Source of the DNA: Nitrospirota bacterium | GTDB taxonomy: Bacteria > Nitrospirota > Thermodesulfovibrionia > UBA6902 | DNA: 64,000 nucleotides | Assembly: GCA_039715075.1 (NCBI GenBank) | Contig: JBDLIC010000004.1 | Location: forward strand, 3,041-67,040 | Direction: 5' to 3' | Shown here: piece after piece, positions 1 to 64,000 of the stretch | Layout: each line of letters opens with the position of its first letter | How positions within the stretch are numbered: position 1 is the stretch's first letter | Notes under the pieces: model-generated | What the model saw: the letters and a program-made list of their open reading frames with translations, nothing else | Databases searched by the model: none | Told to the model about the DNA's origin: nothing | Translations under genes and position numbers: made by a program

Positions 1-421
1 CCTCAAGCTCTGTAAGTTCTTCGCTGTTTGATCCGGTTGTAATTGCCCCTATTGGATGAACAGTGCAGGACCCCTGCTTTTTGGCCTTGTCAAGTATTAA
101 TTCGGTGACCGCAACATTATCATTAACAGGATAGGTGTTCGGCATACAGCAGACAGTTGTGAAACCGCCCCTGACCGCGGACAGGGTGCCTGTCTCAATA
201 GTTTCCTTATATTCAAAGCCCGGCTCGCGAAGATGTGTGTGTATATCAACCAGCCCCGGGATTACAAGACATTTTGAAGCGTCAATTGTTTTATCCGCTT
301 CAGGTGCTTTGCCTTTGGGGTAGATACCTTCAATTTTACGGCCCTTTATAAATATGTCCCTGTGGCCATCAATATTTTGAGAAGGATCGACAACATGACC
401 ATTTTTAATAACTATGTTCAT
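1..421 (-). CDS. pyrC: dihydroorotase PyrC, N-terminal part (gene continues beyond window start)
   Basis: The minus-strand frame from the ATG at 421..419 reads [69 protein letters not shown], the metal-binding HxH motif of cyclic amidohydrolases. Its start overlaps the pyrB stop as ATGA. Confidence 0.85.
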
Positions 422-1338
422 TTCTTGACTCCCGAAAGAAGATACAGTACAGCCATCCTGACCGCGATTCCGTTTGTGACCTGCTCAAGAATAACAGACT
501 GCTGCCCGTCAGCAACTGATGACGCTATTTCAACTCCCCTGTTCATAGGCCCGGGGTGCATTACAATCGCGTCTTCCCTGGCCAGTTTAATTCTTTCTGC
601 TGTAAGGCCGTAGAGTTTAAAATATTCCCTCAGCGATGGGAGAAAGCCCTTGCTCTGGCGCTCAAGCTGCAGCCGCAGTGCCATGACAACATCAACGTTC
701 TTTAATCCCTCATCTGTGGAGTGATAAACCTTGACTCCGAGCCTGTCCACTTCAGCAGGGGTAAGTGTCGGGGGGCATATCACTCTTACTTCGGCATCCA
801 GCTTTGTGAGGGCATATATATTGGATTTGGCGACTCTGCTGTGAGCAATATCTCCGATAATAGCCACCTTGAGGCCTTTGAAATTCTTCTTGTGTGACTG
901 AATCGTAAACATGTCCAGGAGTGCCTGTGTCGGATGTTCATTTGAACCGTCTCCCGCATTAATGACCGATACATCAAGAAGATTACTCAGCAGATGCGGT
1001 ACACCGGAAGAGGAGTGCCTGACTAATACAAAGTCCGCGCCGAGGGCCTGAATTGTGAGGGCTGTATCCTTCAGGGATTCGCCTTTTACAACACTGCTGG
1101 TAGAAACAGAAAAATTAACAAAATCGGCGCTCAGGCGTTTTGACGCAAGTGCAAAAGATGTTTTTGTTCTCGTTGAAGGTTCAAAGAACAGGCTTACTAC
1201 GGTCTTGCCCCTGAGAGGCGGGACCTTTTTTATGTCTCTCTTCAGAACATCTTTAAAGCCGGCAGCAGTATCCAGAATAAGATATATTTCTTCGGGTTTA
1301 AGTTCTTTTATTCCCAGGAGGTCTTTTGAACTAATCAT
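418..1338 (-). CDS. pyrB: aspartate carbamoyltransferase catalytic subunit
   Basis: 306 aa; STRTKTSF carbamoyl-phosphate binding motif and HPGP motif; pyr operon context. Confidence 0.95.
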
Positions 1339-1391
1339 TGTATATCCACAAATATATATTTTTAAAGCAGACTGTTTTTAATAGTGCAGAA

Positions 1392-2032
<641 letters not shown>

Positions 2033-2229
2033 AGTTTAAAGGTTGTTTTGATAAACATAATAATACAAAAAATGCGGCATTGTCAATAAAGGTCTTCCTG
2101 AAATTATATGAAATGGCGTTTCTATTGATTTTTTTGTTTCAGGGGCGATACTGTTATTGACAAATATATATTATTGTTAGAAAAACATTTTAATATTATG
2201 ATTAAGCACTGAATGTTACGGAGTCATTA

Positions 2230-2556
2230 ATGCCTGTTATTACAAAAGAAGCACTTATCAAGAAAACCGGAGACCTTAAGGTCCTGTCTTTTGTTGCAAA
2301 AAAGATCCTTGATACAATCAGTGACGACAATCTATCATTCTCGGACCTGGCGGATATTAGCGAGAAGGACCAGACTATCGATGCACGTGTACTAAAGGTT
2401 TCAAACAGTCCCATGTACGGGTTAAGGCAGGAAGTAAACAGTATTCAGCAGGCCCTTATGATACTCGGGCTAAAAACAATAAGAAGTCTTGTCCTGTCCC
2501 TTTCAACAAGGTCCCTTTACAAAAAATTCGGTATGACCGATGGTCCAAAATATTAG
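2230..2556 (+). CDS. HDOD domain protein, apparently C-terminally truncated (N-terminal ~108 aa only)
   Basis: N-terminal HDOD signature (LKVLSFVAKKILDTISDDNLSFSDLADIS..ARVLKVSNSPMYGL..VNSIQQALMILGLKTIRSLVLSLS). A stop occurs after 108 aa and no continuation is found in any frame. Confidence 0.5.
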   Translation: MPVITKEALIKKTGDLKVLSFVAKKILDTISDDNLSFSDLADISEKDQTIDARVLKVSNSPMYGLRQEVNSIQQALMILGLKTIRSLVLSLSTRSLYKKFGMTDGPKY

Positions 2557-2586
2557 CGAAACCTATGAAAATGAAAAGGCAGTCTT

Positions 2587-2925
2587 TCAGTTATCACCGT
2601 GTCTGTATTTAATGATACTGACCTTTTCCATTGTAATTAATCCTTCCTTTACATTGTCATCCAGAAATGGAATTAATTTATTAATGTTTTCTTCCGTATC
2701 AACAATTTCGATCATTACAGGAAGATCTTCAGACAGACGAAGCAGTTTTACAGAGTGAATACGGCTGGTCGCGCCGTAGCCCATTATTCCGCGGAAAACT
2801 GTTGCACCTGCCAGGTTCAGTTTTCTTGCCTCAAGGACTATGGCCTCATACAGGGCCTTTCCCTTGAAGGTGTCTGTTTCTCCAATAAAAATTCTGAGCA
2901 GCTTTCCTTCTTCAGGCAGTTTCAT
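2587..2925 (-). CDS. DUF190 (COG1993) protein, crcB-associated
   Basis: 112 aa, PII-like DUF190 typical partner of crcB; adjacent downstream of crcB. Confidence 0.8.
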   Translation of the reverse strand: MKLPEEGKLLRIFIGETDTFKGKALYEAIVLEARKLNLAGATVFRGIMGYGATSRIHSVKLLRLSEDLPVMIEIVDTEENINKLIPFLDDNVKEGLITMEKVSIIKYRHGDN

Positions 2926-2934
2926 GATTTTTCC

Positions 2935-3321
2935 TTATCTGATGGCGTTAATAATATATTTTGAGAGCAGAAATCCTGCAAATACAAGAGCTATCCCGAT
3001 TATGTTGCTTGCCAGTATATTTGAAAGTGCAAGCTTGATCTGGCCGTCTCTGAACATACTGAAGTTTTCGAGGGCGAATGTTGAAAAAGTGGTAAACCCG
3101 CCCAGTACGCCTATGAAAATAAAGTTTCTTATGTTCGATGAAATGTTTTCGATATCAAAAAAACCCCAGAGAAGTCCTATGGCAAACGAACCCGCCAGAT
3201 TAACAAAGAGGGTCCCCCAGGGGAAGACGCCGTTAAATAATTTGTATGTCAGTCCTGATAGTGAGTAGCGCAGCAGTGTTCCAACTGCACCGCCTGCCGC
3301 GAGAAGTAATATCTTTGTCAT
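2935..3321 (-). CDS. crcB: fluoride ion channel CrcB/FluC
   Basis: 128 aa, 4 TM segments, GTLxVNxxGSF motif typical of CrcB. Confidence 0.9.
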   Translation of the reverse strand: MTKILLLAAGGAVGTLLRYSLSGLTYKLFNGVFPWGTLFVNLAGSFAIGLLWGFFDIENISSNIRNFIFIGVLGGFTTFSTFALENFSMFRDGQIKLALSNILASNIIGIALVFAGFLLSKYIINAIR

Positions 3322-3421
3322 ACGTTATTTATGAAGGCCTCCTGATTTATTGTGACTATAAAAAATTTACATGTTATCTGTCGAAAAATCAATAAATATT
3401 TGATAGAATGGGGGACAAGAA

Positions 3422-4723
3422 ATGCTGAAAAGATATTTTAAACTTGAGGAACTGGGGACAAATGTAAAACAGGAGGTCATTGCCGGTGCAACAACCTTTG
3501 CGACAATGGCCTATATAATAGTTGTTAATCCCAAGATCCTTGAAGCTGCAGGCATCCCCTTCGGACCGTCTATGGTAGCAACTATAATGAGTGCCTTTTT
3601 CGGTACTCTTGCCATGGGTGTCTATGCGAAGAGGCCCTTTGCGATCGCGCCATATATGGGAGAGAATGCCTTTATCGCATATACTGTTGTGAAGGTCCTC
3701 GGCTACAGCTGGCAGACTGCATTGGGAGCAATTTTTATCGGCGGAGTTCTATTTACAATTCTCACTGTGCTCAATATCAGGACCTGGCTGGCAAAATCAA
3801 TCCCGGAGGGACTCAGGATAGGATTTGTTGTAGGTATCGGGTTATTTCTGACGTTTATAGGCTTAAACATGACTGGGATTGTTGTGCCGGGTGTTCCCGG
3901 TGCGCCTGTACATGTAGGAAAAATGAATGACACGACTGTGCTGCTTGCGATATTCGGTTTTTTCCTGACCTCATTCCTTATGATTAAACGGATCAAAGGC
4001 GCTATTCTTTTTGGTATCCTGGCGGTTACTTTTTTGGCATTCGCCATGAAACTGGCATCAATGCCGGACAGGTGGGTCAGCATGCCGCCGAGTATCATGC
4101 CTGTTTTTCTGGAGCTTGATATAGCAGGGGCTCTCAGCTGGGGATTCTTTGCGGTCATCCTTACTGTATTTGTGATGGACTTCGTTGATACAATGGGCAC
4201 ATTGATTGCGCTTTCTTACAGGGCTGATCTGCTGGATGAAAAGGGCAACCTGCCGGAGATGGAAAAACCTATGCTGTGTGATTCCCTTGCAACCGTTGTA
4301 GCCTCTCTATTAGGCACAACTACAACCGGAACATTTCTTGAATCAGCTACAGGGATAGAGTCAGGAGGCAAATCAGGTTTAACGTCGGTTGTGACTGCGT
4401 TCCTGTTTCTGCTTGCACTTTTCTTTGCTCCATTTTTTACTGCAATTCCAGCATACGCATATGGCCCGGCACTGATTATCGTAGGTATGCTGATGCTGTC
4501 CCCGATAAAAAGGATTAAATTTGATGATCTGACAGAAGTCATACCTTCATTCTGCATAATTGTACTCATGAGTTTTACATTCAATATTGGAATTGGAATG
4601 ACAGCCGGTTTTATTGTATATCCTTTTATTAAGACAGTATCAGGAAGGGGCAAGGAAGTCCCGCCCGGGCTCTGGGTGCTTGCTGCGTTATCTCTGCTTT
4701 TCTTTATATTCTATCCTTATTAA
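3422..4723 (+). CDS. NCS2 family nucleobase permease (AzgA/PurP-like adenine/guanine/hypoxanthine permease)
   Basis: 433 aa polytopic membrane protein; N-terminus FKLEELGTNVKQEVIAGATTFATMAYIIVVNP characteristic of COG2252. Confidence 0.85.
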   Translation: MLKRYFKLEELGTNVKQEVIAGATTFATMAYIIVVNPKILEAAGIPFGPSMVATIMSAFFGTLAMGVYAKRPFAIAPYMGENAFIAYTVVKVLGYSWQTALGAIFIGGVLFTILTVLNIRTWLAKSIPEGLRIGFVVGIGLFLTFIGLNMTGIVVPGVPGAPVHVGKMNDTTVLLAIFGFFLTSFLMIKRIKGAILFGILAVTFLAFAMKLASMPDRWVSMPPSIMPVFLELDIAGALSWGFFAVILTVFVMDFVDTMGTLIALSYRADLLDEKGNLPEMEKPMLCDSLATVVASLLGTTTTGTFLESATGIESGGKSGLTSVVTAFLFLLALFFAPFFTAIPAYAYGPALIIVGMLMLSPIKRIKFDDLTEVIPSFCIIVLMSFTFNIGIGMTAGFIVYPFIKTVSGRGKEVPPGLWVLAALSLLFFIFYPY

Positions 4724-4783
4724 AAATGTGAGTTTTGGTATCGTATGTTGCCTGAATAAAAACCCTTCTGCTATACTTAACGC

Positions 4784-5509
4784 ATGATTGTAATCCCCGC
4801 AATAGACTTGAAGGACGGTAAATGCGTAAGACTTCTCCAGGGAAGAAAGGAAGACGTTACTGTCTATTCCGATGACCCTGCTGCGATGGCTCAGCAATGG
4901 GTTGAAATGGGAGCAAAGCTGCTTCATGTGGTTGACCTAGATGGTGCTTTTACCGGAGAGCAGAAGAATTTTGACCGGATAAGAGAGATAAGGAAATCGA
5001 TTCATATCCCGATAGAAGTCGGCGGTGGAATCAGAGATATAGAGAGGATTGATCAGCTTGTTGATCTTGGTGTGGACAGGACTATAATCGGCACTTCTGC
5101 TGCAAAGGACCCTGATATGGTCAAAAAAGCCTGTGAAAAATATCCGGAAAAGGTCCTTGTGGGGATTGATGCAAAAGACGGGAAGGTAGCAGTAAAAGGA
5201 TGGGTAGAGGTCACGGAACTTGGTGCTATTGAATTTGCAAAACAGATGCAGGACATTGGCGCAGCCGGAATTATTTATACGGACATATCCCGTGATGGAA
5301 TGCTTACCGGGCCAAATATTGAAGCGATGGAAAAGATGCTCAGGGCCGTTGACATCCCTGTAATAGCATCCGGCGGAGTGTCAAAGCTGGATGACATAAA
5401 GAATCTTAAAAAGATCAAAAACCTCTGGGGTGTCATAACAGGAAAGGCTTTATATGCCGGTTCAATGGACCTGAAAGCTGCTATTAATATTGCCGGGGAA
5501 GGAAATTAG
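4784..5509 (+). CDS. hisA: phosphoribosylformimino-5-aminoimidazole carboxamide ribotide isomerase HisA
   Basis: 241 aa; MIVIPAIDLKDGKCVRL start; (beta/alpha)8 HisA family. Confidence 0.95.
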   Translation: MIVIPAIDLKDGKCVRLLQGRKEDVTVYSDDPAAMAQQWVEMGAKLLHVVDLDGAFTGEQKNFDRIREIRKSIHIPIEVGGGIRDIERIDQLVDLGVDRTIIGTSAAKDPDMVKKACEKYPEKVLVGIDAKDGKVAVKGWVEVTELGAIEFAKQMQDIGAAGIIYTDISRDGMLTGPNIEAMEKMLRAVDIPVIASGGVSKLDDIKNLKKIKNLWGVITGKALYAGSMDLKAAINIAGEGN

Positions 5510-6352
5510 GTGCTTGCTAAAAGAATAATACCGTGTCTGGACGTAAAGGACGGAAGGGTTGTGAAAGGGGTCAACTTTCAAAACCTTACTGATGCCGGCG
5601 ACCCTGTCGAAAACGCGAAGTTCTATGATGAGCAGGGGGCTGATGAGCTTGTGTTCCTGGATGTAACCGCTTCCCATGAAAAAAGGGCAATTATCCTGGA
5701 TGTTGTCGCAAGGACAGCGGATGATGTATTTATGCCCCTGACCGTTGGGGGAGGTATCAAGACACTGGCTGATATAAGGGACCTTCTGAATGCGGGATGT
5801 GATAAAGTTTCTATTAATACAACGTCTGTCAGGACACCGTATTTTATAAGAGAAGCCTCTGAAAAATTCGGGAGCCAGTGTATCGTCGTAGCAGTCGATG
5901 CAAAGCGGTTGCGGCCTGATATGACATTTGAACCGGAAGAGCCGTGGTTTGATGATCCATTTTTAAACGAGACCTGCCTTAAAATGCTATCAAATGGCGG
6001 GACTGTCTGGGCCATTTCGACCCACGGAGGCAGAAAGATGCGGCAGATTGATGCTATTAAGTGGGCGAAGAAAATGGAAGAGCTTGGCGCAGGAGAAATA
6101 CTTCTTACAAGCATGGACCGGGATGGAACCAAGGACGGCTATGATATTGCACTGACCAGAAAAATATCGGAGGCTGTCACGATTCCTGTTGTTGCATCCG
6201 GCGGGGTAGGGACACTTGAGCATTTACGTGAGGGCCTGGTCGAAGGAAAGGCAGATGCCGCCCTTGCAGCCTCTATTTTCCACTACAGGGAGTATTCCGT
6301 AAAAGAGTCAAAGGAATACCTGAAATCAAAAGGGGTACCTGTGAGACTGTGA
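5510..6352 (+). CDS. hisF: imidazole glycerol phosphate synthase cyclase subunit HisF
   Basis: 280 aa; [16 protein letters not shown] start; carries a ~25-aa insertion relative to canonical HisF. Confidence 0.95.
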
Positions 6353-6356
6353 AAAA

Positions 6357-6387
6357 GCTGTCAGCTATCAGCAGTCAGCTTTCAGCT
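6357..6387. repeat. tandem heptamer array GCTNTCA x4.4
   Basis: gctgtca gctatca gcagtca gctttca gct, between convergent hisF and the ThiI-like gene; the same unit family recurs at 57990..58112. Confidence 0.8.
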
Positions 6388-6408
6388 AAGGCAGGAAAAT
6401 ATATAAAC

Positions 6409-7449
6409 TTATAACATAGAACTTATAACGCTCTTTTTTGCTTTTTTCTTTTCTATCCTGTAATAATTTAAAATATCATCATTTGCAGGAGGTACCTTGA
6501 GGTGGTATTTCTTTTCATTTCTGAAAACCGAAACATTTACTTCGGGAAGGTGTTTTGCGTCGGAATATCTTGCGCACATAGCGGCAGCAGCTGATATGGC
6601 ATCATCGGTAACATTTCCGAGAAGAATTGAAGTAGGACTTCCTATGTCTTCAACCTCTAATAAAGTGTCATCAGGTTCTGATAATGATTTAATAGTCTGG
6701 TTCTCTGCTTCATGTCTCCCGATGATAATTTTGCAGTCTGCTGAATATCTGAAATGTCTGCCGACCCTTAAGAAGTTAATGTCTTTGTAATCAGGGTCAC
6801 TGTTATGTTCCAGAAGGTCCTTTAATTTGTAGGAATAGTTCGGCTCTGTCAGTAAACATCCTCCGGCCGGGGAAGGGTATTCCGTCAGTCCAAGCTCATC
6901 AGCCAGTGCCATCTGCGGTTTTCTTGAGCGGCCGTTAAAGTCATAGAGCAGTTCTCTGTTAACAAAACCATTTTCTTCAGAGATTGTAACAGGGAGGAGT
7001 TTTGCGCTGAGCGGCCTCAGGACCAGTCCATTAACATCAGCTGCCTTGTCGATCATAGGAAAGCATTCTTTCCGCTGGCTCATCGGCCTCTGTCCCAGGA
7101 CTTCGCCTGATATCAGGAAGTCAGCGCCCAGTATCTTCATGAGCTCTTTTGCCTCCTTCAGCATGAGAATCCTGCAGTCAATACATGGGTTCATATTTTT
7201 ACCATGGCCATATTTCGGGTTCTTCACTATATCAAAAAATTTATCGGACAGGTGCGACATTTTAACCTTGAATCCAAACTTCTCTGAAGCAGCAAAAGGG
7301 TCCTTGGAACAGGATGATTTATCACTGATATCGCAGCCAAAGTGGTTCAGGAAAGTTATAGCTGTAACATCAACTCCCTGTTTTAACATAATGAGGACAG
7401 CAAGTGTACTGTCGAGACCGCCTGAGTATAATGCTACCGCTTTTGTCAT
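6409..7449 (-). CDS. ThiI-like PP-loop ATPase (no THUMP domain; C-terminal extension)
   Basis: 346 aa; SGGLDST PP-loop at N-terminus; CIDC...SGEVLGQRPMSQ resembles ThiI CxxC..GESLGQVASQ motif. Confidence 0.65.
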   Translation of the reverse strand: MTKAVALYSGGLDSTLAVLIMLKQGVDVTAITFLNHFGCDISDKSSCSKDPFAASEKFGFKVKMSHLSDKFFDIVKNPKYGHGKNMNPCIDCRILMLKEAKELMKILGADFLISGEVLGQRPMSQRKECFPMIDKAADVNGLVLRPLSAKLLPVTISEENGFVNRELLYDFNGRSRKPQMALADELGLTEYPSPAGGCLLTEPNYSYKLKDLLEHNSDPDYKDINFLRVGRHFRYSADCKIIIGRHEAENQTIKSLSEPDDTLLEVEDIGSPTSILLGNVTDDAISAAAAMCARYSDAKHLPEVNVSVFRNEKKYHLKVPPANDDILNYYRIEKKKAKKSVISSML

Positions 7450-7616
7450 AATAAAAATCCTTTGAGGAATCCAGGATTACAATTACCCGACTTTTATTCT
7501 TTTCATTCTGGCTTCTGGCTCCTGATTTCTTGTTTTTCTGTTTTAATTTTACAATTATTTGGCAGGATCTTTCAAATTCTCCTTGAACAAAAAAAACAAC
7601 TATTGTAAAGTATTCT

Positions 7617-11303
<3,687 letters not shown>

Positions 11304-11359
11304 TTGCAAACTAAAAACGTAGAGAGAGAGTTGCTACTTTTACTGGCAGTCAGGCTATT

Positions 11360-11680
11360 ATGCGGAATGTACGGCGACAGCAGGTCAAGCAAAACAGGAA
11401 AGCGAGAAAGCTGATTTATCTTACCTTCGGGATTCTTCTCTTTATCTTTATGTCTGTTAATATGATTGTCGGGAAAAACGGACTCTTGAGGTATTTGAAG
11501 CTCAAATCTACAAAAGACCGGCTGATAACAGAAACCATTTTAATTGAGAAGCAGAATGCGGACATCCGGAACCAGACAGGGGCACTCGGTAATGAGTCTG
11601 ATATTGTTGAAGAACTTGCAAGAGAATATGGAATGACAAAAGAAGGAGAACTGATTTTCAAATTCAAAGATAAAGAGTAA
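11360..11680 (+). CDS. ftsB: septum formation initiator FtsB/DivIC family
   Basis: 106 aa; single TM plus coiled coil; conserved position after eno. Confidence 0.75.
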   Translation: MRNVRRQQVKQNRKARKLIYLTFGILLFIFMSVNMIVGKNGLLRYLKLKSTKDRLITETILIEKQNADIRNQTGALGNESDIVEELAREYGMTKEGELIFKFKDKE

Positions 11681-11800
11681 GCGTTTTAAGCAATTACTCC
11701 ATCACTCCATTTTTTTGATAATAATCAGGTATAGTTAGTAATATATGGGTGAAATCCGGGCAGCCGGGTTATATAGGGAGAAATAAATTAGGAGACTGAA

Positions 11801-12169
11801 ATGTACGAATTAATGATTGAGTCACAATTTGCTGCCGCTCATCAGCTAAGAGAATATAAAGGGAAATGTGAAGCACTACATGGCCATAACTGGAGAATCC
11901 AGGTGACTGTCTCTTCTGACAAACTGGATGATCTTGGCATGGTAATAGACTTTCATGAGTTAAAGGACATGACCAATGAGACCATTGCATCACTGGACCA
12001 TTCTTTTTTAAATGAAGTTTTTCCATTTACTGAAATAAACCCCTCATCTGAAAACATGGCTAAATGGATCTTTGAATCAATAAAAAAGAAAATCGGGAAT
12101 AAGGCAATCAGTCTTTCATCTGTGACTGTATGGGAAAATGAAACAGCATCGGCTACCTTCTTTGAATAG
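11801..12169 (+). CDS. queD: 6-carboxy-5,6,7,8-tetrahydropterin synthase QueD
   Basis: 122 aa; CExLHGHNW motif of the PTPS/QueD family. Confidence 0.9.
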   Translation: MYELMIESQFAAAHQLREYKGKCEALHGHNWRIQVTVSSDKLDDLGMVIDFHELKDMTNETIASLDHSFLNEVFPFTEINPSSENMAKWIFESIKKKIGNKAISLSSVTVWENETASATFFE

Positions 12170-12175
12170 TGTTTA

Positions 12176-12357
12176 AACCTAAATCCGGCAGTTGAAACCT
12201 ACTGCGAAATGATAATGCAATGAATCTACAGTCTTTTTCAGAACATTTTTGTCTCACCGTAGAGGTGACTACGCCTTCGCCAAAAATAACCTGAAAAAGC
12301 CTGTATCTTCATCACCTTATCCTCTCTCGTCACGCCTTCAACTGCCGGATTTAGGTT
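12176..12357. repeat. REPIN/MITE-like element: 21-bp perfect inverted repeats flanking a 140-bp interior
   Basis: Left arm aacctaaatccggcagttgaa at 12176..12196; right arm ttcaactgccggatttaggtt at 12337..12357 is its exact reverse complement. Sits between convergent queD and the lipoprotein gene. Confidence 0.8.
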
Positions 12358-12390
12358 AGAATTTAACCGGGGATATTGATGGATTATGGG

Positions 12391-13299
12391 TTATGTGGAC
12401 TGTTCCCCGTTTTGAGCAAAACCTATTCTGGTGGTAAAGGGTACAATAATTTTGCCGCCGTGATTATCGTCTACCAGGACCTTTATTTCGTGAAGTCCTT
12501 CGTTTTCATGGCTGACTTTCCATTTGATAACTCCACTTGATGGATCGATGGTCATTCCGTCAGGGCTTTCCAGCAGCGAGTACGTAAGGAGATCGTTGTC
12601 CGGATCGGATGCGGAAACATGGTATTCGTAGGTATCCCCTGTAAAGGACGGTGATGATTCAGAAAAGACCGGTAATGAATTGTAAACACTGCTTTTTAAT
12701 ACAAGTTGCTTGCCGGATTCATCGCCGTCGTAAGGAGTAATACTGATTGAGATTTTGTCTCCTCTTTTAAGCGTGGCTTCGAGATAGTTTTCTTCACCTG
12801 CAAAATTACCATTCAGGGCCCATTCGTAACTATAGGAGACAATATCATTGTCAGCGTCCCTGGCCTTAACATTAATCTGCAATACTGAGTCGACCCTCGG
12901 GATTCTGGGTGACAATTTTGCATCTGCTATTGCGGGCGGTGAGTTTTTAATTGTTATTTCATTTGACATGAACTCCTGTTCATCTTTTTTCACGATTGCC
13001 TTAACCCTGTCCCCTTTATTAAGATCATTTGAACTGAAACGATAACCCTGAGCAGACTCAACTAATCCTTCGTTAATATACCAATGAATCTTTCCGCCGG
13101 TCAGTATGCTTCTTTCAGCCTTCAGAGTGAACTGAGCTTTTCTTGTGGCCTCATGAGGAACTATGGTGACCGGAGATGATATTGCCTGATCGTGTACATC
13201 CGTGTTCAGCGTAGATACCCTGCTGTTATCAGGACCATTACTGCAGCTGAGCAATATAAAAGACAAGAGCAGAATCAGGCATGCTCTGATAACAATCAT
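12391..13299 (-). CDS. lipoprotein with putative Ig/cadherin-like (He_PIG-type) repeats
   Basis: 302 aa; signal peptide with LLSC lipobox; DPDNDLLTYSLLESPDGMTIDPSSGVIKW-type repeat. Its start overlaps the PilY1 stop by 4 nt, so it is the last gene of the pilus operon. Confidence 0.6.
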   Translation of the reverse strand: MIVIRACLILLLSFILLSCSNGPDNSRVSTLNTDVHDQAISSPVTIVPHEATRKAQFTLKAERSILTGGKIHWYINEGLVESAQGYRFSSNDLNKGDRVKAIVKKDEQEFMSNEITIKNSPPAIADAKLSPRIPRVDSVLQINVKARDADNDIVSYSYEWALNGNFAGEENYLEATLKRGDKISISITPYDGDESGKQLVLKSSVYNSLPVFSESSPSFTGDTYEYHVSASDPDNDLLTYSLLESPDGMTIDPSSGVIKWKVSHENEGLHEIKVLVDDNHGGKIIVPFTTRIGFAQNGEQST

Positions 13300-16200
13300 T
13301 TATTTTCCTCTCCGACCCAGCCGGTAAGGCGGGAGTTGATTTTAACTGCCGGATCTGCTTCCAGTTCAGCAATGGCTCCGGTCGACTGCTGGGCAAATCC
13401 CTTGATTGTGCCGCTTGCTGTGATCTGGGCGCTTACAGAAGAAGGCATTCCTTTTCCGAGGTTCTTTACCCTGGCAACGGTCGATGATGGGTTTGCTTGT
13501 TCCTTCTGCTCCTTGAAAACGTACTTTGTAAAAGCTGTCCCTGTTTTATAAAAAACAGCATACAAATTACTCTCACCCTCAAATGCGCAGGTGTCTATTC
13601 CCGGGATATATGTTGTCCATGTTACAAGTCCCCCGAATACGAGTGGCGATGATGTAACTCGCTCTCCAGGGTGAGACAGGGACTCTCCGGTGAAATCAAT
13701 GGATTCACCAACTCTGTCAAAAAAGATGGACCATCCATCGCAACCGTATGATCCGGACAGCAGGCTTGGCCACGTAGATGTAGCGGCACTGGAGCAGTTG
13801 CCTGAAACTCCTGACACATTACCGTCTGTATCAACCGCTGAAACAGATGCATCCAGCAGGTCAGAATAGGATGTGGTGCAGTTTCCTCTCCAGCATTCGT
13901 CTCTCATTGCATAGAAACCTCCGGTATCTGTCTGGTTTTTGTCTCCGCTTCCGTAAAACTGGCCGGTACCGAAAAATACCCAGAGCTTTCCTCTGCTGTC
14001 CATTGAAGCAGATGGACTGGAAGTTATTCTCCTAACGACATCATAATTGCCTGACCCATCAATATCGTCAACATTTGCAAGTGTTGAAAGGACCCAATTA
14101 GCGGGGTCGCTCATTGTTCCTTCGCTAGTTGTGATCCTGCGCATGAGTGTATTCCATGTAGTCACTTGATTATTTGCGGGACCAGTTATGGTAGCGATGT
14201 TCTCGCCTATGTACATAATGTCATCATTAAAATCTGAATTAATGTCAAGAGTTATTGGGTGGGCCATAAACGCATTGCTGTTTCCGGTTGATATTTTCCA
14301 GAAGTTTGTATTCTCTACCCATGCAGCTATTTTACCGTCAGCACCGCCGGATATTTTAATGACAAATATATTGCCGTTCTGGTAGGTGGTCAGGTTCGAA
14401 CCTGAATTATAATCTGTAGCGCCGGATCCGAAGATTGCGTACCATGTAGTACCGATTTTTACAATTGTGGGCTTGGACATGGTAAGCCCAAGATCAGCGT
14501 GTGTGAATGACCATAACAGTTCAGGATTCAGCGGATCACTGATATCAATAGCAAAGTATTCAGGGGAAGCACTGTAGTCGGTGCTGGATCTTGTCCAGCT
14601 TATATCTTTTCCACCCATACGCATACCGCCGATAAGGATGGTACCCCAGCCTTCTGTATGAGTGCCGGAGTTAAATATTTTTACGTCTGTTACGTAGGGT
14701 TTTAAATCCGTATAGTAAACGTGTGTATAATCAGGGTCTGTAAGCCACTTCATATGTGGAAGAAGACTCCGTGGAATAAAGGCCCATAGTTCATCTCCAA
14801 GTGTATTGCTGCCCCCGGAATAGCACTTACCTACTGCATTAACATCAGCATAGAACTGGTGGTTGACAGAATCATAACAGCCTGCATTAAAGGCATGGAG
14901 CATACCGTCATTTGCCCCGACATATACGACCTGCCTTCTATTGATATTTACAGACCTGAATCTCGAATATGTTGTATCACTGTAGGCCAGATCAAAATTC
15001 TCGGCAGGGCGTGCTACTGTAACCGGGGTTGAATTAATGATATCACCAAGTTTCCATGTGTTTGTTGTGCCTGTAACAGGAGGAATTGTGATGGTTCTTT
15101 CTCTGTATCCAGTAAGATGATTTGCGTCAGTAACACCTGCAAGATCATCTCCCCGGACCCATTTTATGATATTTGTTACTTCTGTTGCATCCGAGTCTGA
15201 TGCCCTTAACCAGGGCTTCAGATCAGTACTGTTTGCTTCAATAAAATCAAGTTCTGTAACTCCATCTATAGTGGTAAAAATATTTCTGCTGGCAGGGGGT
15301 TTTGACCATAGAGATTCACCGCCCCTCCATATGGCCTTAATACTATCAAATTCTTCTGGTGTTGAAGGGCATGAATCAATTGCTCCGTCACCATTGGAAT
15401 CAGAACACTTATATACTTTAGTGCCTTCATTAGTTGTATATGTCATTGAAAGAATCTTGTCAGAGGACATGTCAAGAGCGTTATTGCCGTTTGTGTCTTC
15501 CCTTAGATTGCCGTATTTGTCTACAAATAGGGCCTGCATATACCCCAGCCAGTTCCGGTGCTCAATGCCTTCCATTTTTTCGGGCAGGAAATAGGCCTGA
15601 TAAACAGCACCTTCACCTTCACCGGATGTAGACAGAACACTTACCGCAGTCCCTGATGAAGCTCGTTTAAGCATATCGGTTATTGCCTCCAGGAGGGCTG
15701 CCTCAAGGTTGCTTCCGCCTGTGGCTTCGTAGAAGTTGTCAGGAATGCCGTTAGCGTTTTTGTCCCATTCATTGCATCCGTCAGCCCTTGATGCAAGTGG
15801 AGTTGCAATTGTGTCAGGACATGGGGATGCCGGCAGGGTCACAGCTCTGCTGTCTGCAGGATAAGCAGCCCTGTCATAGGGCCAGGTATTGGAATCAAAG
15901 TCCTCAAAGTCCCCGAACATGGCGACCTGCTGCAGTGAGTTTCTTCCTCCTGCATCTTCTTCTCCAAACGCAGTATAAACCGTGTATGTAATGATATTCT
16001 GTTTTTCGTCTATGTCTGAGCGGATGTCATTTATAAAATTTTCTCTTGCCGGTATGACCGGGTCAATCTTCCCGTTCCAGTCACCGTCAGATATAAGAAG
16101 AACAAAATTTTTACGGCATCCTATCATAGTGCCGTTATCACACATTGGGTCCTGGAGTGATCCCTGGCCACCGAGATATGCATTATTGTCTTCGTAAGAA

Positions 16201-17168
16201 TTGGAGTTTATCTGGCGGTAATAATCATATGCTTCTCTCAGTGCCTCTCCTGGAGTGCTTCCGTGATAGGGTGCTTCACCCTCAAGTGCAGTTAAAAATG
16301 AAGACATATTGGCCCCTTCAATCCCAACTTTCATTTCACCCAGTCTCGCCTCTGAAGCATTCTTACCGTTCGAAAAAACCATAAGCCCAAAGCGGGGTGA
16401 ATCATCATCCCATGTGCCGTTATAATCTTTATCCGACAGACGGTGGATAATTCCGCGTCTCTCATTTTCAGGTACATCTATTTGTACATCAGCACCCGAG
16501 AGAGTGCCTACTGCACAGGTACCGAGGCCGTAGTTACTGATGGTCAAAGTATGGGCAAGATTTGGAAAGGTACCACCGCTGAGTTCAAATGTGCAGTCAA
16601 GAGTGCTGTCCGAATAGGTCCGTCGTCCGCCTTCTCCCCTTAATGTATGTGCATTACCCTGGGTTGAAGCGGACTTTCCGCCCATGAGAACTTTTCTCAT
16701 GAGGTCTATCCTGCTCATTGTGGCCCAGTTAAGCAGATTTCCGGATATACAACCAGCTTTACCGATTTTGTTGTCGGTATCGTTGCACGCGGTTTGTTCT
16801 TCAAATTTGTTTGTGCCGTATCTATAGTACTTATCGATTTTAAAATAGCCGTAATATTTAAGTGAAGAGTCATAGTCATATGATGATGTGCCACTGCCGC
16901 ACTCTGCCACTTTGGTGCTGTATGAAAAATTAAGCAGGTCACAGCCTGTATATGCCGGGAACTGCATGCTTCCGGAGACGTCCAGAACTATAAGAATGTT
17001 CGGTTCGACAATATTAATTGTGAATGCAGGGTAGGCCGTATAATCGACCATTTCGGGCTCTGTTATTACAGCATTACCCGGTAAAGGTATGGCGCTCAAA
17101 AAAGTTATAATAAAAACCAGGAATAAATGTTTGATATTAATATTCATCATATACCTCCTAATGGGCAA
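13296..17168 (-). CDS. pilY1: type IV pilus tip adhesin / biogenesis protein PilY1 (N-terminal vWA + C-terminal PilY1 domain)
   Basis: 1290 aa; signal peptide; vWA MIDAS ILIVLDVSGSM; C-terminal PilY1 signatures VVYVGANDGMLHAF and GDELWAFIP. Confidence 0.85.
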   Translation of the reverse strand: MPIRRYMMNINIKHLFLVFIITFLSAIPLPGNAVITEPEMVDYTAYPAFTINIVEPNILIVLDVSGSMQFPAYTGCDLLNFSYSTKVAECGSGTSSYDYDSSLKYYGYFKIDKYYRYGTNKFEEQTACNDTDNKIGKAGCISGNLLNWATMSRIDLMRKVLMGGKSASTQGNAHTLRGEGGRRTYSDSTLDCTFELSGGTFPNLAHTLTISNYGLGTCAVGTLSGADVQIDVPENERRGIIHRLSDKDYNGTWDDDSPRFGLMVFSNGKNASEARLGEMKVGIEGANMSSFLTALEGEAPYHGSTPGEALREAYDYYRQINSNSYEDNNAYLGGQGSLQDPMCDNGTMIGCRKNFVLLISDGDWNGKIDPVIPARENFINDIRSDIDEKQNIITYTVYTAFGEEDAGGRNSLQQVAMFGDFEDFDSNTWPYDRAAYPADSRAVTLPASPCPDTIATPLASRADGCNEWDKNANGIPDNFYEATGGSNLEAALLEAITDMLKRASSGTAVSVLSTSGEGEGAVYQAYFLPEKMEGIEHRNWLGYMQALFVDKYGNLREDTNGNNALDMSSDKILSMTYTTNEGTKVYKCSDSNGDGAIDSCPSTPEEFDSIKAIWRGGESLWSKPPASRNIFTTIDGVTELDFIEANSTDLKPWLRASDSDATEVTNIIKWVRGDDLAGVTDANHLTGYRERTITIPPVTGTTNTWKLGDIINSTPVTVARPAENFDLAYSDTTYSRFRSVNINRRQVVYVGANDGMLHAFNAGCYDSVNHQFYADVNAVGKCYSGGSNTLGDELWAFIPRSLLPHMKWLTDPDYTHVYYTDLKPYVTDVKIFNSGTHTEGWGTILIGGMRMGGKDISWTRSSTDYSASPEYFAIDISDPLNPELLWSFTHADLGLTMSKPTIVKIGTTWYAIFGSGATDYNSGSNLTTYQNGNIFVIKISGGADGKIAAWVENTNFWKISTGNSNAFMAHPITLDINSDFNDDIMYIGENIATITGPANNQVTTWNTLMRRITTSEGTMSDPANWVLSTLANVDDIDGSGNYDVVRRITSSPSASMDSRGKLWVFFGTGQFYGSGDKNQTDTGGFYAMRDECWRGNCTTSYSDLLDASVSAVDTDGNVSGVSGNCSSAATSTWPSLLSGSYGCDGWSIFFDRVGESIDFTGESLSHPGERVTSSPLVFGGLVTWTTYIPGIDTCAFEGESNLYAVFYKTGTAFTKYVFKEQKEQANPSSTVARVKNLGKGMPSSVSAQITASGTIKGFAQQSTGAIAELEADPAVKINSRLTGWVGEENK

Positions 17169-17490
17169 ACATTGAAACTACAATTTTATTGACGCAGCCA
17201 TTTCCTTCATATAGTTCAACATGTGTTGCTGCTGACAGGTCTTCAAAGGGTATTTCTTTTGTTTTGAAATAGAAAGATATGCCTGTACAAAAATCGAATC
17301 TCATGTTGTCTACAATAATGTAAGACTTCGTAATATCATTCATTTTCCCTTCGTAAACATTGTCAGTGACATTGGCGTCTGAGGCGTAGGTTTCAACAGT
17401 TGCTGCCATATATGTAAAAGAAAACATTATCATCACTATGAATGAGATTAAAACTGTTTTTCTGATTTTCACTTTCATTATTCCCTCCAT
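17158..17490 (-). CDS. small secreted hypothetical protein in pilus operon
   Basis: 110 aa with N-terminal signal/TM segment; translationally coupled between pilX and pilY1; no recognisable domain. Confidence 0.5.
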   Translation of the reverse strand: MEGIMKVKIRKTVLISFIVMIMFSFTYMAATVETYASDANVTDNVYEGKMNDITKSYIIVDNMRFDFCTGISFYFKTKEIPFEDLSAATHVELYEGNGCVNKIVVSMFAH

Positions 17491-18032
17491 TATTTATCAA
17501 CATATATATAAAAAGATCCTGCTGTTGTTTGTGCGCCTATCCCGGGTATAGATGCTTCTGAATTAACTCTGAAGTAGATTGCGCCTTTACCGTCACACCT
17601 GCCCACCCCTTCATAGCAGTTATGGGTCATTATTGCAAAACCTTCACTCTTTGCAGCGCTGACCTTGTCTATGTCAATAGAAACAGTTGTCCCGTCAACT
17701 ACATATGTCATATCAGGGCTTGCATCGGTATTATCTGTATCGAATGAGTCACCTCTCAGTTCATCTATGAGGTTGGAAATGTCGGTAGATGTGCCTAAAT
17801 ATGCAGTATACTCAGCTGGAGCTGTGAGCATTATCATATCGCCAACAGGTTTAGGTATATGTTTGATGCCAGAGTCTGCCAGTGCCTCATTTTCTTCAAT
17901 GATCCTGATATTACCTGACAGAATGTTTTCAATGGAACTCGTTCCCATTGCTGCCATACCGATAACGGTCAGTACCATTAGTAACAAAATAGCAGTAACG
18001 AGGATATAGCCGTTTTCCTGTTCTCTCATCAT
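17490..18032 (-). CDS. pilX: type IV pilus minor pilin PilX-like
   Basis: 180 aa; N-terminus GYILVTAILLLMVLTVIG typical of PilX_N. Confidence 0.7.
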   Translation of the reverse strand: MMREQENGYILVTAILLLMVLTVIGMAAMGTSSIENILSGNIRIIEENEALADSGIKHIPKPVGDMIMLTAPAEYTAYLGTSTDISNLIDELRGDSFDTDNTDASPDMTYVVDGTTVSIDIDKVSAAKSEGFAIMTHNCYEGVGRCDGKGAIYFRVNSEASIPGIGAQTTAGSFYIYVDK

Positions 18033-18034
18033 AA

Positions 18035-19084
18035 TTATAGGACCCCCTCGAGATTTTTAACGAATACTATCGATTGCTGCCACCTGCGTTTGAAATCATC
18101 TCCGGGCTGCGGGATAATGTTATTTTCTATTGCTGCCGGAGGGTTTCCCATACCTCTGAAACTCAGGTCACTAGTCTGGGACATTGTAAGGATATTTATT
18201 CTGACTGCCCTTATCCGTGAATAGTTTGCAGGAGCTACTATGCTGGTGAAATCAGTATCATCCAGCAGATTAGCACTTCCGTCAATTTCTCCAAATGGGG
18301 CTACTACATCGACTGCATATGAAAACTGGAGGTCTTCTATATTTTCAGCGATAATCTGATTAAAGGGTCCAAGTGGTGAGCCTGTACAAGCGGGGAGCAC
18401 AACTCCTAAATCTATTTTATGTAGATTTGCATCAGCATCTACACAGAATGTCGTGTCCTGAAGCAGGTAAACAGGTCTGCCTTTATCACAAAAAGAATCT
18501 CCGTCTGTATCCTCTAACCAATGATTCTGCCCGGTTGTTGTTACGAATGTCACAGCAGTACCTGTAAAGCTGGCAACAGTTGCAAACTCAATGCCGCCAA
18601 GCAGCAGAGTGCTGCCTGCAACAGGACCTACCAGTGGATCATCCAGAATAATATCAGCCCCCCCTGAATCTAGCTCCAGTTTTTGGTCATCTGAATTATT
18701 TCCGTCACAATCCTCATTAGTTCCAGCATTCATACCAGTAGGCCAGAGCTCACCGATACGGCGGGCAGTTATCACGGTAATTGCGTCCGGCCCACCTCCG
18801 AAATCACTAGGGACTATTGTCGAATTAAACCCGAATAGCGTGGCGGGGATTTCGGTAGACATATTAAAAGAAAAGCTGAAAGGGGAACCCTTTATGGTAC
18901 GTTTTATAAGGTCGTGTGCCACTTTTACCTGAGTATTCATTTCTGTTACGTCTTCCTGTGCAGTGTATGAGCGGTTTTGGACTACATATGTTGCAGATGC
19001 AGCGGCAATAAGCATCATACTGATGACTACTGCGACCATTGTTTCAATAAGAGTAAACCCTCTGTCATTTCTTTCTGTAATCAT
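18035..19084 (-). CDS. pilW: type IV pilus assembly protein PilW
   Basis: 349 aa; prepilin-type N-terminal cleavage/methylation motif GFTLIETMVA. Confidence 0.8.
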   Translation of the reverse strand: MITERNDRGFTLIETMVAVVISMMLIAAASATYVVQNRSYTAQEDVTEMNTQVKVAHDLIKRTIKGSPFSFSFNMSTEIPATLFGFNSTIVPSDFGGGPDAITVITARRIGELWPTGMNAGTNEDCDGNNSDDQKLELDSGGADIILDDPLVGPVAGSTLLLGGIEFATVASFTGTAVTFVTTTGQNHWLEDTDGDSFCDKGRPVYLLQDTTFCVDADANLHKIDLGVVLPACTGSPLGPFNQIIAENIEDLQFSYAVDVVAPFGEIDGSANLLDDTDFTSIVAPANYSRIRAVRINILTMSQTSDLSFRGMGNPPAAIENNIIPQPGDDFKRRWQQSIVFVKNLEGVL

Positions 19085-19599
19085 GGGTATTGTATCCTCG
19101 GTGCATTGAATTCTACGGAATGGTTTATTCCATTCTTGTCAGCCCAGCATGTCCTTGTCGTTACCATGCTGAAAGGGGCTGTTGTATTTATGGTGCAAGG
19201 CGGGGCTGCGCCGGCCGGGCCGCATAATGAATTTGCAGCGGGACCAAGTCCCCTGCAGCTGCCGCTGGCCCACCATGACCTTGTGAAGGTGACTCCGCCG
19301 GATATAGCGCTGAAACTGGCTTGATCACCACCAAAACCTGGAAGTGAATAAGGCGTGTCTGTCCCTGCGCCCAATGCAACCATTGTATTATATGGAGTAG
19401 CAAGTATCTGGTCCAGGTATTCGGTATTAAGAGTTGTTGCGATCCTCATTTCCCTGCTAGATGCGTTGCCTGTGACAGCAAAGTACTGCATGCCCATCAC
19501 TCCAAGCACTCCGATAAGCAGGACTGTCATGGCCACCATTACTTCTATCAATGTGAACCCGTTCCTGTTTCTCATCTTACCTCCGTCCAGGCGCAGCAT
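19081..19599 (-). CDS. pilV: type IV pilus modification protein PilV
   Basis: 172 aa; GFTLIEVMVAMTVL N-terminal prepilin motif. Confidence 0.8.
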   Translation of the reverse strand: MLRLDGGKMRNRNGFTLIEVMVAMTVLLIGVLGVMGMQYFAVTGNASSREMRIATTLNTEYLDQILATPYNTMVALGAGTDTPYSLPGFGGDQASFSAISGGVTFTRSWWASGSCRGLGPAANSLCGPAGAAPPCTINTTAPFSMVTTRTCWADKNGINHSVEFNAPRIQYP

Positions 19600-20252
19600 C
19601 TTCTCCGGGCAGAAGCACAGTCAACAACAGTCGCTGGAGCCATGTCTCCTGTTTGACCATCCCACTTCCAGAGTTCCAGTTTTCCTGTCATGTAACTAAG
19701 TTTTACCATATAGCTGTTATTATTGACTGGATGTGTTATCAATGCATAACCCGGTGGTTCATCTATCGTGCCGTCAGCATTAAAAGTCTGGGCCAAAGGA
19801 TTGAGCACCCCGAAGGCAACCGGATTTCCCGTCCCCATGCAGGCAGGACATGAACCAGGAGCATTGCTTGGTGCAAGGGCTGGCGCAGATCCAAATATGA
19901 CTCTGCCTCCATACCTGTTCTGGAGGTTAATTACTTTGGTGGGTAATACTCCGTATCCAGCGAGAATTCCGGTGATAGCTGCGTCTTCAGCCGGGTCGGC
20001 ACCAATCGAATAAGTATTTGCACCAGGGTTAAACAGAATTGTGTACGATTGCCCTTCTTTTATTGCCATTGTCCTTACGAGTTTCATTTCCTGCATAAGT
20101 TCGACCGCTGCTTCCCTGACCATACTGCTGGCATTAAAATTATTATACGCGGGAACTGCGAAGGCGGAAAGGACTGCAATAAGAGCTACAACGCTCATAA
20201 ACTCGATTGTGCTGAAACCTTTTTCATTTTTGATTGTCAGTTTTTTCATCAT
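19572..20252 (-). CDS. GspH/FimT-family minor (pseudo)pilin
   Basis: Prepilin motif GFSTIEFM lies 11 aa after the internal start MMKKLTIKNEK. The ORF-track start at 20369 would give a 50-aa leader, so the start is placed at 20252. First gene of the minor-pilin operon. Confidence 0.65.
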   Translation of the reverse strand: MMKKLTIKNEKGFSTIEFMSVVALIAVLSAFAVPAYNNFNASSMVREAAVELMQEMKLVRTMAIKEGQSYTILFNPGANTYSIGADPAEDAAITGILAGYGVLPTKVINLQNRYGGRVIFGSAPALAPSNAPGSCPACMGTGNPVAFGVLNPLAQTFNADGTIDEPPGYALITHPVNNNSYMVKLSYMTGKLELWKWDGQTGDMAPATVVDCASARRRCCAWTEVR

Positions 20253-20470
20253 GCCATTAAAGAAAGCAAGTTTAATACCAGAAATAAAATGGTTGTTTAT
20301 CCGGAAGTTATCTGAATTAAGATATCCTGTTATGAAACCTGTTACACAGGGATATGTAGAAGGTTTCATGATTTTTCAATGATTCAGAGTAAATTGAAAC
20401 CAGAGAATTGCATTATGTTTTGCAGGTTATATTGTTGTATACTTATTAGAAAAATTTAAGGGAGAAATAA

Positions 20471-21799
20471 ATGGACGCAGCATTTGCAGAAGATGTTATA
20501 AAGAAAGCGATGAAAAAGGGGTGTGATGCAGCGGAGGTTTTTTTAAAGAATTCCCGGGGTATATCAGTTGAAGCAAAGGATGGAAAGGTTGAAGCTCTTG
20601 AGGCCTCAAGGGACTTCGGTATTGCCCTGAAAATCATAAAACAACAGAAACTGGGCTTTTCTTTTACGACCAGTCCCGAAGAGATAGAAAAAACTATAGA
20701 TGAGGCTGTGCAGAGTGCTGAGTGGACTGGGGCCGATGAATACACTGATATTCCTGAATTGATGGAGTACAGTGATGTATTAAATCTTGATGAAAATATT
20801 AAGAAAATAAAAGAAGAAAAGATTATTAGTGATGCGATATTGCTTGAAGATAGTGCCCTTTCCCTTGATAACAGAGTAAAGAGAGTAAGAAAAGCAGAAG
20901 TGAATTCTGCGACAGGGAACACAGTTATTGCAAATTCAAAGGGTGTCAGCATTTCATATGAAAGCAGCTACTACTCAGCGCATGTAACGACTCTGGCCCA
21001 GGACGATGCCGGAGACAGCCAGATGGGGTGGGACTATGCCGGCAGCAGAAGGCTTGCTGATATAGATTTGAAATCAGTTGGAGAAAAAGCCGCAAACAGT
21101 GCGATTGAACTGCTTGGCTCCAGAAAAATATCACCTGTCAAAGCGCCTGTAATACTAAGTCCGTCTGTTGCCGTTGATTTTCTTGATATCCTTAGTAAGT
21201 CTTTATCTGCGGAATCAGTACAGAAGCATCGCTCATTTCTTGTTGGAAAAATTAATCAGGAAATTGTAAGTCCGATTGTTGACATTATAGATGACGGCAC
21301 CATACCCTGGGGAACTGGTACCAGTCCTGTAGATGATGAGGGAGTCCCTGTCAGGAATAAAACATTGATATCTGCCGGGATACTGAAAGGTTTTATCCAC
21401 AATACATACACTGCAAAGAAAGAAGGAACTGTATCTACCGGTAATGCGGTAAGGGGCAGTTCAAAAGGACTTGCCGGCATTGATGCAACGAACCTGTACC
21501 TTAAAGCAGATAAGGGAAGTTCAGATAACGGTCTGATAAAATCTTTATCCAAAGGGGCGCTGATACTTGGCGCAATGGGAATACATACAGCAAACCCTGT
21601 ATCTGGAGATTTCTCAATCGGTATTTCCGGTTTATGGATAGAAAATGGAGAAGCAGTGTATCCATTTAAGGAAGCGGTTATTTCAGGCAATATCCTTGAC
21701 ATGTTTAAGCGTGTGGAAGCAACAGGGAATGATCTCACATTTTACGGAAATACCGGGTCGCCCAGTCTTTTAATTGGTGAAATGGATATAAGTGCCTAG
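20471..21799 (+). CDS. TldD/PmbA family metallopeptidase (peptidase U62)
   Basis: 442 aa; PmbA/TldD family architecture and conserved C-terminal GxxGxxxG region. Confidence 0.85.
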   Translation: MDAAFAEDVIKKAMKKGCDAAEVFLKNSRGISVEAKDGKVEALEASRDFGIALKIIKQQKLGFSFTTSPEEIEKTIDEAVQSAEWTGADEYTDIPELMEYSDVLNLDENIKKIKEEKIISDAILLEDSALSLDNRVKRVRKAEVNSATGNTVIANSKGVSISYESSYYSAHVTTLAQDDAGDSQMGWDYAGSRRLADIDLKSVGEKAANSAIELLGSRKISPVKAPVILSPSVAVDFLDILSKSLSAESVQKHRSFLVGKINQEIVSPIVDIIDDGTIPWGTGTSPVDDEGVPVRNKTLISAGILKGFIHNTYTAKKEGTVSTGNAVRGSSKGLAGIDATNLYLKADKGSSDNGLIKSLSKGALILGAMGIHTANPVSGDFSIGISGLWIENGEAVYPFKEAVISGNILDMFKRVEATGNDLTFYGNTGSPSLLIGEMDISA

Positions 21800-21824
21800 A
21801 ACTTAAACCGTATGTGGAAAGGGA

Positions 21825-22130
21825 CTATTTCTCCTTATTACTTCTATCTGTCTGTTCATCTCCGCTTTTGTGGTTTTTGTTTATATAATTATTCACAAAA
21901 GAGTCCTTCATATTGACTGCTTCTTTTTCAAAACGCTTCATCAGCTTTTTTGCCCATACAAATTCTGTTCCCAGAATGGCAAGCCCAAGAATAGTTGTAA
22001 CAATTCCCGGCCCAGGTGTAACAAGCATGATACAGCCGAAAAGGAGAACAGTAAAACCTATGACAATTTTGATAAGTTTTTTTGCCTGCTCGATAGTTTT
22101 TATTATTGGGTGTTTCTTTTTGCAAATCAT
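21825..22130 (-). CDS. PGPGW-domain small transmembrane protein
   Basis: 101 aa; LVTPGPGIVTTILGLAILG motif of PF09656. Confidence 0.6.
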   Translation of the reverse strand: MICKKKHPIIKTIEQAKKLIKIVIGFTVLLFGCIMLVTPGPGIVTTILGLAILGTEFVWAKKLMKRFEKEAVNMKDSFVNNYINKNHKSGDEQTDRSNKEK

Positions 22131-22250
22131 AATCCATTCATTTTACCCTATATCAGGATTATAATCATTAATGCGGGCGGCATCTGCAGGGGCATGGCGC
22201 GCCATGCCCCTACAGAACGTCAATTTGCAAAACCGATAGCAAATTCATTA

Positions 22251-23027
22251 CTAACCATCATTGGCTTCCTTTTTTGATTTTTTCATGAACGGCTCTAAAA
22301 GGTCAATCGGCACAGGGAAAATTATTGTTGAATTACTATCAGTTGCAACCTCAGTGAGAGTCTGGAGAAACCTGAGCTGGATTGCCGAAGGATGGACACC
22401 TATTATTTCAGCTGCATCCGATAGTTTCCGGGATGCCTGGAATTCACCTTCTGCATGGATAACCTTTGCTCTCCTTTCACGCTCTGCTTCCGCCTGCTTG
22501 GCAATGGCCCTCTGCATTTCTAACGGTAAATCGACATTTTTAACCTCTACGGTAGTGACCTTGATTCCCCATGGTTCTGTCTGATCATCAATTATTTTCT
22601 GGAGTTCCGCATTCAACTCATCCCTCTTTGCAAGGAGATCATCAAGGTTGCTTTGGCCCAGAACGCTTCTAAGTGTTGTCTGTGATATTTGTGAAGTGGC
22701 ATATTCAAAATCAACGACTTCGGTTATTGCTTTTGTGGGATCCAGGACCCTGAAATAAACAACAGCATTGACTTTTACGGTTACATTATCTTTTGTGATG
22801 ACATCCTGAGAAGGGACATCCATTGTAATTGTCCGAAGGCTAACCTTCACAAGTTTATCAATAATCGGCCAGATAATGACAAGCCCGGGCCCCTTGACCG
22901 GTATTAACCGGCCGAGCCGGAATACAACGCCCCTCTCATATTCGCGTAAAACTTTGATAGCGCTGTAGAGAAAATAGACTATTAAGAATAATAATAATAC
23001 TAATCCTGAAAATTCTATCTGAAGCAT
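22251..23027 (-). CDS. SPFH/band 7 (stomatin-like) protein
   Basis: 258 aa; N-terminal TM; [12 protein letters not shown]; paired with an upstream NfeD gene. Confidence 0.9.
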
Positions 23028-23083
23028 ATGTCCCTCCCATTTTAATAAGTTGCAGGTTTTACGCTGAAAACGTATAACGTTTT

Positions 23084-24358
23084 TTATTTTGGTCTTACTT
23101 TTAACTTAAGGTGCTCTACCTGCTCAACGATGACTTTTTCTCCTGCCTTGATTGGTGCATCACTCCAGGCACTCCATATTTCTCCGTGTATAAAAACCTG
23201 TCCATCATCATATACTTTAGTCTTTGCATGGCCTTCAAGTCCCACAAGGCCTTCAGAACCGGTTGACGGCTTTCGTCTGTATGCTTTGATAACAAGGAGT
23301 ATTGTCAGTCCGAAAAACAGGGTGGTGATAAATACAGCGGGAAGGATTACTTTTAATGAAATCCTGAAAAAAGGGAGTGGTGAATCAAAGAGCATTATGG
23401 AGCCTATGATCATTGAGATAAGTCCACCGATAGTGAGGAGCCCGTAAGAAGTTATCTTGACTTCGAGAACAAAAAGAACAATAGCGAGAACAACAAGGAG
23501 AAGCCCGGCATAATTTACAGGTAGTGTCTGAAAAGAATAAAATGCCAGAATCAGGGATATTGCTCCCATAACGCCCGGGAAGATTGCCCCTGGATTAGTC
23601 AGTTCGAAGAAGATCCCGTAAAAACCGATCAACATAAGCATATATGCGACATTCGGGTTGCTTATAATATCCAGGATCTTCTGCCTGAAACTCATTTCTT
23701 TGTGGTGTATCCTGATTCCTGAAGTCTTTATGATATGCTTTCCGGCCGCTGTTTCAATAATTCTTTTATCAATTGTATTGAGAAGGGTCTTTAGGTCTGG
23801 AGAAACAATATCTATTACTTTTAACTTAAGGGCCTCATCGCTGGTAATAGAGACACTTTCTCTCACTGATTTCTCGGCCCATTCAGCGTTTCTGCCTCTT
23901 TTCTCTGCAAGTGACCGTACATATGCGGATGCGTCATTCACAGCTTTTTCTACCATTGTCTTGTCCATCTCGCCCCCGACACCAACAGGGTGTGCAGCTC
24001 CGATATTTGTTCCAGGAGCCATTGCCGCTATATGTGCTGACATAGTTATAAATACTCCTGCTGACGCAGCCCGTGCTCCGCTGGGAGAGACATAAACCAC
24101 TATAGGGACGTTACTGGAAATGATTTTTTTGACAATGGACCGCATTGAAGTATCAAGACCGCCCGGGGTGTCTAGTTTTATCACAAGCACTTCCGCATTC
24201 TCTTCTTCGGCAGTATCAATGCTCTTTAATATGAATTCGGACATGACCGGATTCACTATGCCTTCGGCATTGATTACTGTTATCTCAGAGTATGAAGTCC
24301 GGATGAAGAAAAGAGATAAGAGAAGGATTGAAATAGGGAAGATAAATTTTTTTATCAT
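23084..24358 (-). CDS. NfeD family membrane-bound serine protease
   Basis: 424 aa; ClpP-like N-domain (LDTPGG), TM segments and C-terminal OB domain; classic NfeD-stomatin operon. Confidence 0.9.
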
Positions 24359-24450
24359 TTGAAAATATATACCTCATTGAACGTTGCAATTGTCAATGCT
24401 GTTCATGGTATTATATCATTAATTTTAGATGGATAAAACTGTATACCGAT

Positions 24451-25095
24451 ATGATTAAAATTAACGAGATATTTGAAAGCATTCAGGGCGAATCGACATA
24501 CTCGGGTCTGCCCTGTACATTTGTGAGACTGGCGGGCTGCAATCTCAGGTGCACATACTGTGATACGAACTATGCCTATTACAATGGAAAAGAAATATCG
24601 GATGAAGAGATAATTGCAAAGATTGATGAATACGGAGTTAAGTTGGTTGAGTTTACAGGCGGAGAACCCCTGCTGCAGGAAGAAACTCCAAAGCTGATCA
24701 AGACTCTCCTTGACAAGGGATATGAAGTCCTTATAGAAACAAACGGCTCGATCTGTATCGGATGTCTTGATAAGCGGCTCAATATTATTATGGATTACAA
24801 AACCCCAAAAAGCGGTATGAGCGAGAGGATGAGAGTCAAGAATTTCGAGTTCCTGAAGAAGACAGACCAGATAAAATTCGTACTCATGGACGAGTCCGAT
24901 TATATATGGGCAAAAGATATTATAGTAAGCAATAACCTGATCGAAAAGCATGATAATATCCTGATGTCTCCTGCTTTTGATGCGCTTTCTCCGAAATCTC
25001 TCGTTAACTGGGTACTTAAAGATAACCTTCAGGTAAGAGTGCAGCTCCAGATCCATAAATACATCTGGGCTCCTGACGAACGTGAAGGGGTTTGA
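24451..25095 (+). CDS. queE: 7-carboxy-7-deazaguanine synthase QueE (radical SAM)
   Basis: 214 aa; IQGESTYSGLPCTFVRLAGCNLRCTYCDT. Confidence 0.9.
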   Translation: MIKINEIFESIQGESTYSGLPCTFVRLAGCNLRCTYCDTNYAYYNGKEISDEEIIAKIDEYGVKLVEFTGGEPLLQEETPKLIKTLLDKGYEVLIETNGSICIGCLDKRLNIIMDYKTPKSGMSERMRVKNFEFLKKTDQIKFVLMDESDYIWAKDIIVSNNLIEKHDNILMSPAFDALSPKSLVNWVLKDNLQVRVQLQIHKYIWAPDEREGV

Positions 25096-26299
25096 GAAGC
25101 ATAGCACAAAGGGCAGAGAGCAAAGAAGAACAAAAAAAGAATTTGGCCCTGAGCTCAGAAAACTCAAGCATCAAAACCTTCTAAGAAAACTTACCTCCCT
25201 GGAATCATCTCACAATTCAAAGATATCTATAAAGGGGCAGACCTTTATTGATTTTGCTTCCAACGACTATCTCAATCTATCATGTCACCCTGAAATTCTA
25301 GCAACAACTGTTAACGCACTTAAGAAGTACGGATTTGGTTCCGGGGCCTCAAGGCTTTTAAGCGGTACGTATCATGCTCATGAGAGGCTCGAAAAAAGGA
25401 TCGCACAATTTAAGAAGACAGAGGCTGCCCTGGTTTTTAATTCAGGATATGCAGCAAACACAGGAGTTATTCCTGTGATAGCCGGGAAAGACGCTCTGAT
25501 TTTCAGTGATGAGCTTAATCATGCGAGTATTATAGACGGCACCAGACTTTCAGGTGCGGATGTTATGGTTTATAAACACAGGGACATGGATTGTCTTGAG
25601 GCTCTATTAAAAAGAAGTTCCAGCAGCGGGAAAATCAAGAGAAGAATAGTTGTTACAGATACGGTATTCAGTATGGACGGAGATATTGCACCTTTAAAAA
25701 ATCTGGTGACGATCAGCAGAAAATATAATACATTGCTTATGATTGATGATGCTCATGGTACCGGGGTTTTGGGCGAAACGGGCAGGGGCGGGCTGGAACA
25801 TTTCGGGATCAGGGGAGACAGTATTATACAGATGGGCACATTCAGCAAGGCATTTGGGTGTTACGGGGCTTTTGTTGCCGGCAAAAAGGATTTGATTAAT
25901 CTTTTAATAAGCAGCGCCAGAAGCTTTATGTACTCAACATCTCTTCCTCCGGCTGTGGCAGAGGCAGGAGTCAAAGCGCTGGAAATTGTTGCTTCAAGGT
26001 CAGCAAGGTTGAGAAAGAGGCTCTGGAAAAACAGAGAACGTCTTTATCATGGATTAAGAGAACTTGGATTTGATACCCTTGGTTCAGAGACTCCTATAAT
26101 CCCTGTTTTAACAGGTGATATAAACAGGACATTAAAGTTAGGGGAACATTTATACAAAAATAGAATATTTGCACCTGCGATAAGACCGCCGACAGTCAAG
26201 GAAGGAAAATGCAGGACCAGGTTTACCGTAACTGCTGGGCATACGGATGAAGATATTGACAGGCTGCTGGAGGTTATGAACAAGGCGAAGAGGAAATAG
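25082..26299 (+). CDS. bioF: 8-amino-7-oxononanoate synthase
   Basis: 405 aa; class II aminotransferase fold; FSKAFG PLP-lysine motif; bioD downstream. Confidence 0.85.
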   Translation: MKGFEKHSTKGREQRRTKKEFGPELRKLKHQNLLRKLTSLESSHNSKISIKGQTFIDFASNDYLNLSCHPEILATTVNALKKYGFGSGASRLLSGTYHAHERLEKRIAQFKKTEAALVFNSGYAANTGVIPVIAGKDALIFSDELNHASIIDGTRLSGADVMVYKHRDMDCLEALLKRSSSSGKIKRRIVVTDTVFSMDGDIAPLKNLVTISRKYNTLLMIDDAHGTGVLGETGRGGLEHFGIRGDSIIQMGTFSKAFGCYGAFVAGKKDLINLLISSARSFMYSTSLPPAVAEAGVKALEIVASRSARLRKRLWKNRERLYHGLRELGFDTLGSETPIIPVLTGDINRTLKLGEHLYKNRIFAPAIRPPTVKEGKCRTRFTVTAGHTDEDIDRLLEVMNKAKRK

Positions 26300-26306
26300 G
26301 GCAAGT

Positions 26307-26330
26307 AGGGGCAGGTTTGAAACCTGCCCT
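26307..26330. repeat. GC-rich hairpin AGGGGCAGG-N6-CCTGCCCT
   Basis: aggggcaggtttgaaacctgccct immediately after the bioF stop; identical stem arms recur at 27927..27950. Confidence 0.7.
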
Positions 26331-26345
26331 AAGGATATCATTAAT

Positions 26346-27053
26346 ATGGTTTGTTTAATAACAGGTTCATCAAGAGGTCTTGGAAAAGAACTGGCCCTAT
26401 ATTTTGGAAAGAAGGGCTACAGGATTGCTGTGCATTGTAAAGAGAGCAGGACAGAATCGGAAGATGTTGCATCACAGGCTGGCGAATCCATCGTTCTTAA
26501 GGCTGATGTCAGGGTCTGCAAAGATGTAAAGGCTATAGTTGATAAGGTTATCGACAGGTGGGGAAGAATTGATCTGCTTGTTAACAATGCAGGCATTACA
26601 AAGGAGTCCCTGCTCATTAAAACATCGGAAGAGGATTTTGATGATGTGATAAATACAAACCTGAAAGGGCCATTTAACATGATCCGGGCTGTGGGAAGGC
26701 ATATGATGAAGCAGAAGAGCGGGCATATCATTAATATTTCTTCTTACGCGGGAGTTAAGGGCAAAGAAGGACTGTCTGCCTATTCTGCGTCAAAATCTGG
26801 CCTTATAGGACTGACAAAGACTGCTGCCAGAGAATTAAGCAGATACAATATTATGGTCAATGCTGTTCTGCCCGGGTTTATGCTCACTGATATGGGTGCC
26901 GGCTCCAGCGGCACGGCAAAAGAGAAGGCATTAAACGAAAGTCTTGTGAAAGATTATTCTAATCCTGCAAAGATTGCGGAGTTTATCGGAAATCTTTCTG
27001 AAGCCTCAGGGATAACAGGGCAGGTTTTTAATCTGGACAGCAGGATAATTTAA
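26346..27053 (+). CDS. SDR family oxidoreductase (FabG-like 3-oxoacyl-ACP reductase)
   Basis: 235 aa; TGSSRGLG cofactor motif; YSASK catalytic motif. Confidence 0.85.
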   Translation: MVCLITGSSRGLGKELALYFGKKGYRIAVHCKESRTESEDVASQAGESIVLKADVRVCKDVKAIVDKVIDRWGRIDLLVNNAGITKESLLIKTSEEDFDDVINTNLKGPFNMIRAVGRHMMKQKSGHIINISSYAGVKGKEGLSAYSASKSGLIGLTKTAARELSRYNIMVNAVLPGFMLTDMGAGSSGTAKEKALNESLVKDYSNPAKIAEFIGNLSEASGITGQVFNLDSRII

Positions 27054-27071
27054 TTAATATTTTGAAGATTT

Positions 27072-27169
27072 AAATCCCCCTTTGGCAAAGGGGGATTTAG
27101 GGGGATTATTAAAATGATTTTAGTATGATTATAAAATCTCCCCTAACCCCTCTTTGCCAAAGAGGGGAA
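27072..27169. repeat. bipartite palindromic intergenic repeat, copy A (~100 bp)
   Basis: hairpin aaatccccctttggcaaagggggattt + agggggatt + AT-rich spacer + aatctcccctaa + hairpin cccctctttgccaaagagggg; homologous copies at 49509..49598 and 63914..63960. Confidence 0.85.
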
Positions 27170-27182
27170 ATATAAAAAGAAA

Positions 27183-27887
27183 ATGAACAAAGGCATATTT
27201 ATTACAGGGACTGATACAGGGATTGGTAAAACTTTTGTAGCCTGCGGATTAATCAGGGCCATGAAAGAAAAGGGAATGAATGTCTGCCCGATAAAGCCCG
27301 TAGAGTCCGGATGCCGGTCGGTCAGAGGGGAGCTTATTCCGTCTGATACAAAAAAACTTATCAAAGCATCAGGTATTGACGAACCAATCGATTTAATCAA
27401 TCCATACAGGCTGAAACATCCGCTTGCTCCATCAGTTGCTGCAAAAATCGAGGGAGTAGCGATTAATAAGAAAAAGATATTTTCCGCATATAAACGGTTG
27501 TCAAAAAAGTATGACATTACAGTTGTTGAAGGGGCAGGGGGTATTATGGTACCTGTTTATAAAAAATATCTTTTCCTTGATCTTGCAAAAGATCTGGACA
27601 TTCCGGTTGTGATTGTTGCAAGGCCGGGTCTTGGAACGATTAATCATACTCTTCTTACAATTGAAGCTCTCAGGAGTAATGGATTGTCTGTTGCCGGTGT
27701 GATAATTAATTGTGCAGTGAAATCCGGAAAAGGATTGTCCGAGAAAACTAATCCTGAAGTTATTGAAAAGCTTGGGGGTGTCCCTGTGTTAGGCTCGGTA
27801 CCGCATGATAACAACACTGCTTTTATCCCTGTAAAAAAAGTATTTGTTCAGATAATTGAAAAGATGCTGCTGCGGTTAATGGGTTGA
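27183..27887 (+). CDS. bioD: dethiobiotin synthetase
   Basis: 234 aa; FITGTDTGIGKT P-loop. Confidence 0.9.
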   Translation: MNKGIFITGTDTGIGKTFVACGLIRAMKEKGMNVCPIKPVESGCRSVRGELIPSDTKKLIKASGIDEPIDLINPYRLKHPLAPSVAAKIEGVAINKKKIFSAYKRLSKKYDITVVEGAGGIMVPVYKKYLFLDLAKDLDIPVVIVARPGLGTINHTLLTIEALRSNGLSVAGVIINCAVKSGKGLSEKTNPEVIEKLGGVPVLGSVPHDNNTAFIPVKKVFVQIIEKMLLRLMG

Positions 27888-27926
27888 AATTGATTTTAAA
27901 ATACTAACAACATCCCACAACGATTT

Positions 27927-27950
27927 AGGGGCAGGTCTTGTGCCTGCCCT
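27927..27950. repeat. GC-rich hairpin AGGGGCAGG-N7-CCTGCCCT (second copy)
   Basis: aggggcaggtcttgtgcctgccct after the bioD stop; same stem as 26307..26330. Confidence 0.7.
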
Positions 27951-28048
27951 GTCTGTATCGCCTATTAGCAATTCTAAATAAAGGGCGCCCGCAAGAGTCG
28001 CCCCTACAATTTGACTAAAGCATTTAAAATCAGTTAATTTGAACGACC

Positions 28049-28885
28049 ATGAGACATCCTGAATGGATAAAAGTTAAATCAACAGGTACACATAATACAA
28101 AGAAAATCCTGAGGCATCATGGAGTATCCACTGTCTGTGAAGAAGCACGGTGCCCCAATCAGGGAAAGTGCTTTTCACAGAGTACCGCCACATTTATGAT
28201 CCTTGGCGACAGGTGTACCCGAAACTGTTCCTTTTGTGCAGTAGAATCATCAGCACCCCTTCCTCTTGATCCTGGTGAGCCAGGGAAAGTTGCTGAGGCA
28301 GCTTCTGCTCTGGGGCTCAGGTTTGTGGTAATAACATCTGTCACGAGAGATGATCTTCCTGACGGCGGGGCAGAGCAGTTTGCCAAAACTATTGAAACTG
28401 TTAGGGAGATAAATAAATCAATTAAAATAGAGGTTTTAACCCCTGACTTTAAAGGAGATAGTGAGGCGCTCAAGACAGTACTGGATGCGCGGCCGGATGT
28501 GTTTAATCATAATATCGAGACTGTTCCATCATTATATAAAAATGTAAGGCCCATGGCTGACTATAACACATCGCTGAATGTACTCAGGACCGTAAGGTCA
28601 CTCTGTCCGGATTTGAGAACCAAATCGGGTATGATGCTCGGCCTTGGAGAATCAGAAAAGGAGGTCCTGTCGGTAATGAGTGACCTGAGAAATGTTGATT
28701 GCGATTTTTTAACGATAGGTCAATATCTGCAGCCCCGGAGAACGAACATTTCGCTGGTTGAATATGTAAAACCGGAGGTCTTCGAACAATACAGGATCAA
28801 AGGTCTCGAAATGGGTTTCAAGGCAGTTGCCTCATCACCCCTTACCAGAAGCTCAATGGATGCGGGAAAAATGTTTGATGGATAA
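28049..28885 (+). CDS. lipA: lipoyl synthase
   Basis: 278 aa; CEEARCPN auxiliary cluster motif and CTRNCSFC radical-SAM motif. Confidence 0.92.
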   Translation: MRHPEWIKVKSTGTHNTKKILRHHGVSTVCEEARCPNQGKCFSQSTATFMILGDRCTRNCSFCAVESSAPLPLDPGEPGKVAEAASALGLRFVVITSVTRDDLPDGGAEQFAKTIETVREINKSIKIEVLTPDFKGDSEALKTVLDARPDVFNHNIETVPSLYKNVRPMADYNTSLNVLRTVRSLCPDLRTKSGMMLGLGESEKEVLSVMSDLRNVDCDFLTIGQYLQPRRTNISLVEYVKPEVFEQYRIKGLEMGFKAVASSPLTRSSMDAGKMFDG

Positions 28886-28888
28886 TCC

Positions 28889-28913
28889 TCAGATTGCACA
28901 GATTGCACAGATT
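28889..28913. repeat. tandem 9-mer array CAGATTGCA x2.7
   Basis: cagattgca cagattgca cagatt directly after the lipA stop; inverted partner array at 29063..29089. Confidence 0.75.
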
Positions 28914-29062
28914 AAAAAAATTGAAAAAAAGAATTTAATAAACTAGCAGGCAGGGAACTGACTCTTAAATTCAATTAATGTATTTCAGTAATAGCACAAA
29001 AGTTTTGGTTACAATTTTTGGATATTTATTTTATATTAGTCAGTGAAAGTTTGTGCCATAAT

Positions 29063-29089
29063 AATCTGTGAAATCTGTGTAATCTGCGG
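29063..29089. repeat. tandem 9-mer array AATCTGTGN x3 (inverse of 28889 array)
   Basis: aatctgtga aatctgtgt aatctgcgg, 19 to 45 nt upstream of the aminotransferase ATG; reverse complement of the CACAGATT units. Confidence 0.75.
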
Positions 29090-29107
29090 ATTAAAGAAGG
29101 AGATTCA

Positions 29108-30280
29108 ATGTACGAATTCAAAAGAATAAAACGGTTACCGCCTTATGTGTTTGCAATTGTTAACCAGCTTAAGATGGAGGCAAGAAGAAAGGGGGAGGAT
29201 GTAATAGACCTGGGTATGGGAAATCCGGATCAGCCTACCCCTGACCATATTATTGACAAACTGGTGGAAGCAGCCAGAAATCCGAAGAACCACAGGTATT
29301 CTGCCTCAAAGGGTATAACGCAGCTGAGAATGGCGATATGCGAATGGTACAAGAGACGTTTTGATGTTGATCTGGATCCTGAAACCGAAGCAGTGGCCAC
29401 TATCGGTTCAAAAGAGGGGTTGTCTCATCTTGCGTATGCGATGATTGAGCCCGGCGACCTGGTGTTGACGCCTGCGCCTGCCTATCCGATCCATCCGTAC
29501 AGTTTTATCCTTGCGGGTGCAGATGTGAGAAGCATCCCTGTACAGAAGGACAAGGATTTCTTTGAAACCATGGAAAATGAATTTAAGGCCACATGGCCAA
29601 GACCCAAAATACTTCTGATGAATTTTCCGCATAACCCGACGACTACCTGCACTGATATTGAATTCTTTAAGAGAGTGGTTGACTTTGCGAAGGAAAACAA
29701 TATTATTGTTCTTCATGATTTTGCATATGCTGACCTGACATTTGACGGATACAAACCACCGAGTTTTCTGCAGGTACCGGGGGCCAAGGACGTGGGCGTT
29801 GAGTTTTTTTCTCTTACAAAGAGTTATTCCATGGCTGGCTGGAGGGTAGGTTTCTGCTGCGGCAACAGGGAAATTGTTGGAGCACTTACCACCATTAAAA
29901 GCTATCTCGATTACGGGATGTTTCAGCCTATACAGATTGCCGCGATTATCGCTTTAAGAGGACCGCAGGATTGCGTAGGGGATATAGTCAAAGTCTATGA
30001 GAGCAGGAGAAATGTATTAATACAGGGCCTTAATAATGCAGGATGGATAGTTGAGCCGCCCAAGGCTACTATGTTTGTATGGGCTGAAATACCGGAACCC
30101 TTTAAAAAAATGGGCTCTCTGGAATTCACAAAGTTTCTCTTGAAAACAGCAGGTGTGGCTGTTTCACCCGGAATTGGTTTCGGCCCTGCCGGAGAAGGAT
30201 TTGTACGTTTTGCCCTCGTAGAAAACGAGCACAGGATAAGACAGGCGGCAAGGGGAATAAAGAAGGCGTTAAATAATTAA
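29108..30280 (+). CDS. class I/II PLP-dependent aminotransferase (AspC/AlaT-like)
   Basis: 390 aa; [16 protein letters not shown]-terminus; PLP lysine [10 protein letters not shown]. Confidence 0.85.
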
Positions 30281-30282
30281 AA

Positions 30283-30371
30283 ACTGTTCCAACCGTTCCA
30301 ACAGTTTTAACTGTTCCAGCAGTTAACGGCTCAAGCGGCTGAAACGGCTGAAACGGCTGGAACGGTTTTTT
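30283..30371 (+). terminator. compound repeat-hairpin terminator (inverted 9-mer arrays + T6)
   Basis: Array ctgttccaa ccgttccaa cagttttaa ctgttccag and an inverse array aacggctga aacggctgg aacgg, followed by tttttt. Confidence 0.55.
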
Positions 30372-30461
30372 ACATCTTGAATAAATCCCTTTATTTAGAG
30401 CATAATATCAAGTTAGATATAATCTGAGAAAACTCAAAATAGTATGAAATCAGGAGTATAA

Positions 30462-31772
30462 GTGAGAAAAGACGCTGTAAATGTAGGTATTATCGGTTTT
30501 GGCACTGTAGGGGTGGGGACTGCAAAGATTCTCTTGAACAGGCAAAAAAAGCTTGAGAAAGAGCTGGGGTTTCCTGTTGTTCTGAAGAACATTGCCGACC
30601 TTGATACAAAGCGAGACAGGGGCGTTAAACTCAAAAAAGGTGTACTGATAAATGACGCTGCTGCAATATTAAATGATCCTGAGATAGATATTATTGTAGA
30701 GCTGATTGGTGGAATTCACCCTGCAAAGGAAATGGTAATTGAGGCTGTCAATAATAAAAAACATGTGGTTACTGCAAATAAAGCTCTTCTTGCAGAAGAG
30801 GGTAGTGCCATTTTCAGGGCTGCAGGGAAAAATAAAGTGGATGTTGGTTTTGAAGCTTCAGTCGCCGGATGCATACCTATTATTAAGGTTGTAAGAGAGT
30901 CAATGATCGGAAATGAAATAAGGAACATATACGGGATCATTAACGGGACTGCTAATTATATACTGACAAAAATGACAGAAGAGGGTGTTGATTTTGAGTC
31001 TACCCTTAAGGAGGCACAGGCACTGGGATACGCGGAGGCAGACCCGACTTTTGATATTGAGGGTATTGATTCCGCGCACAAGCTTGCGATACTGGCGACG
31101 CTTGCATTTGGAATACCGTTTTCATTGAAAAAGATCCATACCGAAGGTATTACCGGGATAACCCCGCTGGATATACAGCTTGCATCTGAGTTGGGGTACA
31201 AGATCAAACTACTTGCAATTGCAAAACAGTCAGGCAAAGACATAGAAGTAAGAGTTCACCCTACAATGCTGCCTAAAGGTGAACTTATTTCTAATGTCAA
31301 CGGCGTCTTTAACGCTATTTTTGTTGAAGGTGACGCAACCGGCGATTCCCTTTATTACGGCAAGGGAGCTGGTGAAATGCCGACTGGAAGCGCTGTTGTG
31401 AGTGATATTATAGATATTGCAAGAAATATAAGGACCGGAGCCACAGACAGGATCAGGAGTGTTGAGGTTTCAGCAAACTCAGGCCCGAAGATTAAAAAGA
31501 TGGAAGATATACGGACCTGTTATTACCTTCGTTTGTCTGCCATTGACAAGCCGGGCGTACTTTCCAAAATATCAGGGATTCTGGGCAAGCATAATATAAG
31601 TATTGAATCGATGATCCAGAAAGGAAGAAAAAAAGAGAAGGCCGTGCCCCTGGTCATGATGACACATGAAGCCAGGGAAAAGGACATGGTCCGGGCATTA
31701 CGGGAAATCAAGCGACTTTCCGCCATATCCGGAGAGCCCATGTACTTAAGAGTTGAAGGAGGTAAAAACTGA
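30462..31772 (+). CDS. hom: homoserine dehydrogenase
   Basis: 436 aa; GTG start; NAD-binding VGIIGFGTVG; C-terminal ACT domain. Confidence 0.93.
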   Translation: MRKDAVNVGIIGFGTVGVGTAKILLNRQKKLEKELGFPVVLKNIADLDTKRDRGVKLKKGVLINDAAAILNDPEIDIIVELIGGIHPAKEMVIEAVNNKKHVVTANKALLAEEGSAIFRAAGKNKVDVGFEASVAGCIPIIKVVRESMIGNEIRNIYGIINGTANYILTKMTEEGVDFESTLKEAQALGYAEADPTFDIEGIDSAHKLAILATLAFGIPFSLKKIHTEGITGITPLDIQLASELGYKIKLLAIAKQSGKDIEVRVHPTMLPKGELISNVNGVFNAIFVEGDATGDSLYYGKGAGEMPTGSAVVSDIIDIARNIRTGATDRIRSVEVSANSGPKIKKMEDIRTCYYLRLSAIDKPGVLSKISGILGKHNISIESMIQKGRKKEKAVPLVMMTHEAREKDMVRALREIKRLSAISGEPMYLRVEGGKN

Positions 31773-31773
31773 A

Positions 31774-32022
31774 ATGAGTGATGAAAAGATAGATAAAAAA
31801 CTTGATATAAGGGGCGAAAAATGCCCGTACACGCTCGTTAAATCAAAACTCGGTGTCGAGAGTATTGAAGTAGGCCAGGTGATAGAAATTCTATTGGATT
31901 ATCCCGAGGCTGCAGACAGCATCCCGAAGGCGATGCTTAATTACGGCAATGCAGTACTTAAAGTCGAAAAAATAAACCCAAAAGAATGGATTATTCATGT
32001 AAGAAAAGAGGTTGAAGACTGA
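31774..32022 (+). CDS. TusA-like sulfurtransferase
   Basis: CPYTL motif in DIRGEKCPYTLVK; ATG at 31774 has a GGAGGT SD 9 nt upstream; the track ORF start at 31753 is a TTG. Confidence 0.75.
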   Translation: MSDEKIDKKLDIRGEKCPYTLVKSKLGVESIEVGQVIEILLDYPEAADSIPKAMLNYGNAVLKVEKINPKEWIIHVRKEVED

Positions 32023-32822
32023 TGGACTTTAATGAAGAGCAATTAAAAAGATACAGCAGACATATTATCCTGCCTGAAGTAGGGGGCAAGGGTCAGAAAA
32101 AAATATCCGCGGCAAAGGTCCTGATGGTTGGTGCAGGCGGGCTTGGATGCCCTGTCGGCTATTACCTTGCTGCTGCAGGAGTCGGCACCATTGCTGTCGT
32201 AGACAATGATGAGGTGGAACTCAGCAACCTTCAGAGACAGATTGCGCACAGCGTGAAGACACTGGGTGTAAATAAGGCCGAATCTGCCAAGCAGACCTTC
32301 GAGGGGCTTAACCCGGATGTAAACGTAGTAACAATAAAAGAGAGATTAAACAGTAAAAATATCCTTGATCTGATGAAGGATTATGATATTGTTGTTGACG
32401 GTACGGACAATTTCCCAACACGGTATCTTATAAATGATGCATGTGTAATGCTGAAAAAACCCCTTGTGAGCGGAGCAATTCTGAGGTTTGAAGGACAGAT
32501 AACAACAATATTGCCGGGTGAAGGGCCGTGTTACCGCTGTTTATTTGAAGAGCCGCCTCCGGCAGGGCTTGTCCCGTCGTGCCAGGAAGCAGGGGTACTT
32601 GGAGTGCTGCCGGGTGTTATAGGTGCGCTTCAGGCAACAGAGGTCCTTAAACTAATACTGGGCAAGGGAAAGCCTTTAAGCGGCAGCCTGCTTATATATG
32701 ATGCACTCGGAGTAAATTTCAGAAAAGTTAAAATCCCTAAAAACGATGACTGTCCGGTCTGTGGGAAAGATCCGAAGATCACGGACCTGGAAGATCTTCC
32801 GGAAGAGTATTGTTCAATTTAA
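32022..32822 (+). CDS. ThiF/MoeB family sulfur-carrier-protein adenylyltransferase (E1-like)
   Basis: 266 aa; GAGGLGCP nucleotide motif; C-terminal CYRC...CPVCG zinc motif; no rhodanese domain. Confidence 0.88.
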   Translation: MDFNEEQLKRYSRHIILPEVGGKGQKKISAAKVLMVGAGGLGCPVGYYLAAAGVGTIAVVDNDEVELSNLQRQIAHSVKTLGVNKAESAKQTFEGLNPDVNVVTIKERLNSKNILDLMKDYDIVVDGTDNFPTRYLINDACVMLKKPLVSGAILRFEGQITTILPGEGPCYRCLFEEPPPAGLVPSCQEAGVLGVLPGVIGALQATEVLKLILGKGKPLSGSLLIYDALGVNFRKVKIPKNDDCPVCGKDPKITDLEDLPEEYCSI

Positions 32823-32825
32823 AAA

Positions 32826-32914
32826 GGATCCAAGGGGTCCAGGGTTCAAGGATTCGAGTGAAAGAAAAATCAGTTTCACTTGAACCCTCGAATCCTTGAA
32901 TCCTTGAATCCTAG
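32826..32914. repeat. inverted tandem-repeat arrays (GGNTCCAGG-type 9-mers vs CCTTGAATC-type)
   Basis: ggatccaag gggtccagg gttcaagga ttcgag ... cttgaaccc tcgaatcct tgaatcct tgaatcct, between moeB/thiF and the ThrC paralog. Confidence 0.7.
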
Positions 32915-32979
32915 ACTCCTGGTAATAAACAGGAAATATTTTACTAAGTATAGAAGTAATATTGGAGGCAAATTAAATT

Positions 32980-34215
32980 ATGGGTTATGTAAGAGGACTT
33001 AAATGCAGAGAGTGCGGCAGGGAGTATCCTGTTAAACCTATATATGTCTGTGAGTTCTGCTTTGGTCCTTTGGAAGTTGTTTATGATTACGAAGGCATCA
33101 AAAAAGTTCTGACCAGGGAAGTGATTGAATCAAGGCCGCAGAATTTATGGCGTTACAAGGAACTGATGCCGATCGACAATGAGCCGACATGCGGGCTTCA
33201 TTCCGGATTTACGCCCCTTGTCAAGGCTGATAAACTTGCAGCGCATATCGGGCTGAAAGAACTGTATATTAAAGATGATACGGTGACTCACCCGACACTC
33301 TCGTTCAAGGACAGGGTAGTTGCGGTTGCGTTATCAAAGGCAAAGGAGTTCGGATTTGACACTGTTGCATGCGCATCTACGGGAAACCTGGCGCACTCGG
33401 TTTCAGCACACGGCGCTGCCGCGGGCCTGAAAAGGTTTATTTTTATTCCCGCGAGCCTTGAGCAAAGCAAGATAATCGCTTCTCTTGCATATGGGCCTAA
33501 TCTGATCGCTGTTGATGGTAATTATGATGATGTTAACAGGCTCTGCAGTGAAGTTGCCAATAAGTACAACTGGGCCTTTGTGAATATTAATATCAGGCCA
33601 TACTACGCGGAGGGGTCAAAGACACAGGGTTATGAAATAGTCGAACAGCTCGGGTGGAAGGTGCCCGACGCGGTTGTTGTCCCATGCGCAAGCGGTTCCC
33701 TGCTTACGAAGATATGGAAGAGCATGAAGGAAATGAAAGAGGTAGGACTTATTGATGAGGTGAATACTAAAGTGTTCTCTGCACAGGCCACGGGGTGTTC
33801 ACCGATTGTTGCGGCTATAAAGGACGGTGTAGATGTTATTAAGCCTGTAAAGCCGAATACTGTTGCGAAGTCACTTGCTATCGGAAATCCTGCCGACGGT
33901 TTTTACGCAACACGCGTAATAAAGGAGAGCGGGGGGTATGGAGCCGATGTTTCGGATGCGGAAATAATTGAGTCAATGAAACTCATGGCAGAGACCGAAG
34001 GAATATTCGCTGAAACTGCCGGGGGCGTAACTCTTGCTTCAGCAATAAAGCTGATAGAGAGCGGCCATATAGACCGTAATGCTGTGACTGTTCTATGCAT
34101 AACGGGTAATGGATTGAAGACAAAAGAAGCGATAATGGGACATACGGGGGAGCCTCATCATATTGATCCTAATCTGAAATCCTTTGAGGAAGCTCTCGTT
34201 CAAATGAAAAGATGA
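32980..34215 (+). CDS. threonine-synthase-family PLP enzyme with N-terminal zinc ribbon (MetM-like candidate O-phosphohomoserine-dependent homocysteine synthase)
   Basis: 411 aa; CxxC...CxxC at the N-terminus; PLP-lysine motif FKDR; ThrC fold; neighbours are sulfur-carrier genes. Confidence 0.7.
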   Translation: MGYVRGLKCRECGREYPVKPIYVCEFCFGPLEVVYDYEGIKKVLTREVIESRPQNLWRYKELMPIDNEPTCGLHSGFTPLVKADKLAAHIGLKELYIKDDTVTHPTLSFKDRVVAVALSKAKEFGFDTVACASTGNLAHSVSAHGAAAGLKRFIFIPASLEQSKIIASLAYGPNLIAVDGNYDDVNRLCSEVANKYNWAFVNINIRPYYAEGSKTQGYEIVEQLGWKVPDAVVVPCASGSLLTKIWKSMKEMKEVGLIDEVNTKVFSAQATGCSPIVAAIKDGVDVIKPVKPNTVAKSLAIGNPADGFYATRVIKESGGYGADVSDAEIIESMKLMAETEGIFAETAGGVTLASAIKLIESGHIDRNAVTVLCITGNGLKTKEAIMGHTGEPHHIDPNLKSFEEALVQMKR

Positions 34216-34273
34216 ACAGGTTAAAAGAAAAATCATCTGATAAATCTGTGGATATATAAAAGGAGGAAGATTC

Positions 34274-34555
34274 ATGGCTGTAACAGTAAAAATACCGGTC
34301 CCGCTGCAAAGGCTTACGCAGGGGAAGGAAGAAGTTGAAGGTGCTGCAGGCACAATAATATCACTCATTAACGATCTGGAACAAAACTATCCGGGCCTTG
34401 CTGAAAGGATAACCGAGGACGGTAAACTGAGAAGATTTGTTAATGTGTATGTGAACGAAGAAGACGTAAGGTTTATGAAAAATGAAGAAACAGAAGTCAA
34501 GGACGGAGATGAAGTCTCTATAGTTCCTGCAATTGCAGGCGGAGCTGCAAGATAA
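34274..34555 (+). CDS. ThiS/MoaD-family sulfur carrier protein with C-terminal GG-AAR extension
   Basis: 93 aa beta-grasp; ends ...VSIVPAIAGGAAR. Confidence 0.7.
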   Translation: MAVTVKIPVPLQRLTQGKEEVEGAAGTIISLINDLEQNYPGLAERITEDGKLRRFVNVYVNEEDVRFMKNEETEVKDGDEVSIVPAIAGGAAR

Positions 34556-34580
34556 TGCAGGTATACAGAAGGGAGCAGTT

Positions 34581-34817
34581 ATGAAGACCAGGATAAAGCT
34601 CACCTTTCCCCAGGACCTTATAAGGGAACCGGTTATATTTGTTATGGCAAAGGAGTTTGACATCATGCCGAATATAAGGAGGGCGCGTGTTACCGAAACT
34701 GTAGGGGAGATGATAATGGAGCTTGAGGGTTCAGATGAGAATGTCAAAAAAGGTATCGAGTCACTTAAGCAGAAGGGCGTGGATGTTGAGCTTGTAGAGG
34801 GTGATATTTTAGAGTAA
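34581..34817 (+). CDS. NIL-domain protein (methionine-pathway associated)
   Basis: MKTRIKLTFPQDLIREPVIFVMAKEF resembles the NIL domain of MetN C-termini; the internal ATG at 34581 has a GAAGGGA SD, whereas the track start at 34533 overlaps the carrier gene. Confidence 0.55.
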   Translation: MKTRIKLTFPQDLIREPVIFVMAKEFDIMPNIRRARVTETVGEMIMELEGSDENVKKGIESLKQKGVDVELVEGDILE

Positions 34818-34819
34818 TT

Positions 34820-35887
34820 ATGAAAGCATGGCATGGACTGATTAACCAGTATAGAAATTTTCTACCCGTTACCGGAGAAACACCTGTTATTACCCTCAAT
34901 GAAGGGAATACTCCACTAATAAAAGCTTCTCATATAAGAGACGTTGTGCAGGAAGATATAGACCTGTACTTTAAATATGAAGGCTCCAATCCAAGCGGTT
35001 CATTTAAGGACCGGGGCATGACCCTTGCCATTTCAAAGGCAGTCGAAGAAAAAGCAAGGGCCGTCATATGTGCATCCACCGGAAATACCTCGGCCTCTGC
35101 GGCTGCATATGCAGCGAAGGCTAAACTGGGGGCTCTTGTCCTGATCCCTGAAGGCCAGATAGCTATGGGGAAACTTGCCCAGGCCATGATTCATGGTGCG
35201 ACAGTGCTGCAGATCGACGGCAACTTTGACGATGCATTGAAAATTGTAAAAATTCTTGTTGAGAAACATCACTTTTCTCTTGTTAATTCCCTGAACCCGT
35301 TCAGAATCGAAGGCCAGAAAACAGGGGCCTTTGAGGTCTGTGATCATCTTGGCAAAGCACCTGATTATAATATCCTTCCCGTAGGGAATGCCGGAAATAT
35401 TACAGCATACTGGAAGGGGTACAATGAATATCGTGATGCAGGCAGAATCAGTCATCTGCCGAAGATGCTCGGTTTTCAGGCAGAAGGAGCAGCGCCGCTC
35501 GTAAATGACAGGCGTGTAGAGAATCCCGAGACGGTGGCAACTGCTATCAGGATAGGGAACCCCGCAAGCTGGAATGGAGCAATAGCTGCAAGAGATGAAT
35601 CCGGGGGGCTGATAGAATCAGTGACAGATGAGGAAATACTTGAGGCATATAAATTCATTGCGTCAAAAGAAGGGATATTCTGTGAGCCCGCTTCTGCCGC
35701 TACCCTGGCAGGTCTTATAAAAAAGGCTAAGCAGAATTACTTTTCTGATGGAGACACAGTCGTCTGTACACTGACAGGCCACGGTCTAAAGGACCCAGAC
35801 ATAGCGCTGAAAATGTCGGAGCAGCCCGTAAAGGTGAAAGCAGACATTTCTGCTATAGAAGAAATACTAAGAGGCTGCTGCCTGTAA
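34820..35887 (+). CDS. thrC: threonine synthase
   Basis: 355 aa; short-form ThrC with SFKDRG PLP-lysine motif. Confidence 0.92.
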   Translation: MKAWHGLINQYRNFLPVTGETPVITLNEGNTPLIKASHIRDVVQEDIDLYFKYEGSNPSGSFKDRGMTLAISKAVEEKARAVICASTGNTSASAAAYAAKAKLGALVLIPEGQIAMGKLAQAMIHGATVLQIDGNFDDALKIVKILVEKHHFSLVNSLNPFRIEGQKTGAFEVCDHLGKAPDYNILPVGNAGNITAYWKGYNEYRDAGRISHLPKMLGFQAEGAAPLVNDRRVENPETVATAIRIGNPASWNGAIAARDESGGLIESVTDEEILEAYKFIASKEGIFCEPASAATLAGLIKKAKQNYFSDGDTVVCTLTGHGLKDPDIALKMSEQPVKVKADISAIEEILRGCCL

Positions 35888-35934
35888 TTCTAAACTCGGG
35901 CCTGACACCGGTTTACCTGTCTAAGTTTCCGGCT

Positions 35935-36750
35935 TTAATCTTTGAAGTCCCATTTCCTGACAGCTGACAGATACTTCTTCATTTTATGGTCCTCAATGCC
36001 GTCAATTCCCTTTTTAGTTGCAGCATTAAGTGCTCCGTCAAAGTAATCAAGAAAACGAAACCAGAACCCCGGATCATTATGAAGTGTTTTTTCTTCAGAT
36101 ATGTACATATAGGACCCGACATGGCTGTAGCCCATAGCGCGGGCAGGTACACGGGTGACAAGATCATTATTGTTCTGAAAACGGTAAAAACGTGACTTTG
36201 CCTCAACATTAAAGATGCGTGACGTATCTCTTGACATGGTACGGGGCTGACCGAATGTATATACAGAAGTAAACGGAAGGTCCATATGAATGAGCTTTGC
36301 AGCGGCAATAGTTGCCATTGCCCCTCCGAGACTGTGCCCTGTGAGAAAGAGCGGGCGTTTTTTAATAACTCTGAGCTTATCATAACGACTATACAACCCA
36401 TCCCAGACATCAAGGACAGATTTCCAGAATCCCCGGTGAAAATCTCCGAATAGGACATTTTCGGGAAATATATTTGCATTGTCCATCCAGTCCGACATCT
36501 CATCGGTACCGCGAAAGGCCATGCAGAGATAATCAGCATGTTCAATTAAAGCTGCCTGTGAACTATTTTTTGAAAAGCCCTTCACCGATTTAAAATGGGA
36601 ATCTTCACTCTTTAATTTTTCAAGTATTTTCTTGTTATCCGGTGAAGGGTCTTTCTTTGAGCACTTGCAGTAAACTGCATCAGAAAGCTTTGCCATCCAG
36701 TATGCATTACCTTTATTAAGTGTTGTTGTATAAGGGTCTACTTTTCCCAT
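35935..36750 (-). CDS. lipase class 3 (alpha/beta hydrolase) family protein
   Basis: 271 aa; GHSLGGA nucleophile elbow. Confidence 0.8.
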   Translation of the reverse strand: MGKVDPYTTTLNKGNAYWMAKLSDAVYCKCSKKDPSPDNKKILEKLKSEDSHFKSVKGFSKNSSQAALIEHADYLCMAFRGTDEMSDWMDNANIFPENVLFGDFHRGFWKSVLDVWDGLYSRYDKLRVIKKRPLFLTGHSLGGAMATIAAAKLIHMDLPFTSVYTFGQPRTMSRDTSRIFNVEAKSRFYRFQNNNDLVTRVPARAMGYSHVGSYMYISEEKTLHNDPGFWFRFLDYFDGALNAATKKGIDGIEDHKMKKYLSAVRKWDFKD

Positions 36751-36787
36751 CCTGTCCTCCCCGAATTAAGGTTAATTGTTGGATATA

Positions 36788-37234
36788 TCAGCTTATGACA
36801 AGGACCGGATATTTTGTATTATTATGGAGCAGTCCGTAGGTAACGCTTCCGAGTACAGCTGATTCAAGAGATCCTTTGCCATGGGAACCGATGATAATGA
36901 GATTGCTTTTTGACCTTCGTGCTTCCTTTATTATTTCCTCCACGGGATGGCCTGTGCGGCTAACTGTCTTGGGTTTAATACCTTTCTTTTTACACTTCTT
37001 CTCAGCCTCTGTCAGATATGCTTCGGCGAGCTGGATCAGATAATCTTCGATGGGCATCCTAAGATGTGTAAATGCAGCTTCGGCCGGAACGGACTGGGCC
37101 ACAAAAGCACCTTTGTCCACTACAACAAGAATTGTTATGGAAGCGTCCGTCTGTTTTGAAAGCCCGATCGCATAGTCAAGCGCCTTTTTTGATGCCTTTG
37201 TGCCGTCTGTTGGAACAAGTATTTTTGATATCAT
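36788..37234 (-). CDS. universal stress protein UspA family
   Basis: 148 aa; ILVPTDGT ... GSHGKGSL ATP-binding motifs. Confidence 0.85.
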   Translation of the reverse strand: MISKILVPTDGTKASKKALDYAIGLSKQTDASITILVVVDKGAFVAQSVPAEAAFTHLRMPIEDYLIQLAEAYLTEAEKKCKKKGIKPKTVSRTGHPVEEIIKEARRSKSNLIIIGSHGKGSLESAVLGSVTYGLLHNNTKYPVLVIS

Positions 37235-37280
37235 GTTTCCTCCTTATTCATTCAATAAGCTCTTTTTTAATAACAGCATA

Positions 37281-37664
37281 CTAATCACAAACATGATGTT
37301 TGGATCGATCTATGTCCTGATCCATAAAAGGCATTTTTTGCATCATTCCTTTTGAAAGTTCGCCGCACTTTTTCATTGCCTGCATAGAGGGGTCCTTCGC
37401 CATTTCCTTTCCGAATGAAATAGCCTTTTTCTGCGCTTCGTCACGTTTCCCGCTGGTACATAGAGATTTCACCTCTGCCCCGAACTGGTTTGAACGCTGC
37501 TCAAGAACTTTCAATTTATCCTGATCAACATTTTGCATACAAGCCTGCATTTTCTGCATCTGCTGCATCACCTTCTGCATTTCTTCCTCGTTCATGCCCT
37601 GATAATTCTGTGCAGCAGCTACCATTGGTATTAACACTAATAGAATACTTGCTGATATTTTCAT
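37281..37664 (-). CDS. Met/Gln-rich small secreted protein
   Basis: 127 aa; signal peptide LIPMVAAAQ; repeated MQxxMQKMQ motifs. Confidence 0.5.
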   Translation of the reverse strand: MKISASILLVLIPMVAAAQNYQGMNEEEMQKVMQQMQKMQACMQNVDQDKLKVLEQRSNQFGAEVKSLCTSGKRDEAQKKAISFGKEMAKDPSMQAMKKCGELSKGMMQKMPFMDQDIDRSKHHVCD

Positions 37665-37880
37665 ATTATATTCTCCTGTTCTCCATTTATTATTGTTCTA
37701 ATCCTGGCTGCAACCTGTTCGGCAATCTTCCGATATCTGTTGCGAGTCACACAAGATATTAACAGGCCAATCACATGATTAACAACAAATAAATTATTAA
37801 ATTTAAAAGTCCCTGCTTCTTGGTCCCTGATTCCAGTATAATTAAGGGTCTTTCAAAACTGGAAAGATCGGAAAGGATCT

Positions 37881-39143
37881 ATGAAATTCGATAAATACCA
37901 CATATCAGAAACAATTAAAAAGAACCTTGCCCTGATGGGTTTCAAACGGCCTACGAACATACAGTACAAGTCCATCCCCTCAATCATGAAAGGCGAGGAC
38001 GTCCTGGCAATAGCACAGACCGGGACCGGGAAGACGGCTGCTTTCGCGATACCCCTAATCGACATGATCCACAGGGAGAAGAGCAGCAGCCGCTCCTATG
38101 GGATCAAGTGCATTGTCATGGTCCCCACGCGTGAACTGGCAATGCAGATCGGGGAGGTCTTTGAAAAGCTTGCCCGGCACACGAAGGTCAAGACCTTTGC
38201 TTTGTACGGAGGCGTTGAGCAGGACCCGCAGATTAAAAAGCTTCAGGACGGAATCGACGTACTTGTTACGACCCCTGGACGGATGTTTGATCTTATAAGC
38301 CAGGGATATGTTGAACTCTCACGAATCAGGACACTTGTACTTGATGAGGCCGACCATATGCTTGACCTCGGGTTTATTGATGACATCAGGTATGTGAAGA
38401 GAAAGCTCACAAATAAACACCAGACACTCTTCTTCTCAGCCACGATCAGTAAGGAGATCAAGAAGCTCGCCTTCTCTCAGGTTAAGAGCTCTGCAATACG
38501 CATACAGATAGCACCGGAAGACCCTGTCTCGAAGAATGTATCGCACTTTGTCATGTTTGTGGAAATGGATGACAAACGTTTTTTCCTTGAGAGGTTTATC
38601 AAGGATAATCCAGGAAGCAAGGTTATCGTATTTGTCAGGACACGGGTGCGTGCTGAACGGGTGGCAAAGGCCATGGGACGGGTGCATATAGATACAGCTA
38701 CTATACACCGGGACAAGAAACAGGACGACCGGTCAGAGGTGATGAAAAAGTTCAAGGAGGGCAGCTGCCGCATGATGATCGCCACGGACATCAGTGCCCG
38801 CGGGATTGACGTGCCTGATGTAGATTACGTAATCAACTATGATCTTCCGGACAAGCCCGAGAATTACGTGCACAGGGTTGGAAGGACCGGTCGCGGCATC
38901 AACCTGGGTGAAGCGATATCATTCTGCAGTAAAGATGAAAAGGAACTTCTTGAGGATATTCAGCAGCTCATCAATAAAGATATTGAGGTCATAAAACTCT
39001 ACAAAAAAGATTACGATGAAATTGTCAGCTCAACCGGGGAGGACCTCAATCTGCTTGAGATGATCAAAGAACATGAGCAGTGGGAAGCGGACAGGAAGAA
39101 AAAAAAGAAGAAACCCTCGAAGACACGAAAGAAGAAGAAATAA
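37881..39143 (+). CDS. DEAD-box ATP-dependent RNA helicase
   Basis: 420 aa; Q-motif; AQTGTGKT, DEAD, SAT and HRVGRTGR motifs; Lys-rich tail. Confidence 0.95.
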   Translation: MKFDKYHISETIKKNLALMGFKRPTNIQYKSIPSIMKGEDVLAIAQTGTGKTAAFAIPLIDMIHREKSSSRSYGIKCIVMVPTRELAMQIGEVFEKLARHTKVKTFALYGGVEQDPQIKKLQDGIDVLVTTPGRMFDLISQGYVELSRIRTLVLDEADHMLDLGFIDDIRYVKRKLTNKHQTLFFSATISKEIKKLAFSQVKSSAIRIQIAPEDPVSKNVSHFVMFVEMDDKRFFLERFIKDNPGSKVIVFVRTRVRAERVAKAMGRVHIDTATIHRDKKQDDRSEVMKKFKEGSCRMMIATDISARGIDVPDVDYVINYDLPDKPENYVHRVGRTGRGINLGEAISFCSKDEKELLEDIQQLINKDIEVIKLYKKDYDEIVSSTGEDLNLLEMIKEHEQWEADRKKKKKKPSKTRKKKK

Positions 39144-39571
39144 AAGCGGGTGAATCAAATGATGAAATAGTTACTATTATAAAAAGGATAATTGCTGTTA
39201 ATAAAATCAATGCAGAGAAAGTAAGCAAAATGAAGGATGGACTCCTGAAGAATGTTTCTACTCTTCACAACAGTACAAAGGCTGTCAGGGCATATCAGAC
39301 CTCTTCATACTGAAATATGAAGCCGGGCAATCAAAAGGGATAGTCAATATATTGACCTTATCAACTACGCGCTTGAAAATCATTTGTAGTGACAAAGATG
39401 TAATGATATCTGAACTTAAGACCAAAATTGATTTCATCATCAATCATTTCATGCTCGAGAAAGAAGGTCTGCTGACAGCTGAAAAGAAACTCGTAAATAT
39501 CAGTGCATCTGGTATAAGGTATACAGATATTTATTCCGACAAACGTTGAACTGGAATCAGATATCCGGGAA

Positions 39572-40015
39572 GTGATGGGTGTACTGATTTCAAAATCTGA
39601 GGGAGGAATAGATGTCAGAAGAGAAGGGCGGGGTGTTATAATATCAATCATGGATAAATTCTTTTTTGAGACAGGGTCTGCAGATCTGAAAGAGAGTTCG
39701 AAAGGCTTACTTGATAAGATATTCCTTGCTGTAAGCAAGTATAAGAATATGATAAGGATAGAAGGTCATACAGACAATATTCCTATAGGCACTAATAAGT
39801 ACCCCTCAAAATGGGAAGTATCAGCATCAAGAGCAATAAATGTAGCAAAGTATTTTGTAAAAAAACATGGTATACAGCCTGGAAGAATATCTACAAGCTG
39901 TTACTCTTCCTATAAACCTGTGGTATCAAACGATACACCTGAAGGAAGATCGAAAAACAGAAGAGTTGATATAGTAGTTATGAATGAATCTGAAAGCCAA
40001 AAAGAACCTCTATGA
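39572..40015 (+). CDS. OmpA/MotB C-terminal domain protein (no N-terminal TM)
   Basis: 147 aa; OmpA-like peptidoglycan-binding domain (IEGHTDNIP...NRRVDI) without signal peptide or TM. Confidence 0.65.
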   Translation: MMGVLISKSEGGIDVRREGRGVIISIMDKFFFETGSADLKESSKGLLDKIFLAVSKYKNMIRIEGHTDNIPIGTNKYPSKWEVSASRAINVAKYFVKKHGIQPGRISTSCYSSYKPVVSNDTPEGRSKNRRVDIVVMNESESQKEPL

Positions 40016-41493
40016 CAAAAAAGAAAGCTGTCCTGAAAGCACTTCTGATAAGTAAAAGCAAAAAAGACACCAGACTGTTCGAACAAACGTTAGGTCCCGA
40101 AAATGTACCGCTTGATCTGATAAAAACTGAAGGTCCAAAACCTGCCCTCACAATACTGCTTCAAGAGAAAATAGATATTATTTTTGTTGATTTTGGACAA
40201 TCAAAAACAAACCTGAATTTTCTGAAAGAACTCGTAAAGAGAAATACGACTGCACCTGCCATAGCCCTCATCGAAAAGGGGGAGGAATTGATGGCTGCTG
40301 AAGCGATAAAAGAAGGAGCGTACGACTATATTATAAAGGACAGTAAATATTCCGATTCATTGTTACGTTCATATAAGAAAATACGCAGGACACTGAGTGT
40401 GATCGGTAAATCAGATGAAGAGCAGTACAGGCATTCTCTGCTTTTCAAACAAATATACAAAAGTCATAAATGGTGGCAGAACATAATTGACTCAATAACC
40501 GATTATCTGTTCGTTATCGACAGCAGATACAGGATATTGAGAACAAACAAGGCCTTCTCGGACCTCTTTTCAAAGGAGCCGGCTGATATTATAATGAAGC
40601 CCTACTATGAACTGTTCGGGATGAATGAACCGCATGAGTGGTGCGTTCTGTCAAAAAAGGGAGATGAGCTTGCACCCAGTACAATCGAGAGAAAGATAAA
40701 CGAATCAATATATCTGATCAGTTACTTTCCGATCTCGCATGACAAACACAGGGCTGTTGTCTACATTTTGAAGGACATTACGGAGACCAGGCGTTTAAAG
40801 GACCAGATATACCACCTGGACAAACTTTCCTCACTTGGCACTCTTACATCCGGCGTAGCTCATGAGATAAATAATCCGCTTACTGGAATAATCGGTTATA
40901 CGGAAATGCTCCTTATGAAGAAGCCGGATGAAACAATGAGCAAGTATTTGCGGAATGTTTATGATTCTGCCCTGAGATGTAAAAGAATAGTTGAAAACAT
41001 GCTTACATTTTCCCGCCAGAATTCGGCAATTAAAAACCCTGAAAATATAAATGACATTATTGACCGAACTGTTGAACTGCATGAATACTGGCTTAAATCT
41101 ACTAATATAGAGATAGTTAAGAAATATGAACAAGTACCCTTTATTTCTGTTGACCAGCAGCAGATTCAACAGATAATACTTAATCTGATAATCAATGCGG
41201 AGCAGGCAATTGCTGATACGGAAAGACGGGGAAGGATTGAATTCTGTACATCATTCAGAAAAAAAGCAAAAAACATTGTAATAAAAGTCTCAGATAATGG
41301 CAATGGCATACCGCAGGATATACTGCCCAAAATATTCGATCCTTTTTTTACGACAAAACCGGTAAACAAGGGTACAGGACTGGGACTTTCGATCGCCCAC
41401 GGGATTATTGCAGAGCAGGGAGGCACAATTGAAGCAAAGAGCGAACCAGGCAAGGGTACCTCATTTACCATAAAACTTCCTGTCATAAATTAG
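40012..41493 (+). CDS. sensor histidine kinase (receiver-like N-domain, PAS, HisKA, HATPase_c)
   Basis: 493 aa; H-box HEINNPLTGIIGYTE; G-boxes GTGLGLSI and GKGTSF. Confidence 0.85.
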   Translation: MTKKKAVLKALLISKSKKDTRLFEQTLGPENVPLDLIKTEGPKPALTILLQEKIDIIFVDFGQSKTNLNFLKELVKRNTTAPAIALIEKGEELMAAEAIKEGAYDYIIKDSKYSDSLLRSYKKIRRTLSVIGKSDEEQYRHSLLFKQIYKSHKWWQNIIDSITDYLFVIDSRYRILRTNKAFSDLFSKEPADIIMKPYYELFGMNEPHEWCVLSKKGDELAPSTIERKINESIYLISYFPISHDKHRAVVYILKDITETRRLKDQIYHLDKLSSLGTLTSGVAHEINNPLTGIIGYTEMLLMKKPDETMSKYLRNVYDSALRCKRIVENMLTFSRQNSAIKNPENINDIIDRTVELHEYWLKSTNIEIVKKYEQVPFISVDQQQIQQIILNLIINAEQAIADTERRGRIEFCTSFRKKAKNIVIKVSDNGNGIPQDILPKIFDPFFTTKPVNKGTGLGLSIAHGIIAEQGGTIEAKSEPGKGTSFTIKLPVIN

Positions 41494-41668
41494 TGTCTGT
41501 ATATAAACTTGGTTTATCGATTCGTCATTCCCGAAATCCTTAATCGGGAATCTATTCTGTTAAGCAAGTTCTGGATGCCCGATTACTGACTTCGGGCATG
41601 ACAAAAATAAAAAACAGCAGTTTATAATTAGTTGTTTTTCAGGACGGGGCTCCAGGAGTTTTTATTTA

Positions 41669-42187
41669 TTACAGGATCCCATCTCTTATCCTTAACGACA
41701 GGACTCCAGCGTTCCTCTTTTTCAGCTGTATCTGTGACCTTTTCTTTAACTGGACTCTTTTTAAGGGACGTATCCTTCTTTTTAAGTTCAAAGGGGATAT
41801 GCTTCTTTTTTGTATCCGGTTTTCTTTTACCAGGTATAACCAGTGCGGTAGATTCATGTCTTTATTCGTTGTCTGAAGATCTTTTTCGGATGTTTCCTTA
41901 TTTGTATTATTCAGGGTCTTCAGGGTAATACTGATTCGTCTGTTTTGAGGGTCTGCGGGATTTTCCTTTATCAGAGGGTCTGTGTCTGCATAACCCGCAA
42001 CGCGAATAATGCGGTCAGGGGCAAGACCATTGGCTTCGAGTCTCCGTCTCGATGAAGATGCACGCTCAGTGGAGAGCTCCCAGTTGCTGTAGTCCTTTCC
42101 CGAATAGGGGATTGAATCTGTATGCCCTTCGATAATTACCTTATTGGGAAGCTTGTTTATATTGCCGCTGATTACCTTATTGATATT
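41669..42187 (-). pseudogene. 5'-truncated MotB/OmpA-like gene remnant
   Basis: The minus frame opens right after a TGA at 42188..42190 and reads NKVIIEGHTDSIPYSGKDYSNWELSTERASSSRR...NRRISITL then a K/R-rich tail. There is no start codon before the OmpA core. Abuts tRNA-Leu. Confidence 0.5.
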
Positions 42188-42291
42188 TCATCTTTTGATA
42201 AGTGTATGAGAATCATCTGCCCTTGATTATTATTTCCCGGTTTATTATCGTAGTAGCTACGAATAGATGATTGATTATTCATGAAATTCGA

Positions 42292-42377
42292 GCCGGAGTG
42301 GTGAAATGGCAGACGCGTCGGACTCAAAATCCGATATCCTCCGGGATGTGTGGGTTCGAATCCCACCTCCGGCACCA
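42292..42377 (+). tRNA. tRNA-Leu (anticodon CAA)
   Basis: 86 nt; GCCGGAG acceptor stem; long variable arm; anticodon loop CUCAAAA; TPsiC arm GGTTCGAATCC; terminal CCA encoded. Confidence 0.88.
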
Positions 42378-42514
42378 TAAAAACTGCTGAATTTTTAAGG
42401 TGTTAATCGATCTTTCAAGGCCCTTAAGCAGAGGGGGAGCTCGGATATGAATCACCCGAAAGATTTGATATACTCACCGAAATTTACCTCTGATAAATAA
42501 ATCTTAAGCAGGCT

Positions 42515-42847
42515 GTGAATGTCGGTATTCATTCAGAAAGGATTCCCTGTAACGTGAATGCAACCATCACGTCTGAAGGCAATATCTTTGATGGTGTTAT
42601 AGAAAACGTCTCTGAGGGAGGAATGGAGTATTTAATAACTTCCTCAATTATGTCATCTGGAAACTTTACTCCCAAGAAAATGATAAAACTTAATTTCCGA
42701 ATCCCTTCAGGAGAATCACTTGATCTTGATTGTGAAGTGGAATGGTTTTTAAAGACCCCGCAGGATGAAAATAAATCTCTGATACTGGGAATGAAGATTA
42801 TTGATCCGCCTGAGATATACAGGAAGCTGGTCAATAGAGAATGCTGA
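42515..42847 (+). CDS. PilZ domain protein (c-di-GMP binding)
   Basis: 110 aa; RIPCNVN ... ENVSEGG, i.e. RxxxR...(D/N)xSxGG. Confidence 0.65.
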   Translation: MNVGIHSERIPCNVNATITSEGNIFDGVIENVSEGGMEYLITSSIMSSGNFTPKKMIKLNFRIPSGESLDLDCEVEWFLKTPQDENKSLILGMKIIDPPEIYRKLVNREC

Positions 42848-42870
42848 TGACTGTATTGAATTAGATCAGA

Positions 42871-43191
42871 TTATTCCAGCGGAGCTGCAAGCAATTCTTT
42901 AAGATGAAATGCGTTTTTGACCGCAAACCCACCGTGGCAGTTATTAAACATCGCATATGTTTTTTTTGCCTTTCTGTTTAATCTGCGGACCGATCCGGCA
43001 AATTCTTTCAGCTCGCTGTCAGAATAAAGGTAGGAATATCTGAGAGATGTTTCCACTCCTTTTTTAAGCCAGTTCTGAGTGTTTCTGCCGTGGAACCTGA
43101 AGTATGCAATTCCGCTCGTGACCTCAGGATAGAATTTGAGGCGGTCCCTGGCTGTTTTAACATTGGGAGAATAAAACTCACCTCTCTCAAA
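42871..43191 (-). pseudogene. C-terminal remnant of a DUF72 (YecE/UPF0759) gene
   Basis: The open frame after the TGA at 43192..43194 reads ...YFRFHGRNTQNWLKKGVETSLRYSYLYSDSELKEFAGSV...MFNNCHGGFAVKNAF. This matches only the last ~105 aa of the ~260-aa family and has no start. Confidence 0.55.
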
Positions 43192-43272
43192 TCAGTGCCT
43201 CTTGATATAACAATTTAATATCAGTTACTATTTTAAACTACTAAAAAATCTTTATTGTAAGGGACAATAATA

Positions 43273-43806
43273 ATGAAAAGAAAAATTCTTTTGACCATAG
43301 GTGTTGTTTTTTTGGCTATCACGCTTTCTGCGGTTCTGTTTAATGAATATGCTGAAGGGACAAATCCTTACAGTTCCGGAAGGATGATAGGCCAGCCGGC
43401 ACCTGATCTTTCTCTGAAGGACCTGTCAGGCAATGAGGTATCGATAGCATCTTTTAAAGGAAAAACAGTTTTGTTGAATTTCTGGGCCACATGGTGCCCA
43501 TATTGCAGAAAAGAGAGGACCGAACTGAACACCCTTCATGATGAATATAAGGACAAAGGTCTGGTGATTGTTTCGGTATCAATCGACAGGTCTATGGAAA
43601 AACTGAAGCGCTATATGAAAGAGATGCCTGCTGAATTTATTGTCCTGTCCGATACAGAGGGTTCGTCAGCCGGATCATATGAAATTATGGGTCTGCCGAC
43701 TTCTTATATGATAGACAGCAAGGGAATAGTAAGGCACAAGAATACGGGGTACAAAAAATGGACCAGCTCTTCTTCAAGGAAAATCATTAATGACCTGGTC
43801 AATTAA
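43273..43806 (+). CDS. TlpA/ResA-like thiol:disulfide oxidoreductase
   Basis: 177 aa; signal anchor; thioredoxin fold with WATWCPYCR. Confidence 0.85.
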   Translation: MKRKILLTIGVVFLAITLSAVLFNEYAEGTNPYSSGRMIGQPAPDLSLKDLSGNEVSIASFKGKTVLLNFWATWCPYCRKERTELNTLHDEYKDKGLVIVSVSIDRSMEKLKRYMKEMPAEFIVLSDTEGSSAGSYEIMGLPTSYMIDSKGIVRHKNTGYKKWTSSSSRKIINDLVN

Positions 43807-43968
43807 GAGCCTGTCGGACTTAGGGAATCGTCACGAAAAATGGATAAATTTAGAACAGATTTTCAAGGTTTTGAGGCGAATAGTAGAGCTATTTAACGAA
43901 AAACCATGGAAATATGAGCAAATTTAGCCATTTTGCAGTAGATTACTTCCTAAGTCCGACAGGCTCTT
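43805..43968. repeat. REPIN/MITE-like element: 20-bp perfect inverted repeats flanking a 124-bp interior
   Basis: aagagcctgtcggacttagg at 43805..43824 and cctaagtccgacaggctctt at 43949..43968; core CCTAAGTCCGACAGG is related to the arm of the 12176 element but in the opposite arrangement. Confidence 0.8.
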
Positions 43969-43982
43969 ACGACCCGTTTTTC

Positions 43983-44011
43983 TTGACAAAATAGTTTTCC
44001 AAGTATAGAAT
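43983..44011 (+). promoter_or_regulatory. sigma70-type promoter upstream of gcvH
   Basis: TTGACA - 17 bp - TAGAAT, about 60 nt upstream of the gcvH ATG. Confidence 0.55.
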
Positions 44012-44070
44012 TTCACTCACTAAAGATAAAACTTATCACGGGCAAACCCTGATAAAACAAGGAGGTCAAA

Positions 44071-44463
44071 ATGTATCCTGATAATCTTAAATATCACAAA
44101 GAGCATACCTGGGTAAAGGTATCAGGCAACAAGGCAACTGTGGGAATAACATTCTATGCCCAGGAGTCCCTTGGAGACATCGTTTATGTTGATACGCCTG
44201 AAATCGATTCAACCATAGAAGCTGGTACGGAACTGACACAGATAGAGTCGACAAAAGCTACCTCATCGGTAATCAGTCCGGTAAGCGGAACCGTCGTAGA
44301 GTTTAACGAAGAGCTCGGAGATTCTCCGGAAATTATTAATGAAGATTCCTATGAAAAAGGCTGGGTTGCGATTATTGAGGTTGAGGATGATTCAGAGCTT
44401 GAAGGCCTTCTGGATGCTGATGAGTACGAAAAATATATTGAAGAAGAGGTGAAGCTTAAATAA
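44071..44463 (+). CDS. gcvH: glycine cleavage system H protein
   Basis: 130 aa; lipoyl-lysine region IESTKATSSVISPVSG. Confidence 0.85.
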   Translation: MYPDNLKYHKEHTWVKVSGNKATVGITFYAQESLGDIVYVDTPEIDSTIEAGTELTQIESTKATSSVISPVSGTVVEFNEELGDSPEIINEDSYEKGWVAIIEVEDDSELEGLLDADEYEKYIEEEVKLK

Positions 44464-45848
44464 TGAAAGTAACAGTTCTGGGAGCAGGTCCGGGAGGCTA
44501 TGTAGCCGCACTTAAGGCTGCGCAGATGGGGGCCGATGTAACGGTCATTGAAGAGAGCGAAGTTGGAGGAACATGTCTTAACTGGGGATGCATCCCTACA
44601 AAGACACTTATCGCATCAGCTGAAGTGCTTCACAAGACGAGGAACGCAAAGAGCTTCGGACTGGAGCTTGAAGGAACGATCTCTCCAAACATCGAGAAGA
44701 TAGTTGAGAGAAAGAATAAGGTCGTCGGGACACAGATAAAGGGTATTCGCGGGCTTTTTAAATCATGGGGTGTAAACCTTGTTGAGGGAAGAGGAGAAAT
44801 TGTTAGTCCGAAAAAGATAAAGATTACAAATAAGGAAGGATCAACAACGGAAATTGAAACAGATAAAATAATCATAGCCACCGGTTCGAAGCCGGCACAG
44901 ATACCGGTTTTCCCTTTTGATGGGAAAAGGATACTATCAAGTGATCATGCCATCAATCCTGACTCAATCCCAAAAAGTCTTCTTATAGTCGGAGCAGGTG
45001 TAATAGGGTGCGAATTTGCATTCATATATAAAGAATTCGGTTCTGAAGTTACGATGGTCGAAATGATGCCGAATGCCGTCTCAACAGAGGATGAAGAGAT
45101 ATCTGCAATACTCGAAAGAGAACTGAAAAAAAACAAGATAAAATTACTGAAAGAGACGAGTGTCGAGAAGGTAGACGTTAAGGGAGATGGTGTTTCGGTC
45201 CAGCTGTCCAATGGAAAAACAGTGGAAGCGGAAAAAGTGCTCGTATCAATCGGGCGTGCCGTAAACAGCAGGAATATAGGACTTGAAGCGGTTGGTGTGA
45301 ATACAGGGCAGCGCGGTGATATAATTGTTGATTCCACAATGCAGACAAATGTTGAGGGGATTTATGCTATCGGAGATGTTGTTGGAGGCATAATGCTTGC
45401 CCATCTTGCTTCGACTGAAGGGACAGTGGCTGCTGAAAATGCTATGGGAGGAAACTCCAAAGTTAATTATGATGTTGTCCCTGCCGCGATATTTACCAGT
45501 CCTGAAATAGGCTCGGTTGGTCTCAGGGAAAAACAGGCTGTTGAGAAAGGGCTGAAATATAAAGTAGGAAGGTTCCAGTTCAGGGCCCTCGGAAAAGCCC
45601 ATGCAATGGGAGAGATTGTGGGTCTATTCAAGATCATTGCCGATCAGGAGACTGATAAGATACTGGGAGCTCATATAATAGGTGCCCATGCGTCTGATCT
45701 TATACATGAGATTGCTTTAGCAATGGAAAAGGGTTTGACAGTAAAAGACATTGCACATACAATTCATTCACATCCGACTCTGGCAGAAGGAATCATGGAA
45801 GCTGCTGAAGATGTCCATGATGCCGCGATTCATGCGCCAAAGAAATAG
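44463..45848 (+). CDS. lpdA: dihydrolipoyl dehydrogenase
   Basis: 461 aa; GGTCLNWGCIPTK redox disulfide; FAD and NAD Rossmann motifs. Confidence 0.95.
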   Translation: MKVTVLGAGPGGYVAALKAAQMGADVTVIEESEVGGTCLNWGCIPTKTLIASAEVLHKTRNAKSFGLELEGTISPNIEKIVERKNKVVGTQIKGIRGLFKSWGVNLVEGRGEIVSPKKIKITNKEGSTTEIETDKIIIATGSKPAQIPVFPFDGKRILSSDHAINPDSIPKSLLIVGAGVIGCEFAFIYKEFGSEVTMVEMMPNAVSTEDEEISAILERELKKNKIKLLKETSVEKVDVKGDGVSVQLSNGKTVEAEKVLVSIGRAVNSRNIGLEAVGVNTGQRGDIIVDSTMQTNVEGIYAIGDVVGGIMLAHLASTEGTVAAENAMGGNSKVNYDVVPAAIFTSPEIGSVGLREKQAVEKGLKYKVGRFQFRALGKAHAMGEIVGLFKIIADQETDKILGAHIIGAHASDLIHEIALAMEKGLTVKDIAHTIHSHPTLAEGIMEAAEDVHDAAIHAPKK

Positions 45849-45880
45849 GGCACTTTTTATTCCGACCTATTAAAGTTAAA

Positions 45881-46711
45881 TTGATGACAACCAGGGAAGT
45901 TCAGATAGGGAACATAAAGATAGGCGGGGACAATCCCCTTGCATTCATCGCCGGTCCCTGTGTCATCGAAAATGAGAAATCAACCCTGAGGGCTGCCGAA
46001 AGATTAAAAGAGTACTCTGCAAAAAACAACATACCATTAATATTCAAAAGCTCGTATGACAAGGCCAACAGGACGTCCATCGATTCGTTCAGGGGCCCGG
46101 GAATTGAAGAGGGTTTAAGAATCCTTGGAAGAGTCCGGAATGACATAGGACTGCCTGTCCTTTCTGATATACATTCAGAAAGCGAAATAAGCAGGGCTTC
46201 AGAAGTACTGGATGTTCTGCAAATCCCGGCATTTTTATCAAGGCAGACAGATATAGTAGTTGCTGCATCCAAAACAGGGAAACCCGTGAACATTAAGAAG
46301 GGACAGTTCCTGGCGCCGGGTGATGTGAAAAATATAGTCAGCAAGGCACTTTCAACGGGTAATGAAAATATATTAATCACTGAAAGAGGAGCGTCATTCG
46401 GGTACAATAATCTTGTTGTGGATATGCGTTCTATCCCGATTATACAGAGAACCGGTTTTCCGGTTGTTTATGATGCGACCCACAGTGTGCAGCTCCCTGG
46501 AGGAGAGGGCAGCAGTTCCGGCGGACAGAGAGAGTTTATAGTGCCGCTTTCAAGGGCTGCAGTTGCCGCCGGCTGCAATGCGGTTTTCATGGAAGTGCAT
46601 GAGGACCCTGACAAGGCCCCATGCGATGGCCCCAATATGCTGAAGATCGACGATTTTGAGATTTTGGCGAAACAATTAATGGAAGTTAACCAGCTTTTAC
46701 ATCGCTGGTAG
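45881..46711 (+). CDS. kdsA: 2-dehydro-3-deoxyphosphooctonate aldolase
   Basis: 276 aa; DAHP/KDO8P synthase family. Confidence 0.95.
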   Translation: MMTTREVQIGNIKIGGDNPLAFIAGPCVIENEKSTLRAAERLKEYSAKNNIPLIFKSSYDKANRTSIDSFRGPGIEEGLRILGRVRNDIGLPVLSDIHSESEISRASEVLDVLQIPAFLSRQTDIVVAASKTGKPVNIKKGQFLAPGDVKNIVSKALSTGNENILITERGASFGYNNLVVDMRSIPIIQRTGFPVVYDATHSVQLPGGEGSSSGGQREFIVPLSRAAVAAGCNAVFMEVHEDPDKAPCDGPNMLKIDDFEILAKQLMEVNQLLHRW

Positions 46712-46731
46712 AAAAGATACAGAAAATATCC

Positions 46732-47700
46732 ATGAAAGAAACTATTGATCAGGCAAAAGACATTTTAAGGATTGAGGCACAGGCCGTTGAAGCTCTTATC
46801 GACCGCATTGATGAAAGCTTTATAAAGTCAATCGATATTATGTATTCATGCTGCGGCAAGATCGTGGTGACAGGCATGGGAAAATCCGGCCTTATTGGAA
46901 AGAAGATTGCGGCAACCCTTGCATCTACAGGCACTCCTGCTTTTTTTCTCAATCCTGCTGAAGGGAGCCATGGCGATATAGGAATGGTTACCAGGGATGA
47001 CGTTGTTATTGCTATCTCAAACAGCGGGGAAACAGAAGAGATCGTAACGATACTGCCGACACTGAAGAGACTTGATATGAAAATAATTGCCATGACAGGA
47101 AACCATAAATCAGCGCTTTCACGGGCATCCGATGTTACCCTGGATGTATCGGTAAAAGAAGAAGCCTGTCCGATGGGCCTTGCCCCAACAGCATCTACAA
47201 CAGCTGTCCTTGCGATGGGAGATGCACTCGCTATTACACTTTTAAATAAAAGGGGTTTTACCGAAGATGATTTCGCCATTATTCACCCCGGAGGAAACCT
47301 CGGCAGAAGACTCCTGTTGACAGTAAAGGACCTTATGCATACGGGTGATTCAGTACCGACAGTCAAACTTGACAATCTGATGCGGGAGGCAATCATTGAG
47401 ATCTCTTCAAAGAGGCTGGGGATTACGACTGTTGTTGACGATGATTCCAGGCTGATGGGAATTATTACAGACGGGGACCTGCGGAGGGGACTCGAAAAGT
47501 GGGGCGAGGATTTCTTCTCTCACAAGGCCGGAGATGTGATGACGCACAAACCGAAAGTGCTGTCCAAAAATACTCTGGCAGCAAAGGCGGTCGCAGTCAT
47601 GGAAAAGCATTCCATTACCGTCCTTGTAGTTGCTGATGAAAAAAACAATATTGATGGCATAATCCACCTGCATGATCTTTTGAGGGCAGGGATAGTATAA
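46732..47700 (+). CDS. kdsD: arabinose-5-phosphate isomerase (SIS + tandem CBS)
   Basis: 322 aa; GMGKSGLIGKKIAATLASTGT SIS motif; C-terminal CBS pair. Confidence 0.93.
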   Translation: MKETIDQAKDILRIEAQAVEALIDRIDESFIKSIDIMYSCCGKIVVTGMGKSGLIGKKIAATLASTGTPAFFLNPAEGSHGDIGMVTRDDVVIAISNSGETEEIVTILPTLKRLDMKIIAMTGNHKSALSRASDVTLDVSVKEEACPMGLAPTASTTAVLAMGDALAITLLNKRGFTEDDFAIIHPGGNLGRRLLLTVKDLMHTGDSVPTVKLDNLMREAIIEISSKRLGITTVVDDDSRLMGIITDGDLRRGLEKWGEDFFSHKAGDVMTHKPKVLSKNTLAAKAVAVMEKHSITVLVVADEKNNIDGIIHLHDLLRAGIV

Positions 47701-47738
47701 GACGATAAATTATCAATTACAAATTACGAATTAAAGAA

Positions 47739-48269
47739 ATGATCAAAAAAAGCATAAAAGAAAAGGCGACAAAAATTAAGCTCTTAATCCTTGATGTGGA
47801 TGGTGTAATGACTGACGGGAGCATTCTGCTTGATAATAAGGGGAATGAGTATAAAAGGTTCCATGTTCGTGACGGTCATGGTATTAAAATGATCGGCAGG
47901 GCCGGGATAACGATAGCGATTATAACGGGCAGGAGATCAAAGGTTGTGGAATTAAGAGCAAAGGAGCTTGGCATCACCGAGGTATATCAGAAGATATTCA
48001 AAAAATCACAGGTCTATGAAAAGCTTTTGAAAAAATATAAATGTAAAGATGAGAATGTCGCCTTTATGGGTGACGATGTTGTTGATCAGGAATTGCTTAA
48101 GAGGGCAGGGCTGTCCGCGGCCCCTGCTGATGCTGAGGAAGAGGCAAAAAAACTGGCGGATCTTGTTACCAGAAGAAACGGTGGCAGAGGGGCTGTCAGG
48201 GAATTTACTGATCTGATACTGAAATCGACGGTCCTATGGAAGAATGTATCAGGGGAATCATTTGATTAG
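47739..48269 (+). CDS. kdsC: KDO 8-phosphate phosphatase (HAD)
   Basis: 176 aa; LLILDVDGVMTDG; GDD motif. Confidence 0.88.
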   Translation: MIKKSIKEKATKIKLLILDVDGVMTDGSILLDNKGNEYKRFHVRDGHGIKMIGRAGITIAIITGRRSKVVELRAKELGITEVYQKIFKKSQVYEKLLKKYKCKDENVAFMGDDVVDQELLKRAGLSAAPADAEEEAKKLADLVTRRNGGRGAVREFTDLILKSTVLWKNVSGESFD

Positions 48270-48801
48270 CATTCCGACCATTATAACCTTAAGCAGGATA
48301 TTGATAATTCTTCCTTTTGTACTTGTTGCTACAGACAATCCCCTGCTTGGCGCCATACTGTTCAGTATCGCTTCTCTCACCGACCTGCTGGACGGATATG
48401 TCGCAAGAAAGACCAGGCAGGTAACAAAACTCGGCATACTCCTTGATCCGATAGCGGACAAACTGCTGGTTATCTCTGCGCTTATCCTGCTGGTTGATAC
48501 AGCCACGATCCCTGCATGGATAGCAATTATAATAATCGCGAGAGAATTTATTGTCACCGGTCTGCGCATAGCCGCATTATCAAAAGACATCATGATCCCG
48601 GCTGAAATGGGGGGCAAGATAAAAATGGGCTGCCAGATAGCAGCCATACTTGTACTCTTCATCGAGAAGACGCTTCTTCTGGACAGAATAATGCCAGACA
48701 TTGATTTTTATTCCCTGGGCATTGCTTTATTATGGACAGCCATGGTCCTTGGTGTCATATCCGGTGTCCAGTACTTTATTCTTTTTTGGAAAAGAATATA
48801 A
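48244..48801 (+). CDS. pgsA: CDP-diacylglycerol--glycerol-3-phosphate 3-phosphatidyltransferase
   Basis: 185 aa; CDP-alcohol phosphatidyltransferase motif DGYVARK...G...D...D. Confidence 0.85.
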   Translation: MYQGNHLISIPTIITLSRILIILPFVLVATDNPLLGAILFSIASLTDLLDGYVARKTRQVTKLGILLDPIADKLLVISALILLVDTATIPAWIAIIIIAREFIVTGLRIAALSKDIMIPAEMGGKIKMGCQIAAILVLFIEKTLLLDRIMPDIDFYSLGIALLWTAMVLGVISGVQYFILFWKRI

Positions 48802-49457
48802 TGGAGAATGCTTTTTCAGGCAACATTCTTTTATATCTACTCATACCTGTTGCCTTTCTTCTCGGTTCAATCCCCTTTGGCATTATTTTTACAAAGGGCA
48901 GCGGTATTGATATAAGAAGTGTCGGCAGCATGAATATAGGCGCCACAAATGTACTGAGGTCAGCAGGTAAGGTGCCGGCAATTCTTACCCTGCTCGGCGA
49001 TATTCTTAAGGGTTCAGTGGCAGTAATTCTGTGCAGAATTGTATTGGTTAAAGTTGTGCAGCCCGGCTCTGAGACCGGAATTCCTGCTGGAACGGAGGAT
49101 CTGTGGCTTGGCATTATCAGCCTGACAGCTGTGCTGGGACATATGCTGTCCGTTTTTTTGAAATTCCGGGGCGGGAAGGGTGTAGCTACAGGTTTTGGAG
49201 TGATGATCGTTTACAGCCCTCCTGTTGCGGGCCTCATGCTTCTTGTCTGGATTGCGGCTGCAGTATCATTTAAATACTCATCTCTGTCCGCACTTATATC
49301 AGTCAGCATAATGCCTTTTTTATTATTAATGTTCGGAGCTTCCGGCATAAAAATTATATTCGGGATACTGCTGGCACTAATAATTATTTATAAGCATAAG
49401 ACGAATATCAGGGCTCTTCTGGACGGGACAGAGGAAAAAATAGGGCATAAAGAATAA
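48801..49457 (+). CDS. plsY: glycerol-3-phosphate acyltransferase PlsY
   Basis: The ATG at 48801 overlaps the pgsA stop (TAATG) and starts MENAFSGNILLYLL; GSMNIGATNVLR motif; the ORF-track start at 48732 is upstream of this. Confidence 0.9.
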   Translation: MENAFSGNILLYLLIPVAFLLGSIPFGIIFTKGSGIDIRSVGSMNIGATNVLRSAGKVPAILTLLGDILKGSVAVILCRIVLVKVVQPGSETGIPAGTEDLWLGIISLTAVLGHMLSVFLKFRGGKGVATGFGVMIVYSPPVAGLMLLVWIAAAVSFKYSSLSALISVSIMPFLLLMFGASGIKIIFGILLALIIIYKHKTNIRALLDGTEEKIGHKE

Positions 49458-49508
49458 TTAAGAATTACGAATTTTGGATTAATATTTCATGAAAAGTTAT
49501 CCTTTTAT

Positions 49509-49598
49509 ATCTCCCCCTTTGGAAAAGGGGGATTAAGGGGGATTTTATAATTACATCATTGAAAAATCCCCCCTAGCCCCCCTTTACTAAAGTGGGGA
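49509..49598. repeat. bipartite palindromic intergenic repeat, copy B
   Basis: atctccccctttggaaaagggggattaagggggatt...aatcccccctagcccccctttactaaagtgggg; homologous to 27072..27169. Confidence 0.85.
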
Positions 49599-49648
49599 AT
49601 ACAAGTTGAGGAGTCAATAATGCAGTTAACCTTTATAAGGCATATTTA

Positions 49649-50428
49649 ATGAAAAAAGCGGTAGTACTTTTGAGTGGCGGGCTTGATTCTACGACTACAC
49701 TGGCTTTGGCCAAATCTGAAGGGTATGAAGTTTATGCTCTCAGTTTTGATTATGGGCAGAGGCATAATATTGAGCTTGAGCTTGCACAAATGAATGCAGA
49801 TAAATATGATGTAAATAAACATTTCTTGATAAATATTAACCTTAATGACATGGGCGGTTCAGCTCTGACCGCTGATATTGAAGTACCGAAGAGAGTTAAG
49901 AGTCAGGAGTCAAGAGTTAAGAGTAAAGAACAAAAGAAAGACGTAGAGCATAACTCATCACTCCAGACTCAAAACTCTTCTGTTGTTCCTGTTACATATG
50001 TTCCGGCGAGGAATACCATATTTCTTTCTTTTGCTCTTGCTTGGGCAGAGACTCTTGGAGCAGAGGATATTTTTATCGGGGCAAATGCCGTTGACTACAG
50101 TGGATACCCTGACTGCAGGCCTGAATATATAAAGGCATTTCAGGATATGGCAAACCTTGCGACAAAGGCATCTGTGGAAGGAAAGGTCAGGTTCAAAATT
50201 CATACTCCATTGATAAAACTTACAAAGGCGGAGATTATTCAAAAAGGTACGGAACTGGGTGTTGATTATTCGCTGACATGGAGCTGTTATGATCCGGAAG
50301 CAGAGCAAAGAGCACAGAACTCAGAACACAGATTATATTCTCCCTGTATGAAGTGTGACAGTTGTCTGTTTCGGGCAAAGGGGTTTAAGGAGGCAGGAAT
50401 CAAAGACCCGCTGGTCGTTAAAGTTTAA
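49649..50428 (+). CDS. queC: 7-cyano-7-deazaguanine synthase QueC
   Basis: 259 aa; [14 protein letters not shown]-loop; C-terminal Zn-Cys cluster CxxC..C..C; contains a ~30-aa K/S/Q-rich insertion. Confidence 0.92.
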
Positions 50429-50497
50429 TATGATGTTAATAGATATAATTCCCTGTAATTAAATAGTTATATCGGTTTGTATCGCCTGCCAAAAATC

Positions 50498-50836
50498 TTA
50501 TTCATCATGCTCAGTAGTACTGAACGTATAAGAAGCAACAATACCATTGTCATCAAAACGGATCAAAAGGTCCTTCGCGTTCTTCTCGGTAAATAGACCG
50601 TAACCATATTTGCCGTATGTCCATGTGCGCTGACCGTCCTCAATACCTACCCTCCATGGTGAACCGAACATGCTACGTATATCATTCTGGGTGGTCTGTC
50701 CTATTTTAATATCAGAGACTCTGGATGTCGGAAAGTCCTGGCCGACAGTTGCGCATCCTGCAATGAGCATGATGAGTGAGGTTGAAACAAGAATCAATCC
50801 GGCAAACATTTTGAGTCGTTTAGAATTATCATTCAT
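50498..50836 (-). CDS. small outer-membrane lipoprotein, BamE/SmpA-OmlA-like
   Basis: 112 aa; signal peptide with IAGC lipobox; ~85-aa mature domain. Confidence 0.5.
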   Translation of the reverse strand: MNDNSKRLKMFAGLILVSTSLIMLIAGCATVGQDFPTSRVSDIKIGQTTQNDIRSMFGSPWRVGIEDGQRTWTYGKYGYGLFTEKNAKDLLIRFDDNGIVASYTFSTTEHDE

Positions 50837-51713
50837 TTGTGGTCCTCCTTCTTCTTAATTTACCTTTCATTTTCAGCCATCTTACAGCATTTCCACTGCC
50901 AAGCTCTGCTGCTTTTCTGATATCATTCAATCCGGTCTTCTTCTTTCCCATTCGCCGGTAAGTTCTTCCTCTTTGAAAATAGGCATCTTTTACATCAGGA
51001 TTCAGGCTGAGCACTTTATTGAAATCCTGTATTGCATTTTCATGATGTTTCAATTTCATATGTACCTTGCCTCTTTGATAAAAGTATATATAATTGGGCT
51101 GAATCTCTATTGCTTCATTAAAAGCTGATACAGCATCACTGTGTCTTTCTTCACGTATAAACTGCAAACCTGATTCATATAATTCCCATGCACTCAGAAC
51201 CTTTGATGCAGAACTGTAGTCACTATTAAGATTTATTAAATTTTTCTGGACCCTCTCCAGCTCATCCTTCAATTCTTCTATTTTTTCAATTGACCGTGCA
51301 TTAACGTTTTTCAGTTTTGAGATCATCTCCCTGCCTTCCCGGCTCTTCCTTAATTCATCAATCGATTTAGCAACAGCGTCAGGGTCAGCCTCAATCTTTG
51401 CAATAAGCTCATAAGTCTTTCCATCCCATTTCTCATTAACAATTTCTGTTTTGATAATCCCGGCCGTCAAAGTCGTAACCTCGTCTCTCGTAAGCTGAAA
51501 ATTAACAACTTCAGTCTTTGCTTCAAGGTAAGTGCCGAGCTTTTCGAGTAAAATCTTCTTGACCTCCAATAATGATATGGCCCGACATGTCAACTTACTG
51601 TCAGCATCACTCGCGTCATACGTATACTGTTCCTCAAAATTAACTGTTTCGGCCTGAAGGAAAGTCGGGATAAATAGAATGAGTAGAGAATAAATTAACA
51701 ATACTTTTTTCAT
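50829..51713 (-). CDS. TPR repeat-containing secreted protein
   Basis: 294 aa; signal peptide; C-terminal TPR repeats (AIEIQPNYIYFYQRG...AIQDFNKVLSLNPD...AYFQRG). Confidence 0.7.
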   Translation of the reverse strand: MKKVLLIYSLLILFIPTFLQAETVNFEEQYTYDASDADSKLTCRAISLLEVKKILLEKLGTYLEAKTEVVNFQLTRDEVTTLTAGIIKTEIVNEKWDGKTYELIAKIEADPDAVAKSIDELRKSREGREMISKLKNVNARSIEKIEELKDELERVQKNLINLNSDYSSASKVLSAWELYESGLQFIREERHSDAVSAFNEAIEIQPNYIYFYQRGKVHMKLKHHENAIQDFNKVLSLNPDVKDAYFQRGRTYRRMGKKKTGLNDIRKAAELGSGNAVRWLKMKGKLRRRRTTNE

Positions 51714-51819
51714 TGATTAAATCCTTGAGTTATCGTACATGATTTACATTTGTTGATCAAGTGAAATAATTGGAAATAATTGGAGGAGTGAACTTTTATA
51801 TCAATAAGAGCATGTATGT

Positions 51820-54183
51820 TCAGTCTTTTTTTGTTAATAGAACCATCATTGCCGGTGCTAACAAAAAATCAGCAACAAGTGCCATACAGATGGTGAAACC
51901 GGTAATGAGTCCGAAGTTGAATGTACTCTTCAGCTCTGCAAATAAAAGAATAAAAAAACCGGCTGCGAGGATTATGGTGGTGAAGAGCATTGCCCTGCCG
52001 GATGTTGTCAGTGTGCGGCGTACTGCCTCCCGGGCATCTCCGCACTTGTCGTGATAGCGGCGGAAGTTGTGCATGAAATGGACGGTGTCGTCTACTGCGA
52101 GGCCGATGGCGATTCCACCAACCATTATGGTTGAGTAGTCGAGGGGAATTCCTGTAAGTTTCATTAATCCGAGTCCGAGCACTATCGGGAAGAAGTTAGG
52201 CCCCATGCTGCAGAGGCCGAGACGGACATTGCCTATCAGCAGTATCATGAGTATTGAGATAACACAGCCTGCAATCAGATAGCTTTCGGACATGCTCCGG
52301 ATTATCGATGCGAGTGTGCGCATTATGATTGCGGCCATGCCTGTCAGAGTGACGGTTGCGTGACCTGCAAAAAGGCCGCGCATCTTTTGCTCAAAATCGT
52401 AAAGCACATGGTTGTAAGCAACTGCATCTACCCAGGGTACTATCACGGATATCCGTGCTCTTCTGTATTCACGGTCAATAAACTTTTCAAGGTTTTCACC
52501 TCCTCCTACTTCATATAAGAGCAATTCCTGCGCGATCAGTTCACGGTCACCAGGTATTCTATATTCATCTATTTTCCCGCCATGTAGTGCCTGATTGATC
52601 TCCTTTATAATATCTGCGACTGCCGAGGCCCTGCCCACTTTCCTTCCCTCTATTACCATTTCCTCTGCAAGATGCTGTGCCTCTTCTATTTTTTTCATTA
52701 CCTCCGGCTCATACAGTCCATAGGGCTTTCCCGTATCGATCAGGAATTCAACACCAATAGAGCCGTTCATTTTATCATCTATCAGTTCGGTTGCCACACG
52801 TACCGGGACATCCTTTTTCAGATAGATCAGGGAATTGTGTGTGAACCTGAGCTGGAGGGCGAGAAGTAATGCACCGAGGAAAAGGCAGCAGCTTACTATT
52901 ACCACTCTCCATGGATAGCGAGTGGCGAAATCGCCTATAGCGGCAAGCATATTATCAAGTTTTGACAATGATGTATCATCAGTGTAAGGCTTCTGTTTTT
53001 TCTGCGGGGTGACAGACAGAAGGGCAGGGAGCGTCACGAGTGTAAAGCCGAGTGCCAGCATTACCCCTATTGCAGCGAAAATACCAAGGTTGGTGACCGG
53101 TTCAATGCCTGAAGTGACAAATGATAAAAGCCCGCCTGCTGTGGTAAGACTGGTCATGAGCACTGCAAGGCCTGAATGTCCGAGTGCAAAGGATATTGCC
53201 TCTGATCTGTTCCCGTGTTTTCGTAGATGCCTGTAATATATTGCCAGGATATGGACCGAATCGCCGATACCTACTGCAAGCAAAAAGGAAGGCAGTATTG
53301 TTGTGTTCAGGGTGATCGGTACCCTGAATGCAGCCATCAGTCCCAGTGTTGAGTACAAGGCGAAATTGACGACTACGAGAGGAATCAGGACACCGGATAT
53401 CCTGCGGAACAGGAACGCAAATATAATTATGATTACCAGAGTGGTGTAGCCTGTGAAGCGCATCATGGTGCTTACGGTCATGCCCTTCAACACTTCCTCT
53501 ACTGTCGTATCACCACCGAGGTGAATCGGGAAATCAGGAGAATGAAAACGACTGATGACTTTTCTGATGCTGTCCACAAATGCGGTCACCTCCTTTTCAC
53601 TCAATTTCTGTGAAGATGTGTTGGATGACAGATCCTTTCCTGCAGGAGATAAAAGGAGAGGTTTGATAATCACAACCGTAAAGGAACCGTCACCGGAAAC
53701 AAGAACGTTACGGTAAAGAGGATTCGAAAGGACGCGTGATTTGAGGTCCTTCATTTCAGCTTCATTTTCAGGAAGGCTTTCCAGCAGGTCCTCCACAATG
53801 AGATCATCACTTTCACCATAAATATGATCGGCATTGACCAGGCTCGTGACCTCATCAAGAAAGGGGACCTCCTCTTCGAGGGCTGAATGGAACTCCTGAA
53901 GTTTGCGGAGGAAGGCAGCATTAAATACATTTCCCGAATCAATGGCTGCTATTGCCATCGTGTCCCTGCCGAATTGCTGACGGAAGGACTCGTAGGTCAC
54001 GAGGGCAGGGTTCTTTTTGTGAAGAAGCCCCTCTGCCGATGTGTCCACTATAATATGCGGAAGTTGTGAGACCAGTGAGGCAACGACCAGAAGGCTTCCG
54101 AGAATGAAGAGCCATGGACGGCGGTTTACTATGTATCCGAAATTTGAAAAACGGAGTTCAATACGGTCTCTAATATTCTGCAT
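51820..54183 (-). CDS. MMPL/RND-superfamily transporter (HpnN-like, two SSD domains)
   Basis: 787 aa; 12 TM with two large periplasmic loops. Confidence 0.85.
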   Translation of the reverse strand: MQNIRDRIELRFSNFGYIVNRRPWLFILGSLLVVASLVSQLPHIIVDTSAEGLLHKKNPALVTYESFRQQFGRDTMAIAAIDSGNVFNAAFLRKLQEFHSALEEEVPFLDEVTSLVNADHIYGESDDLIVEDLLESLPENEAEMKDLKSRVLSNPLYRNVLVSGDGSFTVVIIKPLLLSPAGKDLSSNTSSQKLSEKEVTAFVDSIRKVISRFHSPDFPIHLGGDTTVEEVLKGMTVSTMMRFTGYTTLVIIIIFAFLFRRISGVLIPLVVVNFALYSTLGLMAAFRVPITLNTTILPSFLLAVGIGDSVHILAIYYRHLRKHGNRSEAISFALGHSGLAVLMTSLTTAGGLLSFVTSGIEPVTNLGIFAAIGVMLALGFTLVTLPALLSVTPQKKQKPYTDDTSLSKLDNMLAAIGDFATRYPWRVVIVSCCLFLGALLLALQLRFTHNSLIYLKKDVPVRVATELIDDKMNGSIGVEFLIDTGKPYGLYEPEVMKKIEEAQHLAEEMVIEGRKVGRASAVADIIKEINQALHGGKIDEYRIPGDRELIAQELLLYEVGGGENLEKFIDREYRRARISVIVPWVDAVAYNHVLYDFEQKMRGLFAGHATVTLTGMAAIIMRTLASIIRSMSESYLIAGCVISILMILLIGNVRLGLCSMGPNFFPIVLGLGLMKLTGIPLDYSTIMVGGIAIGLAVDDTVHFMHNFRRYHDKCGDAREAVRRTLTTSGRAMLFTTIILAAGFFILLFAELKSTFNFGLITGFTICMALVADFLLAPAMMVLLTKKD

Positions 54184-54332
54184 GATCAGAGCGGAATGTA
54201 TATATTATTTTTATGGCAGTAAACATATTCATTTCCAGTAGGTTATATGGTTAAAAATTGTCCCCAGTCTCTTTAACACAGGTGCATCGAGAGCATGAGA
54301 GAAGAAAGCCTTTTAATCTGTCAGCAATTTTA

Positions 54333-54398
54333 TTATTTTTTCACAAATAAGTATATAGCAAATACTGCAAGAAGTACTGCTAAATATTTTATATCCAT
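54333..54398 (-). CDS. candidate 21-aa hydrophobic membrane peptide
   Basis: cttAAGGAGAtacaaATG then MDIKYLAVLLAVFAIYLFVKK and TAA; near-ideal SD spacing; lies 150 bp upstream of the MMPL transporter. Confidence 0.35.
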   Translation of the reverse strand: MDIKYLAVLLAVFAIYLFVKK

Positions 54399-54511
54399 TT
54401 GTATCTCCTTAAGTGTTAATTGGACGGCTAACAGATAGTATACAGATTTTTCCCCGTTCCCATGTTACAATGGCTCATGACTTATGAAAGTTCAGATCTA
54501 GTGTCCTGACC

Positions 54512-55210
54512 GTGCATATTCCTCCCTATCTTGTTAATGAACATTATGATGACCGCTATTTCGATGTAGTAAATGCAATCGAAGAAGCGAAGCATATCTA
54601 TTTTCGGGGTGCAGGCATCATTGATATTCTTTCTGCCGCAGGGCAGGGGCGGAAAGAATTCAGAATAGGTGAAACCGGCTTTGGCGCAGGCCGTTTACTG
54701 ATTGCCCTCATGGATTTCCTGGACAATTGCGGCATCACGGACATAGAGATTACCTACAATTCCGTTGAACTGCATCCGGTCACTTTTGAGCGAATGGCAT
54801 CCATTCTCAACGGATTCAGAACAGAGGCTGGTCCGCTTATTGATCAGCTTGTCCGGACCTACAGCAGCATCGACATATCCAAACCGGGGTGGCACCGGAT
54901 AAAACTCACCCGGCCTTTTGGAATCGTGTCCCTGAATCTCTGGATTGGTGAGGCCCTCGAAATGGTCCATGCACTAACAGTTCCCTGTGACGCATGGTTC
55001 CTGGATGGTCATGGACCGAAGAAAAATCCTGCCATGTGGCGGCATGAGCTTCTTATTGCGATAGGAGAAAAAACAGTGACAGGTGGAACCTTTGCCACCT
55101 TTACTGTTGCCGGAGCTGTTCGACGGGGACTCATAGCTGCGGGGTTTTCTGTTGAGCAGTGTCCTGGTATTGGCGTAAAAAAATCAGCGCTCAAAGGGCT
55201 GAAACTATAA
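54512..55210 (+). CDS. MnmC2-like SAM-dependent methyltransferase (DUF752) for tRNA mnm5s2U synthesis
   Basis: 232 aa; GTG start; GETGFGAGRLLIALMDF and FLDGHGPKKNPAMW motifs of the MnmC N-terminal domain. Confidence 0.75.
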   Translation: MHIPPYLVNEHYDDRYFDVVNAIEEAKHIYFRGAGIIDILSAAGQGRKEFRIGETGFGAGRLLIALMDFLDNCGITDIEITYNSVELHPVTFERMASILNGFRTEAGPLIDQLVRTYSSIDISKPGWHRIKLTRPFGIVSLNLWIGEALEMVHALTVPCDAWFLDGHGPKKNPAMWRHELLIAIGEKTVTGGTFATFTVAGAVRRGLIAAGFSVEQCPGIGVKKSALKGLKL

Positions 55211-55359
55211 CGCGGGCGCCTGAACCAAAAAATTAAATGCAAGTAAATAATTATTACTTTCACTAAAAACAAATCAGTTAAAACCTTCTATTTCTTTCAT
55301 AAATATAGCCTATTGCCAATCGTCCGCTTTTCATTGTATGATGAAAGTAAGAGGCACAG

Positions 55360-56166
55360 ATGATGCTAAGAATGATCATTATTGTATTTATCCCGTTCTT
55401 CCTTTTCCCCGGAGGAGCTTATCCTGCCCTTGACGACAATGGAGGTGTTACTGCCATGGTAAAACCATTGATTGAAAATAATAAAAGTATACCGCCGATT
55501 GATACGGTAATACCCGATAAGATAGAAACAGCAACGTTTGCAATGGGGTGATTCTGGGGCCCTGACTCCCAGTTCGGGAGTATGAACGGAGTTATTCGGA
55601 CTCGTGTCGGCTATGCAGGCGGGACATCGGACAACCCTACATACCGGATGCTTGAAGATCATGCAGAGGCCTTCCAGGTTGATTATGATCCGTCCCTGAT
55701 ATCATATGAGGAACTGGTGGGGATGTTCTGGGAGGGCCACAGTCCTACAATCAGGCCATGGTCTTCACAATACAGACCGGCTATTTTTTATCACGATGAC
55801 GGACAGAAAAGGGCGGCGGAAGCGTCAAAAGAAGAGATTGCCTCAAACATGAACAGAAGAATCATCACAGAAATACTCCCGTTCAAAGAGTTCTATCTTG
55901 CCAAAGACTACCACCAGAAACATAACCTCCGCACAAACCCGAGAATCCTGGATGAACTGACAGGAATTTATCCTGATGTTGAGAGTCTCATAGCTTCTTC
56001 GGCAGCAGCCCGTATAAATGGATACCTCGGAGGAAACGGCACTTGCGAGCAGCTCCAGTCAGAAATAAAAAGCCTCGGTCTCTCTGTATCAGGAAGTAAT
56101 AGCCTACTCAAAACCGTCTGCGGGAGAAATGCGAAGATGTATTGTCCGACTAACAGGTGTAATTAA
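55360..56166 (+). CDS. msrA: peptide methionine sulfoxide reductase MsrA, candidate selenoprotein (in-frame UGA at catalytic position)
   Basis: Single frame 55360..56166 interrupted only by TGA at 55549..55551. Context ATFAMG-[TGA]-FWGPDSQFGS matches the MsrA active site GCFWG with UGA replacing the Cys codon. The rest is typical MsrA (VGYAGG...YHQ). N-terminal signal peptide. Confidence 0.7.
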
Positions 56167-56353
56167 AAGATGGGTAACCGGACCATTTACATCACCGCAG
56201 ATGATCTTCACCTTTTAAAAACTACGATTGACGAATGACGAGGTTATTACTACTTCGTAATTCGTCAATCGCTATTCGTCAATTTCTTTTCCTGTTGTTT
56301 AAAGGATTAGTTACCTTCTGTCTGCGATATAAGGATAGTGATAGGAGAATAAA

Positions 56354-57037
56354 TTATAACAACGACCCCTGGTCCAGATTTCCGGAAGAACCTTTAGCAG
56401 GAGTTTTTGATTTGGCCTTCCTGGCACCTGTTCCGCTGCCTTCAATAAAAATCGAGACCGTCTCTGTCAGGGTCTTTTCGAGGGGGAAGAGTTTCGGGTC
56501 AGAGAGCCAGCTCATGCATGCTGTCAGAAAAGAGACCTCAAGATGCTTGACCATCAATTCAACAGATATATCTCTTCTGATATCTCCCCCCTGTTGGCCG
56601 AGTTTTATTATCATGGTGAATATGTCTTCAAACCCGCTTTTAAGGTTTTTGCTGTATGATGGGTTGGCGATATTCTTGAACCAGAAACTCAGATATATTT
56701 TATAGATGTCCTGTTTTGATTTGAACAATTCGGAGGCTGCTTTTGTGAAAGTTTTTTCCAGCCTTTTTTTCGTATCAGGGAGCAGCTGGATCATCTGGAG
56801 GAGCTGAAGTTTGAGCTCTTTTACATTGTTCTGCCAGTATTCACTTATGATAGCTTCCTTGACAGGGAAGTAGTTGTAAAGGGTGGCCTTTGAGATATCA
56901 ACGTCCTCCGAGATCTGCTCCATAGAGGTTGAATCAAAACCATTTTTGCGAAATAAATACATTGCAATCTTTATGATCTTCTGTTTGGTTTCCAGCTTCT
57001 TTCTCTCGCGTCTATTTAATGTAGAATTTGATTCCAT
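56354..57037 (-). CDS. TetR/AcrR family transcriptional regulator
   Basis: 227 aa; HTH TSMEQISEDVDISKATLYNYF. Confidence 0.9.
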   Translation of the reverse strand: MESNSTLNRRERKKLETKQKIIKIAMYLFRKNGFDSTSMEQISEDVDISKATLYNYFPVKEAIISEYWQNNVKELKLQLLQMIQLLPDTKKRLEKTFTKAASELFKSKQDIYKIYLSFWFKNIANPSYSKNLKSGFEDIFTMIIKLGQQGGDIRRDISVELMVKHLEVSFLTACMSWLSDPKLFPLEKTLTETVSIFIEGSGTGARKAKSKTPAKGSSGNLDQGSLL

Positions 57038-57231
57038 CTATTATTGTACTCCTCTTACAATTGGTCTATGTCTAATATTATATACAGTTAAATATTAAAC
57101 TGATTATAATTATCTGTCAAGTCTTATTTTGATTTATTCCTGTAACTAATTGAAATATAGGCTAAAGATGGACAAGGTGCGGGAGGCTTAATGCTATAGA
57201 AAAAAAACAAATGAGCTTGATGCAGAATAGT

Positions 57232-57939
57232 TCATTTTTTAAGCGTACGTATTCTGGCAATATCTTCCTGGTATCCGTAGATGTGTGCGCCTGCGCTGTA
57301 GACATACATCGGTCCGCTTTTCAATCCTGCTTCTTCAGCAACATACTGCTTCAATAATTCTATTCCGCCCAGGTTGGACGGGAACCCTGCCCATAAATCC
57401 CAGGAGCGGAAATAGCAGGTTACGGTAAGCACAAGATCATCCCCCCGGGGTATTGCTTTGAAATCCAGAAGACGTAGACAGGGAGGATCAAAGTTGCCGT
57501 CATTGCCATAGCAGACATCATAATCCTCTGGTGTGGCAATTTCTACAACCGCCTGGTTTGTAAGTGGTGTTTCTTTCAACATCGCGATGGCCCGCTCAAG
57601 CTGTGTTCCTCCCTTGGGCATTGGATAATGTATGCGGCTGGAATACCTGTAGGTTTCATTTTCGGTCAGCTCCGGGTCCATCAGGTAATTTGCAAAGTAG
57701 TCTTCAATATATTCCATTGTTGTAGGGGACGGAATGCCGAGGGCCGGGGGTATCACAGGGACCATATCCTGGTCAGGGTGCTCAATAAAAACTGCCATAC
57801 CGGGAAACTGGAGACGGTACTGCTCTTTCTCAAAAGATCCCTTCTGGATCTGCTGTGTATATGAATTGTCAAATATATTATAGAGGAGCTGAAACCATGC
57901 ATCAGAGATAGTTTTTGCCTTTAGATAATATGGAAACAT
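57232..57939 (-). CDS. thymidylate synthase family protein (divergent, archaeal-type ThyA-like)
   Basis: 235 aa; DPPCL catalytic-Cys context and YFRSWDLWAGFPSNLGG aligning with the ThyA YQRSxDxxLGxPFNIASY region. Confidence 0.6.
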   Translation of the reverse strand: MFPYYLKAKTISDAWFQLLYNIFDNSYTQQIQKGSFEKEQYRLQFPGMAVFIEHPDQDMVPVIPPALGIPSPTTMEYIEDYFANYLMDPELTENETYRYSSRIHYPMPKGGTQLERAIAMLKETPLTNQAVVEIATPEDYDVCYGNDGNFDPPCLRLLDFKAIPRGDDLVLTVTCYFRSWDLWAGFPSNLGGIELLKQYVAEEAGLKSGPMYVYSAGAHIYGYQEDIARIRTLKK

Positions 57940-57989
57940 AAAATGGGCCGCCTTTCTGAAATGAGATATCTTACCATTAATAGTACTAA

Positions 57990-58112
57990 GCTGTCAGCCG
58001 TCAGCTATCAGCTCTCAGCCTTAAAAAAAAAACGAAAGCACCTGCTTTAGTTTAGCTGTCAGCTATCAGCTCTTATTTTTTAGCTGACCGCTGAAAGCTG
58101 ACGGCTGACAGC
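57990..58112. repeat. GCTNTCA heptamer arrays (direct array + inverted array pair) with embedded terminator
   Basis: 57990..58020 gctgtca gccgtca gctatca gctctca gcc; 58054..58072 array; 58083..58112 inverted array ctgaccgctgaaagctgacggctgacagc. On the minus strand a hairpin AAGCAGGUGCUU plus U10 at 58023..58049 terminates the OYE gene, whose C-terminus is encoded within the arrays. Confidence 0.8.
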
Positions 58113-59205
58113 TTTTTTTCTTTACACAATAAATTCCTGTACCCCTTAAGCCAGGCCTGAAACACGCATTGTCGGACATGCATGCTGATTGTATTTCTTT
58201 ACCTGATTCCCACCTGTTGATCAGATCAGGGTCCCGGATGAAAGAACGGCTCATCGATATATAGTCAGTGGTCCCTTCGGTTAACAATTTTTCAGAAACT
58301 TCAAAAGAACGGATACCACCGACGAGCATTAACGGGACAGTGATTTCGGACTTGAATAATTTTGCGGCTTCCAGGTAATAAACCTCTTTATCTGATTCAG
58401 GCATGCCGGGCCTTACCGGTCTCAGCTTTCTGTCAGAATGAATCGTGCCTCCGCTTAACTCAATCGCATCGATGCCCTCTTTTTCGAGCATACGGGAGAC
58501 CACTATCATTTCTTCAACATTGAGTCCGTCTTCCAGAAAGTCTTCAGAGTTTATCTTTATTAAAACAGGGAAGTCATTACCCACGGCATTCCTGACTGAT
58601 CTGTATGATTCAATTATAATACGTGCACGGTTTTCAATGCTGCCGCCATAATCGTCTTCTCTCCTGTTGTAAAACGGTGAGAGGAACTGGCTTAGAAGAT
58701 AACCATGTGCAGCATGAATCTGGACTCCGTCAAAACCGGCCTCTTTTGCCCTGGCAGCTGCATCCCCGAATGCCCTGACTGTTTCTGCTATATCTTCAAT
58801 GCTCATTGCCCTGCATATTGCTTTTCCATTAATCTCAAGGGCGGATGGTCCTGATGGCTCATCTCCGGTGAGTTTCAGGCTGGCCTGGCAACCTGCATGC
58901 GCGAGCTGAAGTACGATCGTTCCATTACTTTGATGGACAGCTTCTGTCATTGATTTAAAACCGGGAATAAAATCATTTTTATGAATACCCAGCTGAAAAG
59001 GCCCTGCCTGGCCTGCGGACTGTACAAAGGCATATCCGGTTATTATCAAACCAGCACCGCCCTCTGCCAGTTTCACCATCATGTCTGTTAACTGTGGAGT
59101 GCAGGAACCGTCCTTTCCTGCGAGCCCCACCCATGTTGCAGAACGCACAAAACGGTTTTTTAGAATCATATTATTTATTTCTGTTTTTTCAAATAAATCT
59201 GACAT
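58066..59205 (-). CDS. Old Yellow Enzyme family NADH:flavin oxidoreductase
   Basis: 379 aa; TIM-barrel OYE motifs (HAAHGYLLSQFLSP); C-terminal Cys residues. Confidence 0.88.
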   Translation of the reverse strand: MSDLFEKTEINNMILKNRFVRSATWVGLAGKDGSCTPQLTDMMVKLAEGGAGLIITGYAFVQSAGQAGPFQLGIHKNDFIPGFKSMTEAVHQSNGTIVLQLAHAGCQASLKLTGDEPSGPSALEINGKAICRAMSIEDIAETVRAFGDAAARAKEAGFDGVQIHAAHGYLLSQFLSPFYNRREDDYGGSIENRARIIIESYRSVRNAVGNDFPVLIKINSEDFLEDGLNVEEMIVVSRMLEKEGIDAIELSGGTIHSDRKLRPVRPGMPESDKEVYYLEAAKLFKSEITVPLMLVGGIRSFEVSEKLLTEGTTDYISMSRSFIRDPDLINRWESGKEIQSACMSDNACFRPGLRGTGIYCVKKKSCQPSAFSGQLKNKS

Positions 59206-59216
59206 GTAATCTCCTG

Positions 59217-59495
59217 TTAATCGAAAATCAAGGGATAATTATAAGAGCCGTTACAGATAAATGTCAAACATAATATTGAGGTTTCCCTATATTTGTTAAA
59301 CCAGCGCCTGCTCAAGACAGACAGGAGGTCTGATACATCTTCAATCCCTGCAGACAGACGGAAGAGGCCGTCTTCCGTGTTTTCGAGCGCGCGCAGCTTA
59401 TCGATGAGTGTCCTCTGGTTAGGCGTATTGAAATAACGTGGATAGACAGGGCCTGTCGAGATATTCAAATGCAGAGTATGTGAATATAGAAGTAT
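59217..59495 (-). pseudogene. 3' remnant of a Cys/Met-metabolism PLP enzyme (MetY/MetB/MetC family)
   Basis: Open frame after a stop at 59496..59498 reads ...LIDKLRALENTEDGLFRLSAGIEDVSDLLSVL. This is the C-terminal signature (G)LIRLSVGIEDxxDLIxDL of cystathionine synthase/lyase and sulfhydrylase enzymes. Only ~45 homologous residues remain, then readthrough. Confidence 0.55.
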
Positions 59496-59583
59496 TTACT
59501 CCCCGTACCTCCTTTTCATTATATGTGCCGCTGTGTACGCATTGAGTATGTTTTTTCATTGTCTTCTCCCTGGGAAACCAGAC

Positions 59584-60306
59584 TTAAGTGATCCCTTGAT
59601 GTATTTCTTCCAGACTTTTCATGAAAGCGTCAATGTCCGTATAATTTTCATAAACATGTCTCAGGCCGTTTCCTTTGAGCGGGCGCAGCCTCTCCCCGAT
59701 CCCTATGAAGTTATAACCGAGTTTAAGTGCGGAATTAAGGTCCCATATCCCGTCTCCTATATATGTAACGGATTTGAACTCCTTTACTCCATTTGATTCC
59801 TTTGCCTTTTGCAAGGATGCTTTCAGGATGTCCTCGCGCGCGACGGCATCAGTTGAAGATGCCATAGGGACTGAGGACATATTAAATCCCGAATGGTCAA
59901 GTTTGAAAAGGGCCTCGTCAGCCCAGCATCCGGTTGCCAGAGAGATTGCAATATGGTCCATCTCCTGCAATTTATCAAGCATCAGCTTTGCACCTGGCAC
60001 TTCAATAAAATCTTCCCTGCATTCCTTATATCTCTGTTTAAGATGAAACATTAAACGGGATTCAACCCTTTTCATCTCCTCTTCTGATCCTGCTTTTCCA
60101 GTCTGTCTCTCAATTGCTTCCATAGTAATGCCGGTACTCGAAACATGCCTGTAATTGGACCAGTCGGAATCAATATCTTCAGTTCCGAGGAGATCCCTGA
60201 TCGCCGAGACAAAGCACTCCCTGTCGTATTCAAAGGAACCGGTAAGGGTCCCGTCAATGTCAAACATGATCAGATGCATATATTTCCTTTTTAATATGTC
60301 GTTCAT
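59584..60306 (-). CDS. HAD family hydrolase (phosphatase)
   Basis: 240 aa; motif I IMFDIDGTL; motif IV GDGIWD. Confidence 0.8.
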   Translation of the reverse strand: MNDILKRKYMHLIMFDIDGTLTGSFEYDRECFVSAIRDLLGTEDIDSDWSNYRHVSSTGITMEAIERQTGKAGSEEEMKRVESRLMFHLKQRYKECREDFIEVPGAKLMLDKLQEMDHIAISLATGCWADEALFKLDHSGFNMSSVPMASSTDAVAREDILKASLQKAKESNGVKEFKSVTYIGDGIWDLNSALKLGYNFIGIGERLRPLKGNGLRHVYENYTDIDAFMKSLEEIHQGIT

Positions 60307-60309
60307 AGA

Positions 60310-61239
60310 TCATACCTTATTGTTTCTGCCTAATGAACAAATCATGGATCCGGCAACAACGATAAAAGCTCCTGCAATACTCAGGCTGTTAAGGTGTTCC
60401 GGTTCGATAAAGCGGGGGAACAGGGCTGAGCATATCTTCATTGCCACGACCGTAATAACAGGAGTCGTAGCCACTATCATACTCACCCGGGAGGCTTCCA
60501 GATGGTCCAGCGCTTCCGCAAAGCTTCCATAGGCAATAAAAGTATTTATAGAACAAAAACCGAGCAGCAGGAACCCCGGGCCGTCCAGATTAAGAACAAT
60601 GGATGGTCTGGCAAAGGGAAAGAACAGAAGTGCTCCTGAAATAAAAATAAAGAGCATGACTGTTTCTGACCGAAATGACTTAAGCAGCTGTTTTTGTGCC
60701 AGTGCATAGACTGACCATAAAAGTGCGGCTGCTAATATAAAAAGAACACCTGTTGTAAATTCCCCCAGCCGGGAAAACAGTTCATTGATGCGATCGTTAA
60801 AAAAAAGTGCCAGCCCGATAAGCAGCACCAGAAAACCTGCCCATTGCCCTGTACTGAATCTCTCCCTGAATATAAGAAGGCTTCCAAACAGCAAAAAAAC
60901 AGTTGCCATCTGGATAACTATTGTTGCCGTGCTCGGAGGAAGGTGATCAAGCCCAACTGCGTAAAAAATATAGTTGCTGCATAGTCCGGCACTGGCGACA
61001 AGAAGAAGGGAAATAACAGATTTCCTCAATTTATTTAAGGGAGGAATACTGTTTCTCCTGATTACAAAAGCAGACATCAGCACCGCAGCTCCAAAGAAAC
61101 GGTACCATGTAACAGTAAATGCATCCATATAATCAAGCAGGACCTTTAAAGCAACAGGCAGTATGCCCCACATCAATGCTGTAACCATTGAAAGGGCAAG
61201 CCCGAGACGCCACCGTCCTGTTGTAACATGTACATTCAT
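60310..61239 (-). CDS. DMT superfamily transporter (EamA family)
   Basis: 309 aa; 10 TM; two EamA repeats. Confidence 0.85.
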   Translation of the reverse strand: MNVHVTTGRWRLGLALSMVTALMWGILPVALKVLLDYMDAFTVTWYRFFGAAVLMSAFVIRRNSIPPLNKLRKSVISLLLVASAGLCSNYIFYAVGLDHLPPSTATIVIQMATVFLLFGSLLIFRERFSTGQWAGFLVLLIGLALFFNDRINELFSRLGEFTTGVLFILAAALLWSVYALAQKQLLKSFRSETVMLFIFISGALLFFPFARPSIVLNLDGPGFLLLGFCSINTFIAYGSFAEALDHLEASRVSMIVATTPVITVVAMKICSALFPRFIEPEHLNSLSIAGAFIVVAGSMICSLGRNNKV

Positions 61240-61727
61240 AGGGTATCACTCATTACGTTCCCCATTCTTTTAATTCCTTCCTCAATATTTGCAGGAGAGG
61301 CATTGGAGAAATTAAGCCGCATGGTATTTTTGCCCGAGCTGTCAGGGAAGAATTCCTGCCCTGGAACAAAAGCAACATTATGGTCAATACATATTGAAAA
61401 CAGCTGGTTAGCATCACACTGTTCAGGTAATTTCACCCAAAGGAACATACCCCCTCCCGGGCGGTTCCATGTAACGGAAGAGGGGAAATATTGTTCCATC
61501 GCAGCGATCATGCAGTCGCGGCGGTATTTGTACTCTTTCTTCAGAAGCAGTATGTGTTCATCATAGCAGCCGCTTTCGAGATATTCGTTGATTACATACT
61601 GTCCAAAGGTATTCGTATGCAGATCAGTGCCCTGTTTGATGACTGAAAGCTTCGCGATCATTTCTTCATCCGCTGCAATGAACGCTACTCGGAAGCCAGG
61701 GGCAATAGTTTTCGAAAAAGTGCTCAT
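61236..61727 (-). pseudogene. C-terminal half of a class I/II (MocR/AAT-like) aminotransferase
   Basis: 163 aa starting in the middle of the fold (SFSKTIAPGFRVAFIAADEEMIAKL ... RPGGGMFLWVKLPE ... MRLNFS). The N-terminal ~230 aa are absent and only 145 bp of non-coding sequence lie upstream. Confidence 0.6.
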
Positions 61728-61872
61728 GTATATATAGTTCCCTGATTTAGCAAGATTAAACAGGGAAGGGGGGCTCTCACCGTCAAATGATATCTTTCCG
61801 TATCCCTTGCTGTGATTTTTAAGATATCACGGATTGCGGAGTTTTTTAAGTTGCCCGATCTTTCTGAATACA

Positions 61873-62079
61873 TTATATATAATCCTCCTTTATGGGATAC
61901 CATGCATCTATCGCCTTTGCAGGTTTCGATAGAATTTTTGCACTGTGCTCCTGGTTCGGCATAATAACAACGCCGTCACCTGCTTTCAATATCTTTGTTT
62001 CACTCTCGAGAGTAAATTCGATTTCACCTTCTATAACATACGTTATCTGCTCATGCGGATGCTTGTGAGAAGGAATCAT
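61873..62079 (-). CDS. cupin-2 domain protein (short, possibly N-truncated)
   Basis: 68 aa; HKHPHEQITYVIEG and GDGVVIMPNQEHS cupin motifs; start overlaps the upstream methyltransferase stop (ATGA). Confidence 0.55.
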   Translation of the reverse strand: MIPSHKHPHEQITYVIEGEIEFTLESETKILKAGDGVVIMPNQEHSAKILSKPAKAIDAWYPIKEDYI

Positions 62080-62828
62080 AAGACCTCGGGAATGACTGCA
62101 GTTGATACCCTTTTCCCGCCATAAACAGCAAACACCCCGTATTTATAATAACAATCTACCTCAACAAACCCAATGTCCCTTAAAGCATTTAACTGGCTGT
62201 CAAGAGTATCTGGCTTGTTTTCATCATAGGCCTTATACCTCCTTGTCACATCTTTGAAGAGGTCCCTGTCGATGTTGAACTGCTTTTTTTGCTCTTCCAT
62301 CCATTCATTCCACATTTGCAGGTACCACTGCTCAAGGGTATCTGTCGGCGGCAGTATAACATCGATATTCAGGAAGTAACCTCCTTTATGCAAATGCGAA
62401 TGAATCTTATTGAAAAATAACATCTTCTCATCTGTTGTCAAATGATGTATTGCCAGAGAGGAGACGATGAAATCAAAGCTGCTCCGGATAATATCCTGCC
62501 CCATTACCTCCTGAAAGCTGGCCCTGATATAATCTATATTTTTGTAATCCTTCAAACGCTCCTTTGCCTTGACGAGCATATCATCAGAAGCGTCAACTAA
62601 AGTTGCTGAAACGTTCCCGTCAATTTCAAGAATTCTCTCAATGAGAATACCGTCACCGCATCCAAGGTCGAGGAGTTCTTTTTTATTATTGCCGGAAATA
62701 AAGTATCTGTAAAAAGATGCCATGATCCCGATCATCCTCTGCCTCTCAACAATGAATATATCAGCGTTGTCCCTGTATTCCTTCGCGAATTCGTTGTCTG
62801 CCCATCTTGTCTTATTGAATTCCGTCAT
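62076..62828 (-). CDS. class I SAM-dependent methyltransferase
   Basis: 250 aa; LDLGCGDGIL motif I. Confidence 0.8.
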   Translation of the reverse strand: MTEFNKTRWADNEFAKEYRDNADIFIVERQRMIGIMASFYRYFISGNNKKELLDLGCGDGILIERILEIDGNVSATLVDASDDMLVKAKERLKDYKNIDYIRASFQEVMGQDIIRSSFDFIVSSLAIHHLTTDEKMLFFNKIHSHLHKGGYFLNIDVILPPTDTLEQWYLQMWNEWMEEQKKQFNIDRDLFKDVTRRYKAYDENKPDTLDSQLNALRDIGFVEVDCYYKYGVFAVYGGKRVSTAVIPEVL

Positions 62829-62840
62829 AATTATGTCCTT

Positions 62841-63779
62841 TTACTGTTTGGCTTTAATGTATTTCATCTGAATGTTCGCCGGGACGAGCCCCTGTCCTTC
62901 CGGACGCCACGGCAGAGATTTAATAATCTTATCTGTAATGTATTTAGCATCCGTTGAAATGGCGGCCAGCTCTTTTGCTTTTTTATCGAATGCAAGAAGA
63001 TAATATTTCATATCTGTGATGTCCTGTTTCCCTGAAACCGGCCCGTGTCCCGGAATTATCGTACGGATATCCATTGTCATAATACGGTCGAGAACTTTAA
63101 TCCATTTGCCAATATCTCCTTCTGCCAGAAAGGGATGGTAATCAGTAAAGAGTATGTCTCCTGAAAACAGTATCCTGCTCTCAGGCAAATAAACCAGAAT
63201 GCTCCCGTCCGTATGAGACGGTCCCGGATATATCAATTGTACTATTTGATTTCCAGTATCTAATTCCATCCTGTAAGGAAACGTTATTCCGGGATATGAG
63301 ATTTCCGTACCCTCCATATCCTCTTCTGTCAGGCCGTAGTTGCCTGCATTTTTCAGGGCGGCTTCACCTCTGTTTTTCAGATTGCGCCTGCAGATGTCAT
63401 GAGATATGACAGTTGCCCCGAGTTTTACAAATTCAGCGTTTCCAAATGCATGATCGAGATGGTAATGAGTATTGACTACCCATTTAACGGGTTTATCGGT
63501 AACTGCCCTTATGTCTTTAATAAACCTTTTTGCCTCTTTTGACGAGATGAGAGTATCAATAACAATGATCCCGTCTGTTCCGATAATAATTCCTGCATTC
63601 GCCCCGTAGCTGTTTTTGGGTGAACCATTTTTTATATCAACATATGAGTAAACATTATCCGCAATTTTTGTAAGCCCCCCCTGGGCCTGGGCCTGTTGAG
63701 CAACAAATAAGATGCTGGCAAAGGCGAGTACTATAATACTTAATGTGATAGTCCTTTTTCGAAAATGTAATTTTATCAT
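62841..63779 (-). CDS. MBL-fold metallo-hydrolase (secreted)
   Basis: 312 aa; signal peptide; THYHLDHAFG zinc motif. Confidence 0.85.
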   Translation of the reverse strand: MIKLHFRKRTITLSIIVLAFASILFVAQQAQAQGGLTKIADNVYSYVDIKNGSPKNSYGANAGIIIGTDGIIVIDTLISSKEAKRFIKDIRAVTDKPVKWVVNTHYHLDHAFGNAEFVKLGATVISHDICRRNLKNRGEAALKNAGNYGLTEEDMEGTEISYPGITFPYRMELDTGNQIVQLIYPGPSHTDGSILVYLPESRILFSGDILFTDYHPFLAEGDIGKWIKVLDRIMTMDIRTIIPGHGPVSGKQDITDMKYYLLAFDKKAKELAAISTDAKYITDKIIKSLPWRPEGQGLVPANIQMKYIKAKQ

Positions 63780-63913
63780 CCTTTTCTCCTTTTGATTACG
63801 ATTATGCTAATCTTCAATTTATTAAAAAATGATATTCTCCAACATGGTTAAACAATGAGTCTCATCATCTTATTGCTGCCTTTCTGGAAAAGACGATCCA
63901 GCTCCAGCTTTTT

Positions 63914-63960
63914 TCCCCTCTTTAGCAAAGAGGGGTTAGGGGAGATTTTCTAATTATAAT
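63914..63960. repeat. bipartite palindromic intergenic repeat, copy C (inverted orientation; remainder beyond window end not assessed)
   Basis: cccctctttagcaaagaggggttaggggagatttt is identical (1 mismatch over 38 nt) to the reverse complement of the right half of copy A (27135..27169). Confidence 0.8.
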
Positions 63961-64000
63961 TCTTTCCACTTTTGTATGAAATCATTGCCGTTATCGGATG

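Follow-up and report, generated by a model that had tools for sequence, protein, structure and literature searches.

Heptad repeat arrays at gene junctions of a Nitrospirota genome: a candidate family of interrupted-hairpin elements with counterparts across phyla and in viral contigs

Introduction

Short tandem arrays of a seven-nucleotide unit occur at two places in a 64-kb stretch of DNA (the window) from a Thermodesulfovibrionia-like Nitrospirota MAG, once behind hisF and once between an oxidoreductase and a thymidylate-synthase-like gene. Do such arrays, at loci that have nothing else in common, represent one family of repeats, and if so, how did they come to lie there and what might they do at the boundaries of genes? 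Reports of tandem heptamer arrays between bacterial genes go back to 1990 and concern cyanobacteria, Geobacter and Beggiatoaceae; to our knowledge no mechanism has been established for them. The original prediction regarded the arrays as a repeat family, with variation in copy number to be sought among relatives and terminator formation as a possible role.

Results

Four arrays of one unit at two loci

The 7-mer arrays behind hisF and at the second locus, there together with an inverted counterpart, have the sequences that were originally described. That inventory comprised both direct arrays and the inverted one, and overlooked a partial direct array at 58054-58073. The heptamer periodicity stands as well, while the unit, first given as GCTNTCA, is better written as TCAGCNN, with five invariant bases followed by two variable ones. 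The arrays are:

6356..6388, plus strand: array 1, 4.5 heptad units, AGCTGTC AGCTATC AGCAGTC AGCTTTC AGCTA
57989..58021, plus strand: array 2a, left (5') arm of the locus-2 hairpin, AGC-TG-TCAGC-CG-TCAGC-TA-TCAGC-TC-TCAGC-C
58054..58073, plus strand: array 2b, inner partial direct copy, AGCTGTCAGCTATCAGCTCT
58082..58113, GCTGA orientation on the plus strand: array 2c, right (3') arm, with the reverse complement AGCTGTC AGCCGTC AGCTTTC AGCGGTC AGCT

Split by its core, array 1 reads AGC-TG-TCAGC-TA-TCAGC-AG-TCAGC-TT-TCAGC-TA. Throughout the four window arrays TCAGC is intact in all full units, and differences are confined to the two free positions. All four begin with AGC-TG-TCAGC; moreover, the first 17 bases are identical between arrays 1 and 2b, array 2a and array 2c, the latter read as reverse complement, agree over their first 18, and deleting the second unit from 2a gives 2b. 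Tandem Repeats Finder reported a period of 7 and 4.4-4.7 copies, in keeping with tandem arrays in the usual sense (a head-to-tail unit of 5-11 nt, extending beyond chance length). The identical units of slippage repeats are not seen here, as the window units all differ at the two free positions. A search with the pattern GCTNTCAGCNNTCAGC, allowing at most one mismatch, gave 10 matches in the window, all of them at loci 1 and 2, compared with 0.06 expected from dinucleotide shuffles, none of which reached 10. Two loci 51 kb apart with identical starts of 17-18 nt thus bear out the proposed repeat family as opposed to chance low complexity.

An array behind hisF, of the same length in one close relative

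At locus 1, the array is flanked by:

6350-6352: TGA stop codon of hisF, with array 1 four A's downstream
6409..7449, minus strand: ThiI/NFACT-R gene

These two genes converge on a 56-nt spacer, most of which is taken up by array 1. The array has no inverted partner in its spacer, and its fold, taken alone, is not significant (z -1.35 and -0.67). A T5 run follows it on the strand of the ThiI-like gene; no T-run follows it on the hisF strand.

The nearest relative at this locus, L122, whose hisF and hisA DNA is 94% and 88% identical to that of the window, has the array in a spacer that is identical at 49 of 50 positions, with an equal number of units and a single change at a free position. In this one close comparison the array has not slipped over 6-12% of flanking DNA divergence, which the heterogeneity of its units would explain. 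The anticipated copy-number variation was thus absent from the only close relative at hand, with the same length and one substitution, and a metagenome scan with HisF for strain-level relatives yielded none closer than 89%. L123 and L127/L128, with HisF proteins 93% and 91% identical, have no array and spacers of 4 and 6 nt; the L127 sequence is AAACAGCTA, as against AAA, then 28 nt corresponding to four units, then CAGCTA in the window. Other heptad arrays, of GACGNGT / NNCGTGA type, occupy the hisF-ThiI position in L124-126, L130 and L137, and those of L124-126 are an inverted pair, one just behind each of the two stop codons. L124-L126 also have a gene for a 117-aa protein with a 23S_rRNA_IVP domain between hisA and hisF (2091-2444), which is absent from the window.

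A long hairpin at the oxidoreductase boundary

Locus 2 lies between two minus-strand genes and comprises, besides its arrays, the following features:

58066..59205, minus strand: NADH:flavin oxidoreductase gene, upstream of locus 2
57232..57939, minus strand: thymidylate-synthase-like gene, start at 57939
58023..58032, plus strand: A10 run inside the element, equal to T10 on the minus (sense) strand
58034..58048: small central hairpin GAAAGCACCTGCTTT in the loop, weak, 5 bp
58113..58119, plus strand: T7 run behind the right arm, antisense with respect to the genes on either side

The three arrays of this locus fall within 57989-58113, with 2a and 2c inverted and 60 nt apart. Array 2a has the TCAGC orientation on the plus strand and hence reads GCTGANN on the minus strand, which is sense for the neighbouring genes and on which it lies about 50 nt upstream of the thymidylate-synthase-like start. 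The first two outer units of 2c are exactly complementary to those of 2a; the inner units mismatch at free positions. The stretch 57988-58114 (about 125 nt) is predicted to fold as one long hairpin, with -67.5 kcal/mol on the plus strand and -71 kcal/mol on the minus strand (z about -9.7 to -9.8). On the minus strand, the central hairpin GAAAGCACCTGCTTT followed by T10 may form a weak terminator-like core serving the oxidoreductase gene upstream. A terminator scan did not flag the central hairpin at 58034..58048; its terminator-like matches at 58054-58071 and 58093-58116 are antisense to both genes.

The oxidoreductase ORF reads through array 2c on the minus strand as its last codons, ending in …KKKSCQPSAFSGQLKNKS, and its TGA stop (58066-58068, minus strand) is supplied by array 2b. 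This tail is unlike those of the homologues, which comprise about 10 residues. In L211, whose oxidoreductase protein is 91% identical, the element is absent, with the 22-nt sequence AGCAGGCAGCGGGCTGCTGGAA in its place. The window retains the ancestral ORF end 'aatggtaa' behind the element, indicating that the element sits within the former last codons of the oxidoreductase gene. No record matched the protein of the gene adjoining locus 2 in an exact look-up. Rfam and ARAGORN, run on the window, returned a tRNA-Leu at 42292-42377 as their sole match and none at the arrays, and we therefore rejected an origin from a known RNA or a tRNA.

Other modular repeats in the same genome

The same genome forms further hairpins from modules of 7, 8 and 9 nt. 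Behind an aminotransferase gene, four copies of the 9-mer AACTGTTCC face four copies of GAAACGGCT (30282-30370), with A5 before and T6 after the hairpin (-37.8 kcal/mol, z -5.3). Another 9-mer array (CAGATTGCA, 28890-28913) directly follows the stop codon of a radical-SAM gene, and its inverse (AATCTGTGA, 29063-29086) directly precedes the start of the next gene, so that the two, about 150 nt apart, bracket the entire spacer. A heptad hairpin at 56223-56285 (CGATTGA CGAATGA … ATTCGTC) has its TGA-containing arm first. AT-rich heptad arrays (AAATTAC / GAATTAC) stand right behind two different stop codons, at 47707-47733 and 49445-49480, and are a second heptad unit that recurs at two window loci. 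We also noted two copies of another palindromic repeat, rich in GGGGGATT / AATCCCCC, at 27076-27166 and 49505-49604 (arms of 32-47 nt, 77-81% complementary), and an inverted repeat GTCATTCCCGAAATCC…CGGGCATGAC at 41510-41616, behind a gene ending at 41493; 'gtcattc…gggaatgac' elements akin to the latter occur in the hisF-ThiI spacers of L124, L136 and L145.

In the window, a hairpin whose arms consist of 8-mers (CTTGAATC, 32825-32920, z -5.7) separates the ThiF-family and PLP-enzyme genes. L106, which came from a DNA pattern scan, is an orthologue of this spacer (32822-32980), and a TCAGCNN x4 array, at about 100-126 of L106, stands exactly where the window has the 8-mer hairpin; it adjoins a homologous GAAAGAA…AACAG core. 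Together, the hisF, locus-2 and L106 comparisons indicate that a given gene junction can gain or lose an array or have it replaced by another.

A sister family inside queC

A related type of hairpin has entered a coding sequence:

49890-49982: AGAGTCA-type heptad hairpin, 93 nt, in frame inside queC (49649..50428)

This hairpin is identical at 91 of 93 positions to a copy in L209, compared with 103 of 150 and 131 of 150 positions in its flanks (69% and 87%), and is missing from the closest relative, L210. As judged from these sequences, such a distribution would be the behaviour of a mobile or copied element. QueC proteins of other Nitrospirota contain related repeat-encoded peptides at two permissive sites, sometimes of the same type at both, and these inserts at two hotspots explain why the homologues range from 226 to 290 aa. 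A second in-frame heptad array in the window gene, CAGAACA x4.6 at 50300-50333, encodes a 12-residue peptide; relatives have longer or different repeat-encoded inserts at this site.

The same unit across phyla and in viral contigs

An exact scan of species-genome and viral-contig collections for four TCAGC cores at 7-nt spacing recovered TCAGCNN x4 in at least 120 stretches of species genomes, from many phyla, and in at least 120 stretches of viral contigs. By our own arithmetic (20 fixed bases against 2 x 596 Gb), about one match would be expected by chance in the genome scan. This recurrence, with an architecture that recurs too, further supports a repeat family. The control cores TCGACNN x4 and TGACCNN x4 likewise gave at least 120 matches each in viral contigs, those of TGACC overlapping in part with GCTGACC arrays; TCAGC is therefore not special, and no excess can be claimed for it. 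Among the matches listed are many from Acidobacteriota, as well as Chloroflexota, Verrucomicrobiota, Planctomycetota, Omnitrophota, Cyanobacteria (Okeania, Nostoc), Nitrospirota (Ca. Magnetocorallium), Desulfobacterota and others. In Okeania (L024/L044) and Nostoc (L040), the TCAGC module lies beside other heptad arrays.

Three phage-like contigs from IMG/VR (L246, L247 and L255, about 60% GC) contain 10-17 TCAGCNN arrays in about 9 kb. In these contigs, paired arrays occupy many gene junctions, with the left arm starting 1-5 nt behind a stop codon (TGA-A-AGCTGTCAGC…) and the right arm running up to a start codon (…GCTGAAAGCTT-ATG), leaving no room for a Shine-Dalgarno sequence. The loops between the arms are similar among the elements of L247, a conservation that is not general. 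BLAST of the locus-2 and phage-contig elements against annotated phage records gave no match, for which the low-complexity filter is possibly responsible. Within 284 kb of relatives that had not been chosen by motif, only the orthologous L122 array was found, and the abundance of the arrays in this lineage therefore rests on one 64-kb window.

Rules of array architecture

To derive common rules, we used the 207 arrays of at least three units in the 120 genome loci listed. Arrays comprise 3-6 units, mostly 4-5, and begin with the consensus A-AGC-(T/A)(A/G)-TCAGC. The free positions are mixed in 164 of the 207, with all 16 dinucleotides present; the other 43 are homogeneous, some of them long and resembling ordinary microsatellites (e.g. 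in Pantoea and Streptomyces). The flanks of the 207 arrays show only weak A/T enrichment and no consistent T-run.

Paired arrays have a strongly preferred order. Genome pairs less than 300 nt apart are arranged 5'-TCAGC..GCTGA-3' in 42 cases and in reverse in 4 (p = 5e-9), and viral pairs within 200 nt at a ratio of 68:8, both among the matches listed, which amounts to 110:12 for genomes and viral contigs combined. The TCGAC and TGACC core families are also polar (33:2 and 14:1), as would be expected if whole elements were copied. A stop-codon rule for this order, with the TCA arm first and the TGA arm second, was rejected: it fits TCAGC and GGTCA arrays, but fails both for the stop-free GTCGA..TCGAC family, polar at 33:2, and for the window hairpin 56223-56285 with its TGA-containing arm in first position. 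Nor does every heptad unit contain TGA, which is found in 38% of non-TCAGC arrays, with roughly 20% expected.

Elsewhere, paired arms have gaps of -2 to 196 nt between them. Within pairs, the free dinucleotides of one arm match those of the other at a frequency of 0.469, compared with 0.462 for permuted partners (110 pairs), and are thus at chance level. Hence the stems are series of 5-bp helices parted by 2x2 loops, and we rejected the notion that the arms are exact fold-back copies of each other. Computed folds of 77 pairs from other genomes had a median of -44 kcal/mol, as against -22 kcal/mol for shuffles, with all z below -2.

In TCAGCNN elements, every frame of one arm contains TGA, and the elements occur only in spacers and at the ends of genes. 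By crude ORF calls, 61 arrays lie between tandem, 20 between convergent and 14 between divergent genes. These counts equal background, and specificity of the elements for 3' ends was accordingly rejected. An apparent closeness to start codons is partly an artefact, since GCTGA arrays stop all frames and ORFs were called by greatest length.

Discussion

What, then, are the arrays behind hisF and beside the oxidoreductase gene? The explanation that we favour, and to which we would give about an even chance of being right, is that both loci are copies of a REP/MITE-like family of heptad elements that form interrupted hairpins at gene boundaries. One copy would be an array of 3-5 modules beginning A-AGC-T(G/A)-TCAGC, and a complete element would have the form 5'-(TCAGCNN)n … (GCTGANN)n-3' around a variable spacer, with the arms in fixed polarity. 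As single-stranded RNA or DNA, it would fold into a long interrupted hairpin of 5-bp helices and 2x2 internal loops. Such elements would appear at gene boundaries within short evolutionary times, the source probably being other arrays of the same genome, via transposition or template switching, and after placement they would be stable, without slippage.

The 5+2 pattern, the polarity, the conserved array starts, the shared beginnings of 17-18 nt and the gains at orthologous sites argue together for the copying of whole elements or arrays. Polarity should be random under independent births and inherited under copying, which favours copying over independent growth by slippage. Inverted arms with conserved outer ends (A-AGCTG…) are also present. 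We found no transposase and no conserved internal sequence, and the two comparisons of filled with empty sites (the hisF spacer, and locus 2 against L211) revealed no target-site duplication. It counts against copying that copies at different loci are mosaics of unit variants and not faithful copies, that array 1 is unpaired and has no significant fold, and that some arrays elsewhere are slippage-like; the core-like seeds at empty sites (CAGCTA in L127, AGCAGGCAGC..GCTGCTGG in L211) would fit in-place growth as well.

Indeed, the arrays could be of ordinary microsatellite type, born by slippage in place from local seeds, functionless, and tolerated only between genes. This would agree with their tandem structure, with the seeds just mentioned (that of L211 being GCAGC..GCTGC), with the long arrays of identical units that Pantoea, Streptomyces and others build on the TCAGC core, with the variety of further heptad units in the genomes that carry TCAGCNN (133 arrays of 102 different units), and with the prominence of heptanucleotides, which in many prokaryotes make up the most frequent class of long simple-sequence repeats (PMC4679880). 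However, slippage yields identical neighbours, whereas here every unit differs, and only at 2 of 7 positions; it also leaves unexplained the copy number that is unchanged over 6-12% of flanking DNA divergence, the 110:12 polarity of pairs, the 17-18 identical nucleotides with which arrays at separate loci begin, and the almost unchanged insert in queC genes that have otherwise diverged. We therefore consider this origin rather unlikely, and our best reading is that the heptad arrays are not hypermutable microsatellites. A phase-variation locus was likewise rejected, as the units are imperfect, the length is stable in L122, and the neighbours (hisF and the ThiI-like, oxidoreductase and thymidylate-synthase-like genes) are housekeeping genes.

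Could the arrays instead be phased sites for a sequence-specific protein that reads the 5-nt core every 7 nt? The candidates would be a DNA binder (a nucleoid protein or global regulator) or a binder of single-stranded RNA (of Csp, S1 or HutP type), and the inverted arrangement would offer the same sites on both strands or both transcripts. An invariant core with free spacer bases that are non-complementary between arms, and the fixed polarity of pairs, are what such sites might look like, and the phage-contig arrays abut start codons with no room for a Shine-Dalgarno sequence, a placement also reported for the TAACTGA (= TCAGTTA) repeats (PMC4679880). For the same architecture in Geobacter, global-regulator or IHF/HU sites have been proposed (PMC2700814). 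Yet no candidate protein is known, a 7-bp phasing is ill-suited to simultaneous binding on duplex DNA, the many different cores per genome would require many proteins, and a conserved core with free bases is equally expected from a segmented hairpin with paired cores and unpaired loops. Taken together, this makes protein sites quite unlikely in our estimate.

A bolder version, which we hold to be very unlikely, would be an undescribed cross-phylum, phage-carried system, in which a protein recognises or synthesises the 5-nt core on single-stranded nucleic acid, strictly once every 7 nt, thereby sets the arm polarity, and spreads the arrays or uses them to control expression at gene junctions. 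If true, neighbouring cistrons could, for example, be coupled or insulated without a Shine-Dalgarno sequence.

The least likely account is that of intrinsic (Rho-independent), partly bidirectional terminators whose stems incidentally consist of repeats: the strong locus-2 hairpin with its A10 and T7 runs, the T5 behind array 1 on the strand of the ThiI-like gene, the terminator-like matches at 58054-58071 and 58093-58116, the A5 and T6 around the 9-mer hairpin 30282-30370 and a T-run behind the right arm in L013 (Ca. Magnetocorallium) are compatible with it, but it is weakened because the locus-2 T7 and both scan matches are antisense to both genes and no T-run is consistent across genomes, and further by the hisF strand without a T-run, the merely weak A/T enrichment in the flanks of the 207 arrays, and elements in divergent contexts and directly before start codons in phage gene clusters. 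The originally suggested pairing of arrays into terminators thus fits only in part, given the same antisense T7 and the inconsistent T-runs.

Returning to copied elements of a REP/MITE-like family, their putative function would most likely be that of a hairpin marking transcript boundaries, by which 3' ends are protected or adjacent genes insulated from each other. By crude gene calls, convergent and tandem contexts are not enriched over divergent ones, which disfavours a purely 3'-end role. The elements may equally be neutral passengers, and they may also act as couplers between cistrons or bind protein.

Whatever their function, heptad elements are relevant for annotation, in that they alter where genes end and enter coding sequences without shifting the frame; in the window, one has changed the C-terminus of the oxidoreductase, and the sister family sits inside queC.

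Our search of the literature found no prior description of the TCAGCNN family and nothing on heptamer repeats in Nitrospirae, and the array sequence itself returned only unrelated primer matches in full texts. The closest description is that of paired sites in Geobacter metallireducens, where sets of four octanucleotide or five heptanucleotide units come in pairs, one set on each strand, with a spacing that varies (Aklujkar et al. 2009, PMC2700814). These sites are multicopy, lineage-specific and intergenic, lying for example between proB and proA, and their reading as regulator or IHF/HU sites was proposed without a test (PMC2700814). Locus 2 has the same arrangement, four to five tandem units of 7-8 nt paired on opposite strands, and locus 1 is single; with two loci in 64 kb, both between genes, TCAGCNN is multicopy and intergenic too. 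The class-3 consensus of Geobacter, MTYCTGA, even shares CTGA with GCTGA. The core is nevertheless a different one, TCAGCNN spans many phyla and phages, and for TCAGCNN the polarity rule and the non-complementary free bases have been measured.

TAACTGA direct repeats, in 2-6 intergenic copies, are found in marine Beggiatoaceae, Cyanobacteria and Bacteroidetes (MacGregor 2015, PMC4679880). They stand against start codons, and their distribution suggests horizontal spread (PMC4679880). Their reverse complement, TCAGTTA, shares TCAG with TCAGCNN. Their units are identical, however, and only one inverted pair was seen among 169 sets (PMC4679880), whereas TCAGCNN has two varying positions and inverted pairs are common.

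Like TCAGCNN, the cyanobacterial STRR or heptanucleotide repeats are short tandem heptamers, mostly intergenic and patchy in occurrence, and in Okeania and Nostoc the matches contain the very TCAGC module; for the classical STRR, the units are CCCCAGT, TTGGTCA and CAACAGT. Simple-sequence repeats at large are defined by identical units and slippage, in contrast to the heterogeneous TCAGCNN units, with their stable length in L122.

REP, BIME and REPIN sequences, mobilised by RAYT (e.g. PMC3116915), resemble TCAGCNN in being short, intergenic and palindrome-forming, often with inverted doublets in fixed arrangement, in their placement behind genes, and in their gain and loss between strains. A REP, however, consists of one imperfect palindrome whose 5' tetranucleotide is conserved, while TCAGCNN arms are tandem heptads, and we identified no RAYT gene or other mobilising enzyme within the window. 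By analogy, REP/REPIN would thus be the best functional counterpart, although its defining features are not found here. Rickettsia palindromic elements and other in-frame MITEs bear a likeness only to the AGAGTCA sister family in queC, as TCAGCNN elements stay at gene ends and spacers.

In sum, TCAGCNN is an added family within the long-known class of intergenic heptad repeats, and one for which the rules that any mechanism must meet can be spelled out: five fixed and two free bases, 3-6 units, 5'-TCAGC..GCTGA-3' polarity, non-complementary free bases, placement at stop and start codons, and rapid gain and loss without slippage. With such rules measured across phyla and phages, the question of what heptamer arrays do, from Geobacter and Beggiatoaceae to the cyanobacteria, becomes more testable.

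Follow-up and report, generated by a model that had tools for sequence, protein, structure and literature searches.

The perfect inverted repeat between two convergent genes of the Nitrospirota contig belongs to a discrete inserted element, designated hereafter as E1 (positions 12178-12355, 178 bp, termini CC...GG), which is very probably a MITE that uses the transposase of an IS1380-like IS. E1 is short (a limit of under ~600 bp was applied for MITEs) and non-coding, has terminal inverted repeats (TIRs) and a target-site duplication (TSD) of fixed length, is present or absent at orthologous sites, occurs as copies at multiple loci, in other genomes included, and shares its ends with autonomous ISs. 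The original prediction had called it a REPIN/MITE-like element, and these features uphold the MITE part of that description.

A repeat search of the 64-kb window, i.e. the whole stretch of DNA that was analysed, found the inverted arms at 12176-12196 and 12337-12357 (21 nt, 100% complementary, 140 nt apart). They lie between queD (+ strand, ending at 12169) and the gene of a He_PIG lipoprotein (302 aa, - strand, ending at 12391), which confirmed the prediction of 21-bp perfect repeats enclosing 140 bp between convergent genes. The outer 2 bp of the repeat (AA/TT) are part of a quasi-palindromic 5-bp target duplication and not of E1 itself, the TIRs of which are 19 bp in length, perfect and start with CCTAAATCCGGCAGTT. 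The insertion point is 3 nt past the queD stop codon. The enolase encoded 900 bp upstream is 100% identical to a protein of a Nitrospirota MAG. The parts of the element and its flanks are as follows.

12173-12177, no strand: left TSD of E1, TTAAA; 5-bp direct repeats flank the CC...GG ends, and the site is empty in L005
12178-12196, + strand: left TIR of E1, CCTAAATCCGGCAGTTGAA; based on the repeat search and on end conservation over 52 ends, with the same ends or close variants in L039, L170, L172, L174 and L175
12197-12336, no strand: interior of E1, non-coding and imperfectly palindromic, with 46-nt inner arms that are 76% complementary and an apical stem-loop at ~12259-12279
12337-12355, - strand: right TIR of E1, the perfect complement of 12178-12196
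12356-12360, no strand: right TSD of E1, TTAGA, with one mismatch; based on flank comparison and the empty site

At 178 bp, and with no ORF of 40 aa or more inside 12178-12355, E1 is short and non-coding. Its predicted fold is an imperfect hairpin over the whole length (-73.1 kcal/mol, z -10.6 against dinucleotide shuffles); the small internal hairpin noticed earlier at 12252-12270 does overlap the apical stem-loop of this fold, but the pairing register differs. No promoter- or terminator-like site was found in the interior. At gathering score no Rfam family matched E1 or the second element of the window, E2 (described below), the sole above-threshold match in the window being a tRNA, and permissive thresholds added just far-sub-threshold matches to plant miRNA hairpins. 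Searches of the 64-kb window and the first loci with nhmmer and blastn retrieved no further copies of E1 or E2, so that the window contains one copy of E1.

The gene order eno-divIC-queD / He_PIG-pilY1 is kept in relatives. They differ as follows in the gap that separates queD from the lipoprotein gene, with the identity of enolase given in brackets.

Window: 221 bp, contains E1 (enolase as reference)
L005: 94 bp, a different hairpin with an 18-bp stem and no E1 (97%)
L003/L004: 66 bp, without an element (94%)
L006: 199 bp, yet another inverted-repeat element (88%)

The TSD of E1 is 5 bp long with one mismatch, TTAAA on the left and TTAGA on the right. The empty site of L005, TGT-TTCAA-ATTTAGCGGGGA, corresponds to TGT-TTAAA[E1]TTAGA-ATTTAACCGGGGA in the window, with precise junctions, and because L005 in this way shows the empty counterpart of the window sequence, E1 can be recognised as a discrete insertion accompanied by a 5-bp duplication. 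The mismatch in the duplication implies that the insertion is not very recent, and given this mismatch the copy may be inactive. L005 contains a hairpin of its own (6235-6300), a few bases away from where E1 inserted, with an 18-bp perfect stem (TTAACCCGCATATTGCAT...ATGCAATATGCGGGTTAA); it seems that this gap has acquired palindromic elements of a different kind in each lineage. In short-read contigs of the same strain from Logan, L001 ends at window position 12215 (19 nt inside E1) and L002 starts at window position 43937, 12 nt before the right arm of E2; breaks inside both elements are as expected of sequences that are repeated in the same metagenome.

Homologous elements were searched for by a paired-motif scan for two copies of the core CCTAARTCCGRCAG, as seen in the E1 arms, 135-165 nt apart, on contigs of one genome per species, the source genome not being among the representatives scanned. 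The scan identified 25 loci besides E1, with an estimated ~0.01 expected by chance. The hosts belong to Acidobacteriota, Alpha-, Beta- and Gammaproteobacteria and Verrucomicrobia and include a Nitrospirae MAG and the isolate Tibeticola sediminis. A check of the flanks for TSDs, proposed along with the original prediction, revealed a 5-bp duplication: among the 24 elements with both flanks present, 15 had a TSD that was perfect over 5 bp and six matched at 4 of 5 positions, E1 itself having TTAAA/TTAGA. The TSD consensus is N-T-N-A-W, with T at position 2 in 48/48 and A at position 4 in 45/48, while controls with shifted positions mostly gave 0-2 matches. The ends are conserved over 16 nt (52 ends compared), and positions 15 and 16 are T in 52/52 and 49/52 cases, respectively, though unforced by the search pattern. 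The interiors fall into five mutually unrelated clusters. L016, from the Nitrospirae MAG Glo_13, is 92% identical to E1 (also 92% in the interior) and sits at a different locus, between a UbiA-like and an lptG-like gene, with the TSD ATTAT; the interior of L017 is 72% identical to that of E1. Pairs of loci that occur within one MAG (L012/L033, L015/L021 and L022/L028) are 97-100% identical. A BLAST search for E1 in plasmids and a scan of viral contigs for the apex motif gave no match.

Full-length ISs with E1-type ends were found six times (L039, L170, L172, L174, L175 and L176; 1630-1731 bp), L175 and L176 being the same IS in two contigs. Four of them are flanked by perfect 5-bp TSDs: L039 (ATTAG), L170 (TTAAA), which is located on a Polaromonas plasmid, L172 (ATTAC) and L174 (TTTAA). 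For L175 and L176 the flanks disagree with each other, possibly as a result of chimaeric assemblies. L039/L036 was obtained by scanning viral contigs with the 16-nt end; it is 1638 bp in size, has the ends CCTAAATCCGGCAGTTGAGGG and CCTAAAAACGGCAGTTGGCTG and encodes a polypeptide of 514 amino acids that matched NF033539 (IS1380 family) with an E-value of 7e-45 and 153 bits, the cut-off being 180, and PF13701 with 86.8 bits (threshold 34.7). PF13701 is also on record for the transposases of the other ISs with E1-type ends. Across these ISs the ORFs are 486-526 aa long. Their best-matching model by a wide margin is NF033539, which aligns full length (E 1e-39 to 1e-52), at scores of 136-179 bits that all stay just under the curated cut-off of 180. 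Annotated IS1380-family proteins were about 22-27% identical to the E1-partner transposases in tblastn. The latter appear to form a divergent clade rather than to be textbook IS1380. Their protein family has at least 7722 members at E <= 1e-40. A tblastn search of the 64-kb window found no transposase of this type.

The partner ISs resemble members of the IS1380 family in their length of 1.6-1.7 kb, the single DDE ORF, the IS1380 model as best match and PF13701; E1 differs from IS1380-family ISs in that it is without a transposase gene. ISEcp1 of this family has the IRL CCTAGATTCTACGT and 5-bp AT-rich direct repeats (PMC6061673), IS1247 is 1672 bp long with a direct repeat of 5 bp (PMC3281130), and an annotated IS1380-family IS on an Aliarcobacter plasmid has the ends CTAAATTTC and the TSD TAATT. 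E1 shares with ISEcp1 and IS1247 the 5-bp, AT-rich direct repeats, and the ends of E1 (CCTAAATCC...) and of ISEcp1 (CCTAGATTC / CCTAAATTC) both start with CC(TA). The IRR of ISEcp1, read as CCTAAATTCCACGT, matches the E1 ends at 10/14 positions, both beginning CCTA. The target preference of the E1-type elements, N-T-N-A-W, is sharper than that reported for ISEcp1.

The 16-19-bp ends of E1 (CCTAAATCCGGCAGTT...) are the TIRs of a large group of IS1380-like ISs, and we propose that an IS of this group, located elsewhere, would supply a DDE transposase that binds both ends and mobilises E1 in trans. The enzyme would make cuts staggered by 5 bp at a pentanucleotide N-T-N-A-W and integrate the element there, leaving the 5-bp TSD. 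E1 has landed 3 nt past the queD stop codon, in the convergent gap, solely in the lineage of this Nitrospirota MAG. The link between E1 and its transposase is suggested by the common ends, the 5-bp TSD and the IS1380-like transposases that lie between such ends. A MITE accounts for the perfect 21-bp repeat without any new mechanism. The ~80-bp RNA hairpin of E1 could affect termination or stability of both converging transcripts.

A native, non-mobile hairpin that evolved in place, either as a bidirectional terminator or as an mRNA-stabilising stem-loop, would fit the position between convergent genes, the very stable whole-length hairpin and the presence of other hairpins in the same gap of relatives. 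It is nevertheless highly improbable, considering that relatives at 97% and 94% enolase identity are without E1, that the insertion junctions are precise, that other phyla and unrelated loci have copies with the same ends, every one of them flanked by a 5-bp duplication of its own, and that E1 contains no U-tract or terminator-like site. Once inserted as a MITE, E1 may have a secondary terminator effect. The inverton model, in which E1 would be an invertible DNA switch with recombinase sites flanking a promoter, draws on the geometry of perfect inverted repeats 140 bp apart, which is typical of such switches, but hardly deserves credence: there is no promoter-like site inside E1, which lies between two gene ends; syntenic annotation shows no recombinase gene nearby; E1 has the same orientation in the independent Logan assembly of the same strain as in the window; and the repeats are better accounted for by the TSDs and the transposase-bearing relatives. 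Inversion of E1 would change little, as its interior is nearly palindromic.

The original prediction had also linked E1 to REPINs, in which two REP sequences in inverted orientation are mobilised by a RAYT (Y1/HUH) transposase. E1 does resemble these, since it is an intergenic, symmetric doublet that can fold into a hairpin. The arms of REPINs consist of REP palindromes, the head of which is conserved and of the GTAG type, and to our knowledge REPINs leave no target duplication. In contrast, E1 has a 5-bp TSD and DDE-type TIRs, its ends are those of ISs with a DDE transposase, and its arms are neither self-palindromic nor REP-like. The original prediction had suggested that RAYT-type transposases be sought; no RAYT gene was present among the called genes around E1 or E2 in syntenic loci. 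The REPIN link was accordingly dropped as extremely improbable. The TSDs, the empty site, the copies at other loci and the full-length ISs with the same ends identify E1 as a MITE and not a REPIN. Correia elements (Neisseria), ERIC/IRU, RUP and Nezha are bacterial MITEs that form long intergenic hairpins. Like E1 they are 100-250 bp long, non-coding and intergenic, with TIRs, a TSD and, once transcribed, a whole-length hairpin; sequence similarity to E1 is absent, and Correia elements and RUP differ further in having a TA duplication as opposed to the 5 bp of E1. Correia elements have known effects on transcription or RNase III processing.

The second element of the window, E2, is an IS1182-type MITE whose insertion is likewise lineage-specific. 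It belongs to another family than E1, one that is far more abundant. The repeat search found its inverted arms at 43804-43824 and 43949-43969 (21 nt, 100%, 124 nt apart), and its predicted fold is likewise an imperfect hairpin over the whole length (-79.7 kcal/mol, z -12.3 against dinucleotide shuffles).

43803-43806, no strand: left 4-bp target duplication of E2, TTAA, which includes the tlpA stop codon TAA at 43804-43806; the site is empty in L166-L168
43807-43966, no strand: E2, a MITE of another family than E1; arms of 18 bp, GAGCCTGTCGGACTTAGG / CCTAAGTCCGACAGGCTC, enclose an interior of 124 bp that is conserved and palindromic
43967-43970, no strand: right target duplication of E2, TTAC, with one mismatch; based on empty-site comparison

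The empty sites of L166, L167 and L168 read caatTTAAGGCCCGttttt, as compared with caatTTAA[E2]TTACGACCCGttttt in the window. When the empty site caatTTAAGGCCCG is set against caatTTAA[E2]TTACGACCCG, the 4-bp duplication is seen to keep the stop codon of tlpA, exactly on which E2 sits. The tlpA-gcvH gap is 100-101 bp in relatives with TlpA 84-90% identical and 264 bp in the window. Downstream of E2 is the gcvH promoter, TTGACA-17-TAGAAT; the right arm of E2 ends 16 nt, and the duplicated TTAC 12 nt, upstream of its conserved -35 box. The positions of E1, 3 nt past the queD stop, and of E2, on the tlpA stop and near the gcvH -35 box, suggest that both insertions may alter termination or expression.

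The geometry of E2 was found at no fewer than 120 loci in the metagenome scan, i.e. at least 120. Among the matches listed, the spacing is 123-125 nt in 111/121 copies, the consensus is CTAG-GAGcCTGTCGGACTTAGG-[124 bp]-CCTAAGTCCGACAGgCTC-CTaG, conservation ends sharply 22 nt outside the interior, and the copies are mostly intergenic and rare between divergent genes. No RNA-strand signal was detected among these matches (G·T versus A·C mismatches 471 versus 556). An HMM of the family interior matched E2 with an E-value of 2.8e-19. A scan with the outer arm identified two ISs, L184 (1602 bp) and L179 (1637 bp), with the ends CTAG|GAGCCTGTCGGA..., and the arms of E2 also begin with GAGCCTGTCGGA. 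Their ORFs matched NF033551 (IS1182 family) with 367 and 379 bits, respectively, the cut-off being 270. An origin from the IS1182 family is indicated by the ends GAGCCTGTCGGA and CTAG flanks as in L184/L179, the 4-bp TTAA/TTAC duplication and the empty sites of L166-L168. ISPse1, an IS1182-family member (1653 bp, 16-bp IR), likewise has a direct repeat of 4 bp (PMC3281130). What these ISs and the E2-type MITE have in common is the terminal 16-30 nt only; the 124-bp interior of E2 is a conserved palindromic module that L184 and L179 do not share.

One plasmid copy was recovered in a BLAST search of plasmids with the E2 consensus, on pMPC6-328K of Pseudomonas sp. MPC6 (L169 6001-6167, corresponding to 140983-141149 of the plasmid). 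It is unannotated, has the arms CTAGGAGGCTGTCCGAGAACAG and a conserved interior, and differs in its inner arm, which is without CCTAAG; no IS with this arm was found by BLAST. Between paired E2-type arms in the metagenome loci there were ordinary genes or a third degenerate copy and no transposase, and no neighbour gene recurred apart from three IS110-family insertions. These lie at the left CT|AG boundary of E2-type elements (L142 1844-3500, L054 179-1830 and L122 530-2150), with CTAG-ACAT at the left and ATATC-AG-GAGCC at the right junction, as if this IS110-family IS targeted the end of the MITE. Head-to-tail E2-type copies sharing one CTAG were observed in L059 (4529-4855), L076 (3766-4091) and L144 (1280-1480), where two interiors are separated by a perfect palindrome of 40 bp, CCTAAGTCCGACAGrCTC-CTAG-GAGyCTGTCGGACTTAGG. 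Within 2 kb, L059 has three E2-type copies, one of which abuts a short resolvase-like ORF, and L045 is a solitary arm with the full 22-nt E2-type end (E2 model E 7e-6) and no partner arm or transposase nearby. The candidate copy L044 lies within a phage gene and was discarded as a chance match.

In the window the core CCTAARTCCGRCAG is present four times, at exactly the four arms of E1 and E2 (~0.89 expected at <=2 mismatches), a count of 4 that no shuffle reached. The original prediction was thus correct in placing it in both elements, but the view that it defines a single repeat family is rather hard to sustain and we consider it quite unlikely. In favour of one family, the cores are 12/14 identical with both differences being transitions, the subterminal motifs CTACTGCG and CTCG..ACG are common to both elements at equivalent positions, and the interiors of the E1 subfamily are weakly like the E2-family interior (its three members score z 3.9-5.9, and 23 other E1-type elements -1.6 to 1.9). 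Against it stands the polarity of the core, since CCTAA is on the outer side in E1 but on the inner side in E2; the 14-mer runs in the wrong sense with respect to the termini used in transposition and so cannot define one transposon family. Furthermore, the TSD is 5 bp (N-T-N-A-W) for E1 versus 4 bp (CTAG/TTAA) for E2, with its 18-bp arms; the partner transposases are IS1380-like versus IS1182 family, whose ends E2 carries; E1 is missed by nhmmer when the E2 interior model is used; and the more distant E2-family copy on the Pseudomonas plasmid is without the CCTAAG part of the core. That E2-type arms might be 'inside-out' IS1380 ends cut by an IS1380-like enzyme was considered and rejected as their way of moving, as the empty site shows the whole 160-bp unit, outer ends included, to have been inserted.

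In global alignment to the E2-family interior the window copy of E1 scored z 5.9, L016 3.9 and L017 4.9; the remaining 23 E1-type interiors scored between -1.6 and 1.9. Among the 26 E1-type elements, only this E1 subfamily (window, L016 and L017) is both a whole-length palindrome and like the E2 interior. When the E1 subfamily is compared with the E2 family, the subterminal motifs next to the 14-mer are collinear, and the 14-mer itself is inverted in place. Read inwards-out, the arm of an E2-type element (CCTAAGTCCGACAG) makes a near-perfect IS1380-like end. The E1 subfamily might conceivably be a chimaera, in which the interior of an IS1182-type (E2-type) MITE was re-packaged between IS1380-like ends, an idea that is speculative and on balance unlikely; an IS1380-like transposase could have captured the E2 module because tandem E2-type copies face such ends outward. 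If true, it would be a documented hijack of one MITE family by an unrelated transposase and would account for the inverted state of the common 14-mer.

E1 as a MITE is ordinary in mechanism and noteworthy just for the breadth of its distribution and for a weak connection with another MITE family that is very abundant. The analysis defines two MITE families together with their probable transposase families, an IS1380-like one that has 5-bp duplications and extends over four or more phyla and an IS1182-type one with at least 120 copies in the metagenome scan; neither was found in the searchable literature, where string searches for the ends and the apex motif retrieved no relevant paper and none printing the E1-type ends. 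Such MITEs break short-read assemblies, can mimic regulatory hairpins and mark very recent events specific to a lineage, as in the relatives without E1 (enolase 94-97%) or without E2 (TlpA 84-90%).

Further repeats were observed in the window. A third palindromic family, with arms like CCCCCTTTGGnAAAGGGGGATTwAGGGGG, is present twice (27076-27166 and 49505-49604), and a related element in L006 (8450-8615; BMS3Abin06, enolase 88%) fills the queD-lipoprotein gap where the window has E1. A tRNA gene (42292-42374; Rfam RF00005, 58.8 bits) is situated ~1.4 kb upstream of E2. More long imperfect hairpins, made of short tandem units, are found at 32825-32920, 30291-30367, 56225-56271 and 57988-58114, the last of these consisting of the heptamers CAGCTGT/CAGCCGT.

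Follow-up and report, generated by a model that had tools for sequence, protein, structure and literature searches.

The question raised by this locus is what kind of entity is repeated at three intergenic sites, A, B and C, in a stretch of Nitrospirota DNA (the window, analysed over its whole length of 64,000 nucleotides, or 64 kb), where the original prediction had placed three copies of a new ~100-bp bipartite palindromic element. The sequences are present at the three sites and are recovered by repeat detection, and the flanking genes are those that had been claimed, adh_short and BioD for A, PlsY and QueC for B, and for C a position upstream of the Lactamase_B gene. The sites are real copies of a hairpin-forming repeat unit of 34 nt, which is made of a 9-bp GC hairpin followed by a G-box (GGGGGATTT). 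The consensus of the unit is Y-CCCCC-TTT-NNN-AAA-GGGGG-(ATTNA or GYNRG)-GGGGG-ATTT, which comprises a 9-bp stem, a 3-nt loop, a 5-nt linker and the G-box with its ATTT tail.

An unfiltered covariance model run on both strands finds exactly five units in the 64-kb window, with scores of 51–59 bits and E-values of 1e-17 to 1e-20; the next independent match, of 16 bits, lies in coding DNA (10623–10651). The units belong to three flavours of equal length, named 5G (GGGGG-ATTNA-GGGGG, window copies A1 and B1), 6G (GGGGGG-YNR-GGGGGG, copy B2) and GA (GAGGGG-TTA-GGGGAG, copies A2 and C). The bipartite palindrome is borne out at A and B, which are head-to-head pairs, but the repeating entity is the 34-nt unit, and C is a solo unit with no partner downstream of it up to the window end (Table 1). 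A single ~100-bp architecture shared by all copies is not what is found, as A and B join different flavours and the 34-nt unit occurs head-to-head, tail-to-tail, in tandem and alone. The two small hairpins were described as perfect, but the second hairpin of B contains one mismatch, and the match between A and C, put originally at 38/39, comes here to 44 of 47 positions. When 188 units from the window and other genomes are aligned on their 3' ends, conservation is limited to the 34-nt block and falls to the background level on both sides, so that the boundaries of the unit are sharp.

Table 1. Repeat units, their parts and the neighbouring genes in the window. Positions are those of the window; plus-strand letters are given for the parts of inverted units.
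Feature	Position	Strand	Remarks
SDR gene (adh_short)	26346–27053	+	ends 21 nt before unit A1
Element A, inverted pair	27075–27167
Unit A1 (5G)	27075–27107	+	54.0 bits, E 1.5e-18
A1 hairpin TCCCCCTTT-GGC-AAAGGGGGA	27075–27095		stem extendable to 27072–27098
A1 linker TTT, then G-box AGGGGGATT	27099–27107
AT-rich spacer of element A	27108–27133		sequence differs between copies; partly conserved in orthologue L122
Unit A2 (GA), inverted	27134–27167	-	54.3 bits
A2 C-box AATCTCCCCT	27135–27144		+ strand letters
A2 hairpin CCCCTCTTT-GCC-AAAGAGGGG	27147–27167		+ strand letters
Inverted arms inside A	27076–27107 / 27135–27166		81%, repeat detection
bioD (dethiobiotin synthase; BioD-type AAA_26)	27183–27887	+	starts 15 nt after A2 hairpin
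plsY (G3P_acyltransf)	48732–49457	+	upstream of element B
Element B, inverted pair	49512–49597
Unit B1 (5G)	49512–49545	+	59.2 bits, E 1.4e-20
B1 hairpin TCCCCCTTT-GGA-AAAGGGGGA	49512–49532		linker TTA, then G-box AGGGGGATT(T)
Spacer of element B	49546–49563		13/16 identical in sister genome L129
Unit B2 (6G), inverted	49564–49597	-	51.1 bits
B2 C-box AATCCCCCCT	49565–49574		+ strand letters
B2 hairpin CCCCCCTTT-ACT-AAAGTGGGG	49577–49597		+ strand letters; one mismatch
Inverted arms inside B	49505–49551 / 49558–49604		77%, repeat detection
queC	49649–50428	+	downstream of element B
Metallo-beta-lactamase-fold gene (Lactamase_B)	62841–63779	-	unit C 135 nt upstream of start codon
Unit C (GA), solo	63914–63948	+	52.5 bits
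C hairpin CCCCTCTTT-AGC-AAAGAGGGG	63915–63935
C G-box AGGGGAGATT	63938–63947
Direct repeat family	27075–27107, 49512–49544, 63915–63947		repeat detection
Inverted match between A and C	27124–27170 / 63912–63958		47 nt, 94%

The family is neither local nor lineage-specific. Two collections, 185,579 species genomes (one genome per species, GTDB contigs) and IMG/VR, were scanned with a 27-nt pattern of 39 bits, for which ~2 chance matches are expected in 596 Gb. The unit was found in at least 118 stretches of the species genomes and in at least 120 stretches of viral contigs, and these further copies refute a local duplication. Extra sites are present in ~20 of 118 loci of 8 kb, and plasmids gave one weak match only. 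The unit is present in more than ten phyla, plus phages; the matched groups are Beta- and Gammaproteobacteria, Desulfobacterota, Nitrospirota, Nitrospinota, Chloroflexota, Omnitrophota, Methylomirabilota, Schekmanbacteria, Poribacteria, WOR-3, Binatia, Deinococcota and others. Cultured representatives include Iodobacter, Lysobacter, Luteimonas, Pseudoxanthomonas, Methylobacter, Acinetobacter, Glaesserella, Ursidibacter and Muribacter among the Beta- and Gammaproteobacteria, and Geomesophilobacter among the Desulfobacterota. Firmicutes, Actinobacteria, Bacteroidota, Alphaproteobacteria, Cyanobacteria and Archaea do not occur among the matches listed in the species-genome scan. The flavour follows taxonomy: Desulfobacterota typically have an AAGT prefix with an ATTTA linker, Beta- and Gammaproteobacteria an ATTGA linker, and Chloroflexota, Nitrospirota and candidate phyla an ATTAA or ACTAA linker, while the GA flavour dominates in Pasteurellaceae.

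With such a distribution, and with its consensus already in print, the family cannot be called new. Six copies, without a name, structure, distribution or function, are listed in Geobacter bemidjiensis as the ‘Conserved sequences’ Gbem_R5001–R5006, with the consensus AAGTCCCCCTTTGCGAAGGGGGATTAGGGGGATTTC (Table S6, PMC2996986). These are the same unit in the AAGT-prefixed 5G flavour of the Desulfobacterota loci, and they likewise lie between housekeeping genes of operons. Searches by sequence and peptide strings found no mention of the unit in main texts of the literature, only the Geobacter supplement having the consensus, and the general REP/RAYT papers and the surveys of REPs and HUH enzymes that were consulted do not mention it.

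The hairpin is maintained by compensatory changes. In a set of 148 distinct units, which are not phylogenetically independent, 98% of the stem cells are paired, and two of the stem pairs alternate between U-A and C-G, with counts of 70/65 and 20/120. None of 500 shuffles reaches the observed pairing or covariation, and shifting the partner column abolishes the signal; the test is fair because the 5' arm was left out of the search pattern. The compensatory changes that the original prediction proposed to look for are these two switching pairs. The loops and spacers vary freely, while the unit motif stays conserved across phyla. Folded as RNA, either strand of a full pair gives one long hairpin, with an energy of -50 to -53 kcal/mol and a z of about -6 to -7.

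Adjacent units are arranged head-to-head in 26 cases, tail-to-tail in 18 and in tandem in 4, and 94 units are solo. Inversion is the rule for adjacent pairs (44 of 48), and 37 of 48 inverted pairs combine a 5G unit with a non-5G unit, as compared with 50% expected (p = 2e-4), the 5G-5G inverted pairs being almost absent. Some hairpins are flanked by a box on both sides. The spacers are 4 to 107 nt long and their sequences are unrelated, even between copies in one genome. The units are mostly intergenic, with 73 located between tandem, 29 between divergent and 16 between convergent genes, and ~18–28% of units overlap crude ORF calls. Bacterial chromosomes show no orientation bias relative to the flanking genes, either overall (39 vs 34 units) or by class (solos 19 vs 13; 5G unit of pairs 12 vs 5). 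There is also no linked gene: among 2,928 clustered neighbour ORFs no family recurs, the best cluster being present at 9 of 118 loci, and no common function is seen among the neighbouring genes. The ORFs between widely spaced inverted units are housekeeping genes.

A search of Rfam with the window returned only a tRNA and with 16 other loci (141 kb) nothing; in E-value mode it gave only sub-threshold look-alikes of microRNA precursors, at 32 bits as compared with 72. The assignment to a known Rfam family, named beforehand as an outcome that would count against the proposal, was therefore not obtained. The structured RNA family that had been offered as an alternative is unlikely in the form of a discrete RNA gene, given the unbiased orientation in bacterial chromosomes and the lack of an Rfam match. 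Two other transcriptional identities were rejected. As an intrinsic terminator the unit has no T tract; after the hairpin, one strand reads ATTNAGGGGG and the other is not conserved, and the region 26800–27400 contains 0 terminator-like sites. As a promoter it offers only weak 9/12 promoter-like matches, and its consensus, compared by eye, is a poor sigma-70 match.

Comparison of close relatives shows gain and loss of units at gene junctions. The SDR-bioD spacer of one relative (L122, 84% BioD identity) contains the same element with four substitutions in the units, and in relatives at 75% the place of element A is taken by heptamer arrays or overlapping genes. In the plsY-queC spacer, a sister genome with 90% nucleotide identity in the flanking genes (L129) has identical units (68/68) and a spacer matching at 13 of 16 positions. 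A relative at 88% (L128) retains only a hybrid hairpin, which joins the left arm of hairpin 1 to the right arm of hairpin 2 and is most simply explained by a deletion between the direct CCCCCTTT repeats, and a relative at 75% (L130) has no element. Elements are common to relatives at ~88–90% nucleotide identity and absent at ~75%; within 6–20 kb no units were found in the ~75%-identity relatives of the window organism, and the family is patchy.

Where the units persist, they are more conserved than the DNA around them. For the two loci pooled, 132 of 136 unit columns are identical between the window and the orthologous loci, compared with 145 of 176 in the other intergenic DNA (Fisher p = 2e-5), so that constraint or homogenisation must act on the units. 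Flavour-specific details are common to the copies within one genome, and A2 and C also share flank: their match runs ~13 nt beyond the unit, into the spacer side of A2. A match of 47 nt at 94% that exceeds the unit points to copy-and-paste within this genome and indicates a duplicative origin of A2 and C. A Logan short-read assembly contig of the same organism ends inside unit A2, as a multi-copy repeat would lead one to expect. A practical consequence is that the unit breaks short-read assemblies.

The reading that we prefer, with a probability of about 55%, is that the unit is a REP/BIME-like non-autonomous interspersed repeat of many bacterial phyla and phages. The A and B elements, as head-to-head pairs of a 5G unit with a GA or 6G unit, and the solo C would then parallel the Y/Z BIMEs and the two-REP REPIN. 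A hairpin-recognising enzyme encoded elsewhere would act in trans and copy the units in the form of folded single-stranded DNA, and new units would land preferentially next to one of the other flavour. After insertion they would be co-transcribed and folded, and a pair would give a hairpin of roughly 40 bp and -50 kcal/mol and so could affect the processing or stability of the mRNA; the G-box might sometimes be recruited as a Shine-Dalgarno (SD) sequence and the linker as a stop codon. Several points count against the REP-like reading. The loops and spacers differ even within one genome, and most copies are therefore old and individually maintained rather than recent transposition products. 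The constancy across phyla might be explained by a conserved host or phage partner equally well as by a transposase, and with only 6 copies in G. bemidjiensis a high copy number is not general. The lack of a RAYT/Y1 gene near the units, the missing terminal tag and the frequency of units in divergent regions, all described below, also count against it.

As for the mobiliser, a RAYT-like HUH/Y1 nuclease would be the most likely candidate, though a doubtful one, and none was found. The RAYT/IS200-like transposase that the original prediction proposed to look for elsewhere was sought with a motif regex and with jackhmmer (E. coli RayT, a Y1 protein) in 6,530 six-frame ORFs, and no RAYT/Y1 ORF is present in the window or adjoins any unit at ~150 sites with ~1 Mb of flanks. 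The single Y1 gene that was found (L027) has unrelated repeats on its flanks and lies at a distance of 3 kb from a unit. If each genome had one unit-flanked RAYT, roughly 1–15 adjacencies would be expected among ~150 sites by our own estimate, and the zero seen is therefore weak evidence against the RAYT route and not a refutation. If the unit is copied by a dedicated enzyme, this enzyme would be widespread to an unusual degree and so far overlooked; otherwise recombination would be exchanging a portable expression signal. Both possibilities concern the question of how interspersed palindromic repeats spread and why genomes keep them.

Most viral matches listed are Mu-like prophages of Pasteurellaceae, relatives of SuMu and of Mannheimia phage 3927AP2; a megablast of the phage region gave no match, and the distant mode led to Mu-like Pasteurellaceae phages. 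In the early operon of these phages there are 2–3 GA units, each occupying the apex of a larger palindrome; they are oriented antisense to the genes in a ratio of 56:2, although these counts are not independent, since the phages belong to one group and the positions are orthologous. At a given gene junction, a unit can be cleanly present in one Mu-like phage and absent from a related one. In one such polymorphism (L160/L190) the empty site has an overlapping TAATG stop/start, and at the occupied site the TAG of the linker ends the upstream gene and GGGGAG is placed as an SD 7 nt before the ATG. In another (L231/L146) GGAGATTTTGA-ATG is present even in the empty site, and the occupied site differs by an added hairpin part upstream of it. 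A G-box is found 4–8 nt before a start codon in 19 of 149 units from environmental phage contigs (long ORFs) and in 13 of 202 from genomes, where the distances from G-box to start show a small peak at 3–6 nt. In the SuMu portal gene the unit lies in frame and is translated as KSPLAPLFQRGE. In annotation, the unit gives rise to spurious small ORFs and, within annotated proteins, to in-frame ‘SPL..KGG/QRG’ peptide insertions.

These observations agree with a cis-acting RNA module at gene junctions, selected in hosts and phages, which would combine the hairpin with a stop codon (TAG) and an SD-like G-box; we regard it as possible but improbable. The hairpin would protect mRNA 3' ends or, as a pair, would serve as an RNase III site. 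Recombination and horizontal transfer, for which phages would be the vectors, would spread the module without a dedicated transposase. Its constancy across phyla would reflect complementarity with the universal 16S anti-SD, the CCCCCUUU arm resembling the anti-SD and the GGGGG boxes the SD. The G-boxes at SD distance, the use of the TAG stop and of the GGGGAG at the occupied phage site, the hairpin part inserted before an existing GGAGATTTTGA-ATG, the phage orientation, the purifying constraint on the units and the stable fold of full elements are all in line with such a function. However, bacterial chromosomes show no such orientation bias, a start codon at SD distance is missing from ~90% of units, and the bioD ATG of the window is 15 nt away from the nearest G-rich arm. 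Divergent genes flank many units, some units lie in frame inside ORFs, the phage bias stems from the orthologous positions of a single phage group, and SD pairing leaves the conserved ATTT tail unexplained. A related proposal, which we put forward tentatively, is that the unit may be an as yet unrecognised pan-bacterial, phage-borne gene-junction cassette of hairpin, stop and RBS, nearly unchanged across more than ten phyla and inserted and removed at cistron boundaries by a widely shared mechanism that involves neither a RAYT nor a linked transposase; it might be a recombination joint of phage modules.

Less likely still, and in our opinion improbable, is a putative DNA-binding site for a nucleoid-associated, topological or regulatory protein that would recognise A-GGGGG-ATT. 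This motif occurs ~2.5 times per unit, inverted and direct, one helical turn apart, and a flexible spacer would lie between paired sites; E. coli BIMEs, which bind gyrase, IHF and Pol I, would be a parallel. Protein recognition would suit a motif that is conserved across phyla and kept under constraint with its loops and spacers free, and it would also be compatible with the heterotypic pairing rule, the lack of an orientation bias relative to transcription and the presence of units in divergent promoter regions. Nevertheless, the neighbouring genes have no common function, spacers of 4–107 nt suit a fixed dimeric binder poorly, and the patchy presence among close relatives would be odd for a core host factor. 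The compensatory changes that keep the hairpin argue for recognition of a folded single strand rather than of a duplex.

The original prediction also spoke of a mobile or recombinogenic REP/MITE-like element, and of this the REP half stands: the unit is of the REP/BIME kind of intergenic palindromic repeat. A classical MITE, that is, a deletion derivative of an IS with the units as its terminal inverted repeats, moved by a parent transposase in cut- or copy-and-paste fashion with target-site duplication, is very unlikely. It would account for the ~34-nt inverted ends of A and B, for their total length of 86–93 nt and for the gain and loss of units between relatives, but no flanking direct repeats are present at 33 head-to-head pairs, and no target-site duplication is seen at the presence/absence sites of the phages. 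The interior is not conserved, its sequence and length differing between copies even in one genome, and solo, tail-to-tail and tandem units are as common as head-to-head pairs. An autonomous parent element was rejected as well, the widely spaced inverted units enclosing housekeeping genes and no transposase gene. Finally, chance similarity or a purely local duplication in the contig, which the mere three sites in 64 kb and the commonness of G-rich SD-like strings might suggest, has a negligible probability in view of the 7 window matches to the hairpin pattern CCCYYTTTNNNAAARRGGG (0.48 expected; 0 of 100 shuffles reach 7), the hundreds of copies elsewhere with the same 34-nt boundaries and a 5' arm that, unconstrained by the search pattern, is complementary in 98% of cells.

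Several known sequence classes were compared with the unit and rejected. Integron attC sites are similar in being imperfect palindromes with conserved inverted ends and a variable centre; the unit has no RYYYAAC/GTTRRRY core sites, it is found in syntenic housekeeping operons and not in cassettes, and no integrase is present. The KOPS string GGGNAGGG occurs in some 6G linkers, but in both orientations, and a G-quadruplex is not expected from only three G-runs per strand. Lambda nut boxA/boxB, Noc, ParB and KorB sites, CsoR/RcnR operators and CRISPR repeats each have a defining sequence feature that the unit does not possess.

The REP-like reading rests on a detailed likeness to the REPs and BIMEs. 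Both are imperfect palindromes of ~35 nt with a variable loop and conserved stems, mostly extragenic, present as solo units and as clusters of alternating orientation and linked to no gene, and adjacent units are of different type, as the Y and Z REPs alternate in E. coli BIMEs. The differences are also clear. The unit is nearly the same across phyla and phages, whereas a REP family is normally confined to one species or genus, and no RAYT was found near the units in the window or in ~1 Mb of flanks. E. coli REPs are depleted from divergent (promoter) regions; the unit, in contrast, is frequent there, with 29 divergent against 16 convergent positions. Under the GTAG/CGTC scheme, REPs have a conserved tetranucleotide tag at their end (PMC3733652). 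The position profile of the unit shows neither a GTAG nor a CGTC tag, and its conserved part outside the stem is a 14-nt 3' tail (linker and GGGGGATTT).

The paired elements resemble REPINs in having two inverted units with a less conserved spacer that form one long hairpin (PMC3116915, PMC3337134), and also in their vertical inheritance between close relatives, during which the units stay conserved. The mobile entity in REPINs is taken to be the doublet (PMC3116915, PMC3337134). Here the spacers are unrelated between copies in one genome and the solo is the commonest state, and no unit-flanked single-copy RAYT was found among ~150 sites and ~1 Mb of flanks.

ERIC/IRU and the Neisseria Correia elements are likewise orphan intergenic palindromic repeats, of ~100–150 bp, and we know of no transposase for either; they are co-transcribed with their neighbours and form long hairpins that can be cut by nucleases. 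They differ from the unit in being single long elements with a conserved interior, each confined to one family or genus, and the Correia elements have TA duplications. The similarity of the unit to ERIC in sequence is limited to the AATCCCC/GGGGATT ends of the latter. The Rickettsia palindromic elements, of ~100–150 bp and restricted to Rickettsia, can sit in frame inside protein-coding genes, and the unit is similar to them in this respect, as in the SuMu portal gene. REP, BIME, REPIN, ERIC and Correia sequences are usually treated as lineage-specific, while the unit spans Pasteurellaceae to Nitrospirota, Chloroflexota and phages. It is a family whose consensus is in print, yet it is uncharacterised, and its constancy across phyla and phages is unusual for the class.

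The 34-nt REP-like unit recurs in phages, where it has been found both within a coding sequence and in intergenic positions. The annotated portal protein gene of Haemophilus phage SuMu contains a unit of the 6G flavour in frame, translated as KSPLAPLFQRGE, and the insertion context of this copy is found again in three viral loci (L136, L150 and L216). In Mu-like prophages of Pasteurellaceae, the unit forms the apex of a larger palindrome of ~100 nt (AAAACACATTACTCAGCCCACTT ... AATGGGCTGTAAATGGGTTTT), of which the early operon has two to three copies and which may be an independent composite element. The head-gene module of the viral locus L211 has four consecutive intergenic gaps, each carrying one tail-to-tail pair of units, with a hairpin of the GGCGGCGAAGCCGCC type placed between the units in at least three of the four pairs. 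The gene for a homologue of the Y1/IS200-like transposases in L027 lies between repeats of its own (..tgtacaatataaagatttgaccccaaa..) rather than between copies of the 34-nt unit.

The spacers SDR-bioD and plsY-queC, which contain palindromic elements in the window, contain arrays of the heptamers AATTACG or GAGTTAA in relatives of the source organism, and both are apparently sites that accept repeats. At the plsY-queC site of the close relative L128, a hybrid hairpin is composed of the outer arms from both hairpins of element B, the head-to-head unit pair of that spacer in the window; this hairpin either arose as a scar when DNA between direct CCCCCTTT repeats was deleted, or is the ancestral form. 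The spacer of element A, the corresponding pair between SDR and bioD, contains a mini-ORF of four codons (ATG ATT TTA GTA TGA; window 27099–27125 including the G-box), which begins 8 nt 3′ of the G-box of the first unit and is probably fortuitous.

Coordinates of the features in the window and in loci of other genomes and viral contigs
Feature	Locus	Position	Remark
tRNA gene, 83 nt	window	42292-42374	sole Rfam match within the window
Tandem array	window	6356-6386	intergenic
Tandem arrays	window	28890-28913 with 29063-29086	intergenic
Tandem arrays	window	30282-30318 with 30325-30365	intergenic
Tandem array	window	32824-32920	intergenic
Tandem array	window	47707-47733	intergenic
Tandem arrays	window	57989-58019 with 58082-58113	intergenic
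Heptamer array, AGAGTCA x 5.4	window	49892-49929	within queC reading frame (49649-50428)
Heptamer array	L120	9963-10000	relative
Heptamer array	L123	9955-10000	relative
Heptamer array	L128	~9907-9945	relative
Heptamer array	L130	~2268-2300	relative
Hybrid hairpin CTCCCCCTTTGCTAAAGTGGGGA	L128	9941-9965	plsY-queC site
6G-flavour unit	L251 (SuMu, NC_019455)	15686-15722	portal protein gene
Palindromes, ~100 nt, unit at apex	L137	7890-8010, 8940-9050, 9860-9970	also many other viral loci
Head-gene module with unit pairs	L211	970-4750	phage
Y1/IS200-like transposase homologue, 333 aa	L027	2475-3473	WOR-3 MAG

The AGAGTCA array inside queC corresponds to a low-complexity segment of the protein, and QueC homologues of 234 amino acids lack this segment. 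The window also contains a second class of intergenic repeats, namely short tandem arrays with a repeat length of 7–9 nt and the repeat sequences AGCTGTC, AACTGTTCC/AACGGCTGA, CTTGAATC and AATTACC, in which two inverted arrays frequently make up a palindrome. These arrays are reminiscent of the STRR heptamer repeats of cyanobacteria.

Follow-up and report, generated by a model that had tools for sequence, protein, structure and literature searches.

Why should a threonine synthase-like enzyme be encoded next to a ubiquitin-fold sulfur carrier, in an operon which already holds a canonical threonine synthase? This question is raised by seven tightly spaced genes of the same direction, located at 30462-35887 on the + strand of the window (the whole 64-kb stretch of DNA analyzed). 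The gene order read from the sequence is, from 5' to 3', hom, tusA, a ThiF/MoeB E1, a zinc-ribbon ThrC paralog, the carrier, a NIL-domain protein and thrC. All seven genes of the initial annotation were recovered as ORFs on the + strand with matching domains. Intergenic distances range from -1 to +58 nt, with the sole exception of a 157-nt gap upstream of the ThrC paralog. The seven-gene order is kept in the close relatives L083 and L084 and partly in L036; since it recurs in these relatives, it is no chance juxtaposition. We interpret the operon as the O-phosphohomoserine (OPHS) branch point combined with a MetM/MetO-type homocysteine synthase system and assign a probability of roughly three in four to this reading.

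An imperfect long hairpin followed by a U-run (30281..30371, + strand; RNA fold of -48.6 kcal/mol, z=-4.1) is likely the terminator of the upstream aminotransferase gene, in which case the unit would begin with hom. A promoter-like site, TTTAGA-18-TATAAT (30394-30423), was assigned by match to the consensus only. The 157-nt gap between the E1 gene and the paralog contains an imperfect 88-nt hairpin (32825..32912, + strand; fold of -52 kcal/mol, z=-4.8), which has neither a U-run nor a match in Rfam. The first gene, hom (30462..31772, + strand), encodes a homoserine dehydrogenase whose C-terminal domain is ACT (domains Homoserine_dh, NAD_binding_3 and ACT; PF00742, E=5e-66, PF03447 and PF01842; NF004976, 552 bits at a cutoff of 205 bits). 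It would supply homoserine, the precursor of OPHS, which would then be formed by a kinase encoded elsewhere. No homoserine kinase, metE/metH or met regulator was found in the 64-kb window. The last gene, thrC (34820..35887, + strand), encodes the canonical threonine synthase (TIGR00260, 327 bits at a cutoff of 167 bits), with 59-62% identity to solved ThrCs (B. subtilis 59%, Aquifex 62%). This enzyme would produce threonine from OPHS, and we propose it as the competing OPHS consumer beside the MetM-like enzyme.

The paralog (32980..34215, + strand) is a ThrC-family PLP enzyme (PALP, PF00291, E=7e-69) with an N-terminal zinc ribbon, of which the four cysteines C9, C12, C24 and C27 are invariant in alignment A1. 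A survey of its family covered 81 loci of more than 10 phyla, comprising the loci of 80 relatives and the window's own contig. Compared to the carrier-linked or SAM riboswitch-linked relatives in the 80 loci, the paralog shows 56-77% identity. We propose that it is an OPHS-dependent homocysteine synthase using a carrier thiocarboxylate. The pathway itself is already known from Streptomyces albulus (Hasebe et al. 2024, Appl Environ Microbiol 90:e01247-24) and is included in GapMind 2026 (bioRxiv 10.1101/2024.10.14.618325).

The MetO/CysO-like ubiquitin-fold sulfur carrier (34274..34555, + strand; 93 aa; PF02597, E=8e-18) shares 48% identity with the carrier of Nonomuraea. Its C-terminus is AIAGG-AAR, so three residues must come off before activation; close relatives end with GGC, GGAV, GGSC, GGAFIM or GGRGI. 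The E1 adenylyltransferase of the ThiF/MoeB type (32022..32822, + strand; 266 aa; PF00899, E=2e-87) carries the motifs CYRC and CPVC (CxxC...CxxC), and a domain search of this protein gave no rhodanese domain. It is preceded by a tusA-like sulfurtransferase gene (31774..32022, + strand; 82 aa; PF01206, E=6e-18), which was called from the ATG at 31774 with the TTG at 31753 as alternative start; the active-site CP cysteine lies within GEKCPYT. In related loci, TusA accompanies short, rhodanese-less E1s only.

For these proteins, the following sequence of reactions is proposed. Removal of AAR, presumably by a JAMM/Mec-type protease encoded elsewhere, would expose the GG of the carrier, and the short E1 would activate the C-terminal glycine by adenylation. 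The adjacent TusA, replacing the rhodanese domain of MoeZ, may pass sulfur from its persulfide to the carrier adenylate bound to the E1; free sulfide would be the alternative sulfur source for the thiocarboxylate. The MetM-like paralog would then perform a PLP-dependent gamma-replacement on OPHS with the C-terminal thiocarboxylate of the carrier as sulfur nucleophile, yielding homocysteine, possibly as a carrier adduct first.

Alternatively, the paralog could use free sulfide directly to make homocysteine from OPHS, whereupon carrier, E1 and TusA would be dispensable or otherwise employed in molybdopterin synthesis, tRNA thiolation or cysteine synthesis. Sulfide is abundant in a sulfate/sulfur-metabolizing anaerobe, no JAMM/Mec protease was found in the 64-kb window despite the unprocessed tail of the carrier, and in 8 of the 81 loci a nearby carrier is missing (e.g., L008, L020, L042 and L082 of Micromonospora). 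Furthermore, the E1 passes NF004281 (315 bits at a cutoff of 266 bits), which NCBIfam names MoeB; molybdopterin synthesis could equally be the role of this E1, and this counts against the MetM/MetO reading. However, across phyla, 73/81 loci have a carrier adjoining the ThrC-like gene, 25 of the 81 contain an orthologous short E1 (330-394 bits) and 14 of the 81 a JAMM protein, and the S. albulus system uses the MetO thiocarboxylate according to the summary in GapMind. A direct use of free sulfide is therefore considered improbable.

The second alternative concerns the product: the cluster might make cysteine via a CysO-type thiocarboxylate, and the ThrC-like enzyme would accept O-phosphoserine like M. 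tuberculosis CysM. Indeed, CysO proteins are the best solved relatives of the carrier (4n6e_B, BexX/CysO complex, E=2e-24; 3dwg_C, M. tuberculosis CysO, E=3e-22), and CysK/CysM-like PLP enzymes and JAMM adjoin the carrier in 18/81 loci. The CysO-CysM-Mec-MoeZ system of M. tuberculosis also resembles the operon in its thiocarboxylate chemistry, a phosphorylated hydroxy-amino acid as substrate, a fold-type II PLP enzyme and the JAMM hydrolases present in many related loci. In the 18 loci, however, the CysM-like gene is a separate gene accompanying the ThrC-like gene, and neither a CysM-like gene nor JAMM is present in the window. Its enzyme belongs to the ThrC family and not to the CysK/CysM family, its gene is embedded between the homoserine-pathway genes hom and thrC, and the regulatory linkage is to SAM/methionine, since ThrC-like genes of the family follow SAM riboswitches instead of cysteine-related elements. 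Hence, we regard cysteine synthesis as quite improbable.

SAM-I riboswitches were detected by nhmmer directly upstream of MetM-like genes in 31 of the 81 loci. Thirteen of these 31 matches were confirmed by the Rfam model, and those of Micromonospora and Nonomuraea were confirmed likewise. The riboswitch was found before family members of actinomycetes and of four other phyla. In Nonomuraea, it is followed by the enzyme (53% identity with the paralog of the window) and the carrier, which is the layout reported for S. albulus metM-metO when compared by description. The SAM riboswitch fronting the genes in other phyla is absent in this lineage; neither a SAM riboswitch nor another methionine-responsive element was found in the window at gathering and E-value thresholds. 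Along with the missing JAMM/Mec protease, homoserine kinase and metE/metH of the window, this counts against the MetM/MetO reading. With a subfamily distinct from ThrC, the carrier next door, the SAM-I linkage and the match in Nonomuraea, the comparative evidence supports the MetM/MetO-type route from OPHS which the initial annotation had suggested.

Could the paralog instead be what its annotation says, a second threonine synthase or a threonine-metabolizing isozyme with unrelated sulfur-carrier genes as neighbors? It still passes the NCBI thrC models TIGR00260 (289 bits, cutoff 167) and NF006050 (309 bits, cutoff 303). In vitro, a cyanobacterial family member from M. aeruginosa reportedly had weak activities of both a threonine synthase and a threonine deaminase, and methionine did not rise in vivo (PMC12172450). 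Both observations also count against the MetM/MetO reading. The operon's own ThrC, however, shares only 33% identity with the paralog, and 34 positions are conserved within each group but differ between the paralog subfamily and canonical ThrC, while the lysine of SFKDR and the STGN loop are retained in the paralog. STGNT of ThrC is changed to STGNL and SFKDRGM to SFKDRVV; the NPYR arginine is a tyrosine in the subfamily, which has a new arginine three residues upstream. In addition, neither the frequent adjacency of a carrier (73/81) nor the SAM riboswitches (31/81) would be expected for a threonine enzyme. Judged by these residues, the paralog is a separate zinc-ribbon ThrC-like subfamily and no second ThrC, and a threonine-related function is very improbable. 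A cysteate synthase-like enzyme using O-phosphoserine and sulfite, reportedly also a descendant of ThrC (Graham et al. 2009), can practically be dismissed given 60 bits for TIGR03844 (cutoff 325 bits), no coenzyme M genes nearby and the SAM riboswitch linkage of the family.

The initial annotation had further taken a remnant of a Cys/Met-metabolism PLP enzyme outside the operon as a sign that the canonical sulfhydrylase route may be decayed. At 59217..59559 (- strand), an N-terminal piece of ~45 aa and a C-terminal piece of ~30 aa are found in different frames, the middle being deleted. The joined peptide matches PF01053 with 20.6 bits (E=1.8e-4). This match is below the 27-bit cutoff, and the probable remnant is only weakly confirmed. 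A decayed canonical route may be suggested by this single sub-threshold remnant within 64 kb, and is one of the weaker points of the interpretation.

As far as the S. albulus MetM/MetO system is described in the sources cited, it has in common with the window a ThrC-homologous PLP enzyme adjoining a ThiS/CysO-like carrier, an E1 for the thiocarboxylate, a carrier tail for maturation and OPHS as proposed substrate; the SAM riboswitch reported for metM is shared by members of the window's family but not by the window itself. In contrast to S. albulus, the E1 of the window is short, lacks the MoeZ rhodanese domain and has TusA beside it, a NIL protein and the flanking genes hom and thrC are present, and Mec/JAMM is missing from the window. 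The HcyS-HcyF-HcyD-MetY system of Wolinella succinogenes (Krishnamoorthy and Begley 2011) likewise has a carrier extension after the GG, a rhodanese-less E1 and homocysteine as product, but there an O-acetylhomoserine sulfhydrylase from the Cys/Met PLP family accepts the sulfur, whereas the acceptor enzyme of the window is ThrC-like and presumably uses OPHS. The accessories NIL and TusA appear to be the new part of a MetM/MetO-type operon.

The stand-alone NIL-domain protein (34581..34817, + strand; 78 aa; PF09383, E=2e-17) contains no cysteine, and no cysteine is conserved across its family; the Asn conserved in the N-I-x motif is retained. NIL is also part of the L-aspartate semialdehyde sulfurtransferase (DUF39/COG1900 and NIL-ferredoxin; MA1821/MA1822, DvMF_1464/DvMF_0262), another homocysteine-forming system, where, according to the literature, the domain binds methionine and controls the activity of the enzyme (PMC12068725). 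In contrast to that system, the NIL protein of the window lacks both a ferredoxin domain and cysteines, the window does not encode a DUF39 protein, and the substrate route would pass through homoserine and OPHS. Fold and family are shared with the C2 (NIL) domain of MetN from the MetNI methionine importer (Foldseek matches 3tui and 3dhw), but here NIL is a separate protein or fused after the carrier's GG and not a regulatory tail of an ABC ATPase. We propose a methionine-sensing or carrier-binding accessory subunit; most likely, the cysteine-free protein would bind methionine or a close analogue for feedback control. The link of NIL to methionine genes noted initially is correct and even stronger than was noted, for NIL accompanies the carrier repeatedly and at times forms one protein with it: the two are neighbors in 39/81 loci, and 6 others have them fused (45/81 in total). 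A profile of the fusions matches the C2 domain of MetN, which binds methionine (3dhx_A, E=1e-6). At least 120 clusters of ThiS-NIL fusions exist in the protein database, and a zinc-ribbon ThrC-like gene was adjacent in every case checked.

ORF calling and domain searches recovered the seven co-directional ORFs at 30462-35887 with the domain content described in the initial annotation, all on the + strand. The homoserine dehydrogenase gene hom (30462-31772; Homoserine_dh, NAD_binding_3 and ACT) is followed by a gene for a TusA-family protein (called start 31774; PF01206, E = 6e-18), whose stop codon overlaps the start codon of a gene for a ThiF/MoeB-type E1 of 266 AA (32022-32822; PF00899, E = 2e-87) with CYRC and CPVC motifs and without a rhodanese domain. 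Then comes the PALP enzyme of 411 AA with an N-terminal four-cysteine ribbon (32980-34215), below called the paralog. The gene for a ThiS-family carrier of 93 AA (34274-34555; C-terminus AIAGG-AAR) lies 58 nt 3' of it, followed by genes for a NIL-domain protein of 78 AA (called start 34581; PF09383, E = 2e-17) and, three genes 3' of the paralog, canonical ThrC (34820-35887; TIGR00260, 327 bits). Adjacent genes overlap or are spaced by ≤ 58 nt, with the sole exception of a 157-nt gap 5' of the paralog. Since a strong hairpin with a U-run (30281-30371, z = -4.1) and a promoter-like site are found upstream of hom, this is probably the first gene of the transcription unit. A second long, imperfect hairpin of ~88 nt without a U-run is located between thiF and the paralog gene (32825-32912, z = -4.8) and may split or stabilise the transcript; the two hairpins are not related to each other and neither matched Rfam. 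Relatives including the closed genome CP070632.1 have the identical gene order, which is partially kept in L036, another family locus. Among all loci of the family, a neighbouring canonical thrC (4 of 5 loci) or hom (2 of 5) was found in Thermodesulfovibrionia only.

The relatives of the paralog were collected with one genome per species, which yielded 80 loci whose products share 56-87% identity with it, in Nitrospirota, Verrucomicrobiota, Planctomycetota, Cyanobacteriota, Chloroflexota, Acidobacteriota, Thermodesulfobacteriota, Nitrospinota, Aquificota and others. Every family member seen here is named 'threonine synthase' by public sources, because the thrC models are passed: the paralog scores 289 bits (cutoff 167) with TIGR00260 and 309 bits (cutoff 303) with a further NCBI thrC model. 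According to GapMind 2026 (bioRxiv 10.1101/2024.10.14.618325), MetM, the enzyme of the Streptomyces albulus homocysteine route, is itself annotated as threonine synthase.

Its sequence nevertheless speaks against the paralog being a second ThrC. The paralog has a PALP domain with the SFKDR lysine and is 33% identical to the ThrC of its own operon, which in turn is 59-62% identical to the ThrCs of B. subtilis and Aquifex. When the 81 family members were aligned with eight canonical ThrCs, both groups shared the STGN loop and SFKDR, the motif of the PLP lysine; 34 positions conserved at ≥ 90% in the family and ≥ 85% in ThrC differ in residue. Among these, STGNT is changed to STGNL (T90 to L), the arginine of NPYR to tyrosine (R162 to Y) accompanied by a new arginine three positions earlier (N159 to R), and SFKDRGM to SFKDRVV (G66-M67 to V-V). 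Cysteate synthase is dismissed by a TIGR03844 score of 60 bits against a cutoff of 325 bits.

For the genomic context, ORFs were called in all 81 loci, including the window's own, and searched with the window's proteins; same-strand neighbours up to 5 kb away were counted. A CysO-like carrier, usually encoded directly downstream of the enzyme, was present in 73 loci. In 39 loci a separate NIL protein adjoins the carrier, and in six more loci carrier and NIL are encoded in one ORF. ThiF-type E1 genes were found in 25 loci, TusA genes in seven, extra CysK/CysM-like PLP enzymes in 18 and ORFs with a JAMM motif in 14, two examples of which were confirmed as Prok-JAB. Two apparent enzyme-carrier fusions (50%-identity protein representatives P0241 and P0269) were rejected as frameshifted calls over two adjacent genes on high-GC contigs, recognizable by arginine-rich out-of-frame stretches; such miscalls could mislead surveys of domain architecture.

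A larger conserved cluster at ~5100-10200 was observed in eight loci of Nitrospirales and relatives (L019, L027, L031, L035, L037, L041, L053 and L054). It comprises a CysK/M-like PLP enzyme, ThiF, the MetM-like enzyme, carrier, NIL and a second ThiF, with JAMM in 6/8 loci, and may use one carrier for both cysteine and homocysteine synthesis.

Regulatory elements connect the family to methionine. In Micromonospora, a Verrucomicrobiae MAG and a Tepidisphaeraceae MAG, a SAM-I riboswitch detected with Rfam directly precedes the enzyme gene. These three elements were used to build an nhmmer profile, which matched in 31 of the 81 loci, always on the coding strand and 90-270 nt before the gene or the first gene of the operon; the Rfam covariance model confirmed each of the ten weakest matches (68-96 bits vs. 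a 44-bit cutoff). The two intergenic regions of the window's operon gave no match to a riboswitch or any other known RNA at gathering or E-value thresholds.

For S. albulus, GapMind 2026 and PMC12172450 describe a SAM riboswitch 5' of metM and the partners MetO, Mec and MoeZ. The same layout of riboswitch, enzyme and carrier was found in Nonomuraea gerenzanensis, a locus obtained by tblastn of a plasmid collection and used as a stand-in for S. albulus: the SAM riboswitch at 2328-2469 is followed by the enzyme (2483-3718; 53% identical to the paralog) and by a carrier with a GG end (3743-4018; 48% identical to that of the window). The paralog is also 51% identical to the riboswitch-fronted Micromonospora enzyme and 59% identical to members from cyanobacteria, which PMC12172450 treats as MetM homologs. 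A search from the actinomycete representative P0126 gave Micromonosporaceae only among the best 120 matches.

Comparative genomics thus supports well the MetM/MetO-type reading of the initial annotation, with S. albulus MetM compared via actinomycete and cyanobacterial proxies only, and we put the probability that the operon encodes such a homocysteine route at roughly three in four. The paralog is proposed to convert O-phosphohomoserine (OPHS) and the carrier thiocarboxylate to homocysteine. Against this reading counts that one member of the family, from a cyanobacterium, reportedly showed weak ThrC and threonine deaminase activity in vitro and did not raise methionine (PMC12172450). The MetM/MetO pathway itself is not new and was published in 2024.

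With the S. albulus system the window shares a ThrC-homologous fold-type II PLP enzyme distinct from its own ThrC and an adjoining GG carrier. It differs from it in lacking the SAM riboswitch and in the integration of the genes with hom and thrC, as well as in the rhodanese-less E1 accompanied by TusA and in the added NIL partner. In these three respects the locus is a variant of the pathway published in 2024.

The cysteine pathway of CysO, CysM and Mec shares the CysO-like carrier, but the window contains neither a CysM-like gene nor a JAMM gene. For the HcyS/HcyF/HcyD/MetY pathway, a Cys/Met-PLP O-acetylhomoserine sulfhydrylase is missing from the window beyond a remnant 23 kb away, and the DUF39/NIL-ferredoxin L-ASST pathway differs in its NIL component, since the window's NIL protein has 78 AA, no cysteine and no ferredoxin domain. 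None of thrB, metA/X, metB/Y, metE/H and DUF39 was detected among the ~45 window ORFs scanned by Pfam. The similarity of the remnant (59217-59559, -) to Cys/Met PLP enzymes is real but below threshold (20.6 vs. 27 bits), and it does not show loss of the classical route, whose possible decay the initial annotation had suggested. A truncated class I/II aminotransferase covering profile positions 215-360 of 361 is located 2 kb away (61236-61727, -), a hint that genes in this small area are decaying.

In MoeZ, the rhodanese domain delivers persulfide sulfur. The E1 of the window consists of the ThiF domain only, as opposed to the MoeZ-type ThiF-rhodanese protein of MetM/MetO, and we infer that TusA would supply the persulfide in place of the missing domain. 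Six of the seven TusA genes are located beside E1s of ~267 AA (L001, the window's own contig, and L013, L021, L025, L036 and L038); the seventh, in L011, is several kb from an E1 of 355 AA. Free sulfide, too, could attack the acyl-adenylate in a sulfidic anaerobe.

Among solved structures, the carrier is closest to that of the BexX/CysO complex (4n6e_B) and to CysO from M. tuberculosis. Most family carriers stop exactly at GG. Those of Thermodesulfovibrionia continue for one to four variable residues; the tail in the window is GGAAR, and relatives end in GGC, GGAV, GGSC, GGAFIM or GGRGI. The residues beyond GG would have to be removed before adenylation, a need reportedly shared by HcyS-Ala of Wolinella. 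For MetO, tail maturation via Mec is stated in GapMind 2026. Neither a JAMM motif scan nor tblastn queries with 16 JAMM-motif ORFs taken from the loci gave a hit anywhere in the 64-kb window; the maturing protease would have to be encoded elsewhere.

The association of NIL with the carrier, including ThiS-GG-NIL fusions, extends the published MetM/MetO system and is the most novel outcome. The adjacency occurs in at least 10 phyla, in the order carrier-NIL or, in Chloroflexota, NIL-carrier; in cyanobacteria, NIL was next to the carrier in none of 14 loci. In the six fused loci, all of which have a JAMM gene nearby, the carrier runs past AIAGG via a linker of 3-8 residues into the NIL domain (ThiS and NIL by Pfam). 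With one fusion as query, at least 120 different clusters (167-189 AA) were retrieved from the database, each consisting of ThiS plus NIL, and the two checked cases (Limnocylindrales and Nitrospirae) are encoded directly 3' of a Zn-ribbon ThrC-like gene. Immediately after the fusion gene of a Nitrospirae MAG, an ATP sulfurylase gene was noticed (L086, 6596-7831), which links that cluster to sulfate assimilation.

In the AF2 model of a fusion, both domains are predicted with confidence (mean pLDDT 90.7), which drops at the GG linker. The model is consistent with a cleavable two-domain precursor, the pTM of 0.54 leaving mutual orientation and interface undefined. By Foldseek and profile searches, the first domain matches CysO and the second matches the C2 domain of MetN, which binds methionine (3dhx_A, E = 1e-6). 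A structural neighbour of the model (TM ~0.48) is 1v8c, a MoaD-related T. thermophilus protein of 168 AA, in which a MoaD-like domain ending in VAGG precedes a second domain; as the NIL profile did not match this C-terminal domain, 1v8c was rejected as a NIL-type fusion.

A role of NIL as sulfur relay or Fe-S protein is unlikely, because the family has no conserved cysteine; 26 of 46 members are cysteine-free, and the top motif is N-x-R-x-A-x-V. [quoted passage not shown] Our best inference is that NIL would be an accessory or regulatory subunit that senses methionine and is a physical partner of the carrier. Among the three works naming 'NIL domain' in the searchable literature, a scope that does not comprise Hasebe 2024, no link between NIL and a ThiS-like carrier was found, and the survey of ubiquitin-like operons in prokaryotes by Iyer/Aravind (2006) mentions neither threonine synthase nor NIL nor methionine.

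Tentatively, at somewhat less than even odds, these observations may be joined as follows. NIL would be an unrecognised, widespread third component of MetM/MetO-type synthases, binding methionine or homocysteine and gating carrier use or MetM activity. Several lineages would make a ThiS-GG-NIL precursor cut by JAMM, much like ubiquitin-fusion precursors or the MoaD-MoaE fusion MoaX, both of which are cut, and there, in these same anaerobes, the pair of TusA and a short E1 would stand in for the MoeZ rhodanese fusion.

Because all family members seen here are labelled 'threonine synthase', a methionine route may be overlooked in genome-based metabolic models of Nitrospirota, Verrucomicrobiota, Planctomycetota, Chloroflexota and others, and these models may predict auxotrophy in error. 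In one lineage, the operon wires the OPHS branch point between threonine and homocysteine into one transcription unit. The recurrent, sometimes fused NIL partner is a concrete lead on feedback regulation of protein-thiocarboxylate pathways and bears on the function of NIL domains outside ABC transporters.

Elsewhere in the window, a type IV pilus minor-pilin cluster (13296-20369, -; PilX_N, PilW, N_methyl) is situated beside an ORF of 1290 AA and an Ig-domain protein, with no relation to the operon. Genes for a radical-SAM protein, a BioF-like aminotransferase, an SDR, a BioD-like protein and a LipA-like radical-SAM protein lie 5' of the operon (24451-28885, +) and probably form a biotin/lipoate cofactor cluster; their order is kept in L083, the locus of CP070632.1. 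In that genome, a group II intron domain (RF02003, 86 bits; 18097-18236 of L083, -) is located 6 kb 3' of the operon.

Follow-up and report, generated by a model that had tools for sequence, protein, structure and literature searches.

The 160-bp element lodged between tlpA and gcvH, at 43807-43966 of the window (the whole stretch of DNA analysed here, 64 kb in length), is very probably a non-autonomous MITE that carries 18-nt TIRs of the IS1182 family, of the ISAzo1-like subgroup, and that was inserted there recently. The insertion accounts for the odd 164-nt expansion between the two genes. The kind of element is conventional, an IS1182-derived MITE, and the family to which it belongs is, to our knowledge, uncatalogued, unusually widespread and structurally conserved. 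The label MITE-like, which a preliminary description of this DNA had used, was substantiated by the TIRs, the target-site duplication, the many copies elsewhere, the lack of a credible ORF and the empty sites in relatives.

The element was delimited within a perfect inverted repeat with arms of 21 nt, the left arm being TAAGAGCCTGTCGGACTTAGG (43804-43824) and the right arm (43949-43969) its complement, at a spacing of 124 nt. Perfect repeats of 20 bp around 124 bp had been described for this place; the perfect repeat and the 124 nt stood, and the length is to be corrected to 21 nt. The start of the element inside the tlpA stop codon was likewise borne out, with the left arm running from 43804 and the TAA occupying 43804-43806. 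The TIRs of the element itself are perfect over 18 nt, and 21 nt is reached by counting flanking bases. Just two long-spaced perfect inverted repeats were reported in the 64-kb window, at 43804-43969 and at 12176-12357. The 124-nt interior (43825-43948) is an imperfect palindrome, and the whole 166 nt (43804-43969) folded into one long hairpin of ~80 bp. Folding of 43795-43985 gave a single continuous hairpin of -83 kcal/mol (z = -11.3) on the + strand and a value of -70.8 kcal/mol on the - strand. Outside the element, GGUC (43797-43800) was paired with GACC (43971-43974) in this fold. No credible ORF was found in the 160 bp: the one ORF that touches the element is a 45-aa frame beginning within tlpA, and the element holds no transposase gene. 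The promoter scan detected no promoter-like site within the inverted-repeat segment 43804-43969. The features of the spacer are given in Table 1.

Table 1. Features of the inserted element and of the tlpA-gcvH spacer around it, in window positions.
Feature	Position	Strand	Evidence
Left half of the older terminator-like stem, CTGGTC	43795-43800	+	Uninterrupted in L250; GGUC-GACC pairing
Left target-site duplication copy TTAA, including the tlpA stop TAA (43804-43806)	43803-43806	+	Alignment to four empty sites
Left TIR GAGCCTGTCGGACTTAGG, IS1182-family type	43807-43824	+	18-mer in at least 120 genome contigs; IS matches
MITE interior, upper part of the long hairpin	43825-43948	+	Folding; full-length alignment with 41 copies from other genomes
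Conserved apical motif TTTGAGGCGAATAGT..CTATTTAACGAAAA	about 43874-43910	+	Interior alignment
Right TIR CCTAAGTCCGACAGGCTC	43949-43966	+	Perfect complement of the left TIR
Right target-site duplication copy TTAC (3/4 as TTAA)	43967-43970	+	Insertion size of 160 + 4
Right half of the older stem, GACCCG	43971-43976	+	Kept in relatives without the element
T-run TTTTTCTT	43977-43984	+	Kept in relatives without the element
gcvH promoter-like site TTGACA-17-TAGAAT, outside the element	43983-44011	+	Promoter scan; identical in L250

The insertion was read directly from empty sites in relatives. The tlpA ORF (43273-43806) encodes a TlpA/redoxin-type protein (Pfam AhpC-TSA/Redoxin) whose closest homologues carry Nitrospirota annotation, and gcvH starts at 44071. 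In four relatives (L126, L127, L128 and L250), with TlpA proteins 84-96% identical to that of the window, the site is empty; the gene order tlpA-gcvH-lpd-kdsA is kept in all four as far as the contigs reach, and the tlpA-gcvH spacer measures 100-101 nt, compared with 264 nt in the window. Alignment of the window to these empty sites showed near-identical flanks and a clean gap of 163-164 nt directly after AATTAA. The 163-164 extra nt correspond to the 160-bp element plus 4 bp, and therefore point to a 4-bp duplication of the target. The window reads TTAA, the element and TTAC, with the remaining half of the old stem and then the U-run after them; that the right copy of the duplication is TTAC and not TTAA counts against the MITE reading. 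Because the element is absent where TlpA is 84-96% identical, the insertion was dated as recent, at the species or strain level.

The uninterrupted site in L250, the relative with the 96% identical TlpA, reads CTGGTC-AATTAA-GACCAG-TTTTTCTT and was called terminator-like, and both the stop codon of tlpA and the target TTAA lie in the loop of its hairpin. A small terminator-like hairpin, overlapping the stop codon of tlpA, has thus received the 160-bp element in its loop. In the window, the old stem is split by a 164-nt insertion that folds itself, while the stem base and the U-run are kept; the giant hairpin so formed was not called by the simple terminator scan, whose loop limit excludes it. 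To the right of the element, ahead of gcvH, the promoter scan found a sigma70-like site with 11/12 positions matching, in agreement with the sigma70 promoter noted there before. This site is identical in L250 and conserved in L126-L128, all of which lack the MITE, and since relatives without the element have the same promoter, it was not brought by the element: the gcvH promoter is older than the insertion. Near-identical strains with and without the MITE therefore offer a natural comparison for the effect of the hairpin on termination and read-through. Furthermore, on both sides of the element the window is matched at 100% identity by an independent Logan assembly of this organism, which breaks inside the element, with one contig (L001) stopping at window position 43832 and the other (L002) beginning at 43937.

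The link of the termini to the IS1182 family came from elements in other genomes that share the TIR. A Synergistaceae MAG (L100) carries the exact TIR (18/18) with CTAG before it, and an ORF starts 48 nt downstream; the first 164 aa of this ORF matched the NCBIfam IS1182 model NF033551 with E = 7.8e-44, a score that, for a 164-aa fragment, lies below the full-length cutoff of the model, and also matched Pfam DUF772. An Aminivibrio MAG (L007) has CTAG, the exact 18-mer and the same downstream sequence as L100, and its locus ends before the ORF start. Supportively, a query of the plasmid collection with 37 nt of the TIR, which gave three weak matches in all, led to a complete IS of 1593 bp on a plasmid of Mesorhizobium sp. 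AR07 (L249), which reads CTAG, CAGCCTGTCGGACTTAGC ... CAGTCCGACAGGCTG, CTAG from flank to flank and encodes a 457-aa transposase. Its TIR equals that of the window element at 16 of 18 positions, and its transposase is 59-64% identical to the closest plasmid proteins, which are annotated as IS1182 family and include that of ISAzo2. Related ends, CAGCGTGTCGGACT.. and CAGTCTGTCGGGCT.., and CTAG flanks were also found in ISAzo1 and in an IS of a P. aeruginosa plasmid, both annotated as IS1182 family. The terminal repeat (C/G)AGCxTGTCGGACT... and the CTAG flanks are common to the MITE family, to ISAzo1 and ISAzo2 of Aromatoleum aromaticum EbN1 and to the Mesorhizobium IS, whereas the ISAzo1/ISAzo2-like ISs are autonomous, measure about 1.55-1.6 kb, encode a transposase of ~455 aa and share no similarity with the MITE interior beyond the TIR.

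The size of the duplication and of the element agreed with this assignment. IS1182-family ISs and their MITEs are reported with 4-bp direct repeats (PMC3281130, PMC3852290, PMC11578231), ISPse1 being an IS1182-family element with such DRs (PMC3281130), and the known MITEs with IS1182-family parentage measure 159-169 bp (PMC3852290, PMC11578231). A 4-bp duplication as in the IS1182 family was seen both in the comparison with the empty sites of the window locus and in the flanks of the family. A TA duplication, as for IS630-like elements, was considered for the CTAG flanks and dropped, the size arithmetic at the empty sites and the IS1182 literature favouring 4 bp. Two loci taken at one stage for full-length ISs, L016 and L004, were rejected: ordinary genes lie there, and the distant 'partner' repeat has 4 mismatches.

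The left TIR was next used to delineate the family. A scan with the 18-mer GAGCCTGTCGGACTTAGG over one genome per species returned at least 120 stretches. The same element recurs, interior and all, across several phyla, in at least 120 contigs of their genomes. Among the matches listed, the 18-mer was found in Gamma-, Beta- and Zetaproteobacteria, Nitrospirota, several 'Delta' lineages, Verrucomicrobiota, Spirochaetes, Synergistota and others, and 66 of its 137 listed occurrences had an inverted partner at 100-260 nt, most commonly in a size of 159-161 bp; the outer-end-to-outer-end TIR distance of the window copy, 160 bp, falls on this mode. In some cases several copies occurred within single MAGs, and cultured carriers include Pseudomaricurvus alcaniphilus MEBiC06469, Massilia glaciei B448-2 and Oceanobacter antarcticus wDCs-4. 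Many matches lay within about 120 nt of contig ends, as would be expected where a repeat interrupts assembly; a definition of the family therefore helps annotation, as its copies break short-read assemblies. Identical 4-nt flanks (CTAG/CTAG) were present in 28 of 52 family copies among the matches listed, and 16 more differed by one base. The TTAA of the window was the sole target among these 52 listed copies that is not CTAG-like, which stands against the MITE reading, as does the content of the 64-kb window, where no IS1182 transposase was seen and where the family is represented by one copy: the family profile marked 81 places in the fetched loci and, in the window, solely 43807-43966. A blastn search of the plasmid collection with the family consensus gave no match. 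A published description of the ~160-bp family was not found in the literature searched, and the searches for the TIR string and for IS1182 together with CTAG and target site duplication returned no paper.

Elements of comparable architecture are known elsewhere. Correia elements of Neisseria and the ERIC/IRU elements of Enterobacteria are palindromic along their whole length of about 100-160 bp and are MITEs that act on co-transcribed mRNA. They insert intergenically and are transcribed into long hairpins, as may also hold for the present family, but their termini and target sites are different, as is the presumed parent IS, and they are confined to a genus or family. MITEPye1 of Paracoccus yeei is an intergenic element of 159 bp with IS1182-like TIRs of 18 bp, 4-bp DRs and no ORF, for which a long RNA stem-loop was predicted and mobilisation in trans by IS1182-family transposases was proposed, and which is reported from a single species, with 1-3 copies on each chromosome (PMC11578231). 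Compared by description only, it resembles the window MITE in size, 18-bp TIRs, 4-bp DRs, intergenic position and lack of an ORF, whereas it comes from one species and the present family spans several phyla. A tblastn search with the Mesorhizobium transposase gave no P. yeei match in the close transposase subgroup, and the one P. yeei plasmid examined held no family copy. MITEPye1 is probably a separate family, as the IS1182 elements of P. yeei fall outside the close transposase subgroup, with the MITEs themselves compared by description. The MITEs derived from ISMac2 in Methanosarcina acetivorans, of 160 and 169 bp, with IRs of 25-26 nt and a DR of 4 bp, also have an IS1182-family partner (PMC3852290); by description they are alike in partner, size and 4-bp DR, and differ in their archaeal host.

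The proposed course of events is that an IS1182-family transposase would bind the TIRs, cut at their outer ends and mobilise the MITE in trans, with YTAR-type palindromic tetranucleotides, mostly CTAG, as its presumed targets. At the present locus, the insertion took place at TTAA in the loop of the terminator-like hairpin of tlpA and duplicated 4 bp, and transcripts reading out of tlpA would carry the ~80-bp hairpin nested in the old stem, with the U-run still following it. The most likely local consequence would be that the 3′ end of tlpA has gained a far more stable hairpin, while the promoter of gcvH downstream is unchanged. Such a hairpin would most likely act as a reinforced terminator, as a 3′-end stabiliser or as a target of RNase III, and may insulate gcvH from tlpA read-through.

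Conservation extends beyond the TIRs into the interior. The window copy could be aligned over its whole length with copies found in other phyla, the identity being 68-75%, and an alignment of 42 copies, the window copy and 41 from other genomes, showed the conserved blocks ..TCGTAGCGAGG.., ..TTTGAGGCG.ATAGTGG..CTA...AACGA.AA.. and ..CGCAGTAGAT.. with variable stems between them. Several unpaired apical nucleotides (GAGGCG.ATAG...CTA...AACGA.AA) were nearly invariant. A small ORF read from the apical GAGG..GTG was dropped as a candidate, the window copy having an in-frame stop and the stems carrying indels. RNAalifold predicted 59 pairs for the 42-copy alignment, of which 40 showed compensatory changes. 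In the same alignment, 93.6% of the cells were able to pair, compared with 78% after shuffling and 29-48% with the partners slid, and 330 double-change cells were observed against 92 after shuffling. Covariation was present in all 30 pairs of two interior helices (30/30), whereas the TIR helix was conserved in sequence instead.

The structure was also biased towards one strand. The same strand was the better folder in every one of the 43 copies (mean -89.8 vs -75.1 kcal/mol, mean difference 14.6), and the consensus fold reached -79.7 kcal/mol on this strand as against -37.1 on its complement. G:U-type cells outnumbered A:C-type cells 185:36 in the predicted structure, and by ~2:1 in strand-neutral pair sets (59:27 in the pairs common to both strands, 187:97 in their union). 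Among copies that lie between co-directional genes, the better-folding strand was sense rather than antisense in a ratio of 12:1 by crude ORF calls and of 13:4 (p = 0.049) by GC3-filtered ORF calls, in a small sample with rough gene calls; in the window copy, too, it is sense with respect to both tlpA and gcvH. The strand bias and the covariation hint at an RNA-level constraint on the family, which makes it a candidate case of such a constraint on a MITE. We tentatively raise the possibility, which we hold to be rather unlikely, that the interior constitutes an RNA module with a strand-specific structure, spread by IS1182-type transposases and retained through its action on transcripts from the sense strand, where it may serve as a terminator, a 3′-end stabiliser or an RNase III substrate. 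Part of the strand and covariation signal could come from inherited ancestral G:U pairs, part from a transcription-linked mutation bias and part from repair of the DNA palindrome with the hairpin as template. A possible function at the RNA level of the strand-specific, covarying hairpin of the family is the more interesting question that the element poses.

An origin of the hairpin as a native cis-regulatory RNA or terminator of tlpA-gcvH, such as a gcvH leader, with a long hairpin arisen by chance, would suit its place between co-directional genes, the sense direction of its better-folding strand and the U-run after the extended stem, but is very improbable: four close relatives with near-identical spacers and the same promoter lack it, and the same ~160-bp element sits in unrelated gene contexts across many phyla. 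No Rfam family matched it either. The scan of the whole window at the gathering thresholds gave one match, a tRNA at 42292-42374, and a permissive scan of 43700-44080 returned generic miRNA-precursor hairpins only, at 21-29 bits against thresholds of 90-211. A native cis-regulatory RNA is refuted as the origin of the element, which may nevertheless have acquired a regulatory role later.

The preliminary description had read the element as a REPIN, a REP doublet that would be mobilised by a RAYT (Y1 transposase), and had taken the repeat at 12176 for a second arrangement of the same core, recognised by a single protein. Like REPINs, the window element is an intergenic repeat that forms a long hairpin, and its arms have a core in common with those at 12176 that is, for one comparison, rarer than expected by chance. 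The 12176-12357 repeat folds in the same way as the window element. REPINs, however, depend on Y1 (HUH) transposases and are highly repeated per genome, whereas the window element has the termini of DDE-type IS1182 elements and a 4-bp target duplication, which together with the empty sites indicates cut-and-paste or copy-in insertion, and each of the two elements is present in a single copy in the 64-kb window. The arms at 12176, moreover, are the termini of an IS1380-like IS with 5-bp duplications. The window copy of that element spans 12178-12355 (CC...GG, 178 bp) between the flanks TTAAA and TTAGA, and its arm 18-mer occurred in at least 120 JGI metagenome contigs. Among the matches listed, arms of this type bound elements of about 1.63-1.70 kb and also many MITEs of 120-390 bp, and their duplications were clear, non-palindromic direct repeats of 5 bp, the two copies being identical for 23 of 41 pairs. 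An ORF in one such element (L162) matched Pfam DDE_Tnp_1_4 above threshold and NCBIfam IS1380 with E = 1e-27, below the cutoff of that model. The element at 12176 is therefore also a MITE, unrelated to the first, whose terminal repeat is IS1380-like and whose duplication measures 5 bp, so that the two hairpins of the window are MITEs of separate DDE transposon families. Their interiors, said before to be unrelated, are so by the family profile, which matches 43807-43966 alone. A single protein for both elements is contradicted by the different IS-family termini, the 4-bp as opposed to 5-bp duplications and the opposite polarity of the core, and we regard the REPIN reading as highly unlikely.

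The core itself was compared in detail. Without gaps, CCTAAGTCCGACAG and CCTAAATCCGGCAG agree at 12 of 14 positions, with mismatches at positions 6 and 11, and not at the 13 of 14 given earlier; the CCTAA end does, as then stated, face inward at the tlpA-gcvH element and outward at 12176. The core CCTAA(G/A)TCCG(A/G)CAG forms the outermost tip of the IS1380-like repeat, whereas in the IS1182 repeat it lies in the inner half. Its polarity relative to the cleavage sites is thus opposite in the two, and the head-to-head and tail-to-tail layouts do not represent one recognition site arranged in two ways. Other IS1182 termini lack the TTAGG half of the core, which also argues against a REPIN, and the first 122 loci gave no match to the core of the 12176 type. 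Against chance, the single comparison was unusual, a 12/14 match being attained by 5 of 20,000 arms after shuffling and by 0 of 20,000 random window 21-mers, while in a looser scan across the window (15-mer, up to 3 mismatches) the count of 4 matches against 0.83 expected was, taken alone, not significant. The similarity is probably a coincidence, as no mechanism for it was found, though it is statistically unusual for one comparison. Two look-alike hairpins in one window may stem from unrelated transposon families.

An inverton, in which a site-specific recombinase would flip the segment between the repeats, could draw on the perfect 21-nt IRs around about 124 bp beside a promoter region and on the breaks of the independent assembly on both sides within the element, but is scarcely credible, as the segment holds no promoter-like site, the family keeps one consistent asymmetric orientation and has transposon-type termini with duplications, and the contig breaks do not fall where the two orientations would be expected to diverge, about 3 nt inside the arms, and are explained equally well by poor read-through of the 80-bp hairpin.

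The TIR is not restricted to elements of ~160 bp. It also bounds mini-versions of ~40-50 bp (L003, L099 and L101) and elements with a hairpin interior of the GGGGGATT type (L089, L094 and L103), and in one Gammaproteobacteria MAG the same TIR was seen at the ends of an apparent full-length IS.

The second long hairpin of the window, which the preliminary description likened to the MITE at the 3′ end of tlpA, is a MITE bracketed by a 5-bp duplication (TTAAA/TTAGA), and its 17–19 nt termini are the same as those of a widespread ~1.65-kb IS with an IS1380-like transposase (Pfam DDE_Tnp_1_4). The hairpin folds better on the − strand than on the + strand (−90.4 vs −73.1 kcal/mol). Comparison of its TIR (12178–12191) with the IS1182-type TIR of the tlpA-end MITE (43807–43824) indicated 12 of 14 bases in common (CTGTCGGACTTAGG in the IS1182-type TIR vs CTGCCGGATTTAGG in the IS1380-like TIR, the latter from the opposite strand), with an empirical chance of ~2.5e-4 for a single comparison. 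Both mismatches are transitions, and the shared core has opposite polarity in the two TIRs relative to the element tip.

Hairpin repeats and neighboring genes in the window
Feature	Position	Strand	Remark
queD/PTPS	11801–12169	+	gene on one side of the 178-bp MITE
178-bp MITE	12178–12355		long hairpin (CC...GG), within 12173–12360
Ig-domain gene	12391–13299	−	gene on the other side of the 178-bp MITE
Intergenic hairpin	27071–27166		CCCCCTTTGG.AAAGGGGGATT.AGGGGGATT motifs
Intergenic inverted repeat	30291–30367		short tandem repeats as arms
Intergenic inverted repeat	32824–32920		short tandem repeats as arms
tRNA	42292–42374		upstream of tlpA
PilZ-domain ORF	42515–42847		upstream of tlpA
DUF72 C-terminal fragment	42871–43056	−	61 aa, upstream of tlpA
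Intergenic hairpin	49505–49604		CCCCCTTTGG.AAAGGGGGATT.AGGGGGATT motifs
Intergenic inverted repeat	56225–56283		short tandem repeats as arms
Intergenic inverted repeat	57988–58114		short tandem repeats as arms

Diverse hairpin repeats seem to be abundant in this genome. The two motif-bearing intergenic hairpins lack IS1182-type termini in the window; in another MAG, CBDUZI01, a closely similar hairpin forms the interior of TIR-bounded elements (L089, L094, L103 and partly L008 and L086), the ends of which are the same GAGCCTGTCGGACTTAGG TIRs as in the tlpA-end MITE. The arms of the four further inverted repeats are built of units such as AGCTGTCAGCCGTCAGCTATCAGC.., AGGATCCAAGGGGTCCAGGGTTCAAGG.. 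and AACCGTTCCAACAGTTTTAAC...

Hairpin MITEs of the IS1182-type family appear to fragment assemblies. An independent short-read Logan assembly of the same organism (SRR27843388) is broken twice within the tlpA-end MITE: contig L001 ends at window position 43832, 8 nt inward from the left arm, whereas contig L002 starts at 43937, 12 nt short of the right arm. Many family members in other MAGs are likewise located at contig ends. Also at a contig end, in a Thermodesulfovibrionales MAG, an IS1182-type TIR copy (L114, 6801–6923) is immediately preceded by CTAA and continues into different, non-MITE sequence; an organism related to that of the window may thus carry a full-length IS, one end of which is captured here. 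The A directly before the TIR is common to this CTAA and the TTAA of the window, while most copies carry CTAG.

Upstream of tlpA, two relatives lacking the MITE carry a GGDEF/EAL gene (L126, 1–2786; L250, 10–348; compared with window 42515–43200), and L126 additionally carries a full DUF72 gene. This difference from the window in gene content indicates that the window's lineage has undergone a rearrangement or partial deletion of the stretch.
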